Shown: one piece after another, positions 1-64,000 of the stretch
How the letters are laid out: each line of letters begins with the position of its first letter
How positions within the stretch are numbered: the stretch's first letter is position 1
Assembly: GCA_951406725.2 (NCBI GenBank)
Contig: OX597838.1
Coordinates: 20,026,001-20,090,000 of the forward strand
DNA: 64,000 bases
DNA from: Octopus vulgaris
Lineage: Eukaryota
Reading direction: 5' to 3'
Notes under the pieces: generated by a model
What the model was told of the DNA's origin: nothing
The model's input: only the letters and a program-made list of their open reading frames with translations
Database searches by the model: none
Made by a program: the position numbers and the translations under genes

Positions 1-105
1 ATGTGTTAATAACAAGATAGGAATTTTGAAAGAAGTTTTGAGACCTATTGAGTCAAGTACATCAACATCAAAATAAAAATTAAATGGAAATTGTAGTTGT
101 GATAC

Positions 106-361
106 CCGTGCTGGTGGCACGTAAAAATCACCAACCAAACGTGGCTTATGCCAGCGCCGCCTTGACTGGCTTCCGTGCCGGTGGCACGTAAAAGGCACCC
201 ACTACACTCATGGAGTGGTTGGCATTAGGAAGGGCATCCAGCTGTAGAAACTGCCAGATGAGACTGGAGCCTGGTGCAGCCTCCTGGCTTCCCAGACCCC
301 GGTCAAACTGTCCAACCCATGCTAGCATGGAAAACGAACGTTAAACGATGATGATGATGAT
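106..361 (+). mobile_element. Retroposon 3' tail ending in (GAT)n, probably RTE-LINE related; dispersed family
   Basis: GCCGGTGGCACGTAAAA...GGTTGGCATTAGGAAGGGCATCCAGC...CGTTAAACGATGATGAT; related copies at ~5155-5599, 29370-29622, 35612-36020, 54688-54916 (-), 55313-55494, 57610-57805, 60642-60879. Confidence 0.8.
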
Positions 362-594
362 TTCTATAAGACTAGTTTTTAAGCATCAAATGGCTATAGG
401 ATTCCACCAGAGCAAAATAGCAACCAAAGGGGTCCATAGGCAAAAAATGGTTGAGAACCACTGAAGACCAAGCATCTCATGCAGTTTGCTTCATTGAGAA
501 GCAGGATGTGTGATACAGGATTTATCATCAGGCAGGCTGCACTAAAAACTCAAAGTAATTTTTCATTGGGTATGTCATTTAGAAAGTCCCATGG

Positions 595-808
595 GCTGCA
601 GGTTACCCATGACTGAAGAAGACTGAACCTTCCGAAAAGAAAACAAGAAGGTTGATTGACATGCAGGGTGGAATATTGCTGTTTAGTACCAGGTCAGCTC
701 TGCTGCAGGTTACCCATGACTGAAGAAGACTGAACCTTCCGAAAAGAAAACAAGAAGGTTGATTGACATGCAGGGTGGAATATTGCTGTTTAGTACCAGG
801 TCAGCTCT
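595..808. repeat. Perfect 107 bp tandem duplication
   Basis: 595-701 is identical to 702-808 by eye. Confidence 0.9.
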
Positions 809-1284
809 AACCAAGCAGACCTTTGATCTGTAGCATTGCTGCCTTGACCACTCTGCCATTTTAGATCCATCATGCATTACATTATCTAATCTGTTTTTTC
901 ACTTTTTCTTGAAGATGGTGAACTATGATTTGAGGAAAAGTTTGGTTACTATTTCCATCAGGTTGTGAGATTTTTTGATCTTATAACCAAAACATAGAAC
1001 ATGATGCCTTTCTGTATGTTTTTTTTTTTTTTTGTGAGTTCAGCTTTTGCCACTGTGCCTGCTTCTTGACCACAGGAGCAACTTGTCTAACCAGCATGAA
1101 CAGATAGGCTTAAAATCAGCTTGGTTCGTGAGACTTCATCCAGTAGTGAATTCAAAACACTTGGACGGAATTGTTATTCTGTTACCATGGTAAAAAAATA
1201 ATTTTAAAAATTCCCTTATTAACACATTTTAATGTCCGAAGAGAAAAAATATATAGAAATTTTGGGTTAGGTTCGCAGCCAATC

Positions 1285-1600
1285 ATTGAAGACAAAGCCA
1301 TTTTGCCAAGCATCTCAATCCATCATCACCACCTTCAGTTCATGGATGGAATCCAATACTCTGTCTTTCTTCAAGTTATTGATAAATGTCAGACGATGTC
1401 TCCCAAGCTTGCTGGTACCTTGTTGTAGTTCCCAGAGCAGAAGTTTTGATGCTTTTCCCTCCTTCCTGGTGCTGTAGGCAATGATTTGATACAAGGAGAC
1501 ATTGTCCACTGGCTCCCATAGACACGCTCATTGATTATATGTTGCTGCCATTTCACATCCATGACCATTTGTAGCATCTTTGTGTGGCAGCCATCTGAAT
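1285..1600 (-). mobile_element. RTE-type LINE ORF C-terminal remnant
   Basis: DGCHTKMLQMVMDVKWQQHIINERVYG and ASKLLLWELQQGTSKLGRHRLTFINNLKKD resemble the post-RT region of RTE-clade elements; frameshifted. Confidence 0.65.
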
Positions 1601-1979
1601 GGCGCAGGAGTGACTGTGTGGTAAGTAGCTTGTTTACCAACCACATGGTTCCGGGTTCAGTCCCACTGCGTGGCACCTTGGGCAAGTGTCTTCTACTATA
1701 GCCTCGGGCTGACCAAAGCCTTGTGAGTGGATTTGGTAAACAGAAACTGAAAGAAGCCCATCGTATATATGTATATATATGTTTGTGTGTCAAGCATTGC
1801 TTGACAACCGATGCTGGTGTGTTTATTTCCCCATTACTTAGCGGTTCGGCAAAAGAGACCGATAGAATAAGTACTGGGCTTACAAAAGAATAAGTCCCGA
1901 GGTCGAGTTGCTCGATTAAAGGCGGTGCTCCAGCATGGCCGCAGTCAAATAACTGAAACAAGTAAAAGAGTAAAGAGTA
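1601..1979 (+). mobile_element. tRNA-derived CORE-type SINE (family A), full length
   Basis: A-box-like TGACTGTGTGG, B-box GGTTCAGTCCC, CORE-like ACCTTGGGCAAGTG, tail (AAAGAGT)n. Confidence 0.9.
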
Positions 1980-2101
1980 AATAGTTTCTTTGCTCGTTTG
2001 GTAAGTGTCCATGTTTTGCTGCCATATTCTTGTTCTTGTATGAAATGTTAAACTTCTGAATTTTTTATGTAAAGTAAGTTGTCTGTTGTTTTCTGTGTTA
2101 G

Positions 2102-2221
2102 GTGAACCCTCATTTTGCCATTGACCTCGTTGCTGATGACCCAGTGGTTGTTGTGGATGCCAAATCTATCTGGAGCAGTGGTGGTGGTGCTCTTGGACAC
2201 CCCAGAGTATTCATAAATTTG
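2102..2221 (+). CDS. NDUFS6: NADH:ubiquinone oxidoreductase subunit S6 (13 kDa), internal coding exon; upstream exons lie outside the window
   Basis: AG at 2100-2101, GTAAGT at 2222; 120 nt, phase 0-0; translates [40 protein letters not shown], matching the NDUFS6 signature VNxxFAIDL...[14 protein letters not shown]. Confidence 0.95.
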
Positions 2222-2435
2222 GTAAGTTTTATTTTAACGAATCTAAACCACCATCAGTATACTGTAGAATCCTGTATATAATACTTCTTTCGCTAAAATC
2301 ATAATTAAATTTTGAGGTGTGTACAATAAATGGTATTAAGCTGGAAAGTTCCACCCACCACCTGCTTTTAATAAGCCTTTGAGTGAGAATTCAAATTTCA
2401 TGGTTATTCCAGTAATGATGTTAAATATCTATTAT

Positions 2436-2741
2436 GGCTCACATGGTTAGAGAGTCAGGCTCACAATCATGAGGTAGTGAGTTCGATTCCCAGACCGGGT
2501 TGTGTGTTGTGTTTTTGAGCAAGACACTTTATTTCATGTTGCTCCAGTTCATTCAGCTGTAGAATGGAATTGTGATGTCACTGGTGCCAAGCTGTATCAG
2601 CCTTTTCCTCTTCCTAGGAGCAGGGAGATTTGTATGCATGAGCAACTGCTGGTCTTCCATAAACAACCTTGCCCAGTCTTGCGCCTCGGAGGGTAACTGT
2701 CTAGGTGCAATCCCATGGTCAGTCATGACCGAAGGGGGGTC
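2436..2741 (+). mobile_element. tRNA-derived SINE (family C variant)
   Basis: TGGCTCACATGGTTAG...AGTTCGATTCCC, then TTGAGCAAGACACTT...GTTGCTCCAGTTCATTCAGCTG; related heads at 11547, 11930, 16740, 35142, 43414, 61576 and on the - strand near 42058 and 46420. Confidence 0.75.
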
Positions 2742-3043
2742 CTCTGTCTCTTCACACAGCTGTTGTGCAATAGAATTATACGTAGTACTATAGGATAATT
2801 AATGAAGATCAGGAGAACAGAAATTTACACATCCATATTTTATTATAGTTATTTACATTGTTCTTCACTTGGACGTATGGACGTTTCAGCTGCACACTGT
2901 TAAGTGTGCATCTTGGTGCAGCTTCTTCAGATTCCATTGTTTACTGCCATTCAAAGATCATCTGAAGAAAACTATGAGACTGAAACCGTTTTTGGAAATA
3001 TATACATATGTGTGTGTATATATATATATATTCTCTTTTACTC

Positions 3044-3422
3044 TCTTTTACTTGTTTCAGTCATTTGACTGTGGCCATGCTGGAGCACCGCCTTTAGTCG
3101 AGCAAATCGACCCCAGGACTTATTCTTTGTAAGCCCAGTACTTATTCTATCGGTCTCTTTTGCCGAACCGCTAAGAGACGGGGACGTAGACACACCAGCA
3201 TCGGTTGTCAAGCAATGCTAGGGGGACAAACACAGACACACAAACACATCTATATATACATATATACGACAGGCTTCTTTCAGTTTCCGTCTACCAAATC
3301 CACTCACAAGGCATTGGTCGGCCCGGGGCTATAGCAGAAGACACTTGCCCAAGGTGCTACGCAGTGGGACTGAACCCGGAACCATGTGGTTTGTTAGCAA
3401 GCTACTTACCACACAGCCACTC
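3044..3422 (-). mobile_element. SINE family A, near full length
   Basis: Reverse complement of the 1601-1979 element; embedded in (TA)n. Confidence 0.9.
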
Positions 3423-4039
3423 ATATGTATATATATAATAAATTAATAAATAAATAAAACATGCATATATACATACATATATGTATGTACCTACCTCTAC
3501 ATGTATATATACATGCATATATGGGTACAGGACACCAAAAAAACGTCGAACACAATGAGAAACGAAAACATAAACACAAAACCAAGGAAATGGACATTTT
3601 TTTAAAACAACGAAATAATAGAGTACAGGACATACAAAACAAGGAAAATTCCCCTTCTTCAGTCGCCTTAATTTCATCTACTCCACGTTTCGAAGGTCAA
3701 GGCAAATATATATATATTCAGCCGAAATTGCAAAGATAATCTGGTACTTGACTGAGGAAAAAAAAGCTTCGAATGACCCGTCCTGCTAAGTTAGGGGGAT
3801 ATAAACAAACCAACACTGGTTGTCAAGTGGTGGAGGCAAAATACAGACACAAAGGTACACAAACACGCACGACAGGCTCCTTTCAGTTTCCTGAGGCTAC
3901 AGTGGAAGACACTTGCCCAAGGTGCCACGCAATGGGACTGAACCTGAAAACATATGGTTGGGAAGTCAGCTTCTAACCACACAGAAACTTTTTGTTATGT
4001 ACATATTGTAAATGTTTCCTCTTTGTTTTTTTTTTTCAG

Positions 4040-4165
4040 AATAAACCTCAGATAGCAATTTGTGGCTATTCTGGCCGAAGGTTTATTCAAAAGAAGTTTT
4101 ATAATGAAGCGGAACATGGACCATCTATAACCTACGAGGAGTATGTGGCTAATGCAGGCAAATAA
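4040..4165 (+). CDS. NDUFS6: NDUFS6 last coding exon
   Basis: Poly-T tract and CAG at 4037-4039; NKPQIAICGYSGRRFIQKKFYNEAEHGPSITYEEYVANAGK then TAA at 4163-4165; corresponds to the conserved DK...CGYCGxxF segment. Confidence 0.92.
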   Translation, partial: NKPQIAICGYSGRRFIQKKFYNEAEHGPSITYEEYVANAGK

Positions 4166-4256
4166 AAAAAATTAATCAAGTATTTAAATTATATTCAGAA
4201 GCAAAAGTGAAAAAAAACCTAATTTAGTTGTAGTGAAGAAAATCAAAAAAACTGTA

Positions 4257-4262
4257 AATAAA
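4257..4262 (+). promoter_or_regulatory. Candidate polyadenylation signal of NDUFS6
   Basis: AATAAA ~90 nt after the stop, followed by a T-rich tract at 4285-4310; a second AATAAA overlaps the stop (4161-4166). Confidence 0.5.
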
Positions 4263-4418
4263 TTTAAATGAATCAAATATTTCACTTGTTTTTTTCTATC
4301 CTGTTGTTGATCGGGAACTCACTTGTTCTTCTTAACCCTTTTGTGACCCCCCCTTCCATTAGCACAGTGTGTATATGTCTCATTAAATCTTGAGATTAAT
4401 CAGGATTTTGGTAGGGAT

Positions 4419-4642
4419 TTAACCCTCTTGTTACCAACCCGGCTGAAACTGGCTCTGTTGTACAAATGTCTTGTTTTCTTAAGGTTTCAATTAAAATCTT
4501 CCACCAAACCTTAGTCACAATTTATGTTCCTAATACAAGCTGAATGGTAACTAAGTTATTTTACTAAATTCTTTGTTATATTTAAAGTAATTGAAAGAAA
4601 CACAGAGCATCTCAAAATAAATACAGTAACGAAAGGGTTAAA
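4419..4642. mobile_element. piggyBac-type MITE (family P1)
   Basis: TTAA-CCCT...AAAGGG-TTAA ends; similar inverted copies at ~39438-39668 and 56264-56492. Confidence 0.75.
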
Positions 4643-4661
4643 ATGATATTTTTCATAACTC

Positions 4662-4880
4662 TAACCCTTTTAGCATTCGGATTACTCCGTCAAATGTAAT
4701 GCTTATTTATTCATATTGTTTTGAATTAGTCATGCATCATCTTACGGCTTTGAGATTTCGATGATGTGATTGCTTATATTAAGAATAACGTTGTCATGAA
4801 GGTGTGTGAGGCTGAATCTGGTCAGTTTGAACACAAAACAAGTACAATATTTGGGCCAGGTTTAAATGCGAAAGAGTTAT
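4662..4880. mobile_element. piggyBac-type MITE (family P2)
   Basis: TAACCCTTTTAGCATT...AATGCGAAAGAGTTA; copies at ~43288-43842, 43898-44090, 49965-50112, 51898-52122, 56120-56267. Confidence 0.7.
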
Positions 4881-6344
4881 TTTTCACTTGTTCCATGCTT
4901 GAATGGGTTGGGATAGAATTTATTGAAGCAGATTTTCTACGGGCAGATGCTTTTCCTATTGCCAACCTTCACTTTTTACCAAGTAAGGTAGTATTTCCCC
5001 ATGACCAGACATGTTTTCACGTAAGATTGGAAACAATGGACACCGCTTGCATTTCAATGGTACTTCTTTGCAACAAACATGCAATGTCAACACAACGAGA
5101 CAGTAGCACATATTCACACACATGTATGTTGGTGTCGTGTAAAAAAGAACAACCTGTGCCAGCACCACATAGAAAAGCACCTGTGCTGGTTCTACATAAA
5201 AAGTACACAATACACTGTAAAGTGGTTGGTGTAAGGAAGGGCATTTAGTCCTGTAGCAACCCTTACCAAAACAGATAACTGGAACCTGGCTGTTGTTGCT
5301 GCTGCTAAGTAAAAAGACGGGAAAGGGTGATTAGGTGATGGTCTAGGGCTTAGGGGCGGGAGACTCCAGACCTTGGAAAAAAAAAAAAAAAACTTTGGTT
5401 GTCTTGTAGTCGAGGGCTCTTCGTTGACGTCCGACACCACTGGGAGGTGGCCCTTGAAGTCGCTGGAAATGGAGATCTCCAGGTCTAAATTCTTGGCCGG
5501 CACTGGAACTCGGTGCAGCTGTCTGGTTTGCCAGCTCCGGTCATACCATCCAACTCATGTCAGCATGGAAAACAGACGTTAATTGATGATGATGATGATA
5601 AATGATAAAAAGGAAAGAAGAAAAACGCAAAAAAGATCAACATTACTTTTGAATAATTTTATTATTGCATTGATCTGTAATAATTGAATGATTTGGTAAA
5701 AATAAATCCTAGCAGAACTTTTTACAGTTTCAGCTATACTTGTTTGTCTGTAATGATAAAGAGGGATTTTATCAGCGTCCAGCTTATCACAATACCATGC
5801 TTACTAAAAACACATTGGGTTACATGAGACAATTTGTACTTACAATAACTACAGTTGGGTTTTTGTTTTGTTTTGTTTTTTTATACATTACACATACCAA
5901 TGGGATTAAAAAGGGAGAGGGGTAGTCAAGAGTGAGGACAAGCAAACTCCTTTTAGACCACAACCATTTACAACTTATCTACAAAGATGAATATTTACAT
6001 TATATACAAAGGATCAGCTCTACATCATATATATATACATACACACAGAAATATGTATGTATGTATGTATTGGAGTGATGGGTCTACCTTAGTATGGCCA
6101 CAACCCAATGACTGAAAGAGTATTTTACACATATACATATATATATATATATGCATGCACATACAACACTTAAGCACACGTACATACACACATTCTCACT
6201 CCTGCATACATTAGACATATAACACATATTTACACTATGTACAAAAAGTGTAGCCAGTTTATACATTTACATGTATATATAACCAGGCTGTTTTAACACT
6301 TCATAAATATTCTTTGAATGTTTGTATAATAATAATATTAATAA

Positions 6345-6567
6345 TGTTGGTTTCAAATTTTGGCACAGGGCCAGTAATTTTTGGGGTAGTGGGGTAAGTC
6401 GATTACATCGAACCCCAGTGCTCAACTGGTACTTATTTGATCGACCCCTGTAAAGGATGAAAGGCAAAGTTGACCGTGGCAGAATTTGAACTTAGAACTT
6501 GTGAAGACAAACAAAATGCAACGAAACATTTTGCTTGATATGCTAACGATTCTGCCGGCTTACTGCC
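6345..6567 (-). mobile_element. tRNA-derived SINE (family B, Meta-domain-like)
   Basis: Reverse strand carries GTTCAAATTC (B box) and CCTTTCATCCTT...GGGGTCGAT...AAGTACC; flanked by (AAT)n. Confidence 0.75.
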
Positions 6568-7389
6568 ATGTATTAGTAGTAGTAGTAGTAATAATAATAA
6601 TTCTTTCTAATTTAATAGTGATGATAAAAAATGTTGCCATTAAAGAAAAAATATTTTAAAATATTAAATATTAATATTTAAGGGAAAAAAAATCAGTTTC
6701 CAGTTCAGTGAGAAAGAAACAACCATTGAAGCAATGCAAAAAATCCCGTGAGAAAAAAAAAAAAAAAAAAATATCAGCAGTGCCAATAAAGTTTGAAACT
6801 TTGGAAGATTTTTTTTTTTAATATTATTGTCTATGTGGAATTTTTTGCTTTGCTGTCCAACAATAAATGGTGAGTGTTAGTATGTGTGTTGTGATAGGGT
6901 TTTTCTTGTTGCATAAAGGTGCAATTGCTTTTAAGAAGCTTCTAAGGGCCAAGCAAATTTTTTTTTTTTTTGGAAAATAGAAACACCACTCTGTATTTCC
7001 AGCAAAAAAAAAAAAAAAAAGAAAGAAAGAAAGAAAAAAGAAAATCATTGATTTTTATCAGGAATTTGATCTTGCAATAAGAAAAATAGAAATAAGCTAC
7101 TAAAATTCAATTAGAAAAAATAAAAGAAAGACAAAGCTGGCATTAAAAACATTCACCAGATTAGGCAGCAAGAATTACATTCCTTTAAAACCTAACACTA
7201 ATTTTTATCAAGTGATTTCGCAAAATATCTTGGATTGGGCTCGAAGGTTAATTAACACATAGAGGTTGATATTCTGAAGGAGACAAGAAAAAAATTAATA
7301 AAAAAAAAAATTCCCACTCTCTCATCAGAGAAATGGTTTAAAGCAGATAGATAAGCAGTAAACGAGGGAGATTTAATTAATTAAAATAA

Positions 7390-8350
7390 TAATTGTTTCA
7401 AGTTTTGGTACAAGGCCAGTGGTTTTGTGGGGAAGGGGTTAATTTGATTTCATTGACCCCCAGAGGGATAAAAGGCAGAGTTGACCTCGATGGAATTTGA
7501 ACTCGGGACAATTCCAAATCAGAAGAAACGATTCTATCAGCTTTCCACCTTAATAATAATAATGGTTTCAAAATTTTGGGGAGGGGGCAAGTTGATTACA
7601 TTGACCCTAGTACTCAGCTGGTACTTATTGGTATCAATTCAGAAAGGATGAAAGGCAAAGCCGACCTTGGTAGGATTTGAACTCAGAATGTAGAGCTGGA
7701 AGAAATGTCGCTTAGCATTTTGTCTGATGTCCTAATGACTCTACAAGCTTGCCACCTTAATAATAATAATAATAATTCTTTCTCCTATAGGCACAAGGCC
7801 AGCTGTTTTGAGGAGGGGATTAAGGTGACTACCTCCACCCATCCTCAGCTGGTATGTGTTTTATTGACCCTGGAGGGAGGAAAAGCAAAATTGACCTTGG
7901 AGGAATTTGAACACCAAATGTAAGGAGTTGGAAGATTTACTGACGTGCAAATCATTCTGCCAGCTCGCTGCCTTAATAATAATAATAATAATAATAATAA
8001 TATGATATGAGATCACCATGTCGCGCACATATGGTTGTGATGCATGTGCCTGGTGTACCCTTATCAGATGGGTAGTCATGATGGGTATATTGGGCTTTGT
8101 ATATTTTACCCCAGTGTCACTTTGATGGCATGCACTGCTCACTCACTCAATAATAATAATAATAATAATCCTTTCTGCTATAGGCTCAAGGCCAGAAATT
8201 TTGGGGGAGGGGACTAGTCGATTACACTGACCCCAGTGTTCCACTGGTACTTTATCGACCCCGAAAGGATGAAAGTCAAAGCCAACCTCAGTGGAAATAC
8301 CGCTAAACATTTCGTCCAGTGTGCTAACAATTCTGCCAGCTCGCTGCCTT
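7390..8350 (-). mobile_element. Cluster of four same-orientation family B SINEs separated by (AAT)n
   Basis: Copies at ~7395-7550, 7563-7758, 7775-7975 and 8170-8350. Confidence 0.75.
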
Positions 8351-8385
8351 AATAATAATACAGCAGTTACAAGAAAAAGTATTTC

Positions 8386-8439
<54 letters not shown>

Positions 8440-8445
8440 ATATAC

Positions 8446-8840
8446 TCTTTACTCTTACTCTTTAACTTGTTTCAGTCATTTGACTGCGGCCATGCTGGAG
8501 CACCGCCTTTAGTCGAGCAACTCGACTCCGGGACTTATTCTTTGTAAGCCCAGTACTTATTCTATCGGTCTCTTTTGCCGAACCGCTAAGTTACGGGGAC
8601 ATAAACACACCAGCATCGGTTGTCAAGCAATGCTAGGGGGACAAACACAGACACACACACATATATATACATATATATGACAGGCTTCTTTCAGTTTCCG
8701 TCTACCAAATCCACTCACAAGACTTTGGTCGGCCCGAGGCTATAGTAGAAGACACTTGCCCAAGGTGCCACGCAGTGGGACTGAACCCGGAACCATGTGG
8801 TTGGTAAGCAAGCTACTTACTACACAGCCACTCCTGCGCC
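8446..8840 (-). mobile_element. SINE family A, full length
   Basis: Near-identical to 3044-3422; head ends CCACTCCTGCGCC; in (TA)n. Confidence 0.9.
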
Positions 8841-9704
8841 TATATAAATATACATACACACACACATATATATTTATTATATAGTATTAATTGATATTGA
8901 GAGAGGATGTTAGATATAAATAAACACCAGATAATATCTTTTGAACACAATGTTTTGAAGTTTTATACACAATTACATATACTCCTATACAGAAATATAT
9001 ATTTACACATATGTACAAGTATGCAAATATATGGTAAACACCATATTCAAACAGAAAATATGAATAAATTAGATGAAAATTGCACTTTCATCATCATCAT
9101 CATCGGAAATATATTATAGAAATTATTATATTACAGATTGGTAATGAGGAAAAAAAGGAAACCTCAAATAATTCTGGAACTTTTATGCAATTTTATGGAA
9201 GACAAAACTTCCTGCTTCGTTATCTTTTAAGGGAGGGGTGGAATCAATTAAAAATCTTAATTCAAGCATTTAGTGTCTTCAAAACCATGGAAGATTTGTG
9301 GGCAGACAATGGCCTAAATCTGGCAACTTGTAAAAATACAGCACAAAAAAAAAAAAAATCTACATATATTTTAATAATAGTCAGATAGGACAACCTTGTA
9401 GTTGTCAGTGTGTATAATCTGTTGACTGAGCTTAATGTACACTTGCTCTGCGCATGTGTGTGTGTACAGACTTCAAAAGTAAATAGAGTCCACCCATGAT
9501 TTTACCGTTTCATTTGTGTGAGAACTACTCATTTGTATGAGGCCCAAATGGGTTAAATCATTTAAAAACTGCACAAAGCATGTCTATTAAATACTAGATT
9601 TAAGTATTTATATATATCGAAGAACATTTTATTTATTAAGATAGATATTTCATAAATGGTGTCTTTTTACTTTTGAAATGTGTATGTGTGTGTGTATATA
9701 TAAT

Positions 9705-10046
9705 CTTTTACTTGTTTCAGTCATTTGACTGCGGCCATGCTGGAGCACTGCCTTTAATCGAGCAACTCGACACCGGGACTTATTCTTTTGTAAGCCCAGT
9801 ACTTATTCTATCGGTCTCTTTTGCCGAACTGCTAAGTAACGGGGACATAAACACATGCATATATATATATATATATACATATATACGACGGGCTTCTTTC
9901 AGTTTCCGTCTACCAAATCCATTCACAAGGCTTTGGTCGGCCCGAGGCTATAGTAGAAGACACTTGCCCAACGTGCCACGCAGTGGGACTGAACCTGGAA
10001 CCATGTGGTTGGTAAACAAGCTACTTACCACACAGCCACTCCTGCG

Positions 10047-10048
<2 letters not shown>
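9705..10048 (-). mobile_element. SINE family A with internal deletion
   Basis: Same head and tail; lacks the CAGCATCGGTTGTCAAGC segment. Confidence 0.88.
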
Positions 10049-10088
<40 letters not shown>

Positions 10089-10537
10089 TGGTTAATGTTT
10101 TGCACTGCTGTAACCTTTGAAGATTAGCAACTATTTACTGTTGATATTTGTATACTTTGATACTAACAGTATGCTGTCATCATAGTAAGTTACACAAATT
10201 TCCTAACCTCCAAAGAAATTTGAGACAACAAACTCTCCATAAACCTACATTATATATTTGACAAGGATATCTTTTCTCCTCTAAATCTTTCCTTTGTCTT
10301 ATGAAAGCCACAAATGGGACTGCTATAGACATCAAGTTTTCATAATTAAAGGACATCAGATAAAACTGACTTCCTTTCATACTATCCTGAAATCATCTAT
10401 ATATATATATATATATTAGACTGAATGAGATAACAAATCCAAGGCTGTGAGGAGTTTTCAGGACATTTATAATGAAATAGTCTTAGTCTTACAGCTGTTT
10501 CTGGGATATGGATATGGATATATATATATATATATAT

Positions 10538-10566
<29 letters not shown>

Positions 10567-10568
<2 letters not shown>

Positions 10569-10731
10569 CGACAGGCTTCTTTCAGCTTCCGTCTACCAAA
10601 TCCACTCACAAGGCATTGGTTGGCCCGGGGCTATAGCAGAAGACACTTGCCCAAGATGCCACGCAGTGGGACTGAACCCGGAACCATGTGGCTGATTAGC
10701 AAGCTACTTACCACACAGCCACTCCTGCGCC
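10567..10731 (-). mobile_element. SINE family A, 5' half
   Basis: Head plus CORE only, bounded by (TA)n. Confidence 0.85.
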
Positions 10732-11506
10732 TATATATATATATATACAATATTAATGTTAGTTTTTGTTTAGTTATAAGTGACATTACATTGTCTGAGG
10801 GATTACTCCATACTTGTGTAGAATACAAGATATATACAATTTAAGTGCTTACTGAATAGGATTTGTTTCATAGTGTTATTATACAATGTTGTGAAACTGA
10901 CAATGTATTGTATGAGACTTGTTGGAAATACCTGATATTACATTCTAACAACTTCAAAAACGTGAAGGCTACATTGTACTTTTAGATATACTGTGCATGA
11001 GACAGATAGTTATAATTGGAGCACTTTTGGTCATGGGGAAGTTGTATCAGAGTTGGGCACAGGTTAAGAAGTAAACCAGCCAAATGGTGTCATGGGGTTA
11101 ACCAACTAATATCGCCCGACGTGGCACCGATTTCTCTCAGCCTGTTGATGAGGGTAGGTTCAAATCCAAGCTAAGCTAGGTGTCTAGGGTCTTCTTAATC
11201 TACACACTCTTCACACATTGACAGTTTCTGAAAACTTCTCCTGTGAGATTAATCTTATCCAGTTGTTTAAAATTTCTTTTTAAAGAATAATTCAGTTAGC
11301 AGTCAGGGAAAGACTTCCCCCAAACTGCCACGTGCTTTAAAGATATCAGGAAGGGTGAAGAAGATGAGGATGCATCCAACAGACCATGAATGTATCACAA
11401 TTACTAATTAATCTTACTATTTGTGAAAACAACAAAGTGAAAGCCTGCCAAACAATTGTTACCATCAGATTATAAGTTGAAGATCAACATTTTTTAAGCA
11501 TGCGTT

Positions 11507-11538
<32 letters not shown>

Positions 11539-11835
11539 AGAGAGAGGATGCATGACTTAGTGGTTAGGGCGTTGCACTCACAATTGGGAGATCGTAGTTT
11601 CAATTCCTAAACCAGGCGGTGTGTTGTGTTCTTGAGCAAAACACCGCATCTCATGCTCTGCAGTTGCTTTAACACCTGATGCATGGTACACTGTGCACCT
11701 GTACAGGTAATGTCGATTTGATGGAGGGAGTGAGCTAATGTATGGCACATACATTTGATTGCTATAAACAAATCATTTCTGCAGGTCACTCGACAAAAGC
11801 TGAACACTCATACTTCATCTTCGATGGGACAGTCC

Positions 11836-11869
<34 letters not shown>

Positions 11870-12808
11870 TATATATATGTGTGTGTGTGTGTGCGTATAT
11901 ATATATGTATATATAAAGAGAGAGATATGAGGACCTCGTATTTCGGGCGTTACACTCATGGTCACGAGATCATGGGTTCAGTTCCCAGACCGGGTGGTGC
12001 GTTGCGAGCACTTCCGACATCTGACGTGGGGCACACTGTGCATCTGTACAGATAATGTCACTTTGATGGAGGGAGGGAGCTTATGTACGTACAGCACAAA
12101 CGTTTGATCACCCTAAACAAATCATCTGTGCAGATTGTTCAGCAAAAATTGTAGAACCCCCATCTGTTGTCTACAACGGGTGAGTCCATGATGATATATA
12201 TATATAATCAATAGTATTAAATTATATAGAATACTTGTATAATGATTTATATTTTAGTAATAAAATATTGTCAGCATAACAAGAAAATAGAGTAAAGGCT
12301 TCATAGGAAATAAGAAATAAAAATATGAACAATAATGATTAAATATTAATATATATTAGTATACTAATAAATACAAATGTATATCGGTATACTAATAATG
12401 ATCAATTTACATTAGTATATTTGTACATACCAGCATACAGTATGTAGATAAATACCAATTTCCATGAGTATACCGCAAAAAAACAATCATATACTAATAT
12501 ACTAGTAATATACTAGTAACCAGAAATATTCATATAGTATGGTGATAAAATTAAATACGTCAAATCAAAAGGAAAATGTGTGTGTATATCTCCACCACCT
12601 GTGTGTGTGTGTGTGTATACCCATGGAACATGGATATTAAACGATGATGATGATACACACATATATACACATTTGCATTCACACACCTACACACAGAGTT
12701 TCATGAGTGTATTTAAAGAAACAATGAGTGACATTAGTATATATAGAGGTAAATACAACACATGCCTACATGAATATATATGTATATAATGTAGGTGTGT
12801 ATGTGTAT

Positions 12809-12842
<34 letters not shown>

Positions 12843-13818
12843 TGATCAACTACTTGATTTCTTTTGTATTGGTCTGTATTGGAATAAAATGGCCATAATT
12901 AGATGAACTGACTCAAATACCATCACTCCTCACTTGCCCTAGGAACAAACTCAATTTAAGTGTGTATGTATGTATATATATACATACATTCGTGTGTGCA
13001 TATGTGCATGTGTATGTACCTACATTACATATATATATATAAGAAAAAAGGAAATAAACAATTATCTTATGAATGTCATTGGTTTACAGTTGTTTCTGCT
13101 ACAAAATACAGTGGAGGGCTCATCAGAGTTGAGTGCTTGAGTAACACCTTATAGCTTCATCAGAGCTCCGAATATGAAGTTCATAAGACAATCGTTTATC
13201 CCTTTGTCATCTCATTTTCCTATTACCGCTCTGTATTCAACTAATGCTTCGTTCAGAGGCACACATGTATTGAGTTCTACACCAGGTTACTAGTATCACC
13301 ATGCCTAAACAATATATATATATATATATATGAATTTACATGCACAGACACACAAGTATAAAAGAATCGTGGCGAGAAAGAAGTAATATTAATAAATGCA
13401 TCTCTTCTTATCACATGTTTGGTTGTTCAAAATGTGATTGTATTATATACGTGGCTTGTTCTTAAATGATGTTTGACATGTTAGTGTCTACATGTCCATG
13501 TTTGAGATTTGTCTGCCATCATTATCATCAGTCACATCATAGCAGTGAAATGAAAGAATTAGTAGAATCGAAAAAAAAAAAAAAAAAAAGGAAATAAAAT
13601 GGAAGGAAGACCATGGTTAAAAGATTAAAAAAAAAAAAAAGACGCATTGGAACATGTCCCAGTGATATTACTGGTATTAGAAACAATAGACAGTAAAGTG
13701 AACTGATCTTGAAAACATGTCGTTGTTACATAGAACGTCCCGAGTCGTCCCTGCTGTTGCAATACGTAATATATTGCTACCACTGTACACATATCTCTCC
13801 TGCCGAGAGAACTGTTTT

Positions 13819-13913
13819 TCAAAGGTTGAAGTTTTCATGACAATTACTGACAAGGAAACGGAGGGCTGTTTGGAGCTCAAGGCCATTCATTAACGGCTCA
13901 TTCCGGAATGGTT
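13819..13913 (-). CDS. DUF3715 gene last coding exon (predicted)
   Basis: Strong acceptor TTCTTCTTCTGCAG; in phase 1 reads (E)PFRNEPLMNGLELQTALRFLVSNCHENFNL then TGA at 13821-13819. Confidence 0.65.
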
Positions 13914-14586
13914 CTGCAGAAGAAGAATTGAAAAATAAAGTCAATTAATAAATAAACAAAGAGACAAGTAAACAAAATTTAATTGGCTTTGGGTAAAAGA
14001 AAATACAGGAGGATCAGTTAATTATGATTTTATTTAACATATTCCCATCTTAGATTCACGGTACCCTTTAAGCCTGACACTTTTCGGCACCACCTCATAT
14101 ATACATATATAAATAGATGTGTGTATTTTTCCCTTGTTAATTAACAGGGAAAAAATAGATAAATAGTTACCAGGGTAGCAAAAAAATCACACAAGTAAAG
14201 AGGTTGTAACTCCTTGTTTTTAAAGGTAGAAAGAGGTTGTAACTCCTTGTTTTCAAAGGTAGAAACTTCAGGTTTACATGAAATTTTTTGTATAATATAT
14301 AAATAAATAAATGGAGTTTTGTCGGAAGTAAAAGTATTTGAATTACACCTGTGTTAAACTCTATTTATTTATATAAATATAAAAAGTTAATCCAAACAAG
14401 AAAGTACAAAAAAACACAACAACGCGAGGACGTGGAACAAATATAGTATTATTGGACGCTCAGGAAAGAAGGAAAGGAGGGTTTAATGTTTCAAGCCGAG
14501 TTCTTCGTTGGAAACATAGGAAAAGGAAAGATCCAGAGAAGGGAAGACAAAGGAAAAAAAATCGCCAACGGTACGCATGCGGTCAC

Positions 14587-14618
<32 letters not shown>

Positions 14619-15580
14619 TAGGGTCAACATATTCCCCTCTCAGATTCACACATTTATATCAGTGGTCCTTCAGTTTTTCTAAGCCCTGTAAAAGAACTCG
14701 GAAGGTTGGGCCTCCAACCAAGCCCTTCACAGTACCCTTAAAGCCAGGAGCTTTTCAGCACCCTCTTGTATATACACACAACCGACTTTAGTTTCCACTG
14801 ATTTTGAGGGAGATTTGGTGGATGGAAACTCCATCATATGTATATGGAAAGTACTTGCGCCTCCTTAGATAGTTAAGAAGGCAAATCTTTGGGCCTGAGG
14901 CTTTAGTAGAAGACATTTGCCCAAGATGCAGCATCATGGGACTGGACCTGAAACCACATGGTTAGGAAGTGAACTTCTAACCCACGTGGCCACACCTGTG
15001 CCTATAAAGTGAAAGGCTGCCTGTGGGATTAGAACCCACAACCAAGGCAATTTGGTTTGTATTATGGAATCCTACACTGAGGCAAAATTTTCAGTAATGC
15101 AATGCTTTTGTAATATGAGCTGTGCCTGAAAGGGTTTTGTGTTTGCTCCAGCTGGCCTGGCCAACAACAACAGCAACAATCTTCAGGTTTCATTTCTTAC
15201 TTCACAGAGGAAAGTGTAAGGATGACTATCCAGCCTATCAGCTAGCAATATGAATAATTACCTAGATATACTATGTCTGAATAAAAACAGAAAGACATGA
15301 TGGTCATGGTTGGAACACTTTTGATCATAAGTCTGCTAGATCAAAGCTAAACTAAGGCTAAACAACAATTATAAGTCAAACCAAGTTACTTGGGTTATTA
15401 TGAATGGTGACTTGATCAGGTGCAGGTGTGGCTGTGTGGTAAGAAGTTTGCTTCCCAACCACATGGTTCCGGGTTCAGTCCCACTGCATGGCATCTTGGA
15501 AAGTGTCTTCTACTGTAGCCTTGAGCCATCCAAAACCCTGTGATTGGATTTGGTAGATGGAAACTGAAAGAAGCCCATTG

Positions 15581-15618
<38 letters not shown>

Positions 15619-18600
15619 GAACATTGCTATTGAGAGAAACAGTGACTATGTTGAGAAGTAGGGATGTGATCCACAGAGGACCAGCTTCATTTTGATGTAT
15701 GAGGGGTCTTGAGCCTCAAAAAAAAAAAAAACATAGTACAAGACTTCTGATGATTTATTTTTCAACATAGTCCCCCTTGATGGCTGATGACTTCCTCCAG
15801 CAGTGCTGAAGCACCATTATCCCAGCGTAGAGGAACTCCTTTGTTTGAAACTCCAAGAAACTTCCTACAGCACCTATGATGTCATTGTCACTGGCAAAAC
15901 GGGGTCGATCTAATCAACTTACCCACCACTCCCAAACTTCCTGGCTTTGTGCTGAAATTGGAGACCAATATTTATGCAATTGTATGCTCAGGTATACATG
16001 TAGGATGAAAAGGGGAGATGAAATGAGGAAATGAAATAGTAAAGGATACAAACCTGAGCTGGTCATGCCCATAGAAAGCTGGCTGTTTGGAACTAAGGGA
16101 GGCGGAGGGAGAGCATTGCAGTCTTTGTTTTCCTTGAAAATTAAAAGAAATTAATCAATTAATTAACCTAAATAGCTATACAGGGTGTTTTAGTTTTAGA
16201 CAAAAAGTTAACCATAAGGGAAAAGGAGTAGTGGACATTAAATAAATCAACTCTTAAAATCAACTTCTTATAATGTTTCAAATGTTAATTAACTAACTTT
16301 TATAATGTTTTATAATAAACTAACGTTTATAATCTGTTGTGTCTGGGGAGAGTCATTTTCTTTTTGTGCCTTATAATAAGTGGAAATTTTACCGGTGAGT
16401 GTGTTACATTATAAGGCACAAAAAGAAACTGACTCCCCCCAGACACAACAGAATATGCTTCAACACTTGAACTCATATAAAGAATCTTGCAAACAAAATC
16501 CAAAAACGAAATAACGTTTATTATGTTAATTAACTAACTTTTTCAGTGACATGTATGGCTGTGTACTTAAGAAGTTGGTTTGCTAACCATGAGGTTTTGA
16601 GTTTAGTCCCACTACACAACATCTTGGGCAAATGTCTTCTACAACAGTTTGGGGTTGACTAAGAGTTTGTGACTGGAATTATTAGATGGAGAACGAAAAA
16701 GTCCCCTGTGTATGTGTGTGTGCGTGCCTGTGTGTGAAGGTGTGTAGCCTAGTGGTTAGCGAGTTGCAGTTATGATTGCAAGATCATGGTTTCAATTCCT
16801 GGACAAGGCAGTGTGTTTGTGTTCTTCATTTCAGTTTTAAATGCGCTTCCCTGTGAAGGGCTGGCATCCAGTTTTATGTGAATGCCATGATTTCAGTCAC
16901 CTAACCTTTGAGGTAGCATTATTCACAAATCTACAACAATTTGAAGAAGCACATTGTGACCAGCTGTGTATAACAACATCAGATAGTCTGATTGATAATG
17001 TGATATATATATATATATATATAAATCTTATAAGCAAATGAAAGACGTGTAATGGTGAATAAATAATACCAAAAAAATTCCCAGTTTCTCGTTTTGTTAT
17101 ACAATAACTCTGCAAATAATATTTCCATAATTCTCCATTTTAATATGTATTTTGAACTAATGCACAGCAGCAACTGAGACTACATATTGGATAGTAATAA
17201 TAGAATAATTAGCTGTGCTTCAAGAGGAAACATCTGGAATTTATCCTAACTAGCGATACTATATATATAATATACACACGCCCATACATACACACACACA
17301 CATACATACACATATATATGTGCATACATATACATACATACAAATATACGTACATATACATGTATATATATATACACACATATATATACATACATATACA
17401 CACACATGCATACACATATATGTGCATACATATACATACAAATATACGTACATATACACACATATATACATATATGTAAACACACACACACAGACACATA
17501 TACACACATACACATATATATAAATATACAATAAGATATGAAATAAATAACCCTTAGTAATATGCAATTGTTTTACAGGTTCCCCTAAAGCTGCTATCTG
17601 GTGGACATATCCAAGAATTCTTGGAAAAGAATTAGAATAAAATTGTTGGAAAAATATGCTTACAAGAATATTTTTAACAGTGCTTCTATGTCCCTGGATG
17701 GCTTTGAGACTCTTGACAACGAATTCCTTATCTATATCTTTAATCACATCAGGATTTGCATTCATATAGTCCAAGCAGCATTGATATTTTCTACAGGCTT
17801 TCTCGATGAGTCGCAAACGTTTTCTGTTTAGGAGACCAGTAAAATTCTCCAGAACACACTTGCGGCGCTCATGCAGGTTTATTTTGGTTGCCTGTAACGT
17901 TTGGAATTTCGGAGCATCATTGTTCTTCTGAGCGAGTTGCACCTCGCAGTTAATGTGATCGAGCACTTCTCGTAAAGTTACCAAACGCTCGACTGATTTG
18001 GTAGGAATCTTTCGCATAAGAATAAGGAAACAGCCTTCTGATGAGTACAGACTGTCTTTTTCTTCAGCCAGGAGAAGACTAAGGGGAATCTTCTGGTGTG
18101 GAATTCCGATGCCATTCTTTTCTGCTGCTGAGATCATGTTGGCTCGAACTTTATGCACGGCACGTCTGACCTCAGGGTCTGTAATATTAGCATCCTCTTG
18201 CATCTCTACGTTGTTTGTGCTATTGCTGTCATCATCTGAATCTTCTTGTGCCTCAGAAGAGGACAGTGAGTTATGGAGTCCCTCCTCCTCTGGTCGACGT
18301 TTCAACCATATGTTTTGCAAGAACTCTATGGAGTCAGACATAGACTTCAAAGAACTACAGATAGGAATACTGTCTAAATTAAAAGCTGCTGATTCGGAAG
18401 AAGAAGAAGGTGGCGGCATAGGTATTTTGGGAAACAAATTTGTTGGTTCGTTACCATTATTATTAATTGTTGGTGCCTGTTTCAATGCTTGCAACTGACT
18501 TTGAATTTTCTTTCGAATCTTTTTTCTTCTTGTTTTTGACATTGTATCGAATCGTGTGTCTAATGATACACCGAGGGTTTTCTTAATAATATTGTATTCA

Positions 18601-21600
18601 GAACAGCCTTGTTCGACAAACATCTGAACATATTCATCTATAGTATCAAAGGAGCTGCATTTCTTCTCCTCTTCTTCTTCCAGAGGTTCTTTCAACTGCT
18701 TGGCAGTTTGTTCCAACAGTTCTTCATAGCTTATATCTTCAACCTCCGCCTTAAGCTTTTTCTTCTTGCTGTTAGAGAAAGGAATCGAACCATCTTCTAA
18801 CCAAGAGGATGCATCACCAGGGAACGGTTGTTTCCCTCTGTAAGCTCTCCCACCCAGTTCTGATTTAGGATCCTTAGTTGACAGCCTGTCGAAAACGCTT
18901 TTACCATGTTTAGGAAACCGTTGCATTGGGCCTTCCATTTCATTTGGAATCCAAGCATTAAATTGATTAAATTTGGTAACATTGCCAACCATATTATCGT
19001 TATCACAGTTAAAGGGGTCTCCTTTATCAGAGCAGTAACCACTACTGTTGCCAGGGAAGAAATTTTCTGATTGGTTATATTGGAAACCTTTATCATAGAA
19101 GTAGTCATCAGTTTTCTCATATAGGAATCCATCAATTTTATCCTGGCAGTAGTCATCTGGATTATGGGATGGTTCGTGTTTCTTGAATGAACGACGTCGC
19201 GTTCTCTTAAAAGGATATTTATTTGACTTCCCGCGAGGATAATTTTCAGATTTTCCTCTGGGAAACTTTTTATGCTCCTCATTATAATAACCATCAGATT
19301 CCATTTCGTAGTTTTTAGAATCTTCTGGCAAGCAATTGCCCATTTTATTCGGAGGGAATGGTGCAAACTTGCCCCCATGCGGATAATGACCACGTTTTCC
19401 ATGGTAGTTCTTAGGTTTCCCTCGCTTATTGCCATCGGATCGACCACAAGAATAATTTTCCATTTGGTTATGTGGAATATCCTCAGGCATATTGTATGGG
19501 AAGCTATCATCATGTTCTGGTGGATAATTATCCATCTGATTCATTGAATAACCTTCAGGTTGAGGGAAAGGACAGTCTTCCATTCTGTTGTGTGGAAATG
19601 GCTCAGCTCTTTTTAAAGGAAAACAGTTACGCGAGAAACCTTCAGGTTGTTCAATCGAATAATTATCCATACAAGCATGTCGATATCCATCAGGCTTATT
19701 TTCCATATCCCATGGCATATCTCTTGGTGGTCTGCCAGGATTAGACTCATAGAACCTCTCATCGTTTGGATGGTCCCTTTTATCATGCCACCATCGCTCC
19801 CTTGGGTAGTTATCAAGTGATTCCGACCGTCTCAAAGGCTCAAAACTTTCTTTTGCATTCATATCACAATCATCATCCTCATCAAGTAGTTCTCCTTCTT
19901 CTAGCTCTGAGTCACAATTCTGTTCATTCTTCTCATCATCACCATCATCTTTTCCTTCTACTTCTTCTTCTTTCTTTGAAGACTTCTTTGACTTACTGCC
20001 ACTGTTTGTTCGAGCTACATTGGGCACGTCAGTCTTTTCGCTGCCCTTCTGTTTATAATTAATCACTATAGGAGGAGCATCACTGCTTCGACCAGCTTTC
20101 TCTTCTGCCTCTGTCTTCACAGGTTTCCAAAGATTCTCGGCCCATTTTTTCTCAGAGGATTTATGATGCTTTGATCGGCTAGAACTTTTTTCCCCAGATG
20201 ATCTTTTGCTGCCTGACTTCTGCTGTTCTTTCTTGGCCCACGCAGCTCTCTCTTTGTCGGACATAGCAGACGTCTTTCCCGCAGGCAGATCTCCACTGCT
20301 TTCAGAAGGCTGTGATGCCAGTTCCTTCTTGATTTTTTTCACCGATTCCAACAGTGCTTGGAGATCAGATTTATGCTGCTTCCGTTTTGAAAACTGCTTT
20401 GCTAGTTCTTTGAGGAGTTTCCTGTTAGATTCCGGCAAAGAAGCTTCTTTTAGCTTTCTTGAATTAATAGTAGATATCTGAACAGACTTTGGAATCGGAT
20501 GCGACGAGTCATCATGCTTGCTTCGTTTAGACTGTTTACTTTTTGAGGAATTGGATGATTTGCTCCTTTCTTTACTGCTTCGTCTTTTCTTGGCGCCCAT
20601 ATATGATAAAAGTTTGGATACTTCGTTATTAATATCATCTGATGCTGCATTATCAGAGAGCAGATCCACATCCTGCGAGGCATTAAGACCTTCAGTTGCA
20701 GACGTGTGATCATCAGTACTCTGCTTTGAGGTGTCAGAAATTGTACCAGCAGCTGCATCATTCTCATTATCACAATCATTACTGTCTACTGAACTCAGTT
20801 CTTTTCTAGAGGCTTTACTATACGCTGGTATAGCAATCTCGGGCATTGCATTGCTGTTAAAGGAGTCTGGTATCATTGAAGGTAAAAACAGCTCGTTTGA
20901 GGAAGATTTTTTCATTTTCACATTCTCGGCCTTTTCAGCCAAACCATCTTTTGAAGATTCCGAAGATTGAGAATGATCAAGACATGATAAAGAGGAAAGC
21001 TCCAAAGTTTTATCAGTTGGACTATAACAAGAAGACCTGCTTAATTCACATTTTTCTTTCTCCCGATCTTTAGTAGACTGCAATTCTGAAATTTCCAAAT
21101 TTGCATTTTCAGAGTCATTGGAAGCATCTGGTTTCGAATTTCTATTTGAATCTGTCTCTTTGGAAAGAGTTTCTAATTCTGAGCTACTTGCAGTCACAGC
21201 TTTTTTAGCAGGATCTGATGATGATGTTGATGGTGAAGATAATGATGATGTTGATGATTGAGCAACATTTACAGATGACATCTGGCTTTTGGGATTGATT
21301 TTGTCAGCAAACCAATCAACTAAATCATTTTGTCTTGGGACCATTAGAGGGTTAATGGGTCTGTTCAGTAAGAGTGGATTTGTTGCAGTTAAACCTGAGC
21401 CAGGAAATCCAACAGGGAATGGCATACTCTTGCTCAATAGCGACTGAGACATGCTGAGTGCGGGAGACCAGAGAAGCTGCTGTGAATGGAGGGAAGTAGC
21501 CAAATGTGAGGTTGAGGGAGGAATTGACCAGTCAATGTTTTTCAATGGGTTTGAAGATACCAAAAATGGTGACGGTGTGGGAAGCCAGTTTGGTGGAGGA

Positions 21601-24600
21601 AAGAGTTTCAAAGAAGAGAAAGCAGTGGGTGATTGAGATCTAGCTCTTTTCACTGATGTTCGTTTCTTTGCTGGTCTAAGGACTGGTATAGCCTGACCTG
21701 ACATACATTCATCTATTTGGTCGTCACCATCGTTACCAGCGTTCGTCATACTGTTCATTTCATCAGTTGTCTGGTGAGTTGTACTGTGCATATCAGTTAC
21801 CGTTTGGTTTTTCTTATTTGCTACATTTGAATCAGCAGTGGTTTTGTTGAAATCTTCTTTTCCTCCTCCTTGAATCTTCAACACAGTTTCAGTGAAATGC
21901 TTCCCCCTCTCCTCCTCAACCCCACACTTGGACTCCACAGCTGACTCACTCTTTTTTCCATTGCTGTCAGCTTGCCCTTTATTGTTCGTATCACAATTTG
22001 GGCTGACCGGTGAGTTGCTGTCCTTACTTCCTTTCACAACTTTGCGCAGCATGTCCATCATTTCATCCGATATGTTCAACGACGACACAGCTTTCGCTTG
22101 GCTCAATGTTGTCAGACTCTTCATCCAAATATGAGAAGTGTCGTTTGACGAGTCTTCGTGTCCTTTGTACTCGTAGGCACTAAACAGTTTGCCAGGATCA
22201 GAAGACGATGCTTTTTCCGAACCTTCATCTTTCGCTTCTGATGGAGAAACTGATCCAAAATCTTCATTTAAGGACTGGAAAAGGTTTTTGGCTTTTTCAT
22301 GAGATTTTTGTTGGTGAGACAAGTTTTTCTTATCTGACTCACTCTTACTGGCTTTACCACCATGCATAGAAGGCAGTTTCCAACTTGTTGCATCACAACT
22401 GTCATCATCATCATCATCATCATCATAGCTGTCAAGAGATTTTAACATCTCTTTAATTGGAGAAAGCCGATGATCATTATTATCTGAATGTGTACCGCTA
22501 GCACTTTCATCAATATACAAAGGCTTCGTAAGGTCTTCGTTGGAATTATCACTATCGTCACTATCCGCATTCATGCAGTGTCCGGGTGAGAATGCTCTCA
22601 TGCTACTGTTTCTTTCTGAATTCAATTTGCCCTCACTGCCAGGTTTCTGCTTTGAGACCAAAAGCTTCGAGTCTTCCTCTGACACTGAGTTTGTGTCATC
22701 AGATACAGATTTTCGTGGCAACATCTCTCTATAGAATCCCCAGGTTTTATGATCATTTCCAGGTTCGTTTTGTGGAACAGACTTCACTTTGGCTGGTTCT
22801 TCATTTCTCTCTGGTGAAACTGGAGAATACATTTCCCCTTTCTCAAGTGAAATAGAAGTTGAGGGCTTGAAGCCCTTAATTATTTCTTTAGAAAATTTGG
22901 CATAATCTGGGATGTTATCTTTAGAATGTGGCTTTTCTTCAAAAGAAAGTTTGGGAATTGCAGGAGTTACATCTTTATTAATAGGGATCACCGACAGCTG
23001 TTTAGGTTCATATATGGGTTTTGGTTTATCAACTGAGGTTTGGATGATACACAGATTCCATGGTTTTTTGCTGATAACTGTTTTAGAAGAGCTTGTCATA
23101 TCTTTGCTAATGTGTGCAGATACGTCTTCAATTTCCTCACTGTTGATCTTCACTGGATTATATAAGTCTGCTGGCGATTCCTGTAATAAGAGAGGTTTGC
23201 CAGATTTATTGCCATCGTTTGTTAAAGGATTACTTGACAAATCTCGGTTCATACGCAAAAGTCTTGGATCCCTTGGTAAAGAAGGGTCATGTATTGATTC
23301 CTCTTTCGATGAATGTATATCTTGTGATGCTGGTGGTTGGGAAGGTGGGCCTTTAGAGACAGCCAGAGATAGATTTTTAGCAAGTCGGGGGTCAACAAGA
23401 CCAACTTGTTCCCTAGGGTCTTTCAAAGAAACTGTTACTGAAGTAGGTATAGTTTTAGGGAGAGCAGAAGGTTTTTTAGATAAAGGTTTGTTTTTAGGAA
23501 ATATTTTTGGGTCATCCCTTACAGAAGAGAGTGGCTTGTTGGTTGATGGAATAATTTTAGGGGATTGGGGAATAATTTTGGGAGACTGTGGGGTAGATTT
23601 ATTCAGTTGAGGATTACCTTTCAATAATGGGACTGATTTCTGTAGTGATGGCATTAGCAATGGAGGTAAAGGTGGATTTACAGGTAGTAAAGGTGGAATT
23701 ACAGGTAGTAAAGGGGGTATACTCAACGGCAATATCGGATTCACATTCATTAAGGGAGGAATAGCCTTTTGTATTGGAAGAGGAAGCTTTGGTAGGGGAA
23801 GAGGCATCTTCAGAGGTGGAGGTTCCTTTTGAGAGCCAACCAATCTTGGATCTCGGAAATTAGGTGTAACCAAATTACTGAACAAATTTGGTGGTTCAAT
23901 GTCTTTGGGGGTTTCTAAGAGGAGTTTCTCCGGTTTTGGTTTCTCAAATATTGGTGGCTCCTTTTCTGCTGGGAAGATATCTTGCAATGAATCAAAAACA
24001 TTCATTTTCTCTCGAGGCGGGGATTTGGGTTTTAACCGTTTCTCTTTGTAAGCTTCAAAGGATATGACAGACTTAGGCTTTTTCGGTTCTGTGACAACAA
24101 TAGGAGGTGGCTCAATTATTGAATCAAGAAGGAGGTCAACCTTCAAAGATTGGTCTGTAGCAGGGAAAGTGGAAGGAGTTATTCCAGTGCCTTTAGTCAG
24201 TGGTTCAGCTCGAGGTGTTTTCATGATGCTTTTCGGAACAGTAGTAGCAGTAGTAGTAGTACTAGTAGTGGTACTAGCAGTAGTAGTGGTAGCTTTTGCA
24301 AGGGTACTTGTGTTGCTTTTGCTTTGAAGAGATGATGTTGATGAGAGAGGATGTGTAGATGTGGTTGGTTTTTTGCTGGGAACAGATGTAGTTGATAGTT
24401 TCTTTTCTTTGTCAGGTTTTGAAGTTGTCGAAGTAGAAGAAACCTTTTTATCTATACCAAGTTTCTTTTCCTTCGGAGGACTTTTGCTAGAAAATTTGTC
24501 TTTTGCTACTTTGATTTTCTTTTTGAAAGAATCACCCGAAGAGAGTTTCAATAGTTTGTTGGCTTTTTCACATTTACTGACAAATTTTCTTTTGGCATCA

Positions 24601-27600
24601 TTTTTCAGAGAAGTAATGTCGATTGTCGAACCGAATTCTTCTAAGTCTACCTTAGAAACTGGAGATGGTTTAGAGTGAAATTTTGAAAGTTTGATATTAG
24701 TCGCAGATTCACTTTTACTTGTCATTTGGGAAGTAGCTGAAGAAAGAGATTTTGAAAGTGATTCAGCATTTGATGTCTGTTCTGGAATGTTCAGAGCATT
24801 CATGAGGTCCTGGTGACTTCCAATCCAGTTCATCACATTAGATGTTCCTTCTCTTTTCAAATGACTTGTGATCTAAAATGAAAAAAAAAAAACACATTAC
24901 ACAGTAATTATTTAGAATTAGTGTAGCTTTTAGTTTAGAATGATTAAGTTTAATGTTTGAGGCATTGGATGTAGTGTGCAAGGGAGAACACTGGGCTGGT
25001 ATGGGCGAAGACAGCTGCGTAAAAAAGTGCTGGTCTCTAACTGTGGAGGGGAACCTGTGGAAGAGGTAGACCCAGGAATTTCAACGAAGCAAATGACAAG
25101 TGACCAAGACTTCTGGTGATTTGCTGTGCTTGGGAAGACATGTCAAGCTTAGTGGAAACATAGTCATGGAGAGTGCCAGTGACACATTAAAGGCTTTTGT
25201 GCTGGTGACACATGAAACGCATCCAGTACACTTTGTGGAGTGGTTGATGTTAGGAAGAGTATTGAGACAGAGAAACCTAGAACCTGGTGTGACTCCCCAG
25301 CTTACCAGTTCCAATCAAATTGTAAATTAGCTGAAAAATTATTCTGCATATTGATAATTTAGGTGGTTTGCTACTTTTGGGATACAAACTGGGACCCTGA
25401 CCAACTCTAGCTGGGCCGACTTGGTGAAGTGGATGGATGAGGTGGAGTGGGGAGGCGTTGAAAGAGCAGAAACCCCCGTGAGACCCCAGAAACATCACTG
25501 ATGATGTATCCCAGATCATCCAAGAGATGCATCGTGAAACTAAACAAAACTCAATGTTATAGGGTTAATTAAAGTGGGGAAGCATGTGAAACACCATTTT
25601 CAGTCACTAGCATAGAAAACTAAAAGACTATGATGAGGGCGACTGGGCTATTACCATTATCATGGTGGTGGTCTATGATTGATGGTGGTAGTGATGCTGA
25701 TGACTATGATGGTGTGATGGTAGCACTAGGTCATTGTGATAACAGTGTAATGACTAATAATAAAGATATGATGATGAAGCTTAACAAGGACTAACTGGTG
25801 CTACTCTAGCATGTGGTCTACCACAATATCCATAGTCTATTAGCTGTGAAATGATCTAATCTGGATTAGGTTAAAGGTCAGGTTTAGTATTAGGGTTTCA
25901 GGTTAGGGTCAGGTTTAGAGTGAGGGTTAAGGTTTAGGGTAAGGGTTATGATCAGGCTCATGGCTTAGGGTAATGGTTTAGAGTTAGGGTTAAGGACTGG
26001 GCTAGACGGTATGCTAAAGTGTCAATAGCCAGGTAGACGGTATGCTAAAGTGTCAATAGCCAGGTAGACGGTATGCTAAAGTGTCAATAGCCAGGTAGAC
26101 CGTATGCTAAAATGTCAATAGCCAGGTAGACCGTATGCTAAAGTGTCAATAGCCAGGTAGACCGTATGCTAAAGTGTCAATAGCCAGGTAGACCGTATGC
26201 TAAAGTGTCAATAGCCAGGTAGACCGTATGCTAAAGTGTCAATAGCCAGGTAGACCATATGCTAAAGTGGCACCAACAAACTTTAGTAAACTGGTTCATG
26301 GTTTACAAGCTTGAACATTATTTCTTTAACAAGAGGCATAATATAGAAATACAGCATGAAACTATTGTTATTGTTGCTGTGTGACAAATGGAATTATTTT
26401 ACAAGAAAACAACTGAACACAAACAGGTTAACTCACCTGCTTTATACAATCATTCAGGGCCACAACTGGCTGAAACCGTACTGAGAACATAGCAGATTTC
26501 CAGTCATCATAACCCAATTCTCTCAGTGTTGGCGTTCGCTTCGCAGGTAATTCTTCACCAAATAAAGATTTCTCTTGTTCAAGATATAAATCAGATATTG
26601 GGAAATCTAAATCTAAATATTTGTTGAATTCTGAGAGAAGATTGTTATCTTTTGATGTCATTTTGTCTCCAAATGTACTAGTTGTTGATGCGAGGCTGAT
26701 GTTGTCAAATTCTGATGCTTTTCTCCTCATTTTCTGCCGTTTCCGTCGCCGCCGATAGCCAGTCATATCAAAAGGTGCTTTCTTTTTAAGCAGGCTCCGA
26801 GACGCCATAGAGCACTTTTTCTTTTTGCGCTCACTTGGGGGTAAATACAGACTGTCAGCTTCTGACACACTGGTAGACTCAGAGTTGTCTGGGTCTAACA
26901 ACAGAAGTTCTTTCATCAGCTTTGTATTGACATCATCAATACCAACAGCATCCAGAACAGGAGGAGGTATTTCATCACACAGCATTCCTTCTTGATCTTC
27001 TAGGAGTTTGTGACTCTGAGTATCTTTAATTTGCCTCTTCCGTAGTTTATGAAGGAATGATTTATATTTCTTTTCAAATTCTGAAACCTCAGCCACTTCA
27101 GCCCTGCTGCTAGCAGGTGCCTGGGGCTGCTCCCTGGCTTCAATAGTAGATTCTACGGTATTTAACAATTTTGACAGAGTCTCAGACTGAAGAGCAGTTT
27201 CCTACAAAACAAAATTTGGTCATTAAGCAATTTATATCATTATATTAATGCAATTAACATTAAATAATAGATGAAGATGATTCAGAAATATTTATATGTA
27301 ACTTTTGTCAAACTAAAACTATTTTAAAATTCATAATAAATGAGAAAATGACAAACAAACATTCCAATTTTAAAATATTTTCATAAAAATGTGGCTTTTA
27401 TGGTCCCTTTTTTAAATTAGTTCCCAAAGATACAATCAAATCACAAAATGGATTCTAATTCATTTTGACATCTACTTCCTGTGTATTATGAATTTCTTTC
27501 CATATCACAAAAATGCCAAGTGTGTATTGCACCTATTAAAAAGGAGGCAAATAATTTTGAAATTTCAAAATGTTTTGGCTTTCAGGAGGACGTTAAGTGA

Positions 27601-29620
27601 AGATGATGACTTTAGCTTTAATAATCTTTAAAAAATAATTTAGAGCAATCCCAGAGTTTCCACTTTCATGAGATTGAAATAATTTCATCATAAAAATCCT
27701 CTGTCAGAGCTGTAAAATTTTTTTCTTTTGCCTGTTTGAATTTTGGTAATGAAACAGCTAACTTCAATACTCAATGTAATCCAGCATTCAATGATTTAGT
27801 CCAAACTTGCTGAGAATTACATGGCTGTCACATCATTTAAAATTTGTTCATTTTCATGTTATTAAAAACAACCCCCCACTCACTCAAACAGAAGGAGACA
27901 TCTGATAACGTAGAACAAATGCCTATGATTATAGGTTTGCTCTGGTGGGGCTGACTGGGATCAGTCAACATACACACAGGCCTAGTTAAACAGGCATTAC
28001 TACACAGAACAGTTTGAAGGCAACAGCAATGTACTTACTTCTGTCTGGTCTGCAACAGTTGGTAGCAGTATTGTTGTCTTTAAACCTGTTTTACCAGACA
28101 GGGCTGTGTTTTTTATTTTTGGAGTGACTCTCACCAAAGCGCCCTGAGTTGAATTTGTCAGACCACTCTTGTGTTCTTTTGATGCTTTTAGTTTAGAGTG
28201 CACAACGTCTTTTAGTTTCTTCAGATCCTCCATAGACATTTTGTTCAAAGAAGGTTTCTACAACAGGAAATATTTTTTTTTAAATACTATTTTTTAAAAA
28301 AAATGATCATTTCTAACAAAAGGTACAAGATCACAAATTTGTGAGTTAGAGGAGTACTGGTTCTCAGTGCTTAACAGGTAATTATTGACTGCTTAAAACA
28401 GGCGTCAAGGGACTTTTTTAAGCAATTACCCCAAAATATATTTATTTTCTCTGACATTACCCCACTGATTTGAAAGGAAGAAAATCATAGATTCTTTGAA
28501 TTCAAAAGGCTCATTGACTCTATTTTATTGAATCTATTTACACATCCATTACATTGGACAGATGCAGTGTTGCCAGAAAGAAAATTTCTGTCGTAACAAG
28601 CAACCCGTTTTTTTATATAATTTTACTTATGTCTAATGAGTTCTCATTACCCCCAAGAATTTCATTTTTTACCCTGGTTCACCAACCCCGCTGCCTTAGA
28701 AAAATGAAAAGCAAGGTCAAGCTCAGAGAATTAGTTTAAACAAATGCAAAGGGACTTAACTACAAATCACAAGGCATTTTAGCAGACTCTACTGATTCTG
28801 TCATAACCACCTCTTCCTCACAATGAAATAAAAATTTTGCTTTCTTACTATGAGCAGAGGTTCAAACTTTGTGTTACATTGATTACGTTGTATGACATAA
28901 CTAATAGTCCCATGTTACATAAATGAAATGAAATAACTATCAGCTGTATTTCAAAGCAGGTTGCAGACTTTAATGATAATACTAGCATCAACAATGGTGG
29001 TCAAGTAGAATTGGTTCAAAGTCAGACTTTGGTAGTTTTGACCCTGGCATACTTGAGATCAAACCCTACTCAACATTTACAGGAACGTGGACATTGAGAA
29101 ATGAGAGCAATGAGAATAATGATAAGTGTGATGTTGAGGGAAGAGAAAAAGAAGCCAAAAAAATAGAAGACAGATGAAGAGCGAAATAATGATGAAAGAG
29201 GCACAGGCAGTGACTGTGTGGTAAGAAGTTTACTTCACTACCACAAACCACACAGCTCTGAGTTCAGCCCTGCTGCATACCATGTTGGGTGAATATCTTC
29301 TACTTCAGTCCTGGACCAACCAAAGACTTGTGAGTGGATCTGGTAGATGGAAACTGAAAGAAGCCCATCATTGCCAGTGGCATGTAAAAAAGCACGATCC
29401 GAACGTGGCCGATGCCAGCGCTGCCTTGACTGGCATCCATGTCGGTGACACGTAAAAAGCACCCACTAGACTCATGGAGTGGTTGGCATTAGGAAGGGGA
29501 TCCAGCTGTAGAAACACTGCCAGATCAGACTGGAGCCTGGTGCAGCCCCCTGGCTTCCCAGACCCTGGTCGAACTGTCCAACCCATGCTAGCATGGAAAA
29601 CGGACGTTAAACTACGATGA

Positions 29621-29661
<41 letters not shown>

Positions 29662-32600
29662 GTAAGTGTGTGTATTTGTGTTTCCTTATCTTGACATCAT
29701 GTGACAGTTGTAAATAATTGTCACTGTCATACAAGCAGTGTTGTTCATTTCTGGTATTCCACAAGAACATGTCTCACCATGGGCAAATATTACCTTGCTT
29801 GGAAACAGGTGAGGGTTGGCAACAGAAAGGAAATCTAACTGTAAAAAAAAATCTGTCTCAATAAATTCTTATCTGACCCATGCAAGCATGGAAAAATGCA
29901 TAGTAAATGATGAGGATGATGAGGATGAGGAGGAGGAAACAGAAAAGTGATGAAGAACAAGCTGAAGGTAATTATCACTGTTGTGGTTGTTATTGTTGTG
30001 CTTTAGACAGAAAGAAACCTTTGGAATTAAATACAATAGTAAGAAAAGACTAAAAAATATCAAAGTAAAGATCATACCTTTGTTGATTCTTCAGGTTTTT
30101 TACTCTTTAGTTTTGAAGTTAAAGACTTTTTATTTGATGAAGGTTCAAATGGTTCGTTTTCTTGGGAACTCAACAACTGCATCATCAATTCATGCATGGA
30201 ATTGTCCTGTCCCTTTATGTGACCACTGGGGGAACTCTCAGCCTCCGAGGAACTCTTGCTTGACTTTGGAAATGTTACTGAAGTAACACTATCTGATGTT
30301 TTGCTGGAGCCTTTCTTGAACAGTTCTGATTCGAACAGATTTTTGGAGGCAGATACTGAAGCCTTCAGAAGGCTCTTCACAGAAGATTTCTTTGGCATAT
30401 CAGTGTGATGTAGAGACGGCTCTTTCTTAACTGTCGGTAATCTATCTAGAAGATCCTGTACACTCTTCTCTGTTAGTTCTATTTCAGAGCTTTTCTTTTC
30501 ACCGATTTTCGTTTCAGTAGTGGAACCGGCTGGTTTTTTCTTGTTTAAAGCAAATGGTATTGGCTTTCTAGTTTTAGCATTACTGCCACCACCACTATTA
30601 CTACTACTACTACTATTACTAATAGCAGTAGTAGTGGTAGTGATTGTAGTAGTATTTGAAGTGTCACCAATAGAATTCATGGTGCCTATGTTGGTAAATG
30701 CTGTGCCAGAACCACCTGATATTTTATTATCACAGTTGTTTAGGTAGCTATTCCTCCAGTCCTTATTCTCAAAAAACTCGGACCCACTTGCATGCCATTC
30801 AATGTTTGCAGGTTTATTCTGGGAATTTCCTTCATACTGATTGAGATTCATGTTTAAGGCAACTTCTTCTTCGTTATGCTTCCATGGATGTTGGTCCCCT
30901 AAGCACTGAGGATCAACTTCATTCTGCAACAAGGGTCGACTGTATGGAAGTGGATACCAATTCATCTGGTCAGTTGGTTCATTGCTGTATCCAGGCATTG
31001 GGTTTGGTTGACCCCAAATATGGCTGACGTCCATTTTAATGTCATCGGTGTAAAACTGGGGCTTGAACTGTCCATTGTTTTCCATAGAAAAACTGGGATT
31101 ATCTACAGGAGGTGGGCAATGTTCTGCATCTAAAGGAATTTGATCTTGACGACATTTCATTCTTGGATCTGATCCAGATCTTTGAACTAAGACTTTCTGA
31201 GAGATATCAGGAAGAGGTGGCTGTGGCCCATATCCTAGGAATAAACTTGCTAGCATTCTACATTGCTCATTTGCAGTGTCTTGAGGAAAAACATTTTGAA
31301 GCATATGGTCCCTGTCTGATAAGCCTGGACCTAACAGAGGCGGTCGTATTCCTGGAAGCATTCGAATGTTAGGCTCGAGGTTATTTGGGACATTTTTAAA
31401 GGGGACTGGATGACGAGGTCCTTTTTTCCAATCGCTTTTCTCATCAGATTTTTTGCTAGGGGGAGGACCTTTAGTTGGATCGTAGATATAAATAGATTTT
31501 GAAAGTGATCCAGGTGTAATAGTATCTGCTTTTCGTTCGTAGGTTATCACAGCATAAGGAAGACAGTGTCGAGGGCGAGGTGCGGGCATTCCCTCATCAT
31601 CATATTCATACAAGTATATCTGAAATGGTAATGAAGAGTGACATTTATTTCGGAGAAAAGTGAAGGAGCTCAAGTTATTATAAACCTCATCTTTAGAGAT
31701 GAAATTTTTTTTCACAATGTATACTCTTTTACTCGTTTCAGTCATTTGACTGTGGCCATGCTGGAGCACCGCCTTTAGTCGAGCAAATCGACCCCGAGAC
31801 TTATTCTTTGTAAGCCCAGTACTTATTCTATCGGTCTCTTTTGCCGAACCGCTAAGTGACAGGGACGTAAACACACCAGCATCGGTTGTCAAGCAATGCT
31901 AGGGGGGACAAACACAGACACACAAACACACGCATACATATATATATATATATATATATACATATATATACGACAGGCTTCTTTCAGTTTCCGTCTACCA
32001 AATCCACTCACAAGGCATTGGTCGGCCCGGGGCTATAGCAGAAGACACTTGCCCAAGATGCCACGCAGTGGGATTGAACCCAGAACCATGTGGTTGGTAA
32101 ACAAGCTACTTACCACACAGCCACTCCTGCGCCTAATGTATGATATTTGCACAAAAAATAAGTTTTGTTTGATGTATTTAGTTTTAGCATTTCTTTTCAC
32201 AATGTTGCTACCACTTGCAAGCTCCAAGTCTTTACTGATTTTTCATTAAATGACTGAAGTCTTATTCATGGATGTGGACTTCCAGAGTCCCAGACAAAGT
32301 TTTTGACTAACAATGATAATGTATGCTTACAAAATCTAATAAACAATAATTCATTTAAAAGACTCAGACATTTACAACTAAAAAGGATTAGAATAGTACA
32401 GAGACAACTACAGATTACAGCTAAGAGGGAGTTAATCTAATTAGCACATCTATTAAATATTGTCAATAACTAAATATGATTTCAGTGTTAATTCTCTCAT
32501 TGTCTATACACTTTACATTAAGTAGCTATCTTTGATACTCCTACGTCTGTTTGTACTCACATTACTGTGACCTTTGGGCAAATAAATGACATGGACACAC

Positions 32601-35600
32601 CAGTTAAAATCAGATACAGTTACACTCATTCATACATTAAAAACGTACATTTATAAACCCAGTCTAATGTTACTTATAACCACAGATTATATCTGACGCA
32701 AAAACTACTTTCCATTCCATTCAACCGTTGTTGATGCCCCCATTGAATGAACAGCTCAGCATTAGACTGGTTCTAGGCCTACCTGTCCACAATGACCAAT
32801 TATGGGTTATACAAGTAACTCTTGACGTCAAGTTCTGACTATCACCACTTAGGAGAATTTGAACACAGACTAAAAAGAGTAAGGACCTTTCTGCAAGTCA
32901 TCTCATGCAATATAAATAATTTTGCTAATCCACTGCCCAGCACTGGGACTTCGTTTTATCAACCCTAAACGGATGTAAAGCAAAGCTAACCTCAGCAGTG
33001 TTTTGAACTCAACAGTGCAGAGAGCCAGGACAAACATTGCATGCCATTCTATCCGATGCACTAATGATGCACTCAGTTCACTGCCTTCAATAACCAACAC
33101 TCTACACTGATCATTGACACAATAATTTACAGTGTAGGACTAGTCTGACAACAATTTATACTGGATACCTAGCCCATTGCTTACATCAACAGAACTTATT
33201 GCAAAATAATTTGTTCAACAGCTGTTGTCTCAAAACAATTTTCACTAGAAGTCTAGGTCTAAGCCATTATCATCATCATTTAACATCTGTCTTCCATGCT
33301 GTCATGGGTTGACAGTTTGACAAGAGATGGCAACCCAGAGGACGGTGCCAAGCTCTATTGTTTGTTTTGGCATGGTTTCTACCGCTGAACACCTTTCTTA
33401 ATCCACCCCCAAGACAATTTATATTTCAGCTCCAGATCCAATCGTTTCAAAACAATTTATATGAGAGATCTAGCTTCTGACAACAAAAATTTACAAAGAT
33501 CCTTTATTAAACTGAAATATTTGCGACTTTAAGTTTTTACAACCATCGTCCTATGGACGATTCATGCAACAACATGTGAAGAAAGCCAGAAAAATCCACA
33601 AACCTGTGAACGTTGCATTTGAATGATATGAATATCTGAGAGTTGAGGTGGTTGAAGTCCCACATGGCAGTCATAGTTTGGTGTGGGTTCAATACTAGAC
33701 ATCAGTCGTTCGTTTACAGGTTTACATTTACCCGTTAATACCTAAAATGTAATAGATGAAAAAAAAATCAACATATCAATACATATGAAAATATATGGTA
33801 ACACATGTGTGATGATAGACAGGCAGATACAAAGTGTGATGGGATGAGGGAGTGGAAAGGAGAAGGGTTTCACTTATGTAAAAAAAGATTATTATAAGTT
33901 ACCAACAGCATAATATCATACAGAACAGAAGATATCAACTACTTGGTGTATCATTTTATTAGGAGGTTGCCATAAACCAGTTCAAAGAAGGCTTTTATTC
34001 AAACGTTATTTCTGCTCGCAATCTAATCCGTTAATTACTGCTGTTCAACGATTAAGACGCATTGTTTTATATTAAATAAAGATAGTATCCATCTATCAAC
34101 GTCATTTGACATTAAGCCGCATGTTTGTACTCAATACAAAATAAGGTAAAGGCGGCGAGCTGGCAGAAACGTTAGCACACCAGGCAAAATGCGTTATGGT
34201 ATTTCGTCCACTACTGTGTCCTGAGTTCAAATTCCGCCGAGGTCAACTTTGCCGTTCATCCTTTCGGGGTCGATAAATTAAGTACCAGTTACACACTGGG
34301 GTCGATGTAATCGACTTAATCTGTTTGTCTATCCTTGTTTGTCCCCTCTATGTTTAGCCCCTTGTGGGCAATAAAGAAATAACAAAATAAGATATCGATA
34401 TTTTTATGTATTATTTATCATTGTAGAAAGGAATTAATGATAGGATATTACAATTCATAACAGAGGTAGTCAACATGATCAATTTAATCTATTGGCATCA
34501 ACATTGCTATTCATCAATTGGTCCCAATGGATAGACGAAAAATAAAAGTAAAGAATAAAATGTGTAAACTTACATTAAATACAAAAAGTGCAGTTGTTAA
34601 CTGATTTGAAATGGTTTCAACCGTCTGCAAACTGACATCTGCATGCTTGGACAAATACACACCAGAATTATGATCTCCTGTTAATAGATTTGAAGCGAAG
34701 TTGTGACAACAATAACAATATCAATTAAACACAGAACATGGTACCAAAAATATGCCGACCTTCCAGAATGTCAAAACATGTTGGACTTTCATGTTGGAAA
34801 CTATATAATAGGTTAATGAGAGAATGGGTGGTTACACACTAAATTTCTATAGCAGCTTCAGATCCTAAGTTATTGATTTGGGAGAGAAGCTGGGTTCAGC
34901 AAATAACAAATCTTGAAACAGTCTGTCAAGAGACTCCCCCAACTCATTTTTCTTACTTTACTCAGAACCAGGCTTCGTAATATTTAAATTTATTTCAGTT
35001 CTTCTGATTAATGCTCTGCCATGCTTGAAATATATGTATTGCTTCATTAATGATGAGCTGTGAAAAGTACAGATATACAAATTAGGCTATTCACTAATGT
35101 GCTAGCTTAATTTATGATTGCTATATATATAACAAATGTAGAGGCGCGTGGCTTAGTGGTTAGGGTGTTGAACTCATGACCGTAAGGTTGTGGTTTCGAT
35201 TCCTGGACCGGGCGATGCATTGTGTTCTTGAGCAAAACACTTCATGTCACGTTGCTCCAGTCCACTCAGCTGGCAAAAGTGAGTAATCCTGCAATGGACT
35301 GGCACCCCGTCCAGGTGGAAAGTTTCTACGCCACTGAAACTGGGAAACCGACCCTTATGAGCCTGGCATGGCTCGAGAAGGAACATTTATTTATTTATAT
35401 ATAACAAATGAAGATTCTATGCCATTTATTGGGGGGAGAAGTTGGTACGTGTTGTCTGAGGAACAATCACTTTAGTAAAACTAAATATCAAAGAACATTA
35501 TCTAAACTGTGTATCATAATATATTATCAACCTCAAAGAGATAAAAAGTAAAATCAACTTTAGCATGATTTGAATGCATAGTCTTGCAAGCAGCATGGTG

Positions 35601-38600
35601 ACCTCAACAGTTCTGGTGGTATGTAAAAAGCACCCAGTAAACATGGTAAAGTGGTTGGTATTAGGAAGGGCATCCAGCCATAAAAACTGTGCTAAAGTAG
35701 ATACTGGAGCATGATACAGTCCTTGGATTCACTGGATTCTGTCAAACCATCTAATCCATTACGGAGATGTACTTGCATAGCAAGTGACCTGATCTGAGAT
35801 CGTGTGCTGGAACGAAAACAATTCCAGCACAGAATTTTGTCAGTGAACAGGTCGCAGCCTCAAAGCAAAGAAAATATTTTGGCAAATTAAATTTAAATGT
35901 TGAAGTGAATCTAACGGTTTTTGTGTATTTTCTTAAATGGCTTATAAACACCTTCCATGCTGCAATTGTCATCTAATCCATATTAGCATGGAACGTGGAC
36001 GTTAAATGATGATGATGATGAAGGCAAAATATGTAACGATATATTTAACTTACCAATGATACTAAATGGCAGATTATTGGTTGTTAAACCATTTTTGGCT
36101 ATCTTTGGAACATAGGAAGGGTCTCTGATCGCATAAAATGCAATTTGATCACTAAGCTCACGGTTATGTCGACCTTCTTCTTTTAATTCAGTACGCTTGC
36201 TTCTGTAAAAGTAGAATTAAATTACATTTGAGAAAAAACAAAAAGAAAATGTGAGTTAATGAAGAAATTTTCTTTAATAAATTTTAATTAAGGTAACTAG
36301 AGCTTTACAGTTTCAAAATAGAAACACTACCATTATGAACCAAGAAGGTTAACAACAACAAAAAATTTCAACTGAGAAAACCTAGAAAGGTTTTGTTGCT
36401 CTTTATCAGTTTAACATTCTTTGATGAATGCTTTTGAAACCAACCTGCTTGCAACCATCCTTGGTTCTATGATATAAATTCCTGCTTGACTAATTTTACT
36501 AAATTTTTTACTATTTTCAAAATTACTTGAAACAAAATCCGTGTATTTAAGCAGAAAGATTAATCCCTAACCCGGCAAAGATGAGTTGTCTTCACCTAAT
36601 TTGTCTTTTTCAGAGTGCGATGAGTAAACCTGTCCAAAACATATAATTTCAAAAACAGCCACAGACAATTTTATATGTCAATCAGCGGTTTTACTCTTTT
36701 ACTTGTTTCAGTCATTTGACTGCGGCCATGCTGGAGCACCGCCTTTAATCGAGCCCAGGACTTATTCTTTTTGTAAGCCCAGTACTTATTCTATTGGTCA
36801 CTTTTGCCGAACCGCTAAGTAACGGAGACATAAACACACCAGCATTGGTTGTCAAGCAATGCTAGGGGGACAAACACACATACGCATATATATATATATA
36901 CGATGGGCTTCTTTTCAGTTTCCGTCTACCAAATCCACTCACAAGGCTTTGGTCAGCCCGAGGCTATAGTAGAAGACACTTGCCCAAGGTGCCACGCAGT
37001 GGGACTGAACCCAGAACCATGTGGTTGGTAAGCAAGCTACTTACCACACAGCCACCACTGCTTCTATTTATTTTATTTTATTTTTTCTAACAAATTATGC
37101 CCAGATGTTGAGCTGAGAAGATGACAGTGAGTATGAACCTTCTATTAGAAGCTTGGATACATCAGATGAGAGTGCAAGCTCGTCTGATAATGGCTATTCT
37201 CTCTCAAGTGAGGAGGATAGATGAATTTGGTGCTGGAAGAATGCATGCTTCTTCCACCACCATGCTTCCCATTCACTAGAAATCTTGGAATATCAATTAA
37301 TCAAGGCACAGCTGGTATGATTTCTTTGGATTTTTTTAGTATTTTTTGTGACGAGAAAATTATTGATCAAGTTGTGCACATAACTATTTTATTGACATTT
37401 ACTTTTGGTTATGAAAATTGAAAACAAAATAAATAAATATATATATATAAAAAAAGAGTTTTGAGAAGGCATGCTAAAAAAAAGAGTAAAATAAATGTGT
37501 AATTCCCCATTACTTTTGATGATAAAGTTGGATAATAAAAAGCAATCAGTAAAAAATATTTTTAAAATACGGGAAGACGAGTTATCTTGTTTTTGCCAAA
37601 AAATGGCATCTTCAAAATAAAATTTCAAATAAAATATTGGAAATAGATAAAAACAAAAGTTATTTCCATAATCAGCACTAAAAATACTATTAGAAAAAGC
37701 AATAAAAAAATTCGTCTGAAATTGAAATGTTTTCTACAAAAAAAGTCGCTGGAGAAGGGGTTAAACGTGCAGTTGTCTGAACAAACATATTTGTCTGGTC
37801 AAACACATGGTGATCTAAGTATATTCGTCTCAAACACTTGTCTAATGAAATACATCTGTCTGATTAAACACATCTATCTAACACACGTCTGACTAAACAG
37901 ACTTGTCTCTCTTGACTTTAGCAATGTTACAGCTAAGCTTTTCATGAAATTATAAACAGTTATTTTACACAGAGAACTATTTAGTGTTCTTCCAAAATAC
38001 AAGAAGTACAAATTTTAGTAAAAACACAATACAGCTACGATAAAATAGAGAGGCAAATGTCTTTAACGAGCCTACAATCTTATATAATCTTTCTGATTAG
38101 ATGTGTGTGTGTGCATGCATAAGTTCAAGTCATTATAACATGACATTACATTTCAACAGGCAAACAATTGTCATTATGATTAAGTTGAAAGTTTTAATTT
38201 CACTAATCATCTAATTCTTGATTATTTTAAAAGTCAAAACACAAAATGATTGATCTAGTGTTTTATCATGTCTATTACCAACTCAAAATATATAAGCCGA
38301 TGCTTTCTTAAACCTATTTCATTGTGAATATTTATCTAATGCAAATGATTGAAAGAGAAATTAAAATTCCCCTGAAGTTCTTTTGCCTTAAGTAAAATCA
38401 AATGCTTTTTTACAGATCTATAAATAATAATAAAAGGTAAAATATATTTTTTTTTTTAAATACTAAAGTATGCTCAAACCTATAGTCTTGTTCCAGTTCT
38501 GTATTTCGGACTGAGTGAATCGCTTGAATCTGCCAAGGCCCACAATAATTTTGGTCAAGGTAGGACCGAGTAACGTTTGCAAGTATTTCTTTTGCATCTC

Positions 38601-41167
38601 GGCTCTTTGGGTCAATTTCAAGCAAATTGTCTGAAACATAAAAATAGACCAACTTGTACCTGGCTGTATGTGAATATGTGTAAGTGTATGCATGTAAATG
38701 TATACATATATACACACTCACATCTGGGTGTTCAAACAAGAGAAAAAAATACTTGATATACATAACAGACTTTCTTCCTTCAAACAAATAAATCATATAC
38801 ATAAAACAAAACAAGTATAAATACAAAGATGCAAACAAGAATAAAAGCTTAAAGATTTTATTTTGAGAACTTTATGTTCATTCAATAATAAATCTCTGAG
38901 CAAGTTATAAACAGCAGCTGCAACACATTGTGAAGTACTTTTGCCACTTAAATGTGGCTAACCCCTAAGGGTGGATGCAAGCTACAGTAACATCCACCCT
39001 TAGGGGTTAGCCAGATTTAAGTGGCAAAAATACTTCACTATGTTCATTCAGTTCTCGATCTATTAAGCCACATTGCCTTTAGCATTCAGAGCACACTGAA
39101 TTTACAAATTTTGACTCCAGGGATACCAACTGAGACCATTCTTCCATGTAACAGATTAAGCTGGCATCACAACTGTGGCAAGCAACTGGTGCTCATGGAA
39201 GATTTTGTACAAATTGCCAGAGTAATTCCTTTCATGCTGATTCACCTGAGACCAGTTCTGGTTCTACAATGCAAATCCTCACTTTTCTAAATCAGTCGTA
39301 TTTAAATTTTAATCTTCTAACATGTAAGAATCTTTTGTTTAACAATGCACTGGGGTCAATATAATCAACTTACTCTCTCCCCGAAATTGCTGGCTTTGTG
39401 CCAAAATATGAAAACAATACATGTGCCAAACATTTGTTTAATCCTTTCAATACTGTATTTATTTTGAGATGCTCAGTGTTTCTTTCAATTAATTTTTTAA
39501 ATATAACAAAGAATTTAGTAAAATAACTTAGTTATCATTAAGCTAGTGTTAGGAACATAAATTGTGACTAAGGTTTGGTGGAAGATTTTAATTCAAAACT
39601 TATGAAAACAAGACATTTGTACTCAGAGCCAAAGCCTGTTTCAGCCGGGTTCGTAACGAAAGGGTTAATAATAGTTATTTTACTACCTTCTTTATTATTT
39701 CTGAAAATCAACTGAAAAAGGTGTTTTTTGAGAAAAATATAGCAACAAAAGAGTTAATGATGAGCAAGCCAATTATTAAAAAAAAATGTTTTAATGAATC
39801 AGATACAGCAACGAATCAATGCTTTGTGAGGTGAGTGACTCATTTAAAGCTGTTACAAAATCACATGATCAAGTATTTCATGCTCCTTACACATTACTTT
39901 ATGTTTGCTGTCGAAGCACAAAGAGACAGAATCCCTTTGTTGGCAACAACTCTTTAAATTGTTACTATATTGTTTAATTTAGCTACTATACTGCTACTAC
40001 AACTGACTCTAATACTAATTAGTCAGTTAGGTAACCTAGCTACTGACTATGTGATCAAAACTACTGTTTCCAGTACTGATTAAGTAACCTGGGTAACAGA
40101 ACAAAGAATTATGGAGCCAAAGAGAGTCTAGATAGTAGCTTGACCTACTAGAGATAGCAATGAAATTTGTTTCATGCCAGAGCTGAACTTATATGAAAAT
40201 GCAAACAAGGATGGGCATTTTGGACAAAATAGTCAAGTTAAACTATATCTGAAAAGATAGTATGGCTACAACTAGATCATAAGTTTTCTCCAATCAAGGA
40301 TTAAACAACAACACAAAAATCATTCATTCATTTTATGACTGGTTTTCCATTTGAGCATGGGGTAGAGAGGAAGTTATTTGGAGCAGAATTTTACAGCTGG
40401 GTGCTCTTCCTGTTGCCAACCCTTACTTGTTTTACAGATAAGGGATGTTTCGTATTCACAAGCAAATTAGTCATGTCAACAACAAGGATTGTAAACAGGC
40501 GTGGCTGTGTGATAAGAAGCTTGCTTCTCAACCACAGGGTTCTGGGTTCAGTCCCACTGCATGGCACCTTGGGCTAGTGTGTTCTCCCACAGCCTTTGGT
40601 CAATCAAAGCTTTGAGAGTGGATTTGGTACAAGGAAACTGAATGAAGCCTATCGTGTGTGTGTATGTGTCCTTGTGCCTGTGTTTCTCCCTATCACTGCT
40701 TGACAACTGGTGTTGGTGTGTTTATGTCCCCATAATTTAGCAATTTGGAAAAAGAGACCAATAGAGTAAGTACAAGGCTTAAAAAAAGTTGGTTAAGAAA
40801 TCCTTCAAGGTGATGCCCCAGCATGGCCACAGTCTAATGACTGAAACAAGTAAAAGATCATATCACTGTTTTGCTTAGGCAATGACAAGCCATAAGATGT
40901 GAATATTGATGCATACACACAAACAAACATATAATGGGCTTCCATGCAGTTTCCACACAAATTCACTCATAGAGTATTGGTTAACTTAAGATGCCTTACA
41001 TTGAGGCTGAACCTTAAACCACATGATTGCAAACCAAACCTCTTAACCACACAACCATGCCTTTGCCCTTGATCATAATAATGACTGCTGCCACATTGTG
41101 TCAGAATATACCAAAATATTAAACTAGTTTTCAGATTCTAAACTCAGCAACTGTAGTTGCAATTTTA

Positions 41168-41206
<39 letters not shown>

Positions 41207-42509
41207 GAAAAGAATGCAACAGATTAAAAATTTCAGATTTTATCTTGTAAACTTACATATTTTGCCAACTTTAAAACTTTAATCAGAACAAATTATTTAT
41301 AAATATATGCATAACATTTTAAAGAATTTTTGAAATTAAACACACACAGTAACTAGAATTCCATAAAATGAATACAGAAAGTAAAGGTAGAATATTGGTT
41401 TCAAATTTTGGCACAGGGCCAGCTTTTTCAGGGAAGGGATTAGACAGCTATTTCGGGAGGGATGGGGGAGCTATCCAGCTATTTTGAGGGAGGGGGCTAT
41501 CCAGCTATTTCAGGGGAGGGGCTATCCAGCTATTTCGAGGGAGGGGCTAAGTTGATCACATCAACCCCAGTGATCAACAGGTACTTATTTCTTCAACCTT
41601 GAAAGGATGAAAGGCAAAGTCAACCTTGGTTGAATTTGAACACAAAATGTAAAGACAGACGAAATACTACTATGCATTTTGCCCAGTGTGCTAACAATTC
41701 TGCCAGCTCGCTGCCTCGTAAAAGTAGGATATTAATAATATAAATAAATGCTATTTGCATATGTGTGTATTTATCAATCTCACTGTATTTACTAGACTGT
41801 CAGGTATTGTTATACATTGTTAGTCACAATACATGGCCTTTCATTGTCACAGATTTCAAATGATGCCACTTTGCTGGCCAATGTTCCCACTGAATGGAAT
41901 GCTAGTCCATCACGGCATTGCCCATTTATGCCAGAGTAAACTAGAGCAATGTGAAATTATATGTTTTACTCAAAAACACAATGCACCACTGGTCTGGGGA
42001 TTGGAACCACAATCTTGCAATCAATATGTGTAACACCCTAACCACTATGCCATCTGCCTTCAAACACACACACACACACACAGCTGTGTGATAATGAAGT
42101 TCACTTCATAACAATGTGGTTTCAAGTTTTATCCCATGCATGGCACTTTGAGCAAATACCTTCAACTATAGTCTTCGAAAGAGCAATGCCTTGTAGGGAA
42201 ATTGGTAAATGGAAACTGTACAGAAGCCTACTGAATGTGTGTGTGTGCGTGTGTTTGAACGTTTATTTCCATGTGTCTTTGCAATTTATTGTTCATGTTA
42301 TATGAACATCTGTAAACAATATACCATTGGGCAGTTTTGGCATGTGAGGTTCATGCTGAGACAGAGGTGGGGAGAGAGCATGTAAAAACGAAATTAAGAA
42401 TGAAACAAGGCACACAAAAATAATTAAACAAAATCTTTGTATGTTTACCTTTTGTAGCTTGACGTTTTAACTTTGGTATGTTAAAATTAAAGGTCTGTGA
42501 GGTTTCCAT
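13819..42509 (-). CDS. DUF3715 (pseudo-PARP) domain protein of the TEX15/TASOR family; 11 coding exons, 10512 nt, ~3503 aa
   Basis: Exons 42509-42449, 38630-38480, 36202-36054, 34677-34574, 33741-33604, 31619-30078, 28257-28039, 27201-26437, 24872-17664, 16132-16054 and 13913-13819 all have GT-AG ends and compatible phases. The N-terminus shows the DUF3715 motifs in order: FNIPK, SYLD, NTELE, KRTELKEEGRHNREL, GVYLSKHAD, PTPNYDCHV, YLYEYD, RPRHCLPYAVITY. Confidence 0.9.
14385..14590 (-). mobile_element. Dispersed ~200 bp repeat with a decayed hammerhead-like core (Penelope LTR or retrozyme-like)
   Basis: Homologous to 59865-60053; adjoins (TA)n. Confidence 0.55.
15419..15580 (+). mobile_element. 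SINE family A, 5' half
   Basis: TGGCTGTGTGGTAAG...GGTTCAGTCCC...GAAAGAAGCCC followed by (TG)n. Confidence 0.8.
16054..16132 (-). CDS. DUF3715 gene coding exon 10 (predicted)
   Basis: 79 nt, phase 0-1; pyrimidine tract plus AAG acceptor, CAG/GTTTGT donor; ENKDCNALPPPPLVPNSQLSMGMTSS. Confidence 0.65.
16333..16452. repeat. Inverted repeat, 45 bp arms (2 mismatches), 30 bp spacer
   Basis: 16333-16377 is the reverse complement of 16408-16452. Confidence 0.92.
17259..17530. repeat. Compound (TA/CA)n microsatellite
   Basis: Alternating purine-pyrimidine tract of TACA/CACA/TATA units. Confidence 0.9.
17664..24872 (-). CDS. DUF3715 gene coding exon 9 (giant 7209 nt exon)
   Basis: Uninterrupted 2403-codon frame (ORF 17259..24860); poly-T plus TAG acceptor at 24875-24873; donor GTAAGC after STVKNIL. 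Confidence 0.93.
24955..25320 (+). mobile_element. RTE-type LINE 3' remnant (ORF end plus UTR)
   Basis: GWYG...EDSCVKKCWSLTVEG...GRGRPR-like peptide, followed by a diverged copy of the tail family seen at 106-361. Confidence 0.65.
25796..26275. mobile_element. Non-autonomous TIR element with (TTAGGG)-like interior and tandemly amplified right end
   Basis: 25797-25822 versus reverse complement of 26249-26274 match at 23/26; degenerate GGTTAG hexamers at 25865-25995. Confidence 0.65.
26003..26269. repeat. 31 bp minisatellite, ~8.6 copies
   Basis: Unit TAGAC(G/C)GTATGCTAAAGTGTCAATAGCCAGG starting at 26003, 26034, ... 26251. Confidence 0.95.
26437..27201 (-). CDS. DUF3715 gene coding exon 8
   Basis: 765 nt, phase 0-0; ETALQSETLSKLLNTV...QPVVALNDCIKQ; basic NLS-like clusters (RKKKK, RRRRKRQK); donor GTGAGT. 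Confidence 0.9.
28039..28257 (-). CDS. DUF3715 gene coding exon 7
   Basis: 219 nt, phase 0-0; KPSLNKMSMEDLKKLKDVV...ADQTE; donor GTAAGT. Confidence 0.85.
29199..29622 (+). mobile_element. SINE family A head joined directly to the (GAT)n-tailed retroposon end
   Basis: Head/CORE at 29199-29366, then GCCAGTGGCATGTAAAAAAGCAC...GATGATGAT. Confidence 0.7.
30078..31619 (-). CDS. DUF3715 gene coding exon 6 (end of DUF3715, then low-complexity region)
   Basis: 1542 nt inside ORF 30072..31892; CAG acceptor at 31622-31620; begins IYLYEYDDEGMPAPRPRHCLPYAVITY; donor GTATGA after ESTK. Confidence 0.92.
31722..32133 (-). mobile_element. SINE family A, full length
   Basis: Near-identical to other copies; possible AATGTA target duplication (31716-31721, 32135-32140). 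Confidence 0.9.
33604..33741 (-). CDS. DUF3715 gene coding exon 5
   Basis: 138 nt, phase 0-0; VLTGKCKPVNERLMSSIEPTPNYDCHVGLQPPQLSDIHIIQMQRSQ. Confidence 0.92.
34149..34381 (+). mobile_element. SINE family B, full length with target-site duplication
   Basis: GGCGGCGAGCTGGCAGAAACG head, GAGTTCAAATTCC B box; ACAAAATAAG at 34136-34145 and 34382-34391. Confidence 0.88.
34574..34677 (-). CDS. DUF3715 gene coding exon 4
   Basis: 104 nt, phase 1-0; (G)DHNSGVYLSKHADVSLQTVETISNQLTTALFVFN; donor GTAAGT. Confidence 0.92.
35142..35395 (+). mobile_element. SINE family C, full length with 15 bp target-site duplication
   Basis: TGGCTTAGTGG A box, GGTTTCGATTCC B box, V-domain-like GCAATGGACTGGCACCCCGTCCAGG; TATATATAACAAATG at 35124-35138 and 35396-35410. 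Confidence 0.88.
36054..36202 (-). CDS. DUF3715 gene coding exon 3
   Basis: 149 nt, phase 2-1; SKRTELKEEGRHNRELSDQIAFYAIRDPSYVPKIAKNGLTTNNLPFSII; donor GTAAGT. Confidence 0.92.
36560..37764 (+). mobile_element. Internally deleted piggyBac element carrying a family A SINE (36690-37054, -)
   Basis: TTAA at both ends with degenerate CCC/GGG termini; peptide PPCFPFTRNLGISI...LDFFSIFCDEKIIDQVVHIT (37250-37385) resembles the N-terminal region of piggyBac transposases. Confidence 0.6.
37770..37910. repeat. Degenerate short-unit (~15-20 bp) tandem repeat
   Basis: Recurring TGTCTG..AAACACAT-like unit. Confidence 0.5.
38480..38630 (-). CDS. DUF3715 gene coding exon 2
   Basis: 151 nt, phase 1-2; NLLEIDPKSRDAKEILANVTRSYLDQNYCGPWQIQAIHSVRNTELEQDY. 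Confidence 0.9.
38930..39038. repeat. Inverted repeat, 48 bp arms (2 mismatches), 13 bp loop
   Basis: 38930-38977 is the reverse complement of 38991-39038. Confidence 0.93.
40498..40858 (+). mobile_element. SINE family A, diverged copy
   Basis: Head, CORE and GACTGAAACAAGTAAAAGA tail are recognisable; another deleted copy at 49190-49445. Confidence 0.8.
41397..41716 (-). mobile_element. SINE family B with an internal ~26 bp G-rich tandem expansion (41445-41550)
   Basis: Four CAGCTATTT..GGG.GGGGCTA-type units inside the tail region. Confidence 0.75.
42449..42509 (-). CDS. DUF3715 gene coding exon 1 (start codon)
   Basis: METSQTFNFNIPKLKRQATK plus 1 nt; in-frame TAA just upstream of the ATG; acceptor AG at 42524-42523 implies an upstream non-coding exon; donor GTAAAC. 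FxIPK/R motif is typical of the DUF3715 N-terminus. Confidence 0.82.
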
Positions 42510-43413
42510 TTTACAAAATTATCTACAAAATAAAAAAAAGCATGTTAAGAACATTTCAGAACACTAAGATGTTTGGCAATTTGCTGTACTCAAAATCATC
42601 ACAGTAAAAAAAAAAAAGGCCCTAAAAACACTTTGTTTCTGCTGGGCCCTACACCTGCACTCATTCTACCCTTTCAAGCATCTCCCATTTCCCCTAACAC
42701 CCATCCCATCTTAGCATGTATCACCCTCCCCCCATTCTTTGTGAACCTATTCCATCCCTCATTCTCATTTCACCCCCAGACTATTTTCAAGGCTCATCTT
42801 TCTATGTCTCTAGCTATTTCTCCTTCTCTACTATACTTCCCCCTAACACAGCTCATATCTGCTATTCTTCTCAATGTCCTCTTGTATCTACCACCACACC
42901 CTACTCACTATAGCCACCCTTAACTACTACTCCTACACCATGCTCATCACCCTCTACTTCCTTATCATCCCAGGTCCACTTCTATCAATCTCATCTTACC
43001 CTCTCTCTTCACCCCACCACCACCTTACTGATATTTCCCATTAAGCCACAACTCTACTTCTGTTAGGCACTCACTATGTTCACCTTCACCTCCACCCCTA
43101 TCTTTAACCATTTGTCACTCTCCCCTTGCAATCTTATAACCACCCCTCCCTTCCCTATCCACAGTCCACAACCTCCCTTATGCTCACCTCCTTGTTACTG
43201 GAGGGTTTGCTCTGGCACCCCCAATGCTGCCAACTTATCTTCTTTCCACCTACCTTTAGACACTTGTGCTTTTCCTTCAATCACACTTTAGCCTTTTAAC
43301 ATTCAAATTACTCCATCAAATGAAATGCTTATTTATTCACATTGTTTTCAATTAATTATGTATTATCTCATAGCTTTGAGATTTCAATAATGTGAATGCA
43401 TATATTTAGAATG

Positions 43414-43726
43414 GAGGCGCAATGGCCCAGAGGTTAGGGCAGCGAACTCGCAGTCGGAGAATCGTGGTTTCGATTCCCAGACCGGGCATTATGTGTGTTT
43501 ATTGAGCGAAAACACCTAAAAGCTCCATGAGGCTCCAGCATGGGGTGGTGGTGACCCCTGTTGTACTCTTTTGCCACAACCTTCTCTCACTCTCTCTTCC
43601 TGTTTCTTGAGTAACGCTGCGATGGACTGGTGTCCCATCCAGCTGAGGGGGGGGGGACACATACACCACAGAAACCAGGAAACTGGTCCCATGACTAGGC
43701 TTGAAAAGGGCGGAAAAAAAAAAAAG
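43414..43726 (+). mobile_element. SINE family C nested in a P2 MITE, with A-tail and 14 bp target-site duplication
   Basis: ATATATTTAGAATG at 43400-43413 and 43727-43740; the MITE sequence resumes on both sides. Confidence 0.88.
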
Positions 43727-46725
43727 ATATATTTAGAATGACATTACAGGGTAGGTGTGAGAGGCTAGATCTGACTAGTTTGAACATGAAACAAGTAGAA
43801 TATTTTGACTGGATATGGCCAGTTTAAATGCTAATAGGTTAACCTCCCAAGAGCTGTCACAAAGCTACCTCTCTCCCTCTCAAATACTGCCCCACTTAAT
43901 TAACTCATTAGCATTTGTCCGGCCTAAATATTTAATCTGTTTTATGATCACACTGGCTAGATCCAGCCTCTTGCACCTGGTTGGCAATGTCATTCTAAAA
44001 ATAAACAATTACATCATTGAAATCTCAAAGCTATGAGACAACATGCGATATCTTTAAAAGAATCCAAATTAATAAGCATTACAGTCGACATTTCAGAAGG
44101 CTGCATGTTTCCAATCTCTACCTTCGACCATAGATCTATTTGATCAGTTTTGACTTGGTAGTTAAACACCAACTATTCTTATGAATACAAGCAAATAAGG
44201 GAGGCCTGAATGCTATCATTCAACTGGTTAGAATAAGCAATTTAATTTCCCTTCATTCATAACCTATTGTCTTCAAAAATGGAAAACTCTGAAGAATGTG
44301 GTATATACATTCCCTTAACAAAAACAAAAAGAAAAAAGACAGGACAGTTATGGTTGGAACATAGTTGATTGTAAGTCTGGTGAGGAACTAAATAACAACA
44401 ATAAAACTCATATTAAAGCATAGTTTCTTGGTCTGTGAGAATAGCAGTCAAATCACCCTCAAATCACATTCTATCATGTTAAAATGGGAAGAGCATGTCA
44501 GATAAAATTAGTCCTAGATGTCATAGACTTGTGAATGCTTCTGTCGTAGACAACAGATGAAGATTCTGTCGTTTCTTGCTGAACAAGCGGCAGAGATGAT
44601 TTGTTTATCGTGATCTAATATTTGTGCTAGCTTGAAATTAAGACATCAAGGCTAGAATGCCTTTATTCGTAAGTCTGCTAGATCAGAGATGACAGAGCTA
44701 CACAACAACTGCCGCAATCCTATAAAGTCTAAAGTGGAAAAGTGGATGTAAATAATAATAAATATAAATGAATAAATAAAATGCTAAAGTATTTCATAAT
44801 TGAGAGGCTGGTCATATGAAGGACAATCCTTCATTGTAAACATTCATTCCTGCAATATGCTAGCACCATCTGAAATCTGAAATAACAACAGAGCTCCTTT
44901 GTGGTCTCTCAACTTGCAGGAAACAGCATCCAAATGTGACTCATACGATATCAAGGCACCTAAGACCACCCCTGAGTCTATGATACAAACTTCTTGTTCC
45001 AAAGTGACCTAAATTAAAACCACCCCGTCAAAATTTCATATTAATTTATGCCCCAAACACCAGCTTTAATGATGGTAAAGTTATTTCACTAAACTCTCCA
45101 TTATTTTCAAACTTATAACACAGCTAAGATATATCATATGGAAGAAAGAAAAAAAGAGAAAAGAAAAAAAGAAAAAAAAACACATTTAAGCAAAGATTTA
45201 CTCACAAAGGGCTGACCTGGAGTTAAACAGCAACAGCAACCTCTGAAATTCTTGCCAATTAGAAGGCTTGTCAACCCATTGGGCATGGACTAAACCCTGT
45301 GTCCTGTTGTGTCAATCCTTATAAAATACAGTGTTCTGTCTCATTTTAGTCTAGATACATACTGAAGACTATAGACAGCCAAGATCTTCACTGGCAACTC
45401 AAATGATTGATTCAATGACTTACAGGATTATTGTTTAATCCTAAATGAGGTCCGATTCAGCAGATCTTTGACCAAGAGTATTCCTGCTTTGATCATCCTG
45501 TCTTTTTAAGAAGCATCTAATCTATCTTATTCCTATCTTTTCCTAATGCTGGTAGGATGTGATTTGAAGGATGTTTGCCAACTATCTTGATCAGGTCAAA
45601 TGAGTAATTATTTAGAAGCTTCTTTGTTATGTTGAGAAGGTTACAGAATATTACTACATAGATGGTGTCTTTCAAGTTGATAACAGTCAATATGATGAAT
45701 TTATAATAGCTGGCGTCAATGGTAAAATCTACTCTAAACAATTGCATATCCAAACATAGATAAAAAATATATGCATAAATAAATTTATGCATCAACTTGT
45801 CTAGACCAGGTTTACATGCAATATGAGCTAAAATGCAAAATCCTTGACTTAATAGGTTTGTTAGTATGGATACAAAAAGCTGCAATAGAATATTTAAAAT
45901 TTAATCAGTCACTCTAATTAAAAAGAGTATTGCAACAGAAAAGTTATCTTAATGAAGTGAGGTTATTAAGTTTGGTGAATAAAAAAGTTCAGAATATGTG
46001 ATGTAGTTCAACTAAAAACATGTCTAATATACAAAGGCTAACTGTTCCCTGAGTATCAATGTGTGTAAAATAAAAATTTTTTTAATTCTTCAGAGTAAAA
46101 TTTTACTAATTAAGAACACATAAAAATATCACTGAGTCAACCAGACTATTGGATGTTTTAATACACCTCTGGTTTTAATACACACTTTCTCACACTGTTA
46201 TAGCTTTCGAATGATGCCACCCAGCTGGATGGATGGACAGGTCATCATCCACCCTGAACAGAACACCAGTCTGTTGCAAGGTTGCCCATTTGCAGTTGAG
46301 TGGACTGGAGCAACATGAAACAAAGTGTTTTGCTCAAGAACACAATGCACTGAACGTCTGGGAATTGAAACCATGATCTTGTGATCTCAAGTGCAACATC
46401 CTAACCACTAGATCATGCATCTTGACAGATGAAGATATACAGAACACTAACTGCTGATTGGTTGGTGTATTGAGATTTCACCTGTGGTATAAAGCAAAGT
46501 GCATGAAATCATGTGGTGGTCAATTTGTTACAAGGAGGAATAAATTCCATCTTTTGCATGAGATAGTCCAAGATGGCCCTCATTGCTTTGATGGATGAAT
46601 ATGGATCCTTATATAAATATATCTCAACCAAAACAAAGTACATGTTCAAATCATGCAAGCCAGTCAATGTATCATCTCAGCTTAGACTTCTTGACCATTG
46701 GACATTATGTCAGCCCCACTGCCAC

Positions 46726-47192
46726 CCACTGGTTTCCCTTCATGGCAGAATTAATAGTCAAGACTATTTTATCTCATCAAATTCATCCTATGTTTGTGAA
46801 ACTGTTCCCGGAGGGAAATGCAATCTTTCAGGATGATAATGTGCCAATTCTCACAGCTAAAGTTGTTTGTTACTGAATGGCACGAGGAACATTCTAGTGA
46901 AGTTGAACATCTTATCTGGCCACCACAGTCCCCAGATCTCAATATTATTGAACATTTATGGTGCATATTAGAAAAACAAGTAAGGAGTTGATATCCTCCA
47001 CCATCATCACTACAAAAAGTGGAGACTGTTTTAGCTGAAGAATGGACAAAAATTCCTTTGGAAACAATTCAAGCTTTGTACGAGTCCATACCTCATAGAA
47101 TTCAAGCTGTAATTACTACCAAAGATGGTCCTACCCCATATTAAATTTGTTTGAGATTTTAAGGTGTTTCCATTATTTTGTCCAACCCCTGT
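46726..47192 (+). mobile_element. Tc1-like transposase 3' remnant with right terminus
   Basis: AIFQDDNVPILTAK...WPPQSPDLNIIEHLW...IPHRIQAVITTKDGPTPY then stop at 47142-47144; frameshifts and an internal stop; ends CCATTATTTTGTCCAACCCCTGTG next to (TA)n. Confidence 0.9.
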
Positions 47193-47195
47193 GTG

Positions 47196-47229
<34 letters not shown>

Positions 47230-47614
47230 TGCGTGTATGTATGTGTGTGTGTGTTTTATATGTGGCCTTGGCTTGACATCATGTGTTGGTTGCAAATGAG
47301 CACCTGTTTTGCAAGTAATAGTTTGATTCCAGTCCTTTATGTGAAAAAAGAAAATTAAAATAACTGGTCGTGGGAAAATATTACCTAGCTTGGGAACTCT
47401 AATGAATGATACAACTAAATGCACCATAAAACAATTTTGTCTGGAACGCTAGTAATTGTACTATCCACTGCATTAACATTTGAAACAAAGAGCAGCAATG
47501 GTTTTGTGTCATTGAAATAATAGATGAAATAAGTAGCAGGAAGGAGAACAAATGCACTCACTGACACATACTCAACCCACAAACAATAGCAGCAAGAAAT
47601 TTTGTACACACCCC

Positions 47615-47870
47615 CACTGGATATCTAAGCACCAATACCACCTATGAAAAAAACAACATCACACATGCTTGATGTCCACACACCAATATCAACTATACTT
47701 GATATCCAACCAGCAATACCATTCGTATGGATATCAAAACAGCAATATCACACATTCACAATATCCAGTCGTTAACATGACCAATATATGATATCCAGGC
47801 AGCAACACCACTCATACTGGATGTCAGAAAAGCAATACTATTCATACTTGATATCCAAAATGCAACAGTA
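47615..47870. repeat. Degenerate 30 bp minisatellite
   Basis: GATATCC-like anchor at ~47671, 47701, 47730, 47760, 47790, 47820, 47850. Confidence 0.7.
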
Positions 47871-48029
47871 ACAAAAGTGAGCGTTTCACAGCACTATCAC
47901 CTCCCTTCATATTTGATTATCAAGTTTTTTATCCAGCAAGGTCTACGAAAGTTAAAAAAGAGTTTTGGAAATTTTACAGAAATTATATTTGTGGTTGGTA
48001 CGAGAAAGAGCATTCAGCCATAGAAATTA

Positions 48030-48868
48030 TTTTCTACTCTAGGCAGAAGGCCCAAAATTTTGGGGGAAGTGTGTGTGGAGGGGGGGCAGTTGATTAGATT
48101 GACTCCAGTGTGCAACTGGTACTTAATTTATCAACCCTGAAAGGATGAAAAGCAAAGTCAACCTTGGCGGAATTTGAACTCAGAGCGTAAAGACAGACGA
48201 AATACTGCTAAGCATTTCATCCAGCGTGTTAACGTTTCTGCCAGCTCACTGCCTTAGAAATTGAACCCAAAAATGAAACATTTGCATGATATGCAGTTTT
48301 CTGACCTGTCTTGGTGAGCAGTACCTACTGAAAATGGGTTGATTCCAACCATGGCCACTTGGTCAAGGCATACCAGCATGGCAAGCAGACATAAACAATA
48401 ATTCTTTCTACTTTGGGCTCAGGGCCTGAAATTTTGTAGGGAAGAAGCTAGTTCATTTACATTGACCCCAGTGCTTCACTGGGACTTATTTCATTGACCC
48501 TGAAAGAATGAAGAACAAAGCTGACCTCAGTGGCATTTGAATTCCAAACGCCAAGCACAAAGAAATGTTGCTAAGCGTTTTGTCCAGCATGGTAACGGTT
48601 CTGACAGCTTGCCACCTTGGCCACAAATAATGATAATGATGATTATCATCATTGTTTAATGTCTGCCTTCCATTGGTTTCAAATTTTGACACGAAGCCAG
48701 CAATTTTGGAGGATGGGGTAAATCAATTACATTGACCTCAATACTCAACTGGTACTTATTTTACTGACCCTGAAAGGATGAATGGCAAAAATAACCCCTG
48801 GCTGAATTAGAACTCAGAATGTAAAGATGGACAAAATGCCACAAAACATTTTGCCAGCTCGCTGCTTT
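48030..48868 (-). mobile_element. Three family B SINE copies in the same orientation
   Basis: Copies at ~48030-48256, 48400-48620 and 48674-48868. Confidence 0.75.
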
Positions 48869-49533
48869 GGATGTAAACAATGATAAAGATATTGCTAGGA
48901 ACATGACACAAATTCAAGGACTCAATCTCCAATGATGTGATAGTGCTTAATTATTATCAAAATCTTCACTAATAACAAATAATTGAGCAAGAAGTAAAGA
49001 TAATAGACAAATTATCATCATTTGCTAAGTAATTAATATTAGGCTAGGTTATTATAATGACAGTTGGCCAATATATATATACAGCCGCATAAGAGACTAA
49101 ACCTAATGCTGGTGGCTATGTCCACATGACTACCATCATTTACAAAGTAGTTAATGATAGGGGTGTTTTAATGACAGATGATGAATATAGGCACAGTCAC
49201 GGCTGTGTGGGTAAGAAGCTTGACACCCAACCATATGGCCTTGGGTTCAGTCCTATAAACATTTGACAACCGATGTTGGTATGTTTATGTCCCTGTAACT
49301 TAGTGTTTCAGCAAAAGAGACTGACAGAATAAGTACCAGGCTTTAAAAAAATGAAAGTACTGGGGTTGATTTATTCAACTAAAATTCCTCAAGGTGGTGC
49401 CCCAGCATGGCAACAATCCAATGACTGAAACAGGTAAAAGATAAAAAGCGATTTTATTTGCAGACTTGAAATTTTGTCAGCAGCTGTATAAATACCAAGG
49501 ATTCACTATTATGAATTTTTAATTAAGTTATGG

Positions 49534-49584
<51 letters not shown>

Positions 49585-50449
49585 GGTGTTGTATTGTTCA
49601 TATTTTGAACAGCGTTTGGGAGGTCTTTATCACTTTTGTTATCAATATAACCTACTTTACCAGACAAAAATTCAGAAACATGTTTATCTGAATCAACCAA
49701 AGACAAGTCAGTTATTTTCTCTTTTTTTTTTTTTGCCTTTTACATTTTGTAAGTCTTCAAGTGTAATTACTTCATGTTAGAATTGCTACCTGATGAAACC
49801 ATATCGTTAATTACAAAGATATCAATCTCCACTTCGAATGTTGAGAAAAAACAAAAAAAAAACAAAACAAAAGAGTAAAAAAGTAAATAAAAAAAATACC
49901 TAACCAAGCACTGTTGAAAATATTGTATTTACAATTATATTTGGATGGAAATGGTTTCATTTTGCATTATCTCATAGCTTTGAGATTTCAATGTTGTGAT
50001 TTGCTATTTTTAGAATGATATTGTTGGGTAGGTGTGAGAGGCTGAATCAGACCAGTTTGAATGCAGGTACAATATTTGGGATGGATGTCTGGTTTAAATG
50101 CTAAAAGGTTAAAGGTTAAGCTTACACAGTTGTAGTTTTTGTATATTATAAGACAATGAAATAAGTACAAAACAAAACTTACAAAAATTTTTTTTTAAAA
50201 AGTATGTTTTTCTCAAAAGGTTATAAAGTAAAAACAATATGAAATAAATAAACTACAGACATGCTACAAACGATAAACAAGATATCTTAGTTTGCCAGTT
50301 CGAAACTCTTAACTACCTCAAAGTTTCTGAAACCAAAAGATTGAACACCAAAAAGCAACTTAAACCATCATTTTGAAAAATAGACAGTTGAGTAGATTTG
50401 AGTGACATAACAGATTAAGAAAGCCAATGAGGAGCCTCTACAGAAAGCA

Positions 50450-50880
50450 TTCAACCTGCTAGGGATAGCAGCCAAATCTTCCACGAATCAACCCTAGCAT
50501 CTTATAAAAAAAAAAAAGAGATATTGGATCATATGGTCCATATGCAGTACCTGGGATGAAAAGAATAAGTTGGTTACAGCTGGTATGCCTTTCATTGTGA
50601 TTGATCAAGTATTACCTAGGGCTACATAACAACAACTGATCAAGCAACTAATTAATTTTGCTTGGTAGATAAAAAAAACAAAAAAACTTCCATATGATGA
50701 ATTAACCTCCTAGAAATAGCAATTAAATCTCTCATGAATAACACACTATCTTATAAAAAAGAAGGACATTAGGTAACGTGGTTGTTATACACTACTAATA
50801 CACACACACCAAAACTTAGGATAGTCACAGCTGGAATGGCTTTGATCACAAATTTGCTCTATCAGAGCTAACCTAGAACT
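50450..50880 (+). repeat. Two copies of an unclassified ~190 bp dispersed repeat
   Basis: ATAGCAGCCAAATCT...GCTGGAATGCCTTT...AACAACAAC; further copies near 15240, 40140, 44230, 44430, 52140 and reversed near 790-960 and 45430-45600. Confidence 0.6.
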
Positions 50881-50979
50881 GACATTACTAAACTGCCTCA
50901 AAGGGCCTGCAAAAGCCATGGGTACAATTCTTTCCTCTAGTCATTGAAGTAACAAGATACAAAGTATATCACATCATAG

Positions 50980-51340
50980 TATAGATTTTAGAATTACCAG
51001 CACTACCAACATGTCTATTTGAATGACCAATACTGCAGACATGCCTTTTAGAGTTACCAATACTATTCAATGGATGTTAGAATCAACAATGCTATTGGTA
51101 TATCTATTAGAGCAAATAACACTACACTTCAGAGTGATCAATAATATAGATATGTCTATTAGAGGTATTGGCATATTTATTTAAGTTGGCAATGTTAGAT
51201 ACATGTCTATAAGAGCAGCCACTATAGATGTGTCTGTTAGAGCTATCAACAATATAGTATGTCTATTAAAACCACCAACATTATAGACACCAGCACTATT
51301 GCCAGACATAGAGCGACAAAAACTATGAGCATGTATATTA
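50980..51340. repeat. Degenerate ~30 bp minisatellite
   Basis: Recurring ATGTCTATTAGAG..ACCAA.ACTATAG unit. Confidence 0.65.
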
Positions 51341-52989
51341 AAGGAAAGAGGGAACAGTTAATTTAACTGGTTACAATACTTGATCAGTACTTATTTTAGT
51401 GACCCTGGAAGGATAAAAGACTAAGTCTACCTTGGCAAAATTTTAAGTCACCAGTAAAGTATTTTTATTTGCTATTATTTATGAAGGCAGAGTTGCTACT
51501 CTAGCAACTCTGATTTCTTAAATATCATAAGGGAACTCCAAATTATCATAGATTAAGATGTTAAACTGAATAACACCACTTATTACTGATGATTCATCAT
51601 CAGTCTTTGGCTGGCTGAGAAGGTCTTGCTATCAACAAATCAGCCATCTTTGGAGTCTACATGAATAACTTCTAAAATAAAGAAATATTAGATCATGACA
51701 GAGCAATAATCTTGCTTTGCTTCCAGATATCAAATTAATTCATATTTAAAAAAAGGCAATATCAAGTGTGTTCAGGCCTTAAGTAGAAGGTGCGCTCTAA
51801 AGTAAAGAAATACTCAGGAAGTCACTTCTCAAGATGTTTGGCTCCAAGCTAACACTTGACCAAGAAGTGGCAGTTTACTTTACATTATTAGACTTGTTTA
51901 ACCTTTTAGCAGTTAAACTGACCACATCTGGCCTGAATATGCTACCAGTTTTAAGTTCAAACTAGCCAGATCTGACCTCTCACACCTGCCCTGCAATGTC
52001 ATTCTAAAAGTAAACAATGACATCATTTGAAATCATGAAGCTACAAGATATGTGATTAATTCAAAACAATGTGAACAAATAAGTATAATATTTGATAAAG
52101 TTATCTGAATGCTCAGTGGTTAGACTACTGCAGTTACTCAAACTGCTTGAAATAGCAGTCAAATTTCTCACATAACACACTGCTCTGTTGTCTCAAAAAA
52201 AGGGAAAGGTACATGGGACAGTGTTATATTTTAGACATATGAAAAAACAGGCTGGTTGTGACTGACGACCTTTCACCTTAGACATACTTGATCGAGTCTG
52301 ATTTGGTTTTAACAACAACAGAAAAATGGCAATGAAGATTTTCATGCCTGCATCTGCTGGATGAATTTTCAAAATGGTCTCACTCCTATCATATCTGACA
52401 ATGATAATTTCTCTCTTTTATGAATTAGATTGGTTCTTATCGCCTAATATCAGGCTTGATAACAGATAACACTTTCTACCTTGGACCATCATCAGATATT
52501 ATTAACACTTTTGTTGATACCAGCACAATTGAAGAGATTTAAGCATTAAAAACTTTACACTTGTTTATGACCTTCCCAGGAAAAGTGAGTGAAGAAAATG
52601 GAAGGCTGGACAATATGTGAAAGAGCTCTTGGCATAATTTTATATAATAAAGGTAAAATAATCACTTCATTAAAACAAAAATAACACTTTGTAATATAAA
52701 ACCTCCAAATAAAGCAGCAATACACAAAATTATCATGTTTACAAATGATTGACTGGTTATAGAAAGCATTTGACAGACTAAAACACCAAAGATAAACAAA
52801 TGTCTATCAGCAGTGGTAAGAAGTGAATGAGAGAAAATATCAGATTTTAAAAGTAAGGAGTTAGGCAAGGCAATGTACAATCTCCAAGCCTATTTAAGCA
52901 ATACATTAAGATAATGCTTTATTTTACTTATAATGGAGATGATTTTAAAAACACATAACTACAGTAAATTATAAAAGAATGTCCAATAG

Positions 52990-53512
52990 AATAGAAATAT
53001 ATCTTAAGTCAATAGTAATCAGCAAGAAACAACAGTTACCAAAAATATACATCACTAATAAGGATAAACAAATTGAACAGATACCAAAGAGTAATATACC
53101 AGGGATATACGGAATCAGGAAAAGAGAAACGTGAAACAGAAGTCAAATGAAAGATTGAGATAGCCAGGAAGTTTTAAAAGAATTTCAAACATTAACCCAA
53201 AGAAACATAATATCAAAACCAGATTATTAACATGTAATGTTTGGACTGCTCTTGTATATGGAGTTGAAACACGGACATTAGAAATCTTTGAGAATATCAT
53301 GGACAGAGCATCAAAGCAATGCTGATGAATCGAGAATTCAAAAATTAAGAAAATTTTATTAAACATCATCAAAGATAGAAAACTAAAATATTTTGGACAC
53401 TTAATTGGAAAAAATGGATTACGAATGTTGTTTATAAAAGATAAAATGAAAGAGAAAAGAGAAAGAGAAAAAATAAGAATTACATGAAAGAATAATATCA
53501 AGAATTGCACAA
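52990..53512 (+). mobile_element. RTE-clade LINE ORF remnant
   Basis: Decayed peptides KTRLLTCNVWTALVYGVET and LNIIKDRKLKYFGHLI, typical of the post-RT region. Confidence 0.75.
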
Positions 53513-54939
53513 GTTTAACCCTTCAGCATTCAGATTACTCTGTCAAATGTAATACTTATTTATTCCACAGAGGCAATGACGAAAGACGGAGACCTCTGGA
53601 GATACGCTGTGACTGAGAAGACCTGGCAAATAAAGTGAGTTCACACCAGTGTTGCATAACCAGCCCACTCAAAAAGTACCCAGAGAGACTGTCCAAAATA
53701 AGGAAGATAAGAAAAATCCCTTTTCCCCAGTAGTATGCAGTAGACAATGAAAATGCAAGAAAGATATATTATTGAGAATAAATACTCAGCTGGGGTATGA
53801 TGTATACAATGAACATCTATGTGGTTGTATGGTGTATTCAGTAGACTAAAAATACCTGATTAGTATAGGGTATTTGTATTTACTTATATAAGTACATCTG
53901 GTTAATGTATGCATTACATACAATTATACAAAGAATGTCTGACTGATAGAGAAATAAATTTCCCATGGATTAAATTACATTTAAATCTGCAATCTCAGCT
54001 GAAAAGTGTTGCCTCCAGAATAACCAGAGAGTTGTGGTGGTGGTGGTGGTGGTGGTGGGGACAGTGAGCGCAGGTAGGAGAATTAAGAATTGGAGAATGA
54101 AGGAGTATGTAGAAGAAAAGAGAGCAAATGAGCAGGTTGAAGAAAGAGACAATGAATGAGTGGATTGAAGACCAAGTAAGCGAGTAAGAAGTAGAAGAAT
54201 GAGAGAAAGAGAGAGAGAGTAGGTGGAAGACAAGAGATTGCAGATTTAAATGTAAGTTGATGTTGAGGAACTTAATTCTATATCAGTCAGACATTTCTTT
54301 GTATAATGAAAGATTTTAAAAATCATAAAAGACTAAGCAATGAAAGAAAAATAGCACCAGAAGAATAAAAAAAAAGGCAGATTGAAAGTGTGAAATATGA
54401 CAATATAGCTGAGAGTAAGAGGGGGGGGGGAGAATGTGTGTGTGTGTGCGCATGTAAGAAGTGACATAAAATGTGAATAAAAGCGTATGGGAAAATGTCA
54501 TGAGAGAAGAGGTAAGAGAAAAATGGAGTGGGAAAGAGTAAGAGAGTGCATAGGGATATAAACAAGCTATGATTGTTTAATTATATATAAAAGTGACAAA
54601 ACCCAGATTTGAGAAACATGAAAAGAATCAACAGAGAGAAGTGGGGAATATTGAAAAACAAAAACAAAACAAAAAAACTATATATACATCATCATCATCA
54701 TTTAACATCCGTCTTCCATGCTAGCATGGGTTGGATGGTTCGACCGGGGTCTGGGAAGCCAGGAGGCTGCACCAGGCTCCAGTCTAATCTGGCAGTGTTT
54801 CTACAGCTGGATGCTCTTCCTAACGCCAAACACTCCGTGAGTGTAGTGGGTGCTTTTCACGTGCCACCAGCACAGGCTGGCATCGACCACGTTTGGATGG
54901 TGCTTTTTACGTGCCATATATATATATAACCCATACAGG

Positions 54940-57900
54940 CAGTTAGAGGAAGTATTTGCTCTTGAACCAATCAATTTCATATCCAGAAGTGTTTGACCCT
55001 AATAGCAAGAACCTTTGCCAAGGAAAGTCTACTAAGCAACGAGTAAAGCTAGAGCGAAAAAACTGCAACAATTGTGGACCAATACATTCTTCTAGGTCTT
55101 GTCCTGCATATGTGAAGAAATACGTTAGTAGTGCTAAATTAGGTTACTTCAGTAATTACTGCAAGTCAAAAGCACTGTATTCAACTAAATCTTTCCATAA
55201 TGTTAATGTTAAGAGTATAAATTGTAAGCAGTCTGATGATGACTGAGAAGAAATCCCATCAAGCCAAGTGAAACCGTAGTCATGGCAGATATTGGTATCA
55301 TACAAACAGGTACCCATGCCAGTGGCACGTAAAAGCACCCACTGCACTCTCATAGTGTTTGGCGCTAGGAAGAGCATCCAGTCGTAGAAACCATGCCAAA
55401 TCAGACTCGAGTCTGGTGCAGCCCCCTCACCTTACAAGCCCTGGTCAAACCATCCAACCCATGCCAGCATGGACAACAGACGCAAAATGATGATAATTCA
55501 TGTCAGCTTAATTATCAACTGAATGGATGCCCAGTTCAAATGAAATTTGGTTCTGGTGCAGTAGGCTTAATTAATCACTTCTGCTTCACTGTTAGTTACC
55601 AAAGTAACCATTAATTATCAAACCTACTAATTGAGATTAACTTCTTTTAATGGTTCGAAATTAGAAGTAGTAGGCTCTACAATAGGTTTAATCTCTAAAG
55701 GGGATTAAAAAACAGCTCTTCAGCCTTGCTGTGGCCAACTTTGGATTAATTAACACAGACAATCTGAAAGGTACATCATATTACTATATTTACGAATGTT
55801 ACTGTCAATAAAAGGCAATAACAAAATGAAATTTCACTTTCATGTACAATTAAAAATAAAATTTGTTTGACATGACCACTTCCATTACATATACAAAAGG
55901 AGGTAGAAAATGGAGTTTACAATCTATCTGTGAGTAATGTTCAAATGAAATATAAATCACAAAAAGTCTTATTGAAACCTTCAAACTAAATTGATCATTT
56001 CCAGTTAGAAGTTGGCAATGAAATATTTTACTTTATCACAATAATGGAAACTGAATTTTATACCAATTGTTTGAGTGTGCTAGAAAAATGCTAAGTTACA
56101 AAGTGTATTTGACTCTTTTTACTATTTAAACTAACAAAATCTGGCATTTTACATCTACCCTACAATGTCATTCTAAAAATGAACAATCACTGCATGATTA
56201 ATTAAAAACACAATGTGAATAAATAGGCATTACAGTTGACAGAGTAATTTGATTGCAAAAGGGTTAACCCTTTCGTTACTGTATTTATTTTGAGATGCTC
56301 TGTGTTTCTTTCAATTACTTTAAATATAACAAAGAATTTAGTGAAATAACTTAGTTATCATTCAGCTAGTGTTAGGAACATAAATTGTGACTAAAGTTTG
56401 GTGGAAAATTTTAATTCAGAACTTATGAAAACAAGACATTTGTACTACAGAGCCAGAGGCAGTTTCAGCCAGGTTGGTATCAAAAGGGTTAAACAATACG
56501 ATTCAAACTTTTTCTTATCCATCTCCTTATCTTGAAATAATATTCAGTAATATGCAAGAAGTAGAATAACTTAGCATGCCAACAAGCAGATCAGTTTGGA
56601 TGAGGACCATTAAGCGATTATGTGAAATAAATACAAGCTATGATCTTTACAACAGATTTTTGATGGGTGTCAAAAATAACAGCTTCATTTTCCAGATGGC
56701 ATACCCATCTTTGTCGGAACAGAATAAAGAGAAGATTCATGAAAATGCTGTTTGTGTTACAGTGAAAGGAGCTAATACATTAATCAACCCAAATGAACGC
56801 ATTTGTCAAATATCTTCCATATATTAGAAATTTTAAAGGATGGTATCAAATCAATAAGATTGAACAAATTAGAGTTCCTAAATAAAAAAATATTTGAGAT
56901 CGACAAATTATTACTACTAAATATTTGCAGTTAAACCTTTTCTTTCAGTAGAAAGGCATGTATTTACTTGTAGAATGCATAAAAAAAGATGGCCGTTAAG
57001 GAGACAAAAGATTTTCTTGACGATGATGACAGTATTGAGTGTGAAACAATTCTTACTGCTGATACTTCTGAATTTGCAGCAGCAGGAAGAATGTCTCAGA
57101 TGGGAAAGTCTATAGCATAAGTTTATCATATATGAAACAGTACTCAGAGAAGCTGGAACAATAATGAGTGGAAGACAAAAACTTTCTTTAGGTGAAATCT
57201 CAGATACTAGAGATTTATTAAGAAAGGAGAAAAGCCTAAATTTCATATGCAGTTCATAGTTTGTGCTCAACAGCTGTTTCAATAAGATAAACGTGAAATG
57301 TTTTATCTCTTTCTTGTTTACCATCACAGAGGAGGTGCATAATTGGAGAGGGAACTCAGAAGCCACAATGATATAACAACTAAAGTAACTTACTAGTGAG
57401 CAGGTAGTAGAATGAAGAATTATAGAACAATTCATATTTTTAAAAGATCTTGGTGTTTCCACATAAGTTTTTTTAGCGGGCCTACCTATTATCACAATGA
57501 CTTCAAAACAATTCACAAGCCTGGTAAAACCATCAGTCTTGTTAATACTCTTAGTAGACTAAAATCATTTGTTCTTTCCTGTCTTGCAAGTTACTTGGCA
57601 ATCCCACTAGTGTTGCTGGCATGAAAAAAATTATCTAGTACACACTGTAAAGTGGTTGGCATTAGGAAGGGCATCCAGCCATGAAAAAAGAAAAAAACTA
57701 TACCAAAGTTGACATGGAGTACAAATACAGCCCTATGGCTCAATAGATTCTGTTAAACTGTCCAACCCAAGCCAGTTTGGAAAACAGACATTTAAGGATG
57801 ATGAAGTAATGGTGAATTAATTTTTGCTGGATCACAGACAGTTGAAGATATCAAAAATCATTTCTACACATGTATTGTTTATATTTGCTAAAATAATTGC

Positions 57901-58560
57901 ATTGTTGGAAAGTTTGGTTGAGACTAGCTCTTTCATCAATTTGGCAGACATTCATCTGAACTAACTGCAGAGAATGATCTTTAAGTCAATGAAAAGGAGC
58001 CATTTACTCCTGAACCTTATTATGAGAAAGTTCTTTTCACAATTTGTAACACATATGAGATTGTTTATGGTGGCCTAATTTTGGTAGACATATTGACAAT
58101 TTTTTCAGATTTTGTGACATGAGAGCTAAATTCAGATTAAAAGAACTTCCTTGAACTGATTATTTCACATAGACTGGAGATAAGTATGAAATACTGAAAA
58201 TGTATAGACTATAGTTGATTCAGTCACTACTTGGATTAATGTTCCAGTAGGCATTTGGAAACATTAGAAATGTCTATTTTCATCTTTTCTAGACTTGATG
58301 TTCCAATCACAGTGGACATTGGACTAGATTTCATTCGATTAAAGAACTGCATAGATTGATCTGGTTGCAATACCAATCTATAGTCTACTCTGTAGATCTG
58401 GACAACCAATAAAGCCCAAACTATGGTCCAAATCTATTGGTGCAACAGAAAGAGCTGAGCAAACAATCATGTCTATATTAAAGAATTTACAGCCCATCAA
58501 CTGTAATACTTAATGAAACGAGAGTTTACTAACGATTTTTTTCAATTGCTCTAAAGCTAC
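54940..58560 (+). mobile_element. Heavily decayed Ty3/Gypsy gag-pol remnant, interrupted by younger repeats
   Basis: Gag knuckle CNNCGPIHSSRSCPAY...LGYFSNYCKSK (~55063-55170); protease-like VQMKFGSGA (~55533); RNase H end YHNDFKTIHKPGKTISLVNTLSRL (~57488-57560), in canonical order. Confidence 0.6.
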
Positions 58561-59640
58561 CACTTGATCATGAGGTCACATGAGAAGCCAGTGGCATAAG
58601 CCTCTTAATAACATTATTACAATTACCAGATGTGCTTTGAGAAGGATATAAGCAGCTATTTGTTTAATTGATGTCAAATGAGCTTTGTCATTTACATATT
58701 TTATCCCGGCTGTGTTTCTGCCAGCATAAATCAAATAATGTGCATCTGCAGCAAGTAAAATTTCCCACAATATTGTTCTTGTAATAAATATATCATTTGT
58801 CCAACCTCATAAAATGGTTTCTGACAGGTCAACATCAATTTCTCCAACCAATACTGCAACAATTTCCAACACCTCACATACGTTAATGCTATTAAATCAT
58901 ACTAATCCTTACAGTAACTTACGTACTGACACACCATCACAGAGGATGGTGCAGAATTAGAGAAGGAACTCAGAAATCACAATGATAATAACAACTAATG
59001 TGATTTACTAGTAAGCAGGTATAGTAAGTAGAATGGAGAATTGCAGAACAAGTGAGAAGGTGGATGAATGAGGTGTCAGAGAACAAGTGGAAAGAATGAA
59101 GAATTCTTGAAGACTGAATGAGGAAGTAGAATGGTGAAGCTGAGGACAAGTGGAAAATATGGAAAATGTAAGGTAGGGGGGAGTTAAAATGAAGGGATAA
59201 ATATCAATAAAGGATGAAGACAAGTGGTGAAAGGAAAACAATCAGAAAAAAAAGACAGATTGAGAATTAAGAAATCTAAGATAGTTTGAGTGACAGTGAG
59301 AGAGGATCATAAATAAAAGTAAAATAAAATGTGAATAAAAATGTGGGAGAATGTCATGAAAAAGAGACTTAAAGAGAACAATAAGGGATGGTAGTTGCAA
59401 AGCAGTGTACAGAGAGGGAAATAACAAAAGACTGTATAGAGATAGACAAAATAGGAGTGTTTAATGAGATAAAAGTGACAAGACCTCAGTGTTTATTTAA
59501 ATAAAAATGATTATTTATATAGCAGTCACAAGGCATGAATGTTTAGTGATACAGGGCAATACAGACTTCAGAGTCATGAAGGGACAAAGTGGAGTAAAAA
59601 TATTGAAAAGATAAGATAGGGGTGTATGTGTGCGTGTTTG

Positions 59641-60632
59641 TGTATATATTATTGACAGCACGTACTCAATGTATGTGTTTTGTTTGACTCTCTCATTGCA
59701 CTGGGTGTTGTTAAAACACCTGAAAGTCACAGAAAGGTGAGACAACTTGCTCCAGATCTCATTTGGAAGTGATGGATACCAATATTTTGCCATTTTTGTG
59801 GCCTATCAACATCACGTACATTATTTGAACCAGGAATGAACTAGTTAATATATATATATATATAGTTAATCCAAACATGAAAACACAACAACGTGAGGAC
59901 GTGGAACAAGTATAGTGTTATTCGACGCTCAGGAAAGGAAAGAAAGAAGGAGGATTTAACATTTCGAGCGGAGCTCTTCATCAGAAACAGAGAAAAAGGA
60001 AAGATCCAAGAAAGGGAAGATGGAGGGGAAAAAAATCGCCAACGATACACACAAAACATTTTTTGCTCATATGCCACAATAATGCATAATTAAGATTAAA
60101 TTCAGTAATGAATGAAAAGCTGTGCTAGTGTTGTAAACACTAGCGCTTTAGAGTTTTAACACCCAGTGCAACGAGGAAGGCGTTCTTCAGGCATTTTACC
60201 ACGGTGAACAAACAGAACACATACATTGAGGATGTATGATTGATAATGTTTATAGCATTAGTGCTGCTTTTAATTCGTTACTGAATTTAATCTTATGTAT
60301 GCATCATTGAGGCATACCGACAAATCGTTTTCATGTTATTTATATATAGTCATAGACTGGCGATTCAGTATGCCCTTGGTTTGATTCAGGTACACGGTGT
60401 TGATAAGCCACAAATATGGCTAAATATCAGTATTCGTCAATCCCGAATGGGATCTGGGGCAAGTTGTCTCACCTATCTATAATTTTCAGGCTTTTTAACA
60501 CCCAGTGCAATGAGACAGTCAACTTACAGGTGCTTTACCACAGCAAACCAGCAAACAAACAAAACACATACATCAAGTGTGTGTAGTCAATAATGTTTAC
60601 AACACTAGCACTGCTTTCATTTCGTTAATGAA
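59641..60632. repeat. ~340 bp unit present as one inverted plus ~1.4 direct copies
   Basis: 59683-59835 inverts 60374-60523; 60062-60140 inverts 60246-60324; 60153-60290 repeats at 60493-60632. Confidence 0.75.
59865..60053 (-). mobile_element. Dispersed repeat containing a minimal type I hammerhead ribozyme motif (59954-59988)
   Basis: Minus strand reads GUUU-CUGAUGA-A-GAGC-UCC-GCUC-GAAA-UG-UU-AAAU. Confidence 0.6.
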
Positions 60633-60878
60633 TGAATAATTCCGTGCCGGTGGCACGTAAAAAGCACCGTCCGATCGTGGCCGTTTGCCAGCCTCGTCTG
60701 GCACAAAAAAGCACCCACTACACTCATGGAGTGGTTGGCGTTAGGAAGGGCATCCAGCTGTAGAAACATTGTCAGATCAGACTGGGCTTGGTGCAGCCTT
60801 CTGGCTTCCCAGACCCCAGTTGCACCATCCAACCCATACCAGCATGAAAGCAGACGCTAAACGATGATGATGATGATG

Positions 60879-60920
<42 letters not shown>

Positions 60921-62879
60921 GTATAAAAATCAAAAGATAAATTCATAGTAATCAAGAGCTCAATTAATTACAAGTCATTAAACTTGAACATGTTATTACA
61001 CAGCAGCATACGTATGAATAATGAGCTAAAACAATCTTTAAGAGCAACATGTTTAGCATAGAAGGATAAAAGCATAAATTTCACATATAGTTCGTACTTT
61101 AATTGTGCACAACAGTTGCTTCTTTAAGATATCATTCTATGTATAATTAGATAAGGGTGATACATAATTAATCTAAACTAACTGTGCATCACAATTAGGT
61201 AACAATACATTTAATGTTTATCTTACCGAAACAGCTGTTGAGCACAAAGGATGAACTATATATGAATTTTATGCTTTTATCTAGCACCTATTAACCTAGT
61301 TACAGATTGAAGGGTTGTAAATCTATATACCAGCGATAATAGCACTTCAGTAGATAATAGTTCTGAAACCAGAGAAATACTATTATCACTAGTATGTAAA
61401 TTTACAACCCCTTCATTTTTAACTAGTTTGATAAGTGCTAATGCACGAGTCACTCTGTTGCTTCTGCTAAATATTAATAAAAAGATATGTATATATACAC
61501 ACACACACACATACATACACTCATGTTTTTGAGTTCTTTTTTCCTGTTTTCATCATCAAACCTATATATATATAGGCCTAGTGGTTAAGAGTTTGCTAAC
61601 TGGTTTTGATTTCCAAACTGAGCAGTACATTGTGTTCTTGAGCAAAACACTTCATTTCACATTGCTCCTGTCCACTCACCAGTATATGAGTTAACCTGCA
61701 ACTGACTGGCATCCAATTTGGAGGGAATGTTGCGATCTCAATCACTTATATGCCTTAGGCCTGCCTACCTAGCCAGCAGGGTGGCATCATTTGAAGTCTA
61801 CAACATTGTGACAAACGGTGTGTAACAACATCCAACAGATAGTCAATACATTTAATGAAATGTATCAATTGATACATTATCCTGAAACAGCTGTTGTGCA
61901 CAGGATTAATAAAACATTACACAAAATATGCTATGGTGTTTAATCACAGCATTTTACTTTGGGGTTAAATATGTCCCTAGTTGAATTTGTCTTTCTTTGT
62001 TCCAAACTAGTAAACAAAATTACTGAGAGCTGATGAACAAAATTAAAACCCTTAAAGATAGCGGCCCAGCATGGGCCACTGTCATGACAGAAACCAGTGA
62101 AAGAGACATGAAGAGGTAGCAGTACAGGAAGGGAATAAATACAAATGAAAGGTGGAGTTGGGGGAGGAGGTTACTTTTGGTCTCTGTCATTAATAACTAT
62201 GGATGAGGGTCCTAGACGCCCACGCTGCTGAAACAGTGTCGTCTGTGAAGTTGGGCACTTCCAATATAGGGTGCTTGACAGGATTAAAATCTGGGTTGTA
62301 TGGTACAAAGGACAGATAGTTTTTCCTATATATAGTGTCCCTCACACTTCATGTCACTACTGGATCCAACAGAATAGCATGACCATTACAATTTAGCACC
62401 AGCATGACCACAGGAGCTGCCAGAATAAGGTTGTAAACACTGTTAGACTGCCTCAGGGTTTACTCCCAAAGCTTTTCCCATGACCTGGGTATTGTCACAA
62501 AGCTGCAGAGGCTCGGAATCAAGGCTTTTTTCCCTGAGAAAAGTTGCCCCTTCCCATCCTCACCCCAGGTAACAAAATCTATGTGACTGAATGACTTGCT
62601 AATTAACCCACAGCAGGGACCCTAGGTTAGGTCAAGGTAGACTTGGGAACAATAGTAGCTAAGAGGTGGTTTGACTTCCTCAAAATCTCAGAACTCCCAA
62701 ACCAGGGCCCTGCAACTGAATGCAGTTTAAAGGAGGAGATAGAAATTAGGACAGTGTCACCAATAAATAGATAACTTAAAGGTAGTGGATGATAAATTTG
62801 GAAGGCAGAAAGTTAGCATAAATATATATGAAGAAATGGTACTTCAATAGAAGAGGAATTAGAACAAAAGAATATGGTA

Positions 62880-63300
62880 AGAGAAGATAATGCAATCATA
62901 GAATGAGAGTGTGAGGTGATAGGACAAAAGAATATGTGGTAATAGGACAAGATGTGATAATACAAGAGAATGTGAAAATAGTACAAGACATGATATAAAA
63001 GAAAATGGTAGAAGAAGAGTTTGTGATAGCAGAAACATAAGGTGATAGAATTTGAATTTTGTGAAAATAGGACAAGATGTGATGGTAGAGCAAGGCAGTG
63101 TTGTGATAGAAGAGTGAGACAATAGGACAAGATGTGGTGATAGGATAAGAGGGTGTGGTGGGAGGTCAAGCAGACATGATGATGGGACACAAGATATGGA
63201 GAAAGGGTGAGAGGACAATAGGACATGATGATAAGGACAAGATTTGATAGATCAAGAGAATATTGCGATAGGATTAAAATTATGACAATGAGTTAATCCA
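62880..63300. repeat. Degenerate ~18 bp purine-rich tandem repeat
   Basis: Recurring GATAGGACAAGATGTGGT-like unit. Confidence 0.7.
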
Positions 63301-64000
63301 GACCAGAGGACTAATTATGAAAGGAGAGGTGTTGTGGGGACAGGACTAGAAGCTATTGTAACCAAAGTAGATATAAGAATAGGACATGATTATATGGCAA
63401 TATGACAAAAGGAGTAAAGATAGGACAAGAAAAAATAGAAACTAATGAGGGAAGTATAGTAATAGGGCAAAAAGTAATGAAAGCAAGAGAGGATTGTGAG
63501 AGAACAGTATGTAGTTACAGAAGAAAAGAAAGTGACAATAAGACAAGAGAAATTGTAATAGGACAATGAATGTAGGTTTACTATAGGACAAAGTGAATGA
63601 AAAATATAATGAGAAATATTAATAAAACAGTACAAATGAAAGCAAGAATGAAATGGCAGGAGGAATAAAATTGAGGAGAGGTTGGTGAAAAAACCAAACT
63701 TGCTACCTTCAATTTGGTCTACCGTACATGGCTATTCTCATCCATAGTCATGAATGTTGAGTAATGACCATATGAGTACAATTGTGAATACACGTTGCTA
63801 AAATAGGATTCCTCCAAAGGATAGTGAGCAGAGAAAATGGATATATGAAGTGGTTGGTACAAAACCAGAACATGAATGTAAAGACATATAAATAGTATAG
63901 AAATAGATTAGGTCAGAAACAGGACAAGAGGAAGTGAATACTGGATCAACAGAGATGGTGATGACTAAAGTAATAAAAATAGAACAAGCGTAGTGGATGA

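Follow-up and report, generated by a model that had tools for sequence, protein, structure and literature searches.

The window that we analyzed, a 64,000-nucleotide stretch of the Octopus vulgaris genome (assembly GCA_951406725.2, contig OX597838.1, positions 20,026,001 to 20,090,000 of the forward strand), carries on its plus strand the last two coding exons of NDUFS6, the gene named in the original prediction for this DNA. Exon 3 (2102..2221) is an open frame of 40 codons encoding residues 67–106 of 147, and a phase-0 GT..AG intron of 1818 bases in which interspersed repeats are abundant (intron 3, 2222..4039) separates it from the coding part of exon 4 (4040..4165), likewise an open frame, which supplies residues 107–147 plus the stop codon. 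The first two exons are located upstream of the window (L002:7304-7447 and 9158-9211), and the four exons together encode a protein of 147 residues (48+18+40+41). Exon 3 matched mammalian NDUFS6 at an E value of 2.8e-9 and corresponded to residues 63–103 of the human protein in a HMMER alignment. The human gene likewise has four exons, and both introns flanking octopus exon 3 (introns 2 and 3) coincide in position with their human counterparts (c.186 and c.309, following codons 62 and 103), as these are given in an excerpt of PMC7699753. At the other end of the gene, exon 1 was 96% identical to that of the Octopus bimaculoides orthologue (P0004), a protein that matched the ovine chain 5lnk_b at an E value of 1.2e-27. 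The locus is an intact four-exon NDUFS6 orthologue.

Two other features of the region deserve mention. Intron 2 of NDUFS6 contains a head-to-tail duplication of ~105 bases, placed by eye at about 594–808 of the window. Farther along, an open frame of 2537 codons on the minus strand (17262–24872), which had no Pfam match at an E value of 0.01, is probably a very large exon of a neighboring gene; more long frames lie nearby (26431–27201 and 30075–31898).

The four positions at which NDUFS6 ordinarily binds zinc had the codons originally claimed for them. Ser91 (AGC, 2174..2176) stands at ligand 1, equivalent to human Cys87; His99 (CAC, 2198..2200) and Cys114 (TGT, 4061..4063) are the retained ligands 2 and 3, equivalent to human His96 and Cys112; and Ser117 (TCT, 4070..4072) stands at ligand 4, equivalent to human Cys115. 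The octopus site thus reads S-x7-H-x14-C-x2-S, as opposed to the usual C-x8-H-x15-C-x2-C, and lies outside the ligand set of the zf-CHCC family (PF10276), C-x8/9-H-x14/15-C-x2-C. In the HMMER alignment the first serine fell opposite the first cysteine of mammalian NDUFS6 and the following loop was one residue shorter, a register that is secure because a neighboring Trp and the usual Asp/Asn anchor it, so that codons and alignment agree on both cysteine-to-serine changes and the alignment upholds the shorter loop. The PF10276 profile recognized P0004 with 41.9 bits, above the curated cut-off of 27, although the match was confined to profile positions 9–37; a hemichordate protein with all four ligands (hereafter CHCC) scored 68.6 bits. 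Both sites were identical in the Octopus bimaculoides and Argonauta proteins, and the serines are therefore attributable neither to chance nor to sequencing error. The shorter loop is not in itself evidence against zinc, and we rejected it as the cause of zinc loss, because the same spacing occurs with four ligands in 8 of 252 CHCC proteins, in the nematomorph Gordionus and in several metagenome loci. We conclude that this NDUFS6 orthologue, which fails the zf-CHCC ligand definition, is a real, conserved and apparently undescribed variant: our literature searches, some of them loose and covering subscription journals sparsely and the main texts without supplements, found no description of an NDUFS6 lacking ligands. 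The variant has probably gone unnoticed because automated annotation still labels such proteins zinc fingers.

Spliced contigs from all four runs, which came from four studies, joined exons 3 and 4 across the 1818-base GT..AG gap; these contigs lack the intron, and the runs are presumed to be RNA although none is recorded as such. Over exon 3 the contigs of all four runs contained no letter differing from the genome, and over exon 4 three runs contained none, with the fourth having one other letter and one gap within 4039–4300, a range that includes UTR. Open exons, the GT..AG intron and the spliced contigs all bear out the contention that frame and splice sites are intact, and the contigs from the four studies carry both serines. 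A-to-I editing back to cysteine, already discounted in the original prediction, can be rejected on the logic of the codons (AGC would become a Gly codon and TCT would be unaffected, so Cys is unreachable) and on the agreement of the spliced contigs with the genome.

When we searched the octopus genome with its own NDUFS6 exon, the single candidate was this locus, and a four-ligand hemichordate CHCC query likewise returned this locus alone, only first-look candidates having been scored in each case. With the PF10276 profile, this locus was the best of 6 matches among 44 candidates; the other five had E values of 1.2–9.9, and the two of them that were translated (L007 and L009) lacked the motif. 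A second, CHCC-intact copy, the possibility that the earlier reading had raised against itself, was thus not detected in these own-genome searches, which a very divergent copy could escape. A search of the same genome with PF05071 found two exons of one NDUFA12-like gene only, and was too insensitive to show loss of NDUFAF2.

The variant extends far beyond octopus. We tabulated 80 named proteins, with group labels taken from general knowledge and checked for five, and found the serine-type site (S-x7-H…C-x2-S) in 26 of 26 spiralian proteins, comprising 22 molluscs of four classes (2 cephalopods, 1 chiton, 7 gastropods and 12 bivalves), 2 annelids and 2 rotifers (a bdelloid and Seison). All four ligands were present in 54 of 54 non-spiralian proteins, which came from sponges, cnidarians, echinoderms, hemichordates, vertebrates, arthropods, a nematode and one record labelled 'Clim'. 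Among lower-ranked matches, 62 of 63 were CHCC (nearly all named vertebrates) and one was serine-type. Capitella and the acanthocephalan Pomphorhynchus were also serine-type, as was the orthonectid Intoshia for the first half of the site, the only half present in its sequence. The named proteins retrieved included no flatworm, brachiopod, nemertean, bryozoan or chaetognath; the search accepted lengths of 80–258 residues, a limit that may explain the phyla missing by name and that full-length fusions of NDUFS6 to a kinase (described below) would exceed. In total we collected 394 proteins and parsed 343 for both halves of the site, leaving out 51 that were partial or irregular; the 343 comprised 72 serine-type, 17 threonine/serine-type, 252 CHCC and 2 irregular proteins. 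Serine-type sites also accounted for 11 of 80 metagenome loci. One serine-type record, P0033, bears the name of the alveolate Piridium, yet it shares 76% identity with the protein of the whelk Nucella. Piridium parasitises whelks, and we read the record as host RNA, rejecting it as an alveolate serine-type NDUFS6. With the serine-type found throughout the named spiralians retrieved, we also rejected an octopus-specific change: the original proposal that NDUFS6 is zinc-free or remodelled in this lineage finds its support at the level of sequence and the variant is certainly present in octopus, but the novelty does not belong to octopus, being common to molluscs, annelids, rotifers and an acanthocephalan. 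The octopus angle is therefore gone, yet what replaces it is a change at the level of a superphylum.

Some of the serine-type proteins have unusual architectures. At least five distinct ones (P0055, P0130, P0050, P0052 and P0132, probably joined by P0138, P0057 and P0049) carry an adenylate kinase (PF00406, PF05191) in frame at the N terminus, and those compared were about 50% identical to one another, which looks like a real kinase–NDUFS6 fusion in a spiralian subgroup. Both serine-type proteins that lack the conserved histidine seem to belong to this subgroup. The ESM Atlas offered generic zf-CHCC clusters only, and these did not place the kinase-fused subgroup. In Pomphorhynchus laevis (P0161), a single gene model of 1257 residues links the NDUFS6 domain to an SNF2 helicase, most likely through the merging of gene models.

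Conservation around the altered site is strict at some positions and loose at others. In an alignment of 64 serine-type proteins picked from the retrieved sets, the invariant columns were P80, S91, G98, C114, Y116, S117, G118 and G133; both serines and the retained cysteine are thus fixed in 64 of 64, and His99 is His in 62, Asn in one and Phe in one. Across all parsed proteins His99 was replaced in 2 of 72 serine-type and 0 of 253 CHCC proteins (p 0.049, a weak difference; the parser accepted only H, N or F, and the two His-lacking proteins are single records from one subgroup). The position after Ser91 is variable (Asp in 30, Asn in 22, Ser in 7, and others), and no new Cys, His, Asp or Glu near the site is universal among the 64 proteins: Cys occupies position 84 in 32 and position 94 in 5, and at tail position 132 there is a His in 57 proteins and a Met in the other 7. 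The gastropod proteins P0026, P0034 and P0040 (Lymnaea, Aplysia and Physella), together with P0028 and P0029, have a new Cys five residues before the histidine, possibly a regained ligand or a disulfide partner.

The serines are accompanied by a conserved C-terminal tail rich in tyrosine, a feature absent from the original prediction. In octopus the tail spans residues 124–147 (4091..4162), with conserved Tyr127, Gly133, Ile136, Tyr138 and Tyr141. Past the last ligand position, serine-type proteins continue for a median of 34 residues, compared with 10 for CHCC proteins, and the tail motif occurs in 68 of 70 serine-type and 0 of 252 CHCC proteins. A second correlate is a strand of four valines in octopus (residues 81–84, 2144..2155), which directly follows the invariant Pro80 and which we infer to be the face on which the tail docks. 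The fractions of hydrophobic residues at its four positions were 1.0, 1.0, 1.0 and 0.92 in serine-type proteins (n=64), 0.60, 0.18, 0.17 and 0.80 in short-tailed CHCC proteins (184 of 193 parsed), and 0.66, 0.64, 0.70 and 0.72 in long-tailed CHCC proteins (50 of 62 parsed). Positions 82 and 83 are the most telling, being hydrophobic in 64 of 64 serine-type proteins as against 18% and 17% of the 184 short-tailed CHCC proteins. These tail and strand counts come from related sequences and hence are not independent, and the contact between tail and strand, which is drawn from their correlation among such sequences, is accordingly put forward as a putative one.

We found no chain of any spiralian complex I in the PDB, NDUFS6 included, and turned to an AlphaFold2 model of P0004 built on our alignment. 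Its mean pLDDT was 78, with values of 89–97 over residues 101–140, and the predicted tail comprises a short helix, a strand (135–137) and a second helix (138–146); AlphaFold does not model metal. The predicted domain superposed on mouse and Yarrowia chains at 1.4–1.6 Å over 53–54 residues (Z 5.5–5.6), with mouse NDUFS6 fitting predicted residues 72–124 at 1.6 Å over 53 residues (Z 5.5). Chaetomium 7zm7_M matched more of the predicted octopus model, aligning 65 residues within 72–136 at 2.2 Å (Z 6.6), and a predicted sponge model also aligned with the Chaetomium tail. The fungal proteins (Chaetomium 7zm7_M and Pichia 9iho_R) and those of sponges likewise extend past the last strand, but they keep four ligands and have shorter tails, and in long-tailed CHCC proteins the strand is also more hydrophobic (64–70%). 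The tailed CHCC group is not one of flatworms, an identity that we rejected, its named members being sponges. Because sponge and fungal CHCC proteins have these shorter tails and both models fit the Chaetomium tail, the spiralian tail may extend an older one, part of which may predate loss of the ligands; in sequence, the likeness between spiralian tails and those of sponge and other long-tailed CHCC proteins barely exceeded that of shuffled sequences (6 of 62 at p<=0.05).

A tree of 82 proteins over 75 columns, from which the ligand loop and tail had been removed, was poorly resolved. It did not reject the 33 serine-type rows as one clade (p-AU 0.88), a result that does not demonstrate the clade; in the simplest history the variant arose once, close to the base of Spiralia. 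The serine at the first position is encoded by AGY in the window and in all ten loci that show it, several of which are redundant. At the fourth position the codon is TCT in the window and in L024 (mollusc-like) and AGC in L025 and L031 (annelid-like), a split that therefore implies either a serine codon switch or parallel changes from Cys to Ser. In a further group, the threonine/serine-type, ligand 1 is replaced by Thr and ligand 4 by Ser, with the His and Cys kept. Its 17 records form two clusters (P0189 and P0220 among the members), lack the spiralian tail motif and were placed beside CHCC proteins in the tree, which suggests that these two ligands were lost independently in this group.

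We consider it probable that these proteins represent an ancient zinc-free NDUFS6 that keeps its fold, likely stabilised by the tail, and its place in complex I. The geometry of the site would be preserved by the two serines, which together with the remaining His and Cys would make up a buried hydrogen-bond knot where the metal would otherwise sit. The longer tail would fold onto the newly hydrophobic strand 81–84 to make a small hydrophobic core, supplying the stability that zinc gives elsewhere, and the domain would still sit between NDUFS1, NDUFS8 and NDUFV1/V2, where it would cover cluster N4 and dislodge NDUFAF2, an assembly factor. The strict conservation of two of the ligands also fits a site that still holds zinc or another ion through His99 and Cys114, completed by the serine hydroxyls, water, His132 or a ligand from a neighboring subunit. 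Cys114 is kept in 64 of 64 proteins and His99 in 62 of 64, the serines have not drifted to Ala, Val or Thr, the His-or-Met pattern of position 132 is one that occurs at metal ligands, and the site lies at a subunit interface, for which Paracoccus complex I offers a precedent in a Ca2+ that bridges NDUFS6 and NDUFS8, 11.2 Å from the Zn, according to part of PMC11522691. Against this, the site has gained no neighboring Cys, His, Asp or Glu common to all of the proteins, the two proteins without His99 keep the rest, and His132 in the predicted model appears to follow a strand leading away from the Cys-x2-Ser turn, just before the invariant Gly at the end of a helix. To our knowledge, it would be very unusual for a structural tetrahedral zinc site to have two serines among its ligands. 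We regard a retained or rebuilt metal site as unlikely but, because the Cys and His are so conserved, still deserving of real weight.

The same invariance of Cys-x-Tyr-Ser could instead reflect a freed Cys114 that, beside His99, serves as a redox-reactive thiol for sensing or tolerating low oxygen or sulfide; Cys-x2-Ser motifs occur in thiol redox proteins, and the apparently separate threonine/serine group also keeps the His and Cys. We think this improbable, given that active aerobes such as octopus have the variant just as hypoxia-tolerant bivalves do, and the cysteine may simply be buried. Least probable of all, and in our judgment largely refuted, is that the serine-type gene is an artefact, a pseudogene or a secondary paralogue while a four-ligand copy does the work. 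Such a copy would have to be divergent enough to slip past genome searches that score first-look candidates only; the gene found is open over four exons and represented by spliced contigs from four studies, it was the only locus recovered with its own exon or the hemichordate query and the best match to PF10276, and no named spiralian CHCC protein appeared among the matches.

The zinc-free, tail-stabilised reading departs from what is established for this subunit in specific ways. Known NDUFS6 proteins (also called 13 kDa or NUMM; PF10276; human 5xtb_T, ovine 5lnk_b, Drosophila 8esw_S6 and Yarrowia 6rfr_M) share the N-terminal domain and, as modelled, the fold; the octopus protein differs in having Ser at ligands 1 and 4, a loop one residue shorter and a conserved tail ~24 residues longer (by medians), whereas the human and Drosophila chains in our alignments have all four ligands. 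The site of three Cys and one His has been described in humans, yeast and plants, and bound zinc in Paracoccus and Tetrahymena, in passages of PMC11180951, PMC7699753, PMC8762328, PMC8161149, PMC11522691 and PMC10060162. Excerpts of three of these (PMC11180951, PMC7699753 and PMC8762328) record that human p.Cys115Tyr is fatal in newborns and that p.Cys115Arg is also known, and give the last Cys, on the authority of reviews, as the most critical ligand in Yarrowia NUMM mutants and in humans. The ligand lost in those mutants is the fourth, as in Spiralia, but the human changes introduce bulky Tyr or Arg and are lethal or severe, whereas Spiralia have an isosteric Ser there, which is accompanied by a second Ser and has become fixed in several phyla. 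A parallel is seen in the gamma-carbonic anhydrase subunits of Tetrahymena, Euglena and Polytomella, accessory parts of complex I that were kept as scaffolds after losing zinc ligands (portions of PMC10060162, PMC10884005 and PMC8290278), although that case concerns a different subunit and a catalytic zinc. We rejected a zinc-free NDUFS6 in Tetrahymena as a precedent, as the zinc loss there concerns the gamma-carbonic anhydrase domain and NDUS6 binds zinc in the relevant section of PMC10060162.

What the metal does for NDUFS6 is described in a passage of one review as not clear (PMC7699753), and parts of two other papers link it to cluster N4 and to release of NDUFAF2 (PMC8161149 and PMC8762328). 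A whole superphylum without half of the ligands, including the most critical one, makes that role directly testable: should a spiralian subunit restore function to an NDUFS6 knockout in the absence of zinc, the metal has a structural role only, and the tail would reveal how loss of the ligands is compensated. As a candidate marker, the combination of two serines, one deletion and the tail might also help to assign groups of disputed position to Spiralia. We are more tentative, holding it at slightly less than an even chance, about the fullest form of the proposal, in which all Spiralia have a zinc-free NDUFS6 whose metal site, conserved elsewhere from alphaproteobacteria to humans, gave way a single time, ahead of the divergence of rotifers and molluscs, to a serine knot and a tail that folds back. 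If true, it would be a natural rescue of a position, Cys115, at which change is lethal in humans, it would prove the zinc purely structural, and it would give Spiralia a rare molecular character common to them all.

Follow-up and report, generated by a model that had tools for sequence, protein, structure and literature searches.

The gene and its domains

The window analysed here, a 64,000-nucleotide stretch of the Octopus vulgaris genome (contig OX597838.1, positions 20,026,001 to 20,090,000), holds an 11-exon gene on the minus strand (Table 1). By tblastn, P0001, a 3496-aa protein annotated in Octopus sinensis, matches it in 11 segments between 42509 and 13822; identity is 99% over the large exon and 85-100% across the segments, a range that includes intron overhangs. 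Nine short stretches picked out by an earlier sequence-only reading of this DNA lie where it had placed them; their minus-strand translations match the peptides it gave and belong in frame to one gene. A single contig of run X1 joins the exons at 36204-36053, 31619-30078, 28250-28038, 27200-26437 and 24872-22434, and thus a DUF3715 exon, DPR1, PVVAL, ISFEAYKEKR and DPR2 to DPR5 share one spliced record (the type of the run was guessed as RNA; the joins themselves are spliced). LEEGEL and SVFDRL both fall inside the open frame 17262-24872.

Table 1. Features of the octopus DUF3715 gene in window coordinates
Feature	Position	Strand	Evidence
Coding span, 11-exon gene, ~3,500 aa (P0001)	13822..42509	-	tblastn, splice sites inspected, spliced contig
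Exons 1-6 (approx.)	42509-42450, 38631-38482, 36204-36053, 34672-34571, 33741-33601, 31619-30078	-	
Exons 7-11 (approx.)	28250-28038, 27200-26437, 24872-17664, 16132-16055, 13920-13822	-	
FNIPK, aa 9-13, F/YxIP[KR] motif just N-terminal of pseudo-PARP	42471..42485	-	homologue search
DUF3715 / RDTS pseudo-PARP, exons 2-6, Pfam aa 76-222, ends approximate	31520..38631	-	Pfam, 6TL1
DPR1, aa 352, position-conserved DPR after DUF3715, likely WDR82-docking	31161..31169	-	orthologue comparison
M[MTI]GY + basic run, aa 933, NLS-like block upstream of HP1 box	26731..26766	-	conservation
Extended PxVxL, L..LG...W..A.....FQP.V.L.D, aa 1013-1038, predicted HP1 chromoshadow ligand	26449..26526	-	conservation, model
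ISFEAYKEKR, an [IL]S[FL]xxY[KR] motif, conserved	24036..24065	-	orthologue comparison
Four-DPR cluster, aa 1380-1576: 23844-23852, 23412-23420, 23385-23393, 23262-23270	23262..23852	-	translation
DWFADK, aa 2224, conserved motif	21300..21317	-	orthologue comparison
LEEGEL, acidic patch, likely ARS2 zinc-finger ligand	19887..19904	-	conservation
SVFDRL, Octopus-restricted, no support as family motif	18882..18899	-	orthologue comparison
C-terminal conserved helical region; core aa 3284-3439, approx. 18131-17664	17664..18668	-	mollusc-orthologue comparison

The proposal that this is a DUF3715 pseudo-PARP was borne out, with the domain near the N-terminus, by Pfam (PF12509, 87.8 bits against a curated cut-off of 28.5, E 9e-25) and by a match to the TASOR structure 6TL1 (E 9e-38). 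The PARP H-Y-E triad is degenerate in the octopus domain, where the histidine site is Y94 and the tyrosine is kept as Y128 in the 6TL1 alignment. The triad glutamate site, assigned from PARP1, is presumably Q201. In the same alignment the TASOR loop tyrosine Y305 is kept as Y207. Triad numbering follows 10.1101/2020.03.09.974832 and the 6TL1 alignment, and we infer the mapping of the numbers. DUF3715 is the only Pfam family above cut-off in P0001, and no zinc finger or RNA-binding domain was found there. Modelling the N-terminal domain on an alignment of 3 rows gave a structure of low confidence (pLDDT 39). The body of the protein is likely a long disordered scaffold.

The helical region at the C-terminus is common to the mollusc orthologues and gave no Pfam family and no clear PDB match. 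For its model (mean pLDDT 69) Foldseek returned nothing within an E limit of 0.001, and the matches from a fold search were all of a generic helical kind (Z up to 8.3 over ~55 residues), and the ESM Atlas held no usable match for the equivalent region of P0002; such a lack of matches does not establish a new fold. Visual inspection had hinted at a remote TEX15 domain, an idea rejected at the sequence level by HMM comparison and hhalign (probability 0.2-0.6%), and neither Pfam (PF15326) nor local TEX15 repeat profiles hit P0001.

Position within the DUF3715 family

In a quick, unrooted IQ-TREE analysis of 51 DUF3715 domains, 18 from SPOC-bearing proteins split from 33 from non-SPOC proteins (TEX15, mollusc and others) with an SH-aLRT of 99, and FastTree recovered the same split with 148 rows. 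P0001 groups with the TEX15 side and not with TASOR, and the mollusc/annelid group has an SH-aLRT of 98. Since branching within the non-SPOC side lacks resolution and the tree is unrooted, one-to-one orthology with TEX15 is not implied. Pfam found no SPOC domain in P0001, and a SPOC-DomI profile scored it at -3.5 bits, compared with 52-293 bits for TASOR-side proteins containing the region. By sequence comparison, the octopus protein is a member of a mollusc/annelid DUF3715 group on the TEX15 side and is not TASOR-like.

Like vertebrate TEX15, a piRNA-directed silencing effector on the same side of the tree, the octopus protein combines an N-terminal FxIP with DUF3715, a very long body, a DPR soon after DUF3715 and no SPOC domain. 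Unlike TEX15, it lacks TEX15 domains (PF15326), has a different C-terminal domain and carries EEGEL, SLxxY, an extended PxVxL and several DPRs, a combination missing from the TEX15 set. With TASOR and TASOR2 of HUSH and the invertebrate TASOR-like proteins it shares the pseudo-PARP (6TL1) and DPR, but it has no SPOC-DomI, alpha/beta or PIN domain and lies on a separate branch. Molluscs also possess a separate TASOR-like gene, represented by scallop P0099; searches of the octopus genome for Periphilin (PF25234) and for a paralogue of TASOR-like type (P0077, PF24630) gave no match, an uninformative negative from a method that also missed the window's own DUF3715. The TEX15 DUF3715 rescues TASOR silencing in a TASOR chimera (assay of PMC10578480). 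Both the TASOR-WDR82 link and the existence of DUF3715-only proteins in invertebrates have been published before. The accessible parts of the sources describe the non-SPOC clades of Schopp 2023 and a cnidarian 'truncated Tex15' (10.64898/2026.09.07.749791) as having, like the octopus protein, DUF3715 without SPOC or TEX15 domains, but those parts attribute neither a motif set nor a C-terminal domain or a partner to the DUF3715-only proteins.

Conserved short motifs

Motif counts refer to 14 full-length mollusc orthologues; the patterns were defined with the sequences in view, and the orthologues share ancestry, so these counts are non-independent tests. DPR, EEGEL and PxVxL are kept against divergent flanks, as the sequence-only reading had expected of real motifs. 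The first DPR lies 38-187 aa past DUF3715 in all 14 (~116 aa in the octopus protein, where it is the single position-conserved copy), and 80-243 aa past it in 26 of 29 TEX15-domain proteins. We found no mention of the latter in the paper texts searched. Every mollusc orthologue has a DPR (mean 6.7 in 60 shuffles) and 13 have at least two (mean 1.8). In the non-terminal parts of these proteins DPR ranks 1 of 8000 tripeptides, with 56 seen and 12.3 expected from dipeptides, whereas DPK (9 vs 10.4 expected) and EPR (2 vs 7.2) are not enriched. Local shuffles of P0001 yielded at least five DPRs in 7/5000 (100-aa window) and 4/5000 (200-aa window) cases, and four within 200 aa in 0/5000. The sequence-only reading had taken the cluster for the strongest signal, but the copy conserved in position is the single one after DUF3715; a four-DPR cluster placed as in the octopus protein occurs only in Octopus and one close relative (P0003, 35% identical, whose corresponding region has four DPRs, three of which align). 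In total there are 59 DPRs in the 14 mollusc proteins and 30 in the 29 TEX15-domain proteins; 38/50 SPOC-side DUF3715 proteins have one, and an annelid homologue (P0029) has none. DPR comprises three residues only, and the similar DPK is read by another WD40 protein, CstF-50.

Symplekin, SET1A and ZC3H4 need DPR for WDR82 binding. The sequence-only reading had named ZC3H4, PNUTS and SETD1 as such ligands; ZC3H4 and SET1A stand, but PNUTS binds WDR82 without a DPR. The TASOR DPR has been noted (PMC13710762) and a HUSH-WDR82 link shown (PMC10915761), so a connection with WDR82 is already known for the DUF3715 family through TASOR. The octopus protein has what marks WDR82 DPR ligands, a conserved DPR outside folded domains, and DPR1 likely docks WDR82. 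For TEX15 together with WDR82, the parts of the literature available returned only HUSH papers, and Wdr82, Srrt and Cbx had no match in the readable TEX15 IP-MS supplements of PMC7385494 (one supplement is illegible).

PVVAL (26455-26469) proved to be the end of a longer conserved motif. A bare PxVxL in P0001 is at chance level (0.9-1.3 expected per shuffle), whereas the extended PxVx[LVIM] is found in 11/14 orthologues (mean 2.8, 60 shuffles) and missing from 3/14; the HP1-box pattern is at chance in TEX15-domain proteins (5/29, shuffle mean 4.1). Several gastropod HP1 boxes have PxVxV in place of PxVxL. Modelled on an octopus HP1 dimer, the extended motif scored 0.80 and the best of 3 controls 0.02, with runs agreeing in at least 97% of contacts and a partner pLDDT of 82; the pass mark was reached by 51/78 solved complexes and 2/108 mismatched pairs, peptides lie beyond the calibration range of the tool, and the pass may stem from likeness to solved structures of this textbook complex. 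The more diverged of two chromoshadow loci in the octopus genome was used. In the model the dimer groove receives the central Val, with further contacts from the Trp and Phe conserved upstream of it, and the extended motif is predicted to lie across the chromoshadow dimer. The model agrees, as a prediction, with the HP1 docking suggested by the sequence-only reading and with the mark of chromoshadow ligands, a PxVxL that is conserved and can be accommodated in the groove of the dimer. A literature search for TASOR2 with HP1 and PxVxL returned nothing. The M[MTI]GY block upstream is present in 5/14 orthologues and in the partial P0023.

E[DE]GE[ILV] occurs in 8/14 orthologues (mean 0.6, 60 shuffles; 6/14 lack it), and P0029 has three E[DE]GE-type copies. 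The E[DE]GE[IL]-type class has been described (10.1101/2022.01.19.476877), and the ARS2 zinc finger of the octopus genome is identical to solved ARS2 chains at 47/52 residues. With a conserved motif in an acidic context and a conserved ARS2 finger in the host, EEGEL likely docks the ARS2 zinc finger. ISFEAYKEKR was rightly taken for a motif: SLxxY is found in 9/14 orthologues (mean 0.5, 60 shuffles), and literature searches for such strings returned unrelated papers only. SVFDRL, by contrast, is conserved no further than Octopus (1/14; absent from P0003, P0008 and P0022). In P0001 alone E[DE]GE[ILV], SLxxY[KR] and [VI]FxRL each had P ~0.01-0.05 in shuffles, for patterns chosen post hoc; conservation separates real motifs from chance, with four of five types holding and SVFDRL failing. 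Because EGE and SLxxY are each found in 0/29 TEX15-domain proteins and the HP1 box is at chance there, the full motif hub is not family-wide.

Two further motifs emerged. DWFADK is present in 5/14 orthologues, with none in shuffles, and is identical in P0003. F/YxIP[KR] is present in 128/134 homologues whose match covers the start of the profile, of which the motif is itself a part; searches for FxxP with PP4 and TASOR found nothing, and no definition of the FxIP motif emerged from the literature on a possible SPT6-SETD2 connection.

A proposed scaffold between nascent transcripts and heterochromatin

The reading that we favour, with a probability of roughly one half, is that the protein is a motif-bearing scaffold that docks on WDR82 and ARS2 where Pol II is still making its transcripts, binds HP1 as predicted, and so couples aberrant transcription to heterochromatin silencing. 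Where Pol II slows or terminates, DPR copies would fill the DPR pocket of its WDR82, competing with ZC3H4 and leaving room for PNUTS-PP1 to bind that WDR82 as well. On capped RNA, EEGEL would occupy the zinc finger of ARS2, which would accept a single partner at any time. The extended PxVxL would bind the chromoshadow dimer, and the pseudo-PARP would provide silencing of the kind demonstrated for TASOR and TEX15. The C-terminal domain, in place of TEX15 domains or SPOC-DomI-PIN, probably binds a lineage-specific partner. WDR82 would serve as a recruitment handle to Pol II, as in HUSH, and not signify a terminator activity of the protein's own.

An alternative is a general scaffold for Pol II 3'-end formation and nuclear RNA sorting, in which the motifs bind the same three partners and the targets are ordinary genes, ncRNAs and gene clusters, not transposons. 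DPR and EEGEL are common to many RNA-processing factors (PCF11, NCBP3, ZC3H18 and SCAF1), contigs from 4/4 runs and 3 studies cover the octopus gene, HUSH also sits at H3K9me3-negative termination sites (PMC10915761), and, according to the accessible part of 10.64898/2026.05.27.728302, TEX15 has a regulatory role in the choice of odorant-receptor genes in mouse. The vertebrate DUF3715 domains assayed so far nevertheless silence transposons, and the conservation of the HP1 box suggests a link with heterochromatin, which makes this rather unlikely. The sequence-only reading had favoured Restrictor-like premature termination of transposon transcripts through joined WDR82 and ARS2, and this fared poorly. 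ZC3H4 itself carries an ARS2-type motif. The octopus protein shares that type of motif and multiple DPRs with the ZC3H4-WDR82 Restrictor, and DPR copies are expanded in molluscs relative to TEX15-domain proteins; it is, however, non-homologous to ZC3H4, with a pseudo-PARP and HP1 box and without CCCH zinc fingers or an RNA-binding domain by Pfam. Moreover, the DPR-WDR82 contact of SET1A supports expression (PMC9911701), and HUSH requires WDR82 for chromatin occupancy and targeting yet is itself dispensable for termination, with no read-through at HUSH-bound termination sites upon MPP8 loss (PMC10915761). We regard this mechanism as improbable.

It is also possible, with a still smaller chance, that the motifs are selected for other partners (DPR for a CstF-50-type WD40 protein, W-helix-PxVxL for a non-HP1 reader) or that DPR sequesters WDR82 against termination. 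The binding of DPK by CstF-50, the gastropod PxVxV variants and the antagonism of Restrictor by SET1A via DPR (PMC9911701) fit such schemes; the lack of DPK enrichment, the placing of the whole extended motif on HP1 by the model and the co-purification of WDR82 with TASOR (PMC10915761) speak against them. Finally, the motifs could be products of chance in a low-complexity protein, and the sequence-only reading had cautioned that short motifs can arise in this way in 3,500 aa. The caution holds for the bare PxVxL in one protein and probably for SVFDRL, but shuffles, tripeptide ranking and cross-class conservation all exceed chance, and a chance origin is refuted at the level of sequence for DPR, EEGEL, SLxxY and the extended PxVxL, leaving it a negligible prospect overall.

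A bolder extension of the silencing scaffold, which we put forward tentatively and would not bet on, is that the common ancestor of all DUF3715 proteins already had a WDR82-docking DPR next to its pseudo-PARP, with TEX15, like HUSH, loaded on transcribing Pol II via WDR82, and that the mollusc protein is a single-chain silencing hub, which would sense nascent capped RNA by way of ARS2 and WDR82 and nucleate heterochromatin directly by way of HP1. If so, one mollusc polypeptide would do work that is split among subunits in HUSH and the mammalian nuclear piRNA pathway. Should mouse TEX15 carry the DPR, a three-residue mutation adjoining DUF3715 would probe a WDR82 handle shared by piRNA silencing and HUSH. 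By analogy, a transposon-silencing role in molluscs is a candidate function, and the octopus protein offers a concrete candidate for co-transcriptional silencing, with four separately mutable putative docking motifs and an uncharacterised domain. The order of the motifs varies, with SLxxY and the DPR cluster after the HP1 box in Octopus and before it in bivalves.

The gene and its place among DUF3715 proteins

All nine peptides picked out in the sequence-only reading translate as described, from the minus strand. The large open frame, used as a query, matched the uncharacterised Octopus sinensis protein P0001 (3496 aa, 99% identity), whose 11 segments were placed on the window with inspection of the splice sites. 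Five exons, from a DUF3715 exon through past the DPR cluster, are joined in one contig of sequencing run X1, and a contig of run X3 repeats the same joins in part; the cover came from contigs only, in four runs from three studies. The exon-joining contigs and the mapping of P0001 therefore place the motifs on one polypeptide. DUF3715 (aa 76-222) is the sole Pfam domain above cut-off in P0001, and order-promoting residues make up 24% of the middle of the protein, which is probably disordered, as opposed to 32% and 37% of its terminal domains. It is possible that read-through of the exon 10 donor yields two alternative C-termini. An intronic repeat family of the window recurs in the genome loci L001, L003 and L004.

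Features of the gene and related loci
Feature	Position	Strand	Remark
P0001 segments	42509 to 13822	-	11 segments
F/YxIP[KR]	42471-42485	-	precedes pseudo-PARP in 128/134 homologues, on both TASOR and TEX15 sides
Introns (examples)	29370-29690, 31720-32140, 34150-34380		interspersed repeats in high copy number; contigs of all four runs cover them very deeply
DPR1	31161-31169	-	first DPR
DPR cluster	23262-23852	-	four DPRs
Large coding exon	17664-24872	-	one 7.2-kb exon, two thirds of the protein
IPVL	21678-21689	-	8/14 orthologues by a looser pattern
DWFADK	21300-21317	-	5/14 orthologues
Exon 10 past its donor	16040-16132	-	C-terminus of O. bimaculoides P0002
Diverged HP1 chromoshadow domain	L001:1426-1659 (G000 C10)		conserved Trp at end
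Canonical HP1 chromoshadow domain	L002		intron-split

A helical domain of 158 positions (aa 3284-3439) is present in 14/14 full-length mollusc orthologues, a set defined by having it (Octopus, Mytilus, Potamilus, Solemya, Argopecten, Dreissena, Mercenaria, Patella, Lottia, Aplysia, two from Babylonia, Littorina and one further), and in none of the set's TEX15- or TASOR-type proteins. Its model has a pLDDT mostly of 80-95 and gave no clear match in the PDB; sequence comparison found no link to the TEX15 domain. DUF3715-only invertebrate proteins have been published, with neither motifs nor a C-terminal domain in the accessible parts of those descriptions.

A profile from three mollusc N-termini matched 532 representatives at E <= 0.001, the best 150 of which were listed; names were obtained for 19 of 20 looked-up proteins among these, plus 8 earlier proteins. 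SPOC-bearing TASOR-type proteins were separated from TEX15 and non-SPOC invertebrate proteins both by FastTree (148 domains, isoforms and short matches excluded) and by IQ-TREE in quick mode on 51 rows chosen by hand (SH-aLRT 99, unrooted). The octopus protein falls in a group made up of 14 molluscs and the annelid Owenia (support 98, unrooted, with no resolution inside the TEX15 side). Its mode of action is likened most to TASOR and TEX15, but it belongs to neither class because it has neither SPOC-DomI (the profile scores -3.5 bits on P0001) nor TEX15 domains; scallop P0099 is a separate SPOC-bearing gene. Aligned to the TASOR crystal structure, the NAD-binding His appears as Tyr and the loop tyrosine matching TASOR Y305 is retained, with numbering from the available text of Douse et al. 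(10.1101/2020.03.09.974832) and the mapping inferred. One gastropod, Babylonia, carries two paralogues (P0061 and P0062).

Motif conservation against chance

In local shuffles of P0001, at least five DPRs arose in 7 and 4 of 5000, and four within 200 aa in 0/5000. PxVxL in its bare form is expected about once by chance, and P is ~0.01-0.05 for each of the remaining single motifs; therefore conservation was needed as the deciding test. With 60 shuffles per group, patterns set after seeing the data and related rows, DPR occurred in 14/14 orthologues (shuffle mean 6.7) and at least twice in 13/14 (1.8), E[DE]GE[ILV] in 8/14 (0.6), [ILVM][ST][FLI]xxY[KR] in 9/14 (0.5), the extended form of PxVx[LVIM] in 11/14 (2.8) and [VI]FxRL in 1/14 (0.4). 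In P0003, probably another cephalopod protein (35% identical), which spans the large exon only and so excludes DPR1 and PVVAL from comparison, three DPRs are aligned and a fourth is nearby but unaligned, LEEGEL is identical and ISFEAY keeps 5/6 residues, against flanks of 38-53%; SVFDRL is gone. The expected conservation against divergent flanks held for DPR, LEEGEL, ISFEAY and extended PxVxL and failed for SVFDRL, which has no support as a family motif. The motifs are almost certainly under selection.

IPVL and DWFADK are further conserved motifs beyond those first listed. DxD[LYMF]R, absent from the octopus protein, occurs in 11/14 mollusc orthologues and 30/50 SPOC-side proteins (P0004, P0024, P0026 and others), far above shuffles. 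We take F/YxIP[KR] to resemble the PP4 FxxP docking motif.

Predicted partners and a proposed recruitment model

PVVAL lies at the end of a 26-residue motif, L..LG...W..A.....FQP.V.L.D, that orthologues from cephalopods, bivalves and gastropods share. The octopus copy scores weakly (7 bits) against a profile without Octopus, and the match is supported by its common position, since an MxGY-basic block likewise precedes the box in Mytilus, Solemya, Argopecten and the protein P0023. Of the two chromoshadow loci in the octopus genome, one (P0181) fits whole into one exon. A P0181 dimer modelled with aa 1005-1042 scored 0.80 versus 0.02 for the best of three controls, passing a mark met by 51/78 solved and 2/108 mismatched pairs, a calibration outside which peptides fall. 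Contacts agree at least 97% between runs and partner pLDDT is 82; V1034 lies between both C-terminal strands, with F1030 and W1021 in contact with one protomer, which would explain conservation of the extended motif. The pass may reflect likeness to solved complexes, as similar ones have already been solved; HP1 binding is judged probable.

LEEGEL fits the class bound by the ARS2 zinc finger and is near NCBP3 EVEEGEL (available text of 10.1101/2022.01.19.476877); the octopus finger shares 47/52 residues with solved ARS2 chains, and binding through LEEGEL is likely on sequence grounds. By analogy, so is that of WDR82 through DPR, which its binding of Symplekin, SET1A and ZC3H4 requires; PNUTS, listed earlier among the proteins that bind WDR82 by DPR, uses other grooves (both from the accessible part of PMC13710762). 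A Restrictor-like termination step was also proposed, but the SET1A DPR supports expression (PMC9911701, in part), and HUSH, which depends on WDR82 to occupy chromatin and to silence LINE1, is dispensable for termination (PMC10915761, in part). Recruitment rather than termination is the most economical role for the DPRs. They would bring the pseudo-PARP to slowed, WDR82-bearing Pol II, EEGEL would add a capped-RNA contact via ARS2, and the HP1 box would tie the locus to heterochromatin. By analogy with TASOR and TEX15 (available text of PMC10578480 and PMC7385494), the protein may silence transposons. The hub idea is supported in part, by DUF3715, the conserved DPR, EEGEL and extended PxVxL on one polypeptide and the HP1 model; its Restrictor-like step, the PNUTS claim and SVFDRL lack support. 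We put the whole chain, silencing included, at about 0.5.

DPR in TEX15 and TASOR relatives

Of 8000 tripeptides, none is more over-represented than DPR in the non-terminal parts of the 14 orthologues (56 versus 12.3 expected; 42 after dropping the tandem-rich Mercenaria row), with no enrichment of DPK or EPR, and the first DPR lies 38-187 aa past DUF3715 in 14/14. Among 29 TEX15-domain proteins (lizard TEX15 by name, the rest by tree and repeat profiles), 27 have a DPR anywhere (shuffle mean 5.9) and 26 have one 80-243 aa past DUF3715, 24 of these DPRL. DPR also occurs in 38/50 SPOC-side proteins (15.8) and 12/15 other non-SPOC proteins (5.4). The DPR of TASOR is already noted in the accessible part of PMC13710762; our literature search found no published mention of the TEX15 DPR or KDPRL-type motif. 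The TEX15-WDR82 lead is testable and is the main source of interest here. In most of the 29, DUF3715 is followed by an [IVT]TS[KR]x[IV]KDPRL-type motif (e.g., P0007, aa 419-440). Tandem DPR repeats reach 14 copies in Mercenaria (P0173/P0034, aa 390-512) and 22 in a TASOR-side protein (P0090), which suggests selection for multivalency.

What the first reader, a model, noticed from the sequence alone, without database searches (positions are those of the whole stretch)
31530..42509. Cephalopod DUF3715 domain looks closer to TEX15 than to TASOR and appears catalytically dead
Seen: FNIPKLKR, PWQI, GRHNREL, VLTGKCK, PTPNYDCHV, PQLSD, YEYD...PRHCLPYAV. From recall, these match vertebrate TEX15 (FTIPK, SWQF, GRHSREL, VLFGKVK, PSPNFDCHM, PRQCLPYA) better than TASOR, and no SPOC-like domain follows. 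The PARP His and Glu positions appear replaced (AFY and QIYLY). Established: TEX15 is a nuclear piRNA-pathway effector generally described from vertebrates. Inference: a TEX15-type lineage, and possibly its pathway, exists in molluscs.
Basis: partly seen in the sequence, partly recalled or inferred. Interest (0 to 1): 0.7.

Follow-up and report, generated by a model that had tools for sequence, protein, structure and literature searches.

The report
Octopus cousin of silencing factor TEX15
This intact octopus gene encodes a 3,500-residue protein whose PARP-like domain lacks the catalytic residues and groups with the vertebrate transposon-silencing factor TEX15 rather than with TASOR, so molluscs likely kept an old TEX15-type silencing scaffold, though probably not the mouse DNA-methylation pathway.

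Summary
Observation confirmed. The motifs lie in exons 1-6 of an intact 11-exon minus-strand gene (42509-13819, 3,503 aa, 3,477 residues identical to Octopus sinensis LOC115224504). Transcript-like contigs show exons 3-6 spliced. The DUF3715 triad reads Y94-Y128-Q201, so it is predicted dead, but that holds for the whole family and is not news. No SPOC or TEX15 domain follows. In a 68-row ML tree all SPOC-bearing proteins, including mollusc and sponge TASOR-likes, split from all SPOC-less ones (100/100); Octopus lies on the SPOC-less side with vertebrate TEX15. Descent from mollusc TASOR-likes (p=0.0005) and a vertebrate-only birth of TEX15 from TASOR (p=0.005) are rejected. New here: a mollusc-wide architecture with two short motifs and a well-folded 180-residue helical C-terminal domain of no known family. 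Nine genome searches found no TASOR-like gene in this octopus (weak negative). The mouse piRNA-methylation pathway is unlikely: octopus transposons are reported unmethylated. A 2026 preprint already calls cnidarian SPOC-less genes truncated Tex15.

The parts
42449..42509 (-). Coding exon 1 (aa 1-20): start ATG and the F-x-I-P-K motif in front of the domain
   Evidence: identical to P0004
38480..38630 (-). Coding exon 2 (aa 21-71): first helix and W53 strand of the pseudo-PARP domain
   Evidence: AG/GT ends; identical to P0004
36054..36202 (-). Coding exon 3 (aa 71-121): holds Y94 at the PARP His position (codon starts 36135)
   Evidence: spliced in run X1 record 1
34574..34677 (-).
   Evidence: spliced in run X1 record 1
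33604..33741 (-). Coding exon 5 (aa 156-201): PTPNYDCH stretch, M197 (place of TASOR's Tyr295 plug) and Q201 at the PARP Glu position
   Evidence: spliced in runs X1 and X5
30078..31619 (-). Coding exon 6 (aa 202-715): 15-residue beta8-beta9 loop Y205-H219 with Y207 (TASOR Y305), end of the domain, then low-complexity sequence where TASOR has SPOC
28039..28257 (-). Coding exon 7 (aa 716-788)
26437..27201 (-). Coding exon 8 (aa 789-1043): two basic clusters (possible nuclear localisation signals, inferred) and most of a short mollusc-conserved motif (P0004 aa ~1010-1045)
17664..24872 (-). Coding exon 9, 7,209 nt (aa 1044-3446): long low-complexity region, a second short conserved motif (P0004 aa ~2218-2234) and the C-terminal domain
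17664..18200 (-). Mollusc-conserved ~180-aa helical C-terminal domain (P0004 aa 3264-3441), no Pfam family, no convincing fold match
   Evidence: (pLDDT 95.2)
16054..16132 (-). Coding exon 10 (aa 3447-3473)
13819..13913 (-). Coding exon 11 (aa 3473-3503) and TGA stop

Best explanation
This is an intact, spliced octopus gene for a 3,503-residue protein with an N-terminal DUF3715 pseudo-PARP domain from the SPOC-less branch that likely also gave vertebrate TEX15, and it likely works as a non-enzymatic nuclear scaffold that helps silence transcribed repeats through repressive histone marks rather than DNA methylation. Shown: gene structure, splicing of exons 3-6, domain identity, triad Y-Y-Q, no detectable SPOC or TEX15 domain, position on the SPOC-less side of the tree, three mollusc-conserved blocks outside the domain. 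Inferred from TASOR and TEX15: no NAD+ chemistry; the extended beta8-beta9 loop with Y207 is the working surface; the long low-complexity middle is a flexible arm; the two short motifs and the helical C-terminal domain bind mollusc-specific partners in place of TEX15's own domains. Least certain: what brings it to targets (a nuclear Piwil1/Piwil2-piRNA complex is my first guess, an RNA-binding HUSH-like adaptor the second) and which loci it acts on.
For: Gene: 11 exons, 10,512 nt, one frame, 3,477 of 3,503 aa identical to P0004; run X1 record 1 carries exons 3, 4, 5, 6 at consecutive positions with the introns skipped, run X5 record 17 joins exons 5 and 6 (2 of 4 runs show joins among the listed pieces; the tool calls these runs RNA only by guess). 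Domain. Dead site: Y94, Y128, Q201 against H-Y-E (alignment to 6TL1; TASOR's L-Y-Q from PMC7955679 table passage; TASOR shown not to bind benzamide or ADP-ribosylate, PMC7532188 passages). Working loop kept: 15 residues Y205-H219 versus 14 in TASOR and 5 in PARPs, with Y207 at TASOR Y305, whose mutation abolishes silencing. Lineage: FastTree on 150 rows splits 65 SPOC-side from 85 SPOC-less rows at 99; IQ-TREE LG+C20 on 68 rows gives 100/100; the split matches SPOC presence, which was not used to build the tree. Molluscs have both kinds (TASOR-likes in Mytilus, Mizuhopecten, Biomphalaria, Nucella), so this is an old paralogue pair. AU tests reject Octopus group + mollusc TASOR-likes (p 0.0005) and TEX15 + vertebrate TASOR (p 0.005). 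MAD rooting prefers the SPOC branch (0.157 versus 0.164 next). 20 of 20 rows of the Octopus group and 22 of 22 other SPOC-less invertebrate rows score higher on the TEX15 than on the vertebrate TASOR profile, against 1 of 28 TASOR-likes. CLPYA: 33 of 43 TEX15, 11 of 20 Octopus group, 0 of 65 SPOC side. Of 15 columns that tell TEX15 from the SPOC side, Octopus has the TEX15 state at 7, the SPOC state at 2. Function by family: fish and human TEX15 DUF3715 domains replace TASOR's in LINE1 silencing (PMC10578480, results read). Octopus has H3K9me3 and a SETDB1 orthologue, and unmethylated transposons (PMC9476566 passages); molluscs have Piwil1 and Piwil2 in soma and germline (PMC6128900 passages).
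Against: No functional data of any kind for this protein. The tree is unrooted: the MAD margin is 4%, and a non-reversible-model root test was uninformative (the placements printed lay within about 1.5 log-likelihood units). The free tree groups all SPOC-less invertebrates (95/80), amphioxus and echinoderms included, apart from vertebrate TEX15, against the species tree; alternatives are merely not rejected (deuterostome clade p 0.20; TEX15 + Octopus group p 0.31; Octopus group next to the SPOC branch p 0.31). Mean identity differs little: 32.0% to TEX15, 29.5% to TASOR-likes, 28.0% to vertebrate TASOR. Q201 is shared with TASOR (37 of 37, 27 of 28) and with 0 of 43 TEX15 rows; the 15-residue loop also occurs in 7 of 28 TASOR-likes, so some likeness to TEX15 is ancestral. 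Nothing outside DUF3715 is shared with TEX15. Only the best 150 of 523 hits were seen; no named cnidarian or non-animal row was in the tree.
Confidence: 0.5

Rival explanations
1. It belongs to a third, invertebrate-only DUF3715 lineage as old as TEX15 and TASOR; it resembles TEX15 only because both keep ancestral residues and lack SPOC.
For: SPOC-less invertebrates, amphioxus included, form one side of a branch without TEX15 (95/80); the root is not fixed; profile scores on TEX15 and on invertebrate TASOR-likes are equal (199 versus 197 bits); no shared domain beyond DUF3715.
Against: That branch is short (0.13) and is not required by the data. TEX15 did not arise from vertebrate TASOR (p 0.005) and the SPOC side includes a sponge, so this reading needs TEX15's own lineage lost in every invertebrate sampled.
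Confidence: 0.2
2. The lineage is TEX15-type, but the job is not repeat silencing: a meiotic or DNA-break role, or one-of-many choice in large gene families.
For: Tex15 loss tracks Prdm9 loss in vertebrates (bioRxiv 10.64898/2026.09.07.749791 passages); mouse TEX15 also controls odorant-receptor diversity outside the germline (bioRxiv 10.64898/2026.05.27.728302, listing and passages). Octopus protocadherin and zinc-finger expansions are recalled, not checked here.
Against: Both characterised DUF3715 proteins silence transcription; gene-family choice may be the same repressive mechanism on other targets; no tissue data were obtained.
Confidence: 0.18
3. It is a working TEX15 equivalent in a mouse-like nuclear piRNA pathway that directs DNA methylation of transposons.
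For: Position on the TEX15 side; size and disorder like TEX15; molluscs have PIWI genes; Nautilus has DNMT3 (PMC12532940 passages).
Against: TEX15 domains not detected; Piwil4, Spocd1 and C19orf84 are reported as vertebrate genes; 5mC is reported absent from octopus transposons in brain and hatchling samples (germ cells are not among the samples named there).
Confidence: 0.08
4. It is the octopus TASOR-like gene, which has lost its SPOC domain.
For: No other TASOR-like gene was found in this genome; Q201 is the TASOR state.
Against: 100/100 split from the SPOC side; grouping with mollusc TASOR-likes rejected (p 0.0005); its true orthologues sit beside separate TASOR-likes in the same genus (Mytilus edulis P0006 and P0092) and share its C-terminal domain.
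Confidence: 0.03

Closest known systems
Vertebrate TEX15 (DUF3715/RDTS + one or two TEX15 domains, PF15326)
   Same: N-terminal DUF3715 on the same side of the SPOC split; no SPOC; about 3,000 aa or more, mostly low complexity; CLPYA, W53, L137 and a 15-residue loop shared; dead triad.
   Different: No TEX15 domain; own C-terminal helical domain and two short motifs; Gln rather than Leu/Ser at the Glu position; germline restriction and PIWI binding untested.
TASOR and invertebrate TASOR-like proteins (HUSH core; DUF3715-SPOC-DomI)
   Same: Same pseudo-PARP fold (6TL1: E 1.1e-24 by sequence; best Foldseek hit); Tyr retained, Gln at the Glu position; loop tyrosine equal to Y305 kept.
   Different: No SPOC-DomI, alpha/beta or PIN domain; other side of a 100/100 split; molluscs carry separate TASOR-like genes.
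Cnidarian 'truncated Tex15 homologs' (bioRxiv 10.64898/2026.09.07.749791)
   Same: Invertebrate DUF3715 assigned to the TEX15 type and lacking TEX15 domains, reported in 21 of 28 cnidarians.
   Different: Assigned there by profile score, not by a tree in the sections I read; molluscs not mentioned (0 occurrences of mollusc, octopus, cephalopod); the octopus protein is longer than TEX15, not truncated. Their sequences were not in my tree.
PARP13/ZAP pseudo-PARP
   Same: Tyr in place of the triad His (ZAP Y-Y-V; octopus Y-Y-Q); weak sequence match E 0.26.
   Different: No CCCH or WWE domain; extended beta8-beta9 loop; separate family.

Membership tests
DUF3715/RDTS pseudo-PARP family | Match to PF12509 above the curated cut-off | tested here: met
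   87.8 bits, cut-off 28.5
DUF3715/RDTS pseudo-PARP family | PARP fold with degenerate H-Y-E triad | tested here: met
   Y94-Y128-Q201 by alignment to 6TL1; low-confidence model (pLDDT 56) hits 6TL1 then PARP10
DUF3715/RDTS pseudo-PARP family | Extended beta8-beta9 loop with the Y305-equivalent aromatic residue | tested here: met
   15 residues, Y207
DUF3715/RDTS pseudo-PARP family | No NAD+ binding; supports transposon silencing | not testable with these tools
   needs assay and domain swap
TEX15 (as defined by Schopp et al. 2023) | One or two TEX15 domains (PF15326) after DUF3715 | tested here: not met
   No Pfam hit at E<=10 while P0009 scores 263 bits; local TEX15 profiles give no hit in P0004; HHalign of the C-terminal domain to TEX15 blocks, probability <=0.3%
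TEX15 (as defined by Schopp et al. 2023) | DUF3715 on the TEX15 side of the TEX15/TASOR split | tested here: met
   100/100; unrooted
TEX15 (as defined by Schopp et al. 2023) | One-to-one orthology with vertebrate TEX15 | tested here: inconclusive
   p-AU 0.31 and 0.20; root unresolved; several SPOC-less paralogues in bivalves, Owenia and amphioxus
TEX15 (as defined by Schopp et al. 2023) | Germline expression, nuclear, bound to PIWI | not testable with these tools
   run list carries no tissue
TASOR / TASOR-like | SPOC-DomI directly after DUF3715 | tested here: not met
TASOR / TASOR-like | DUF3715 groups with SPOC-bearing proteins | tested here: not met
Active PARP/ART | His and Glu (or Ile) of the NAD+ site | tested here: not met
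   Y94 and Q201

The most novel reading that the evidence does not exclude
TEX15 is not a vertebrate invention: its lineage is at least bilaterian, and in molluscs it became a giant scaffold with its own new helical domain. Octopus has lost the TASOR/HUSH branch that other molluscs keep, leaving this protein as its only RDTS-domain silencer, in charge of both transposon control and its expanded long-exon gene families without DNA methylation.
Probability: 0.15. Interest if true: 0.8.

Novelty: new variant of a known kind. Interest (0 to 1): 0.5.

Why it matters
The standing view is that TASOR-like proteins are pan-animal and TEX15 is vertebrate-specific (PMC10578480). That statement rests on domain architecture. 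The domain tree says the TEX15 branch has invertebrate members, and this gene shows what one looks like: a long scaffold with different partner-binding modules. It gives a direct test of what the ancestral RDTS protein did before piRNA-directed DNA methylation existed, using a published domain-swap assay. If octopus also lacks TASOR, it is a natural case of a transposon-rich genome, with unmethylated repeats, that relies on the TEX15 branch alone.

Tried and rejected
Extra DUF3715 hits in the own genome (L002, L003; L025, L026) are low-complexity or stop-ridden chance matches; L027 and L028 (E>=0.88, with stops) were not examined. Search for a TASOR-like gene in G000: 9 searches, none returned such a locus. 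Two of them returned the window's own gene as best hit at 31-39% identity, and a bivalve orthologue used as control found 4 of its exons; but searches did not even find the paralogue, one search ran with a stricter filter, and mollusc TASOR-likes are only 30-49% identical between lineages, so this is 'not found with these queries', not absence. The SPOC family search hit three loci; none matches the TASOR-side profile; that they look like RBM15, SPEN and DIDO/PHF3 is from recall. C-terminal domain: Foldseek no match at E<=0.001; VIA-align best Z 8.2 over 49-59 residues, generic helical hairpins; Atlas feature hits to BAR domains at 0.86 or less with under 170 shared features, a lead only; none accepted. 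Rooting with octopus PARP exons was dropped as too fragmentary; the non-reversible root test had no power. Third homologue search with a diverse alignment returned only 4 proteins. A metagenome scan for non-animal members could not be run with that alignment. Expression: no listed holder is on record as RNA and no tissue is given, so nothing is claimed on gonad expression; the junctions of exons 1-2 and 7-11 were not checked against reads and rest on splice signals, the open frame and P0004. The N-terminal AlphaFold model is poor (pLDDT 56, four sequences), so pocket closure was not judged from it. Supplements of PMC10578480 and of the preprints, and all figures, could not be seen; Fig. 2B of PMC10578480 may already contain mollusc SPOC-less sequences. 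Earlier findings of the scan: none.
Full report
The observation. They are exons 1-6 of one gene of 11 coding exons, 42509 to 13819, 10,512 nt with GT-AG introns and one stop at the end, 3,503 aa. 3,477 residues are identical to P0004, NCBI's uncharacterised LOC115224504 of Octopus sinensis, 3,496 aa. A 6,057-nt contig of run X1 carries exons 3, 4, 5 and 6 at consecutive positions, and a contig of run X5 joins exons 5 and 6 (2 of the 4 runs laid show joins among the listed pieces). The gene is therefore intact and spliced; tissues are unknown.

The domain. Pfam gives DUF3715 at aa 76-222 (E 9.3e-25) and nothing else credible in the whole protein. The best solved relative is the TASOR pseudo-PARP 6TL1 (E 1.1e-24, aa 26-233), then ZAP at E 0.26; a low-confidence model finds 6TL1 and then PARP10 by fold. 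With TASOR's triad L-Y-Q (PMC7955679, table passage) the octopus triad is Y94-Y128-Q201. It is predicted dead. This is the family norm: of 150 rows, 2 have His at the His column and 1 has Glu at the Glu column, and TASOR is shown to be non-catalytic (PMC7532188, passages). The feature that TASOR needs, the extended beta8-beta9 loop with Y305, is kept: 15 residues, Y207. TASOR's Tyr295 plug is Met197.

Relatives. A profile of four mollusc domains found 523 proteins at E<=0.001; I saw the best 150. With four earlier hits this made 154; similarity outside the domain sorted them into a SPOC group (59), a TEX15 group (35), a mollusc group with Octopus (19) and smaller sets. Thirty were named by look-up and eight by homologue searches (one protein in both sets). 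The labels 'vertebrate TEX15' (43 rows) and 'vertebrate TASOR' (37 rows) are mine, from linkage to a named lizard TEX15, Pfam domains on samples and tree position. Of 28 rows I call invertebrate TASOR-like only 5 are named (Mytilus, Mizuhopecten, Biomphalaria, Nucella, the sponge Sycon); a few others may be TASOR2 or jawless-fish genes.

The tree. FastTree on 150 rows (4 short ones left out) separates 65 SPOC-side from 85 SPOC-less rows at 99. IQ-TREE with LG+C20 on 68 rows that I picked to span the clades, leaving out most of the longest branches, gives the same split at 100/100. A profile of the region after the domain scores all 59 SPOC-group proteins at >=68.6 bits, clearly hits 2 further rows that the tree puts on that side, and none on the other. 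Octopus lies in a 97/97 group of molluscs plus the annelid Owenia on the SPOC-less side, with vertebrate TEX15, two amphioxus genes, echinoderm genes, a second bivalve paralogue and a second Owenia gene. AU tests reject the Octopus group joined to mollusc TASOR-likes (p 0.0005) and TEX15 joined to vertebrate TASOR (p 0.005). They do not settle order within the SPOC-less side (p 0.31, 0.20, 0.31), and the free tree sets all SPOC-less invertebrates apart from TEX15 on a short branch (95/80). MAD rooting prefers the SPOC branch by a thin margin and a non-reversible model has no power. Since a sponge is on the SPOC side, any root inside the SPOC-less side needs many losses (inference). I put the chance that Octopus and TEX15 share a lineage to the exclusion of TASOR at about 0.75, and one-to-one orthology well below that.

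How TEX15-like the sequence is. Octopus scores 199 bits on the TEX15 profile, 146 on vertebrate TASOR and 197 on invertebrate TASOR-likes; mean identities are 32.0, 28.0 and 29.5%. CLPYA (33 of 43 versus 0 of 65) and W[QE][FIVL] (15 of 43 versus 0 of 65) do discriminate. Q201 sides with TASOR.

The rest of the protein. It is low in complexity from aa ~240 to ~3260, with basic clusters at aa 912 and 937 of P0004. Three blocks are conserved among molluscs only: a motif near aa 1010-1045 (13 distinct proteins), one near 2218-2234 (10 distinct proteins at E<1e-6), and a C-terminal domain of ~180 aa (16 seed proteins and isoforms or a close relative, no hit in TEX15, TASOR or other invertebrate rows at E<0.2). 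AlphaFold folds it with pLDDT 95 into five long helices and a small insert. No family or fold match is convincing, and it does not align with TEX15 domains. By the architecture definition of Schopp et al. this is not TEX15; it is a variant on the TEX15 branch.

The genome. Nine searches found no TASOR-like gene in G000, although bivalves and gastropods have one. Two TASOR-like queries picked up this gene as their best hit, which speaks for some sensitivity, but two others found nothing at all; this is a lead, not a result (details under Tried and rejected).

How it likely works. TASOR's and TEX15's domains are interchangeable in LINE1 silencing (PMC10578480; abstract, introduction, results and part of methods read). 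I infer a nuclear scaffold whose dead PARP surface does the same unknown step on nascent transcripts, with mollusc-specific partners on the short motifs and the C-terminal domain. The output is more likely H3K9me3 than DNA methylation: octopus has H3K9me3 and SETDB1 but unmethylated transposons (PMC9476566, passages and section 6), and the mouse partners PIWIL4, SPOCD1 and C19ORF84 are reported as vertebrate genes (PMC7618676, passages). Molluscs have Piwil1 and Piwil2 (PMC6128900, passages), so piRNA guidance is possible but untested. HUSH targets long-exon gene clusters such as protocadherins (PMC7619638, passages) and mouse TEX15 acts on odorant receptors (bioRxiv 10.64898/2026.05.27.728302, listing and passages), so gene-family control is a live alternative.

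What is in print. Schopp et al. state that TEX15 is vertebrate-specific by architecture and that the TEX15 and TASOR-like domains split early; their tree has invertebrate clades that I could not see. A 2026 preprint classes DUF3715-only genes of 21 of 28 cnidarians as truncated Tex15 (passages and methods section 24). A search for TEX15 with octopus found 0 papers; searches listed none on a mollusc TEX15-type gene (top 15-20 rows seen in each). The idea of invertebrate TEX15-type domains is thus partly in print; the mollusc architecture, the C-terminal domain and the possible loss of TASOR in octopus were not found there.

Verdict. A real, intact gene; a new variant of the RDTS pseudo-PARP family on the TEX15 side; lineage well supported, orthology and pathway not. 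Interest 0.5.

Noticed in passing
P0022 and P0024 (Branchiostoma group, SPOC-less side): The only 2 of 150 rows with His at the PARP His column; P0022 also has His at the triad Tyr column. P0117, on the SPOC side, is the only row with Glu at the Glu column.
   Followed up: no
P0005/P0006/P0010, P0058/P0085, P0092/P0098: Bivalves appear to carry three DUF3715 genes: the Octopus type, a second SPOC-less paralogue and a TASOR-like; Owenia and amphioxus have two SPOC-less genes each, Babylonia two copies of the Octopus type.
   Followed up: partly
G000, whole genome: No TASOR-like (DUF3715-SPOC) gene found in nine searches, and no match to the second SPOC-less paralogue turned up in the DUF3715 searches; possible loss in octopus.
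   Followed up: partly
window 24872-17664 (-): A single coding exon of 7,209 nt, one open frame of 2,403 codons; long exons are the feature by which HUSH picks targets in mammals.
   Followed up: no
window about 31720-32140, 34160-34380, 36690-37050; ORFs 1389-2165, 9640-10095, 10476-10844: Very high-copy repeat in the introns (contig depths above 100,000); the listed ORFs are frames over similar repeat sequence, not genes.
   Followed up: partly
P0073 (Sycon ciliatum): A sponge protein on the SPOC side of the tree, which dates the TASOR-like architecture to before eumetazoans.
   Followed up: partly
P0049 (unnamed, 751 aa): Deepest branch of the TEX15 group, with a partial TEX15 domain directly after DUF3715 (aa 252-303); possibly a jawless-fish transcript, useful for future rooting.
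   Followed up: no
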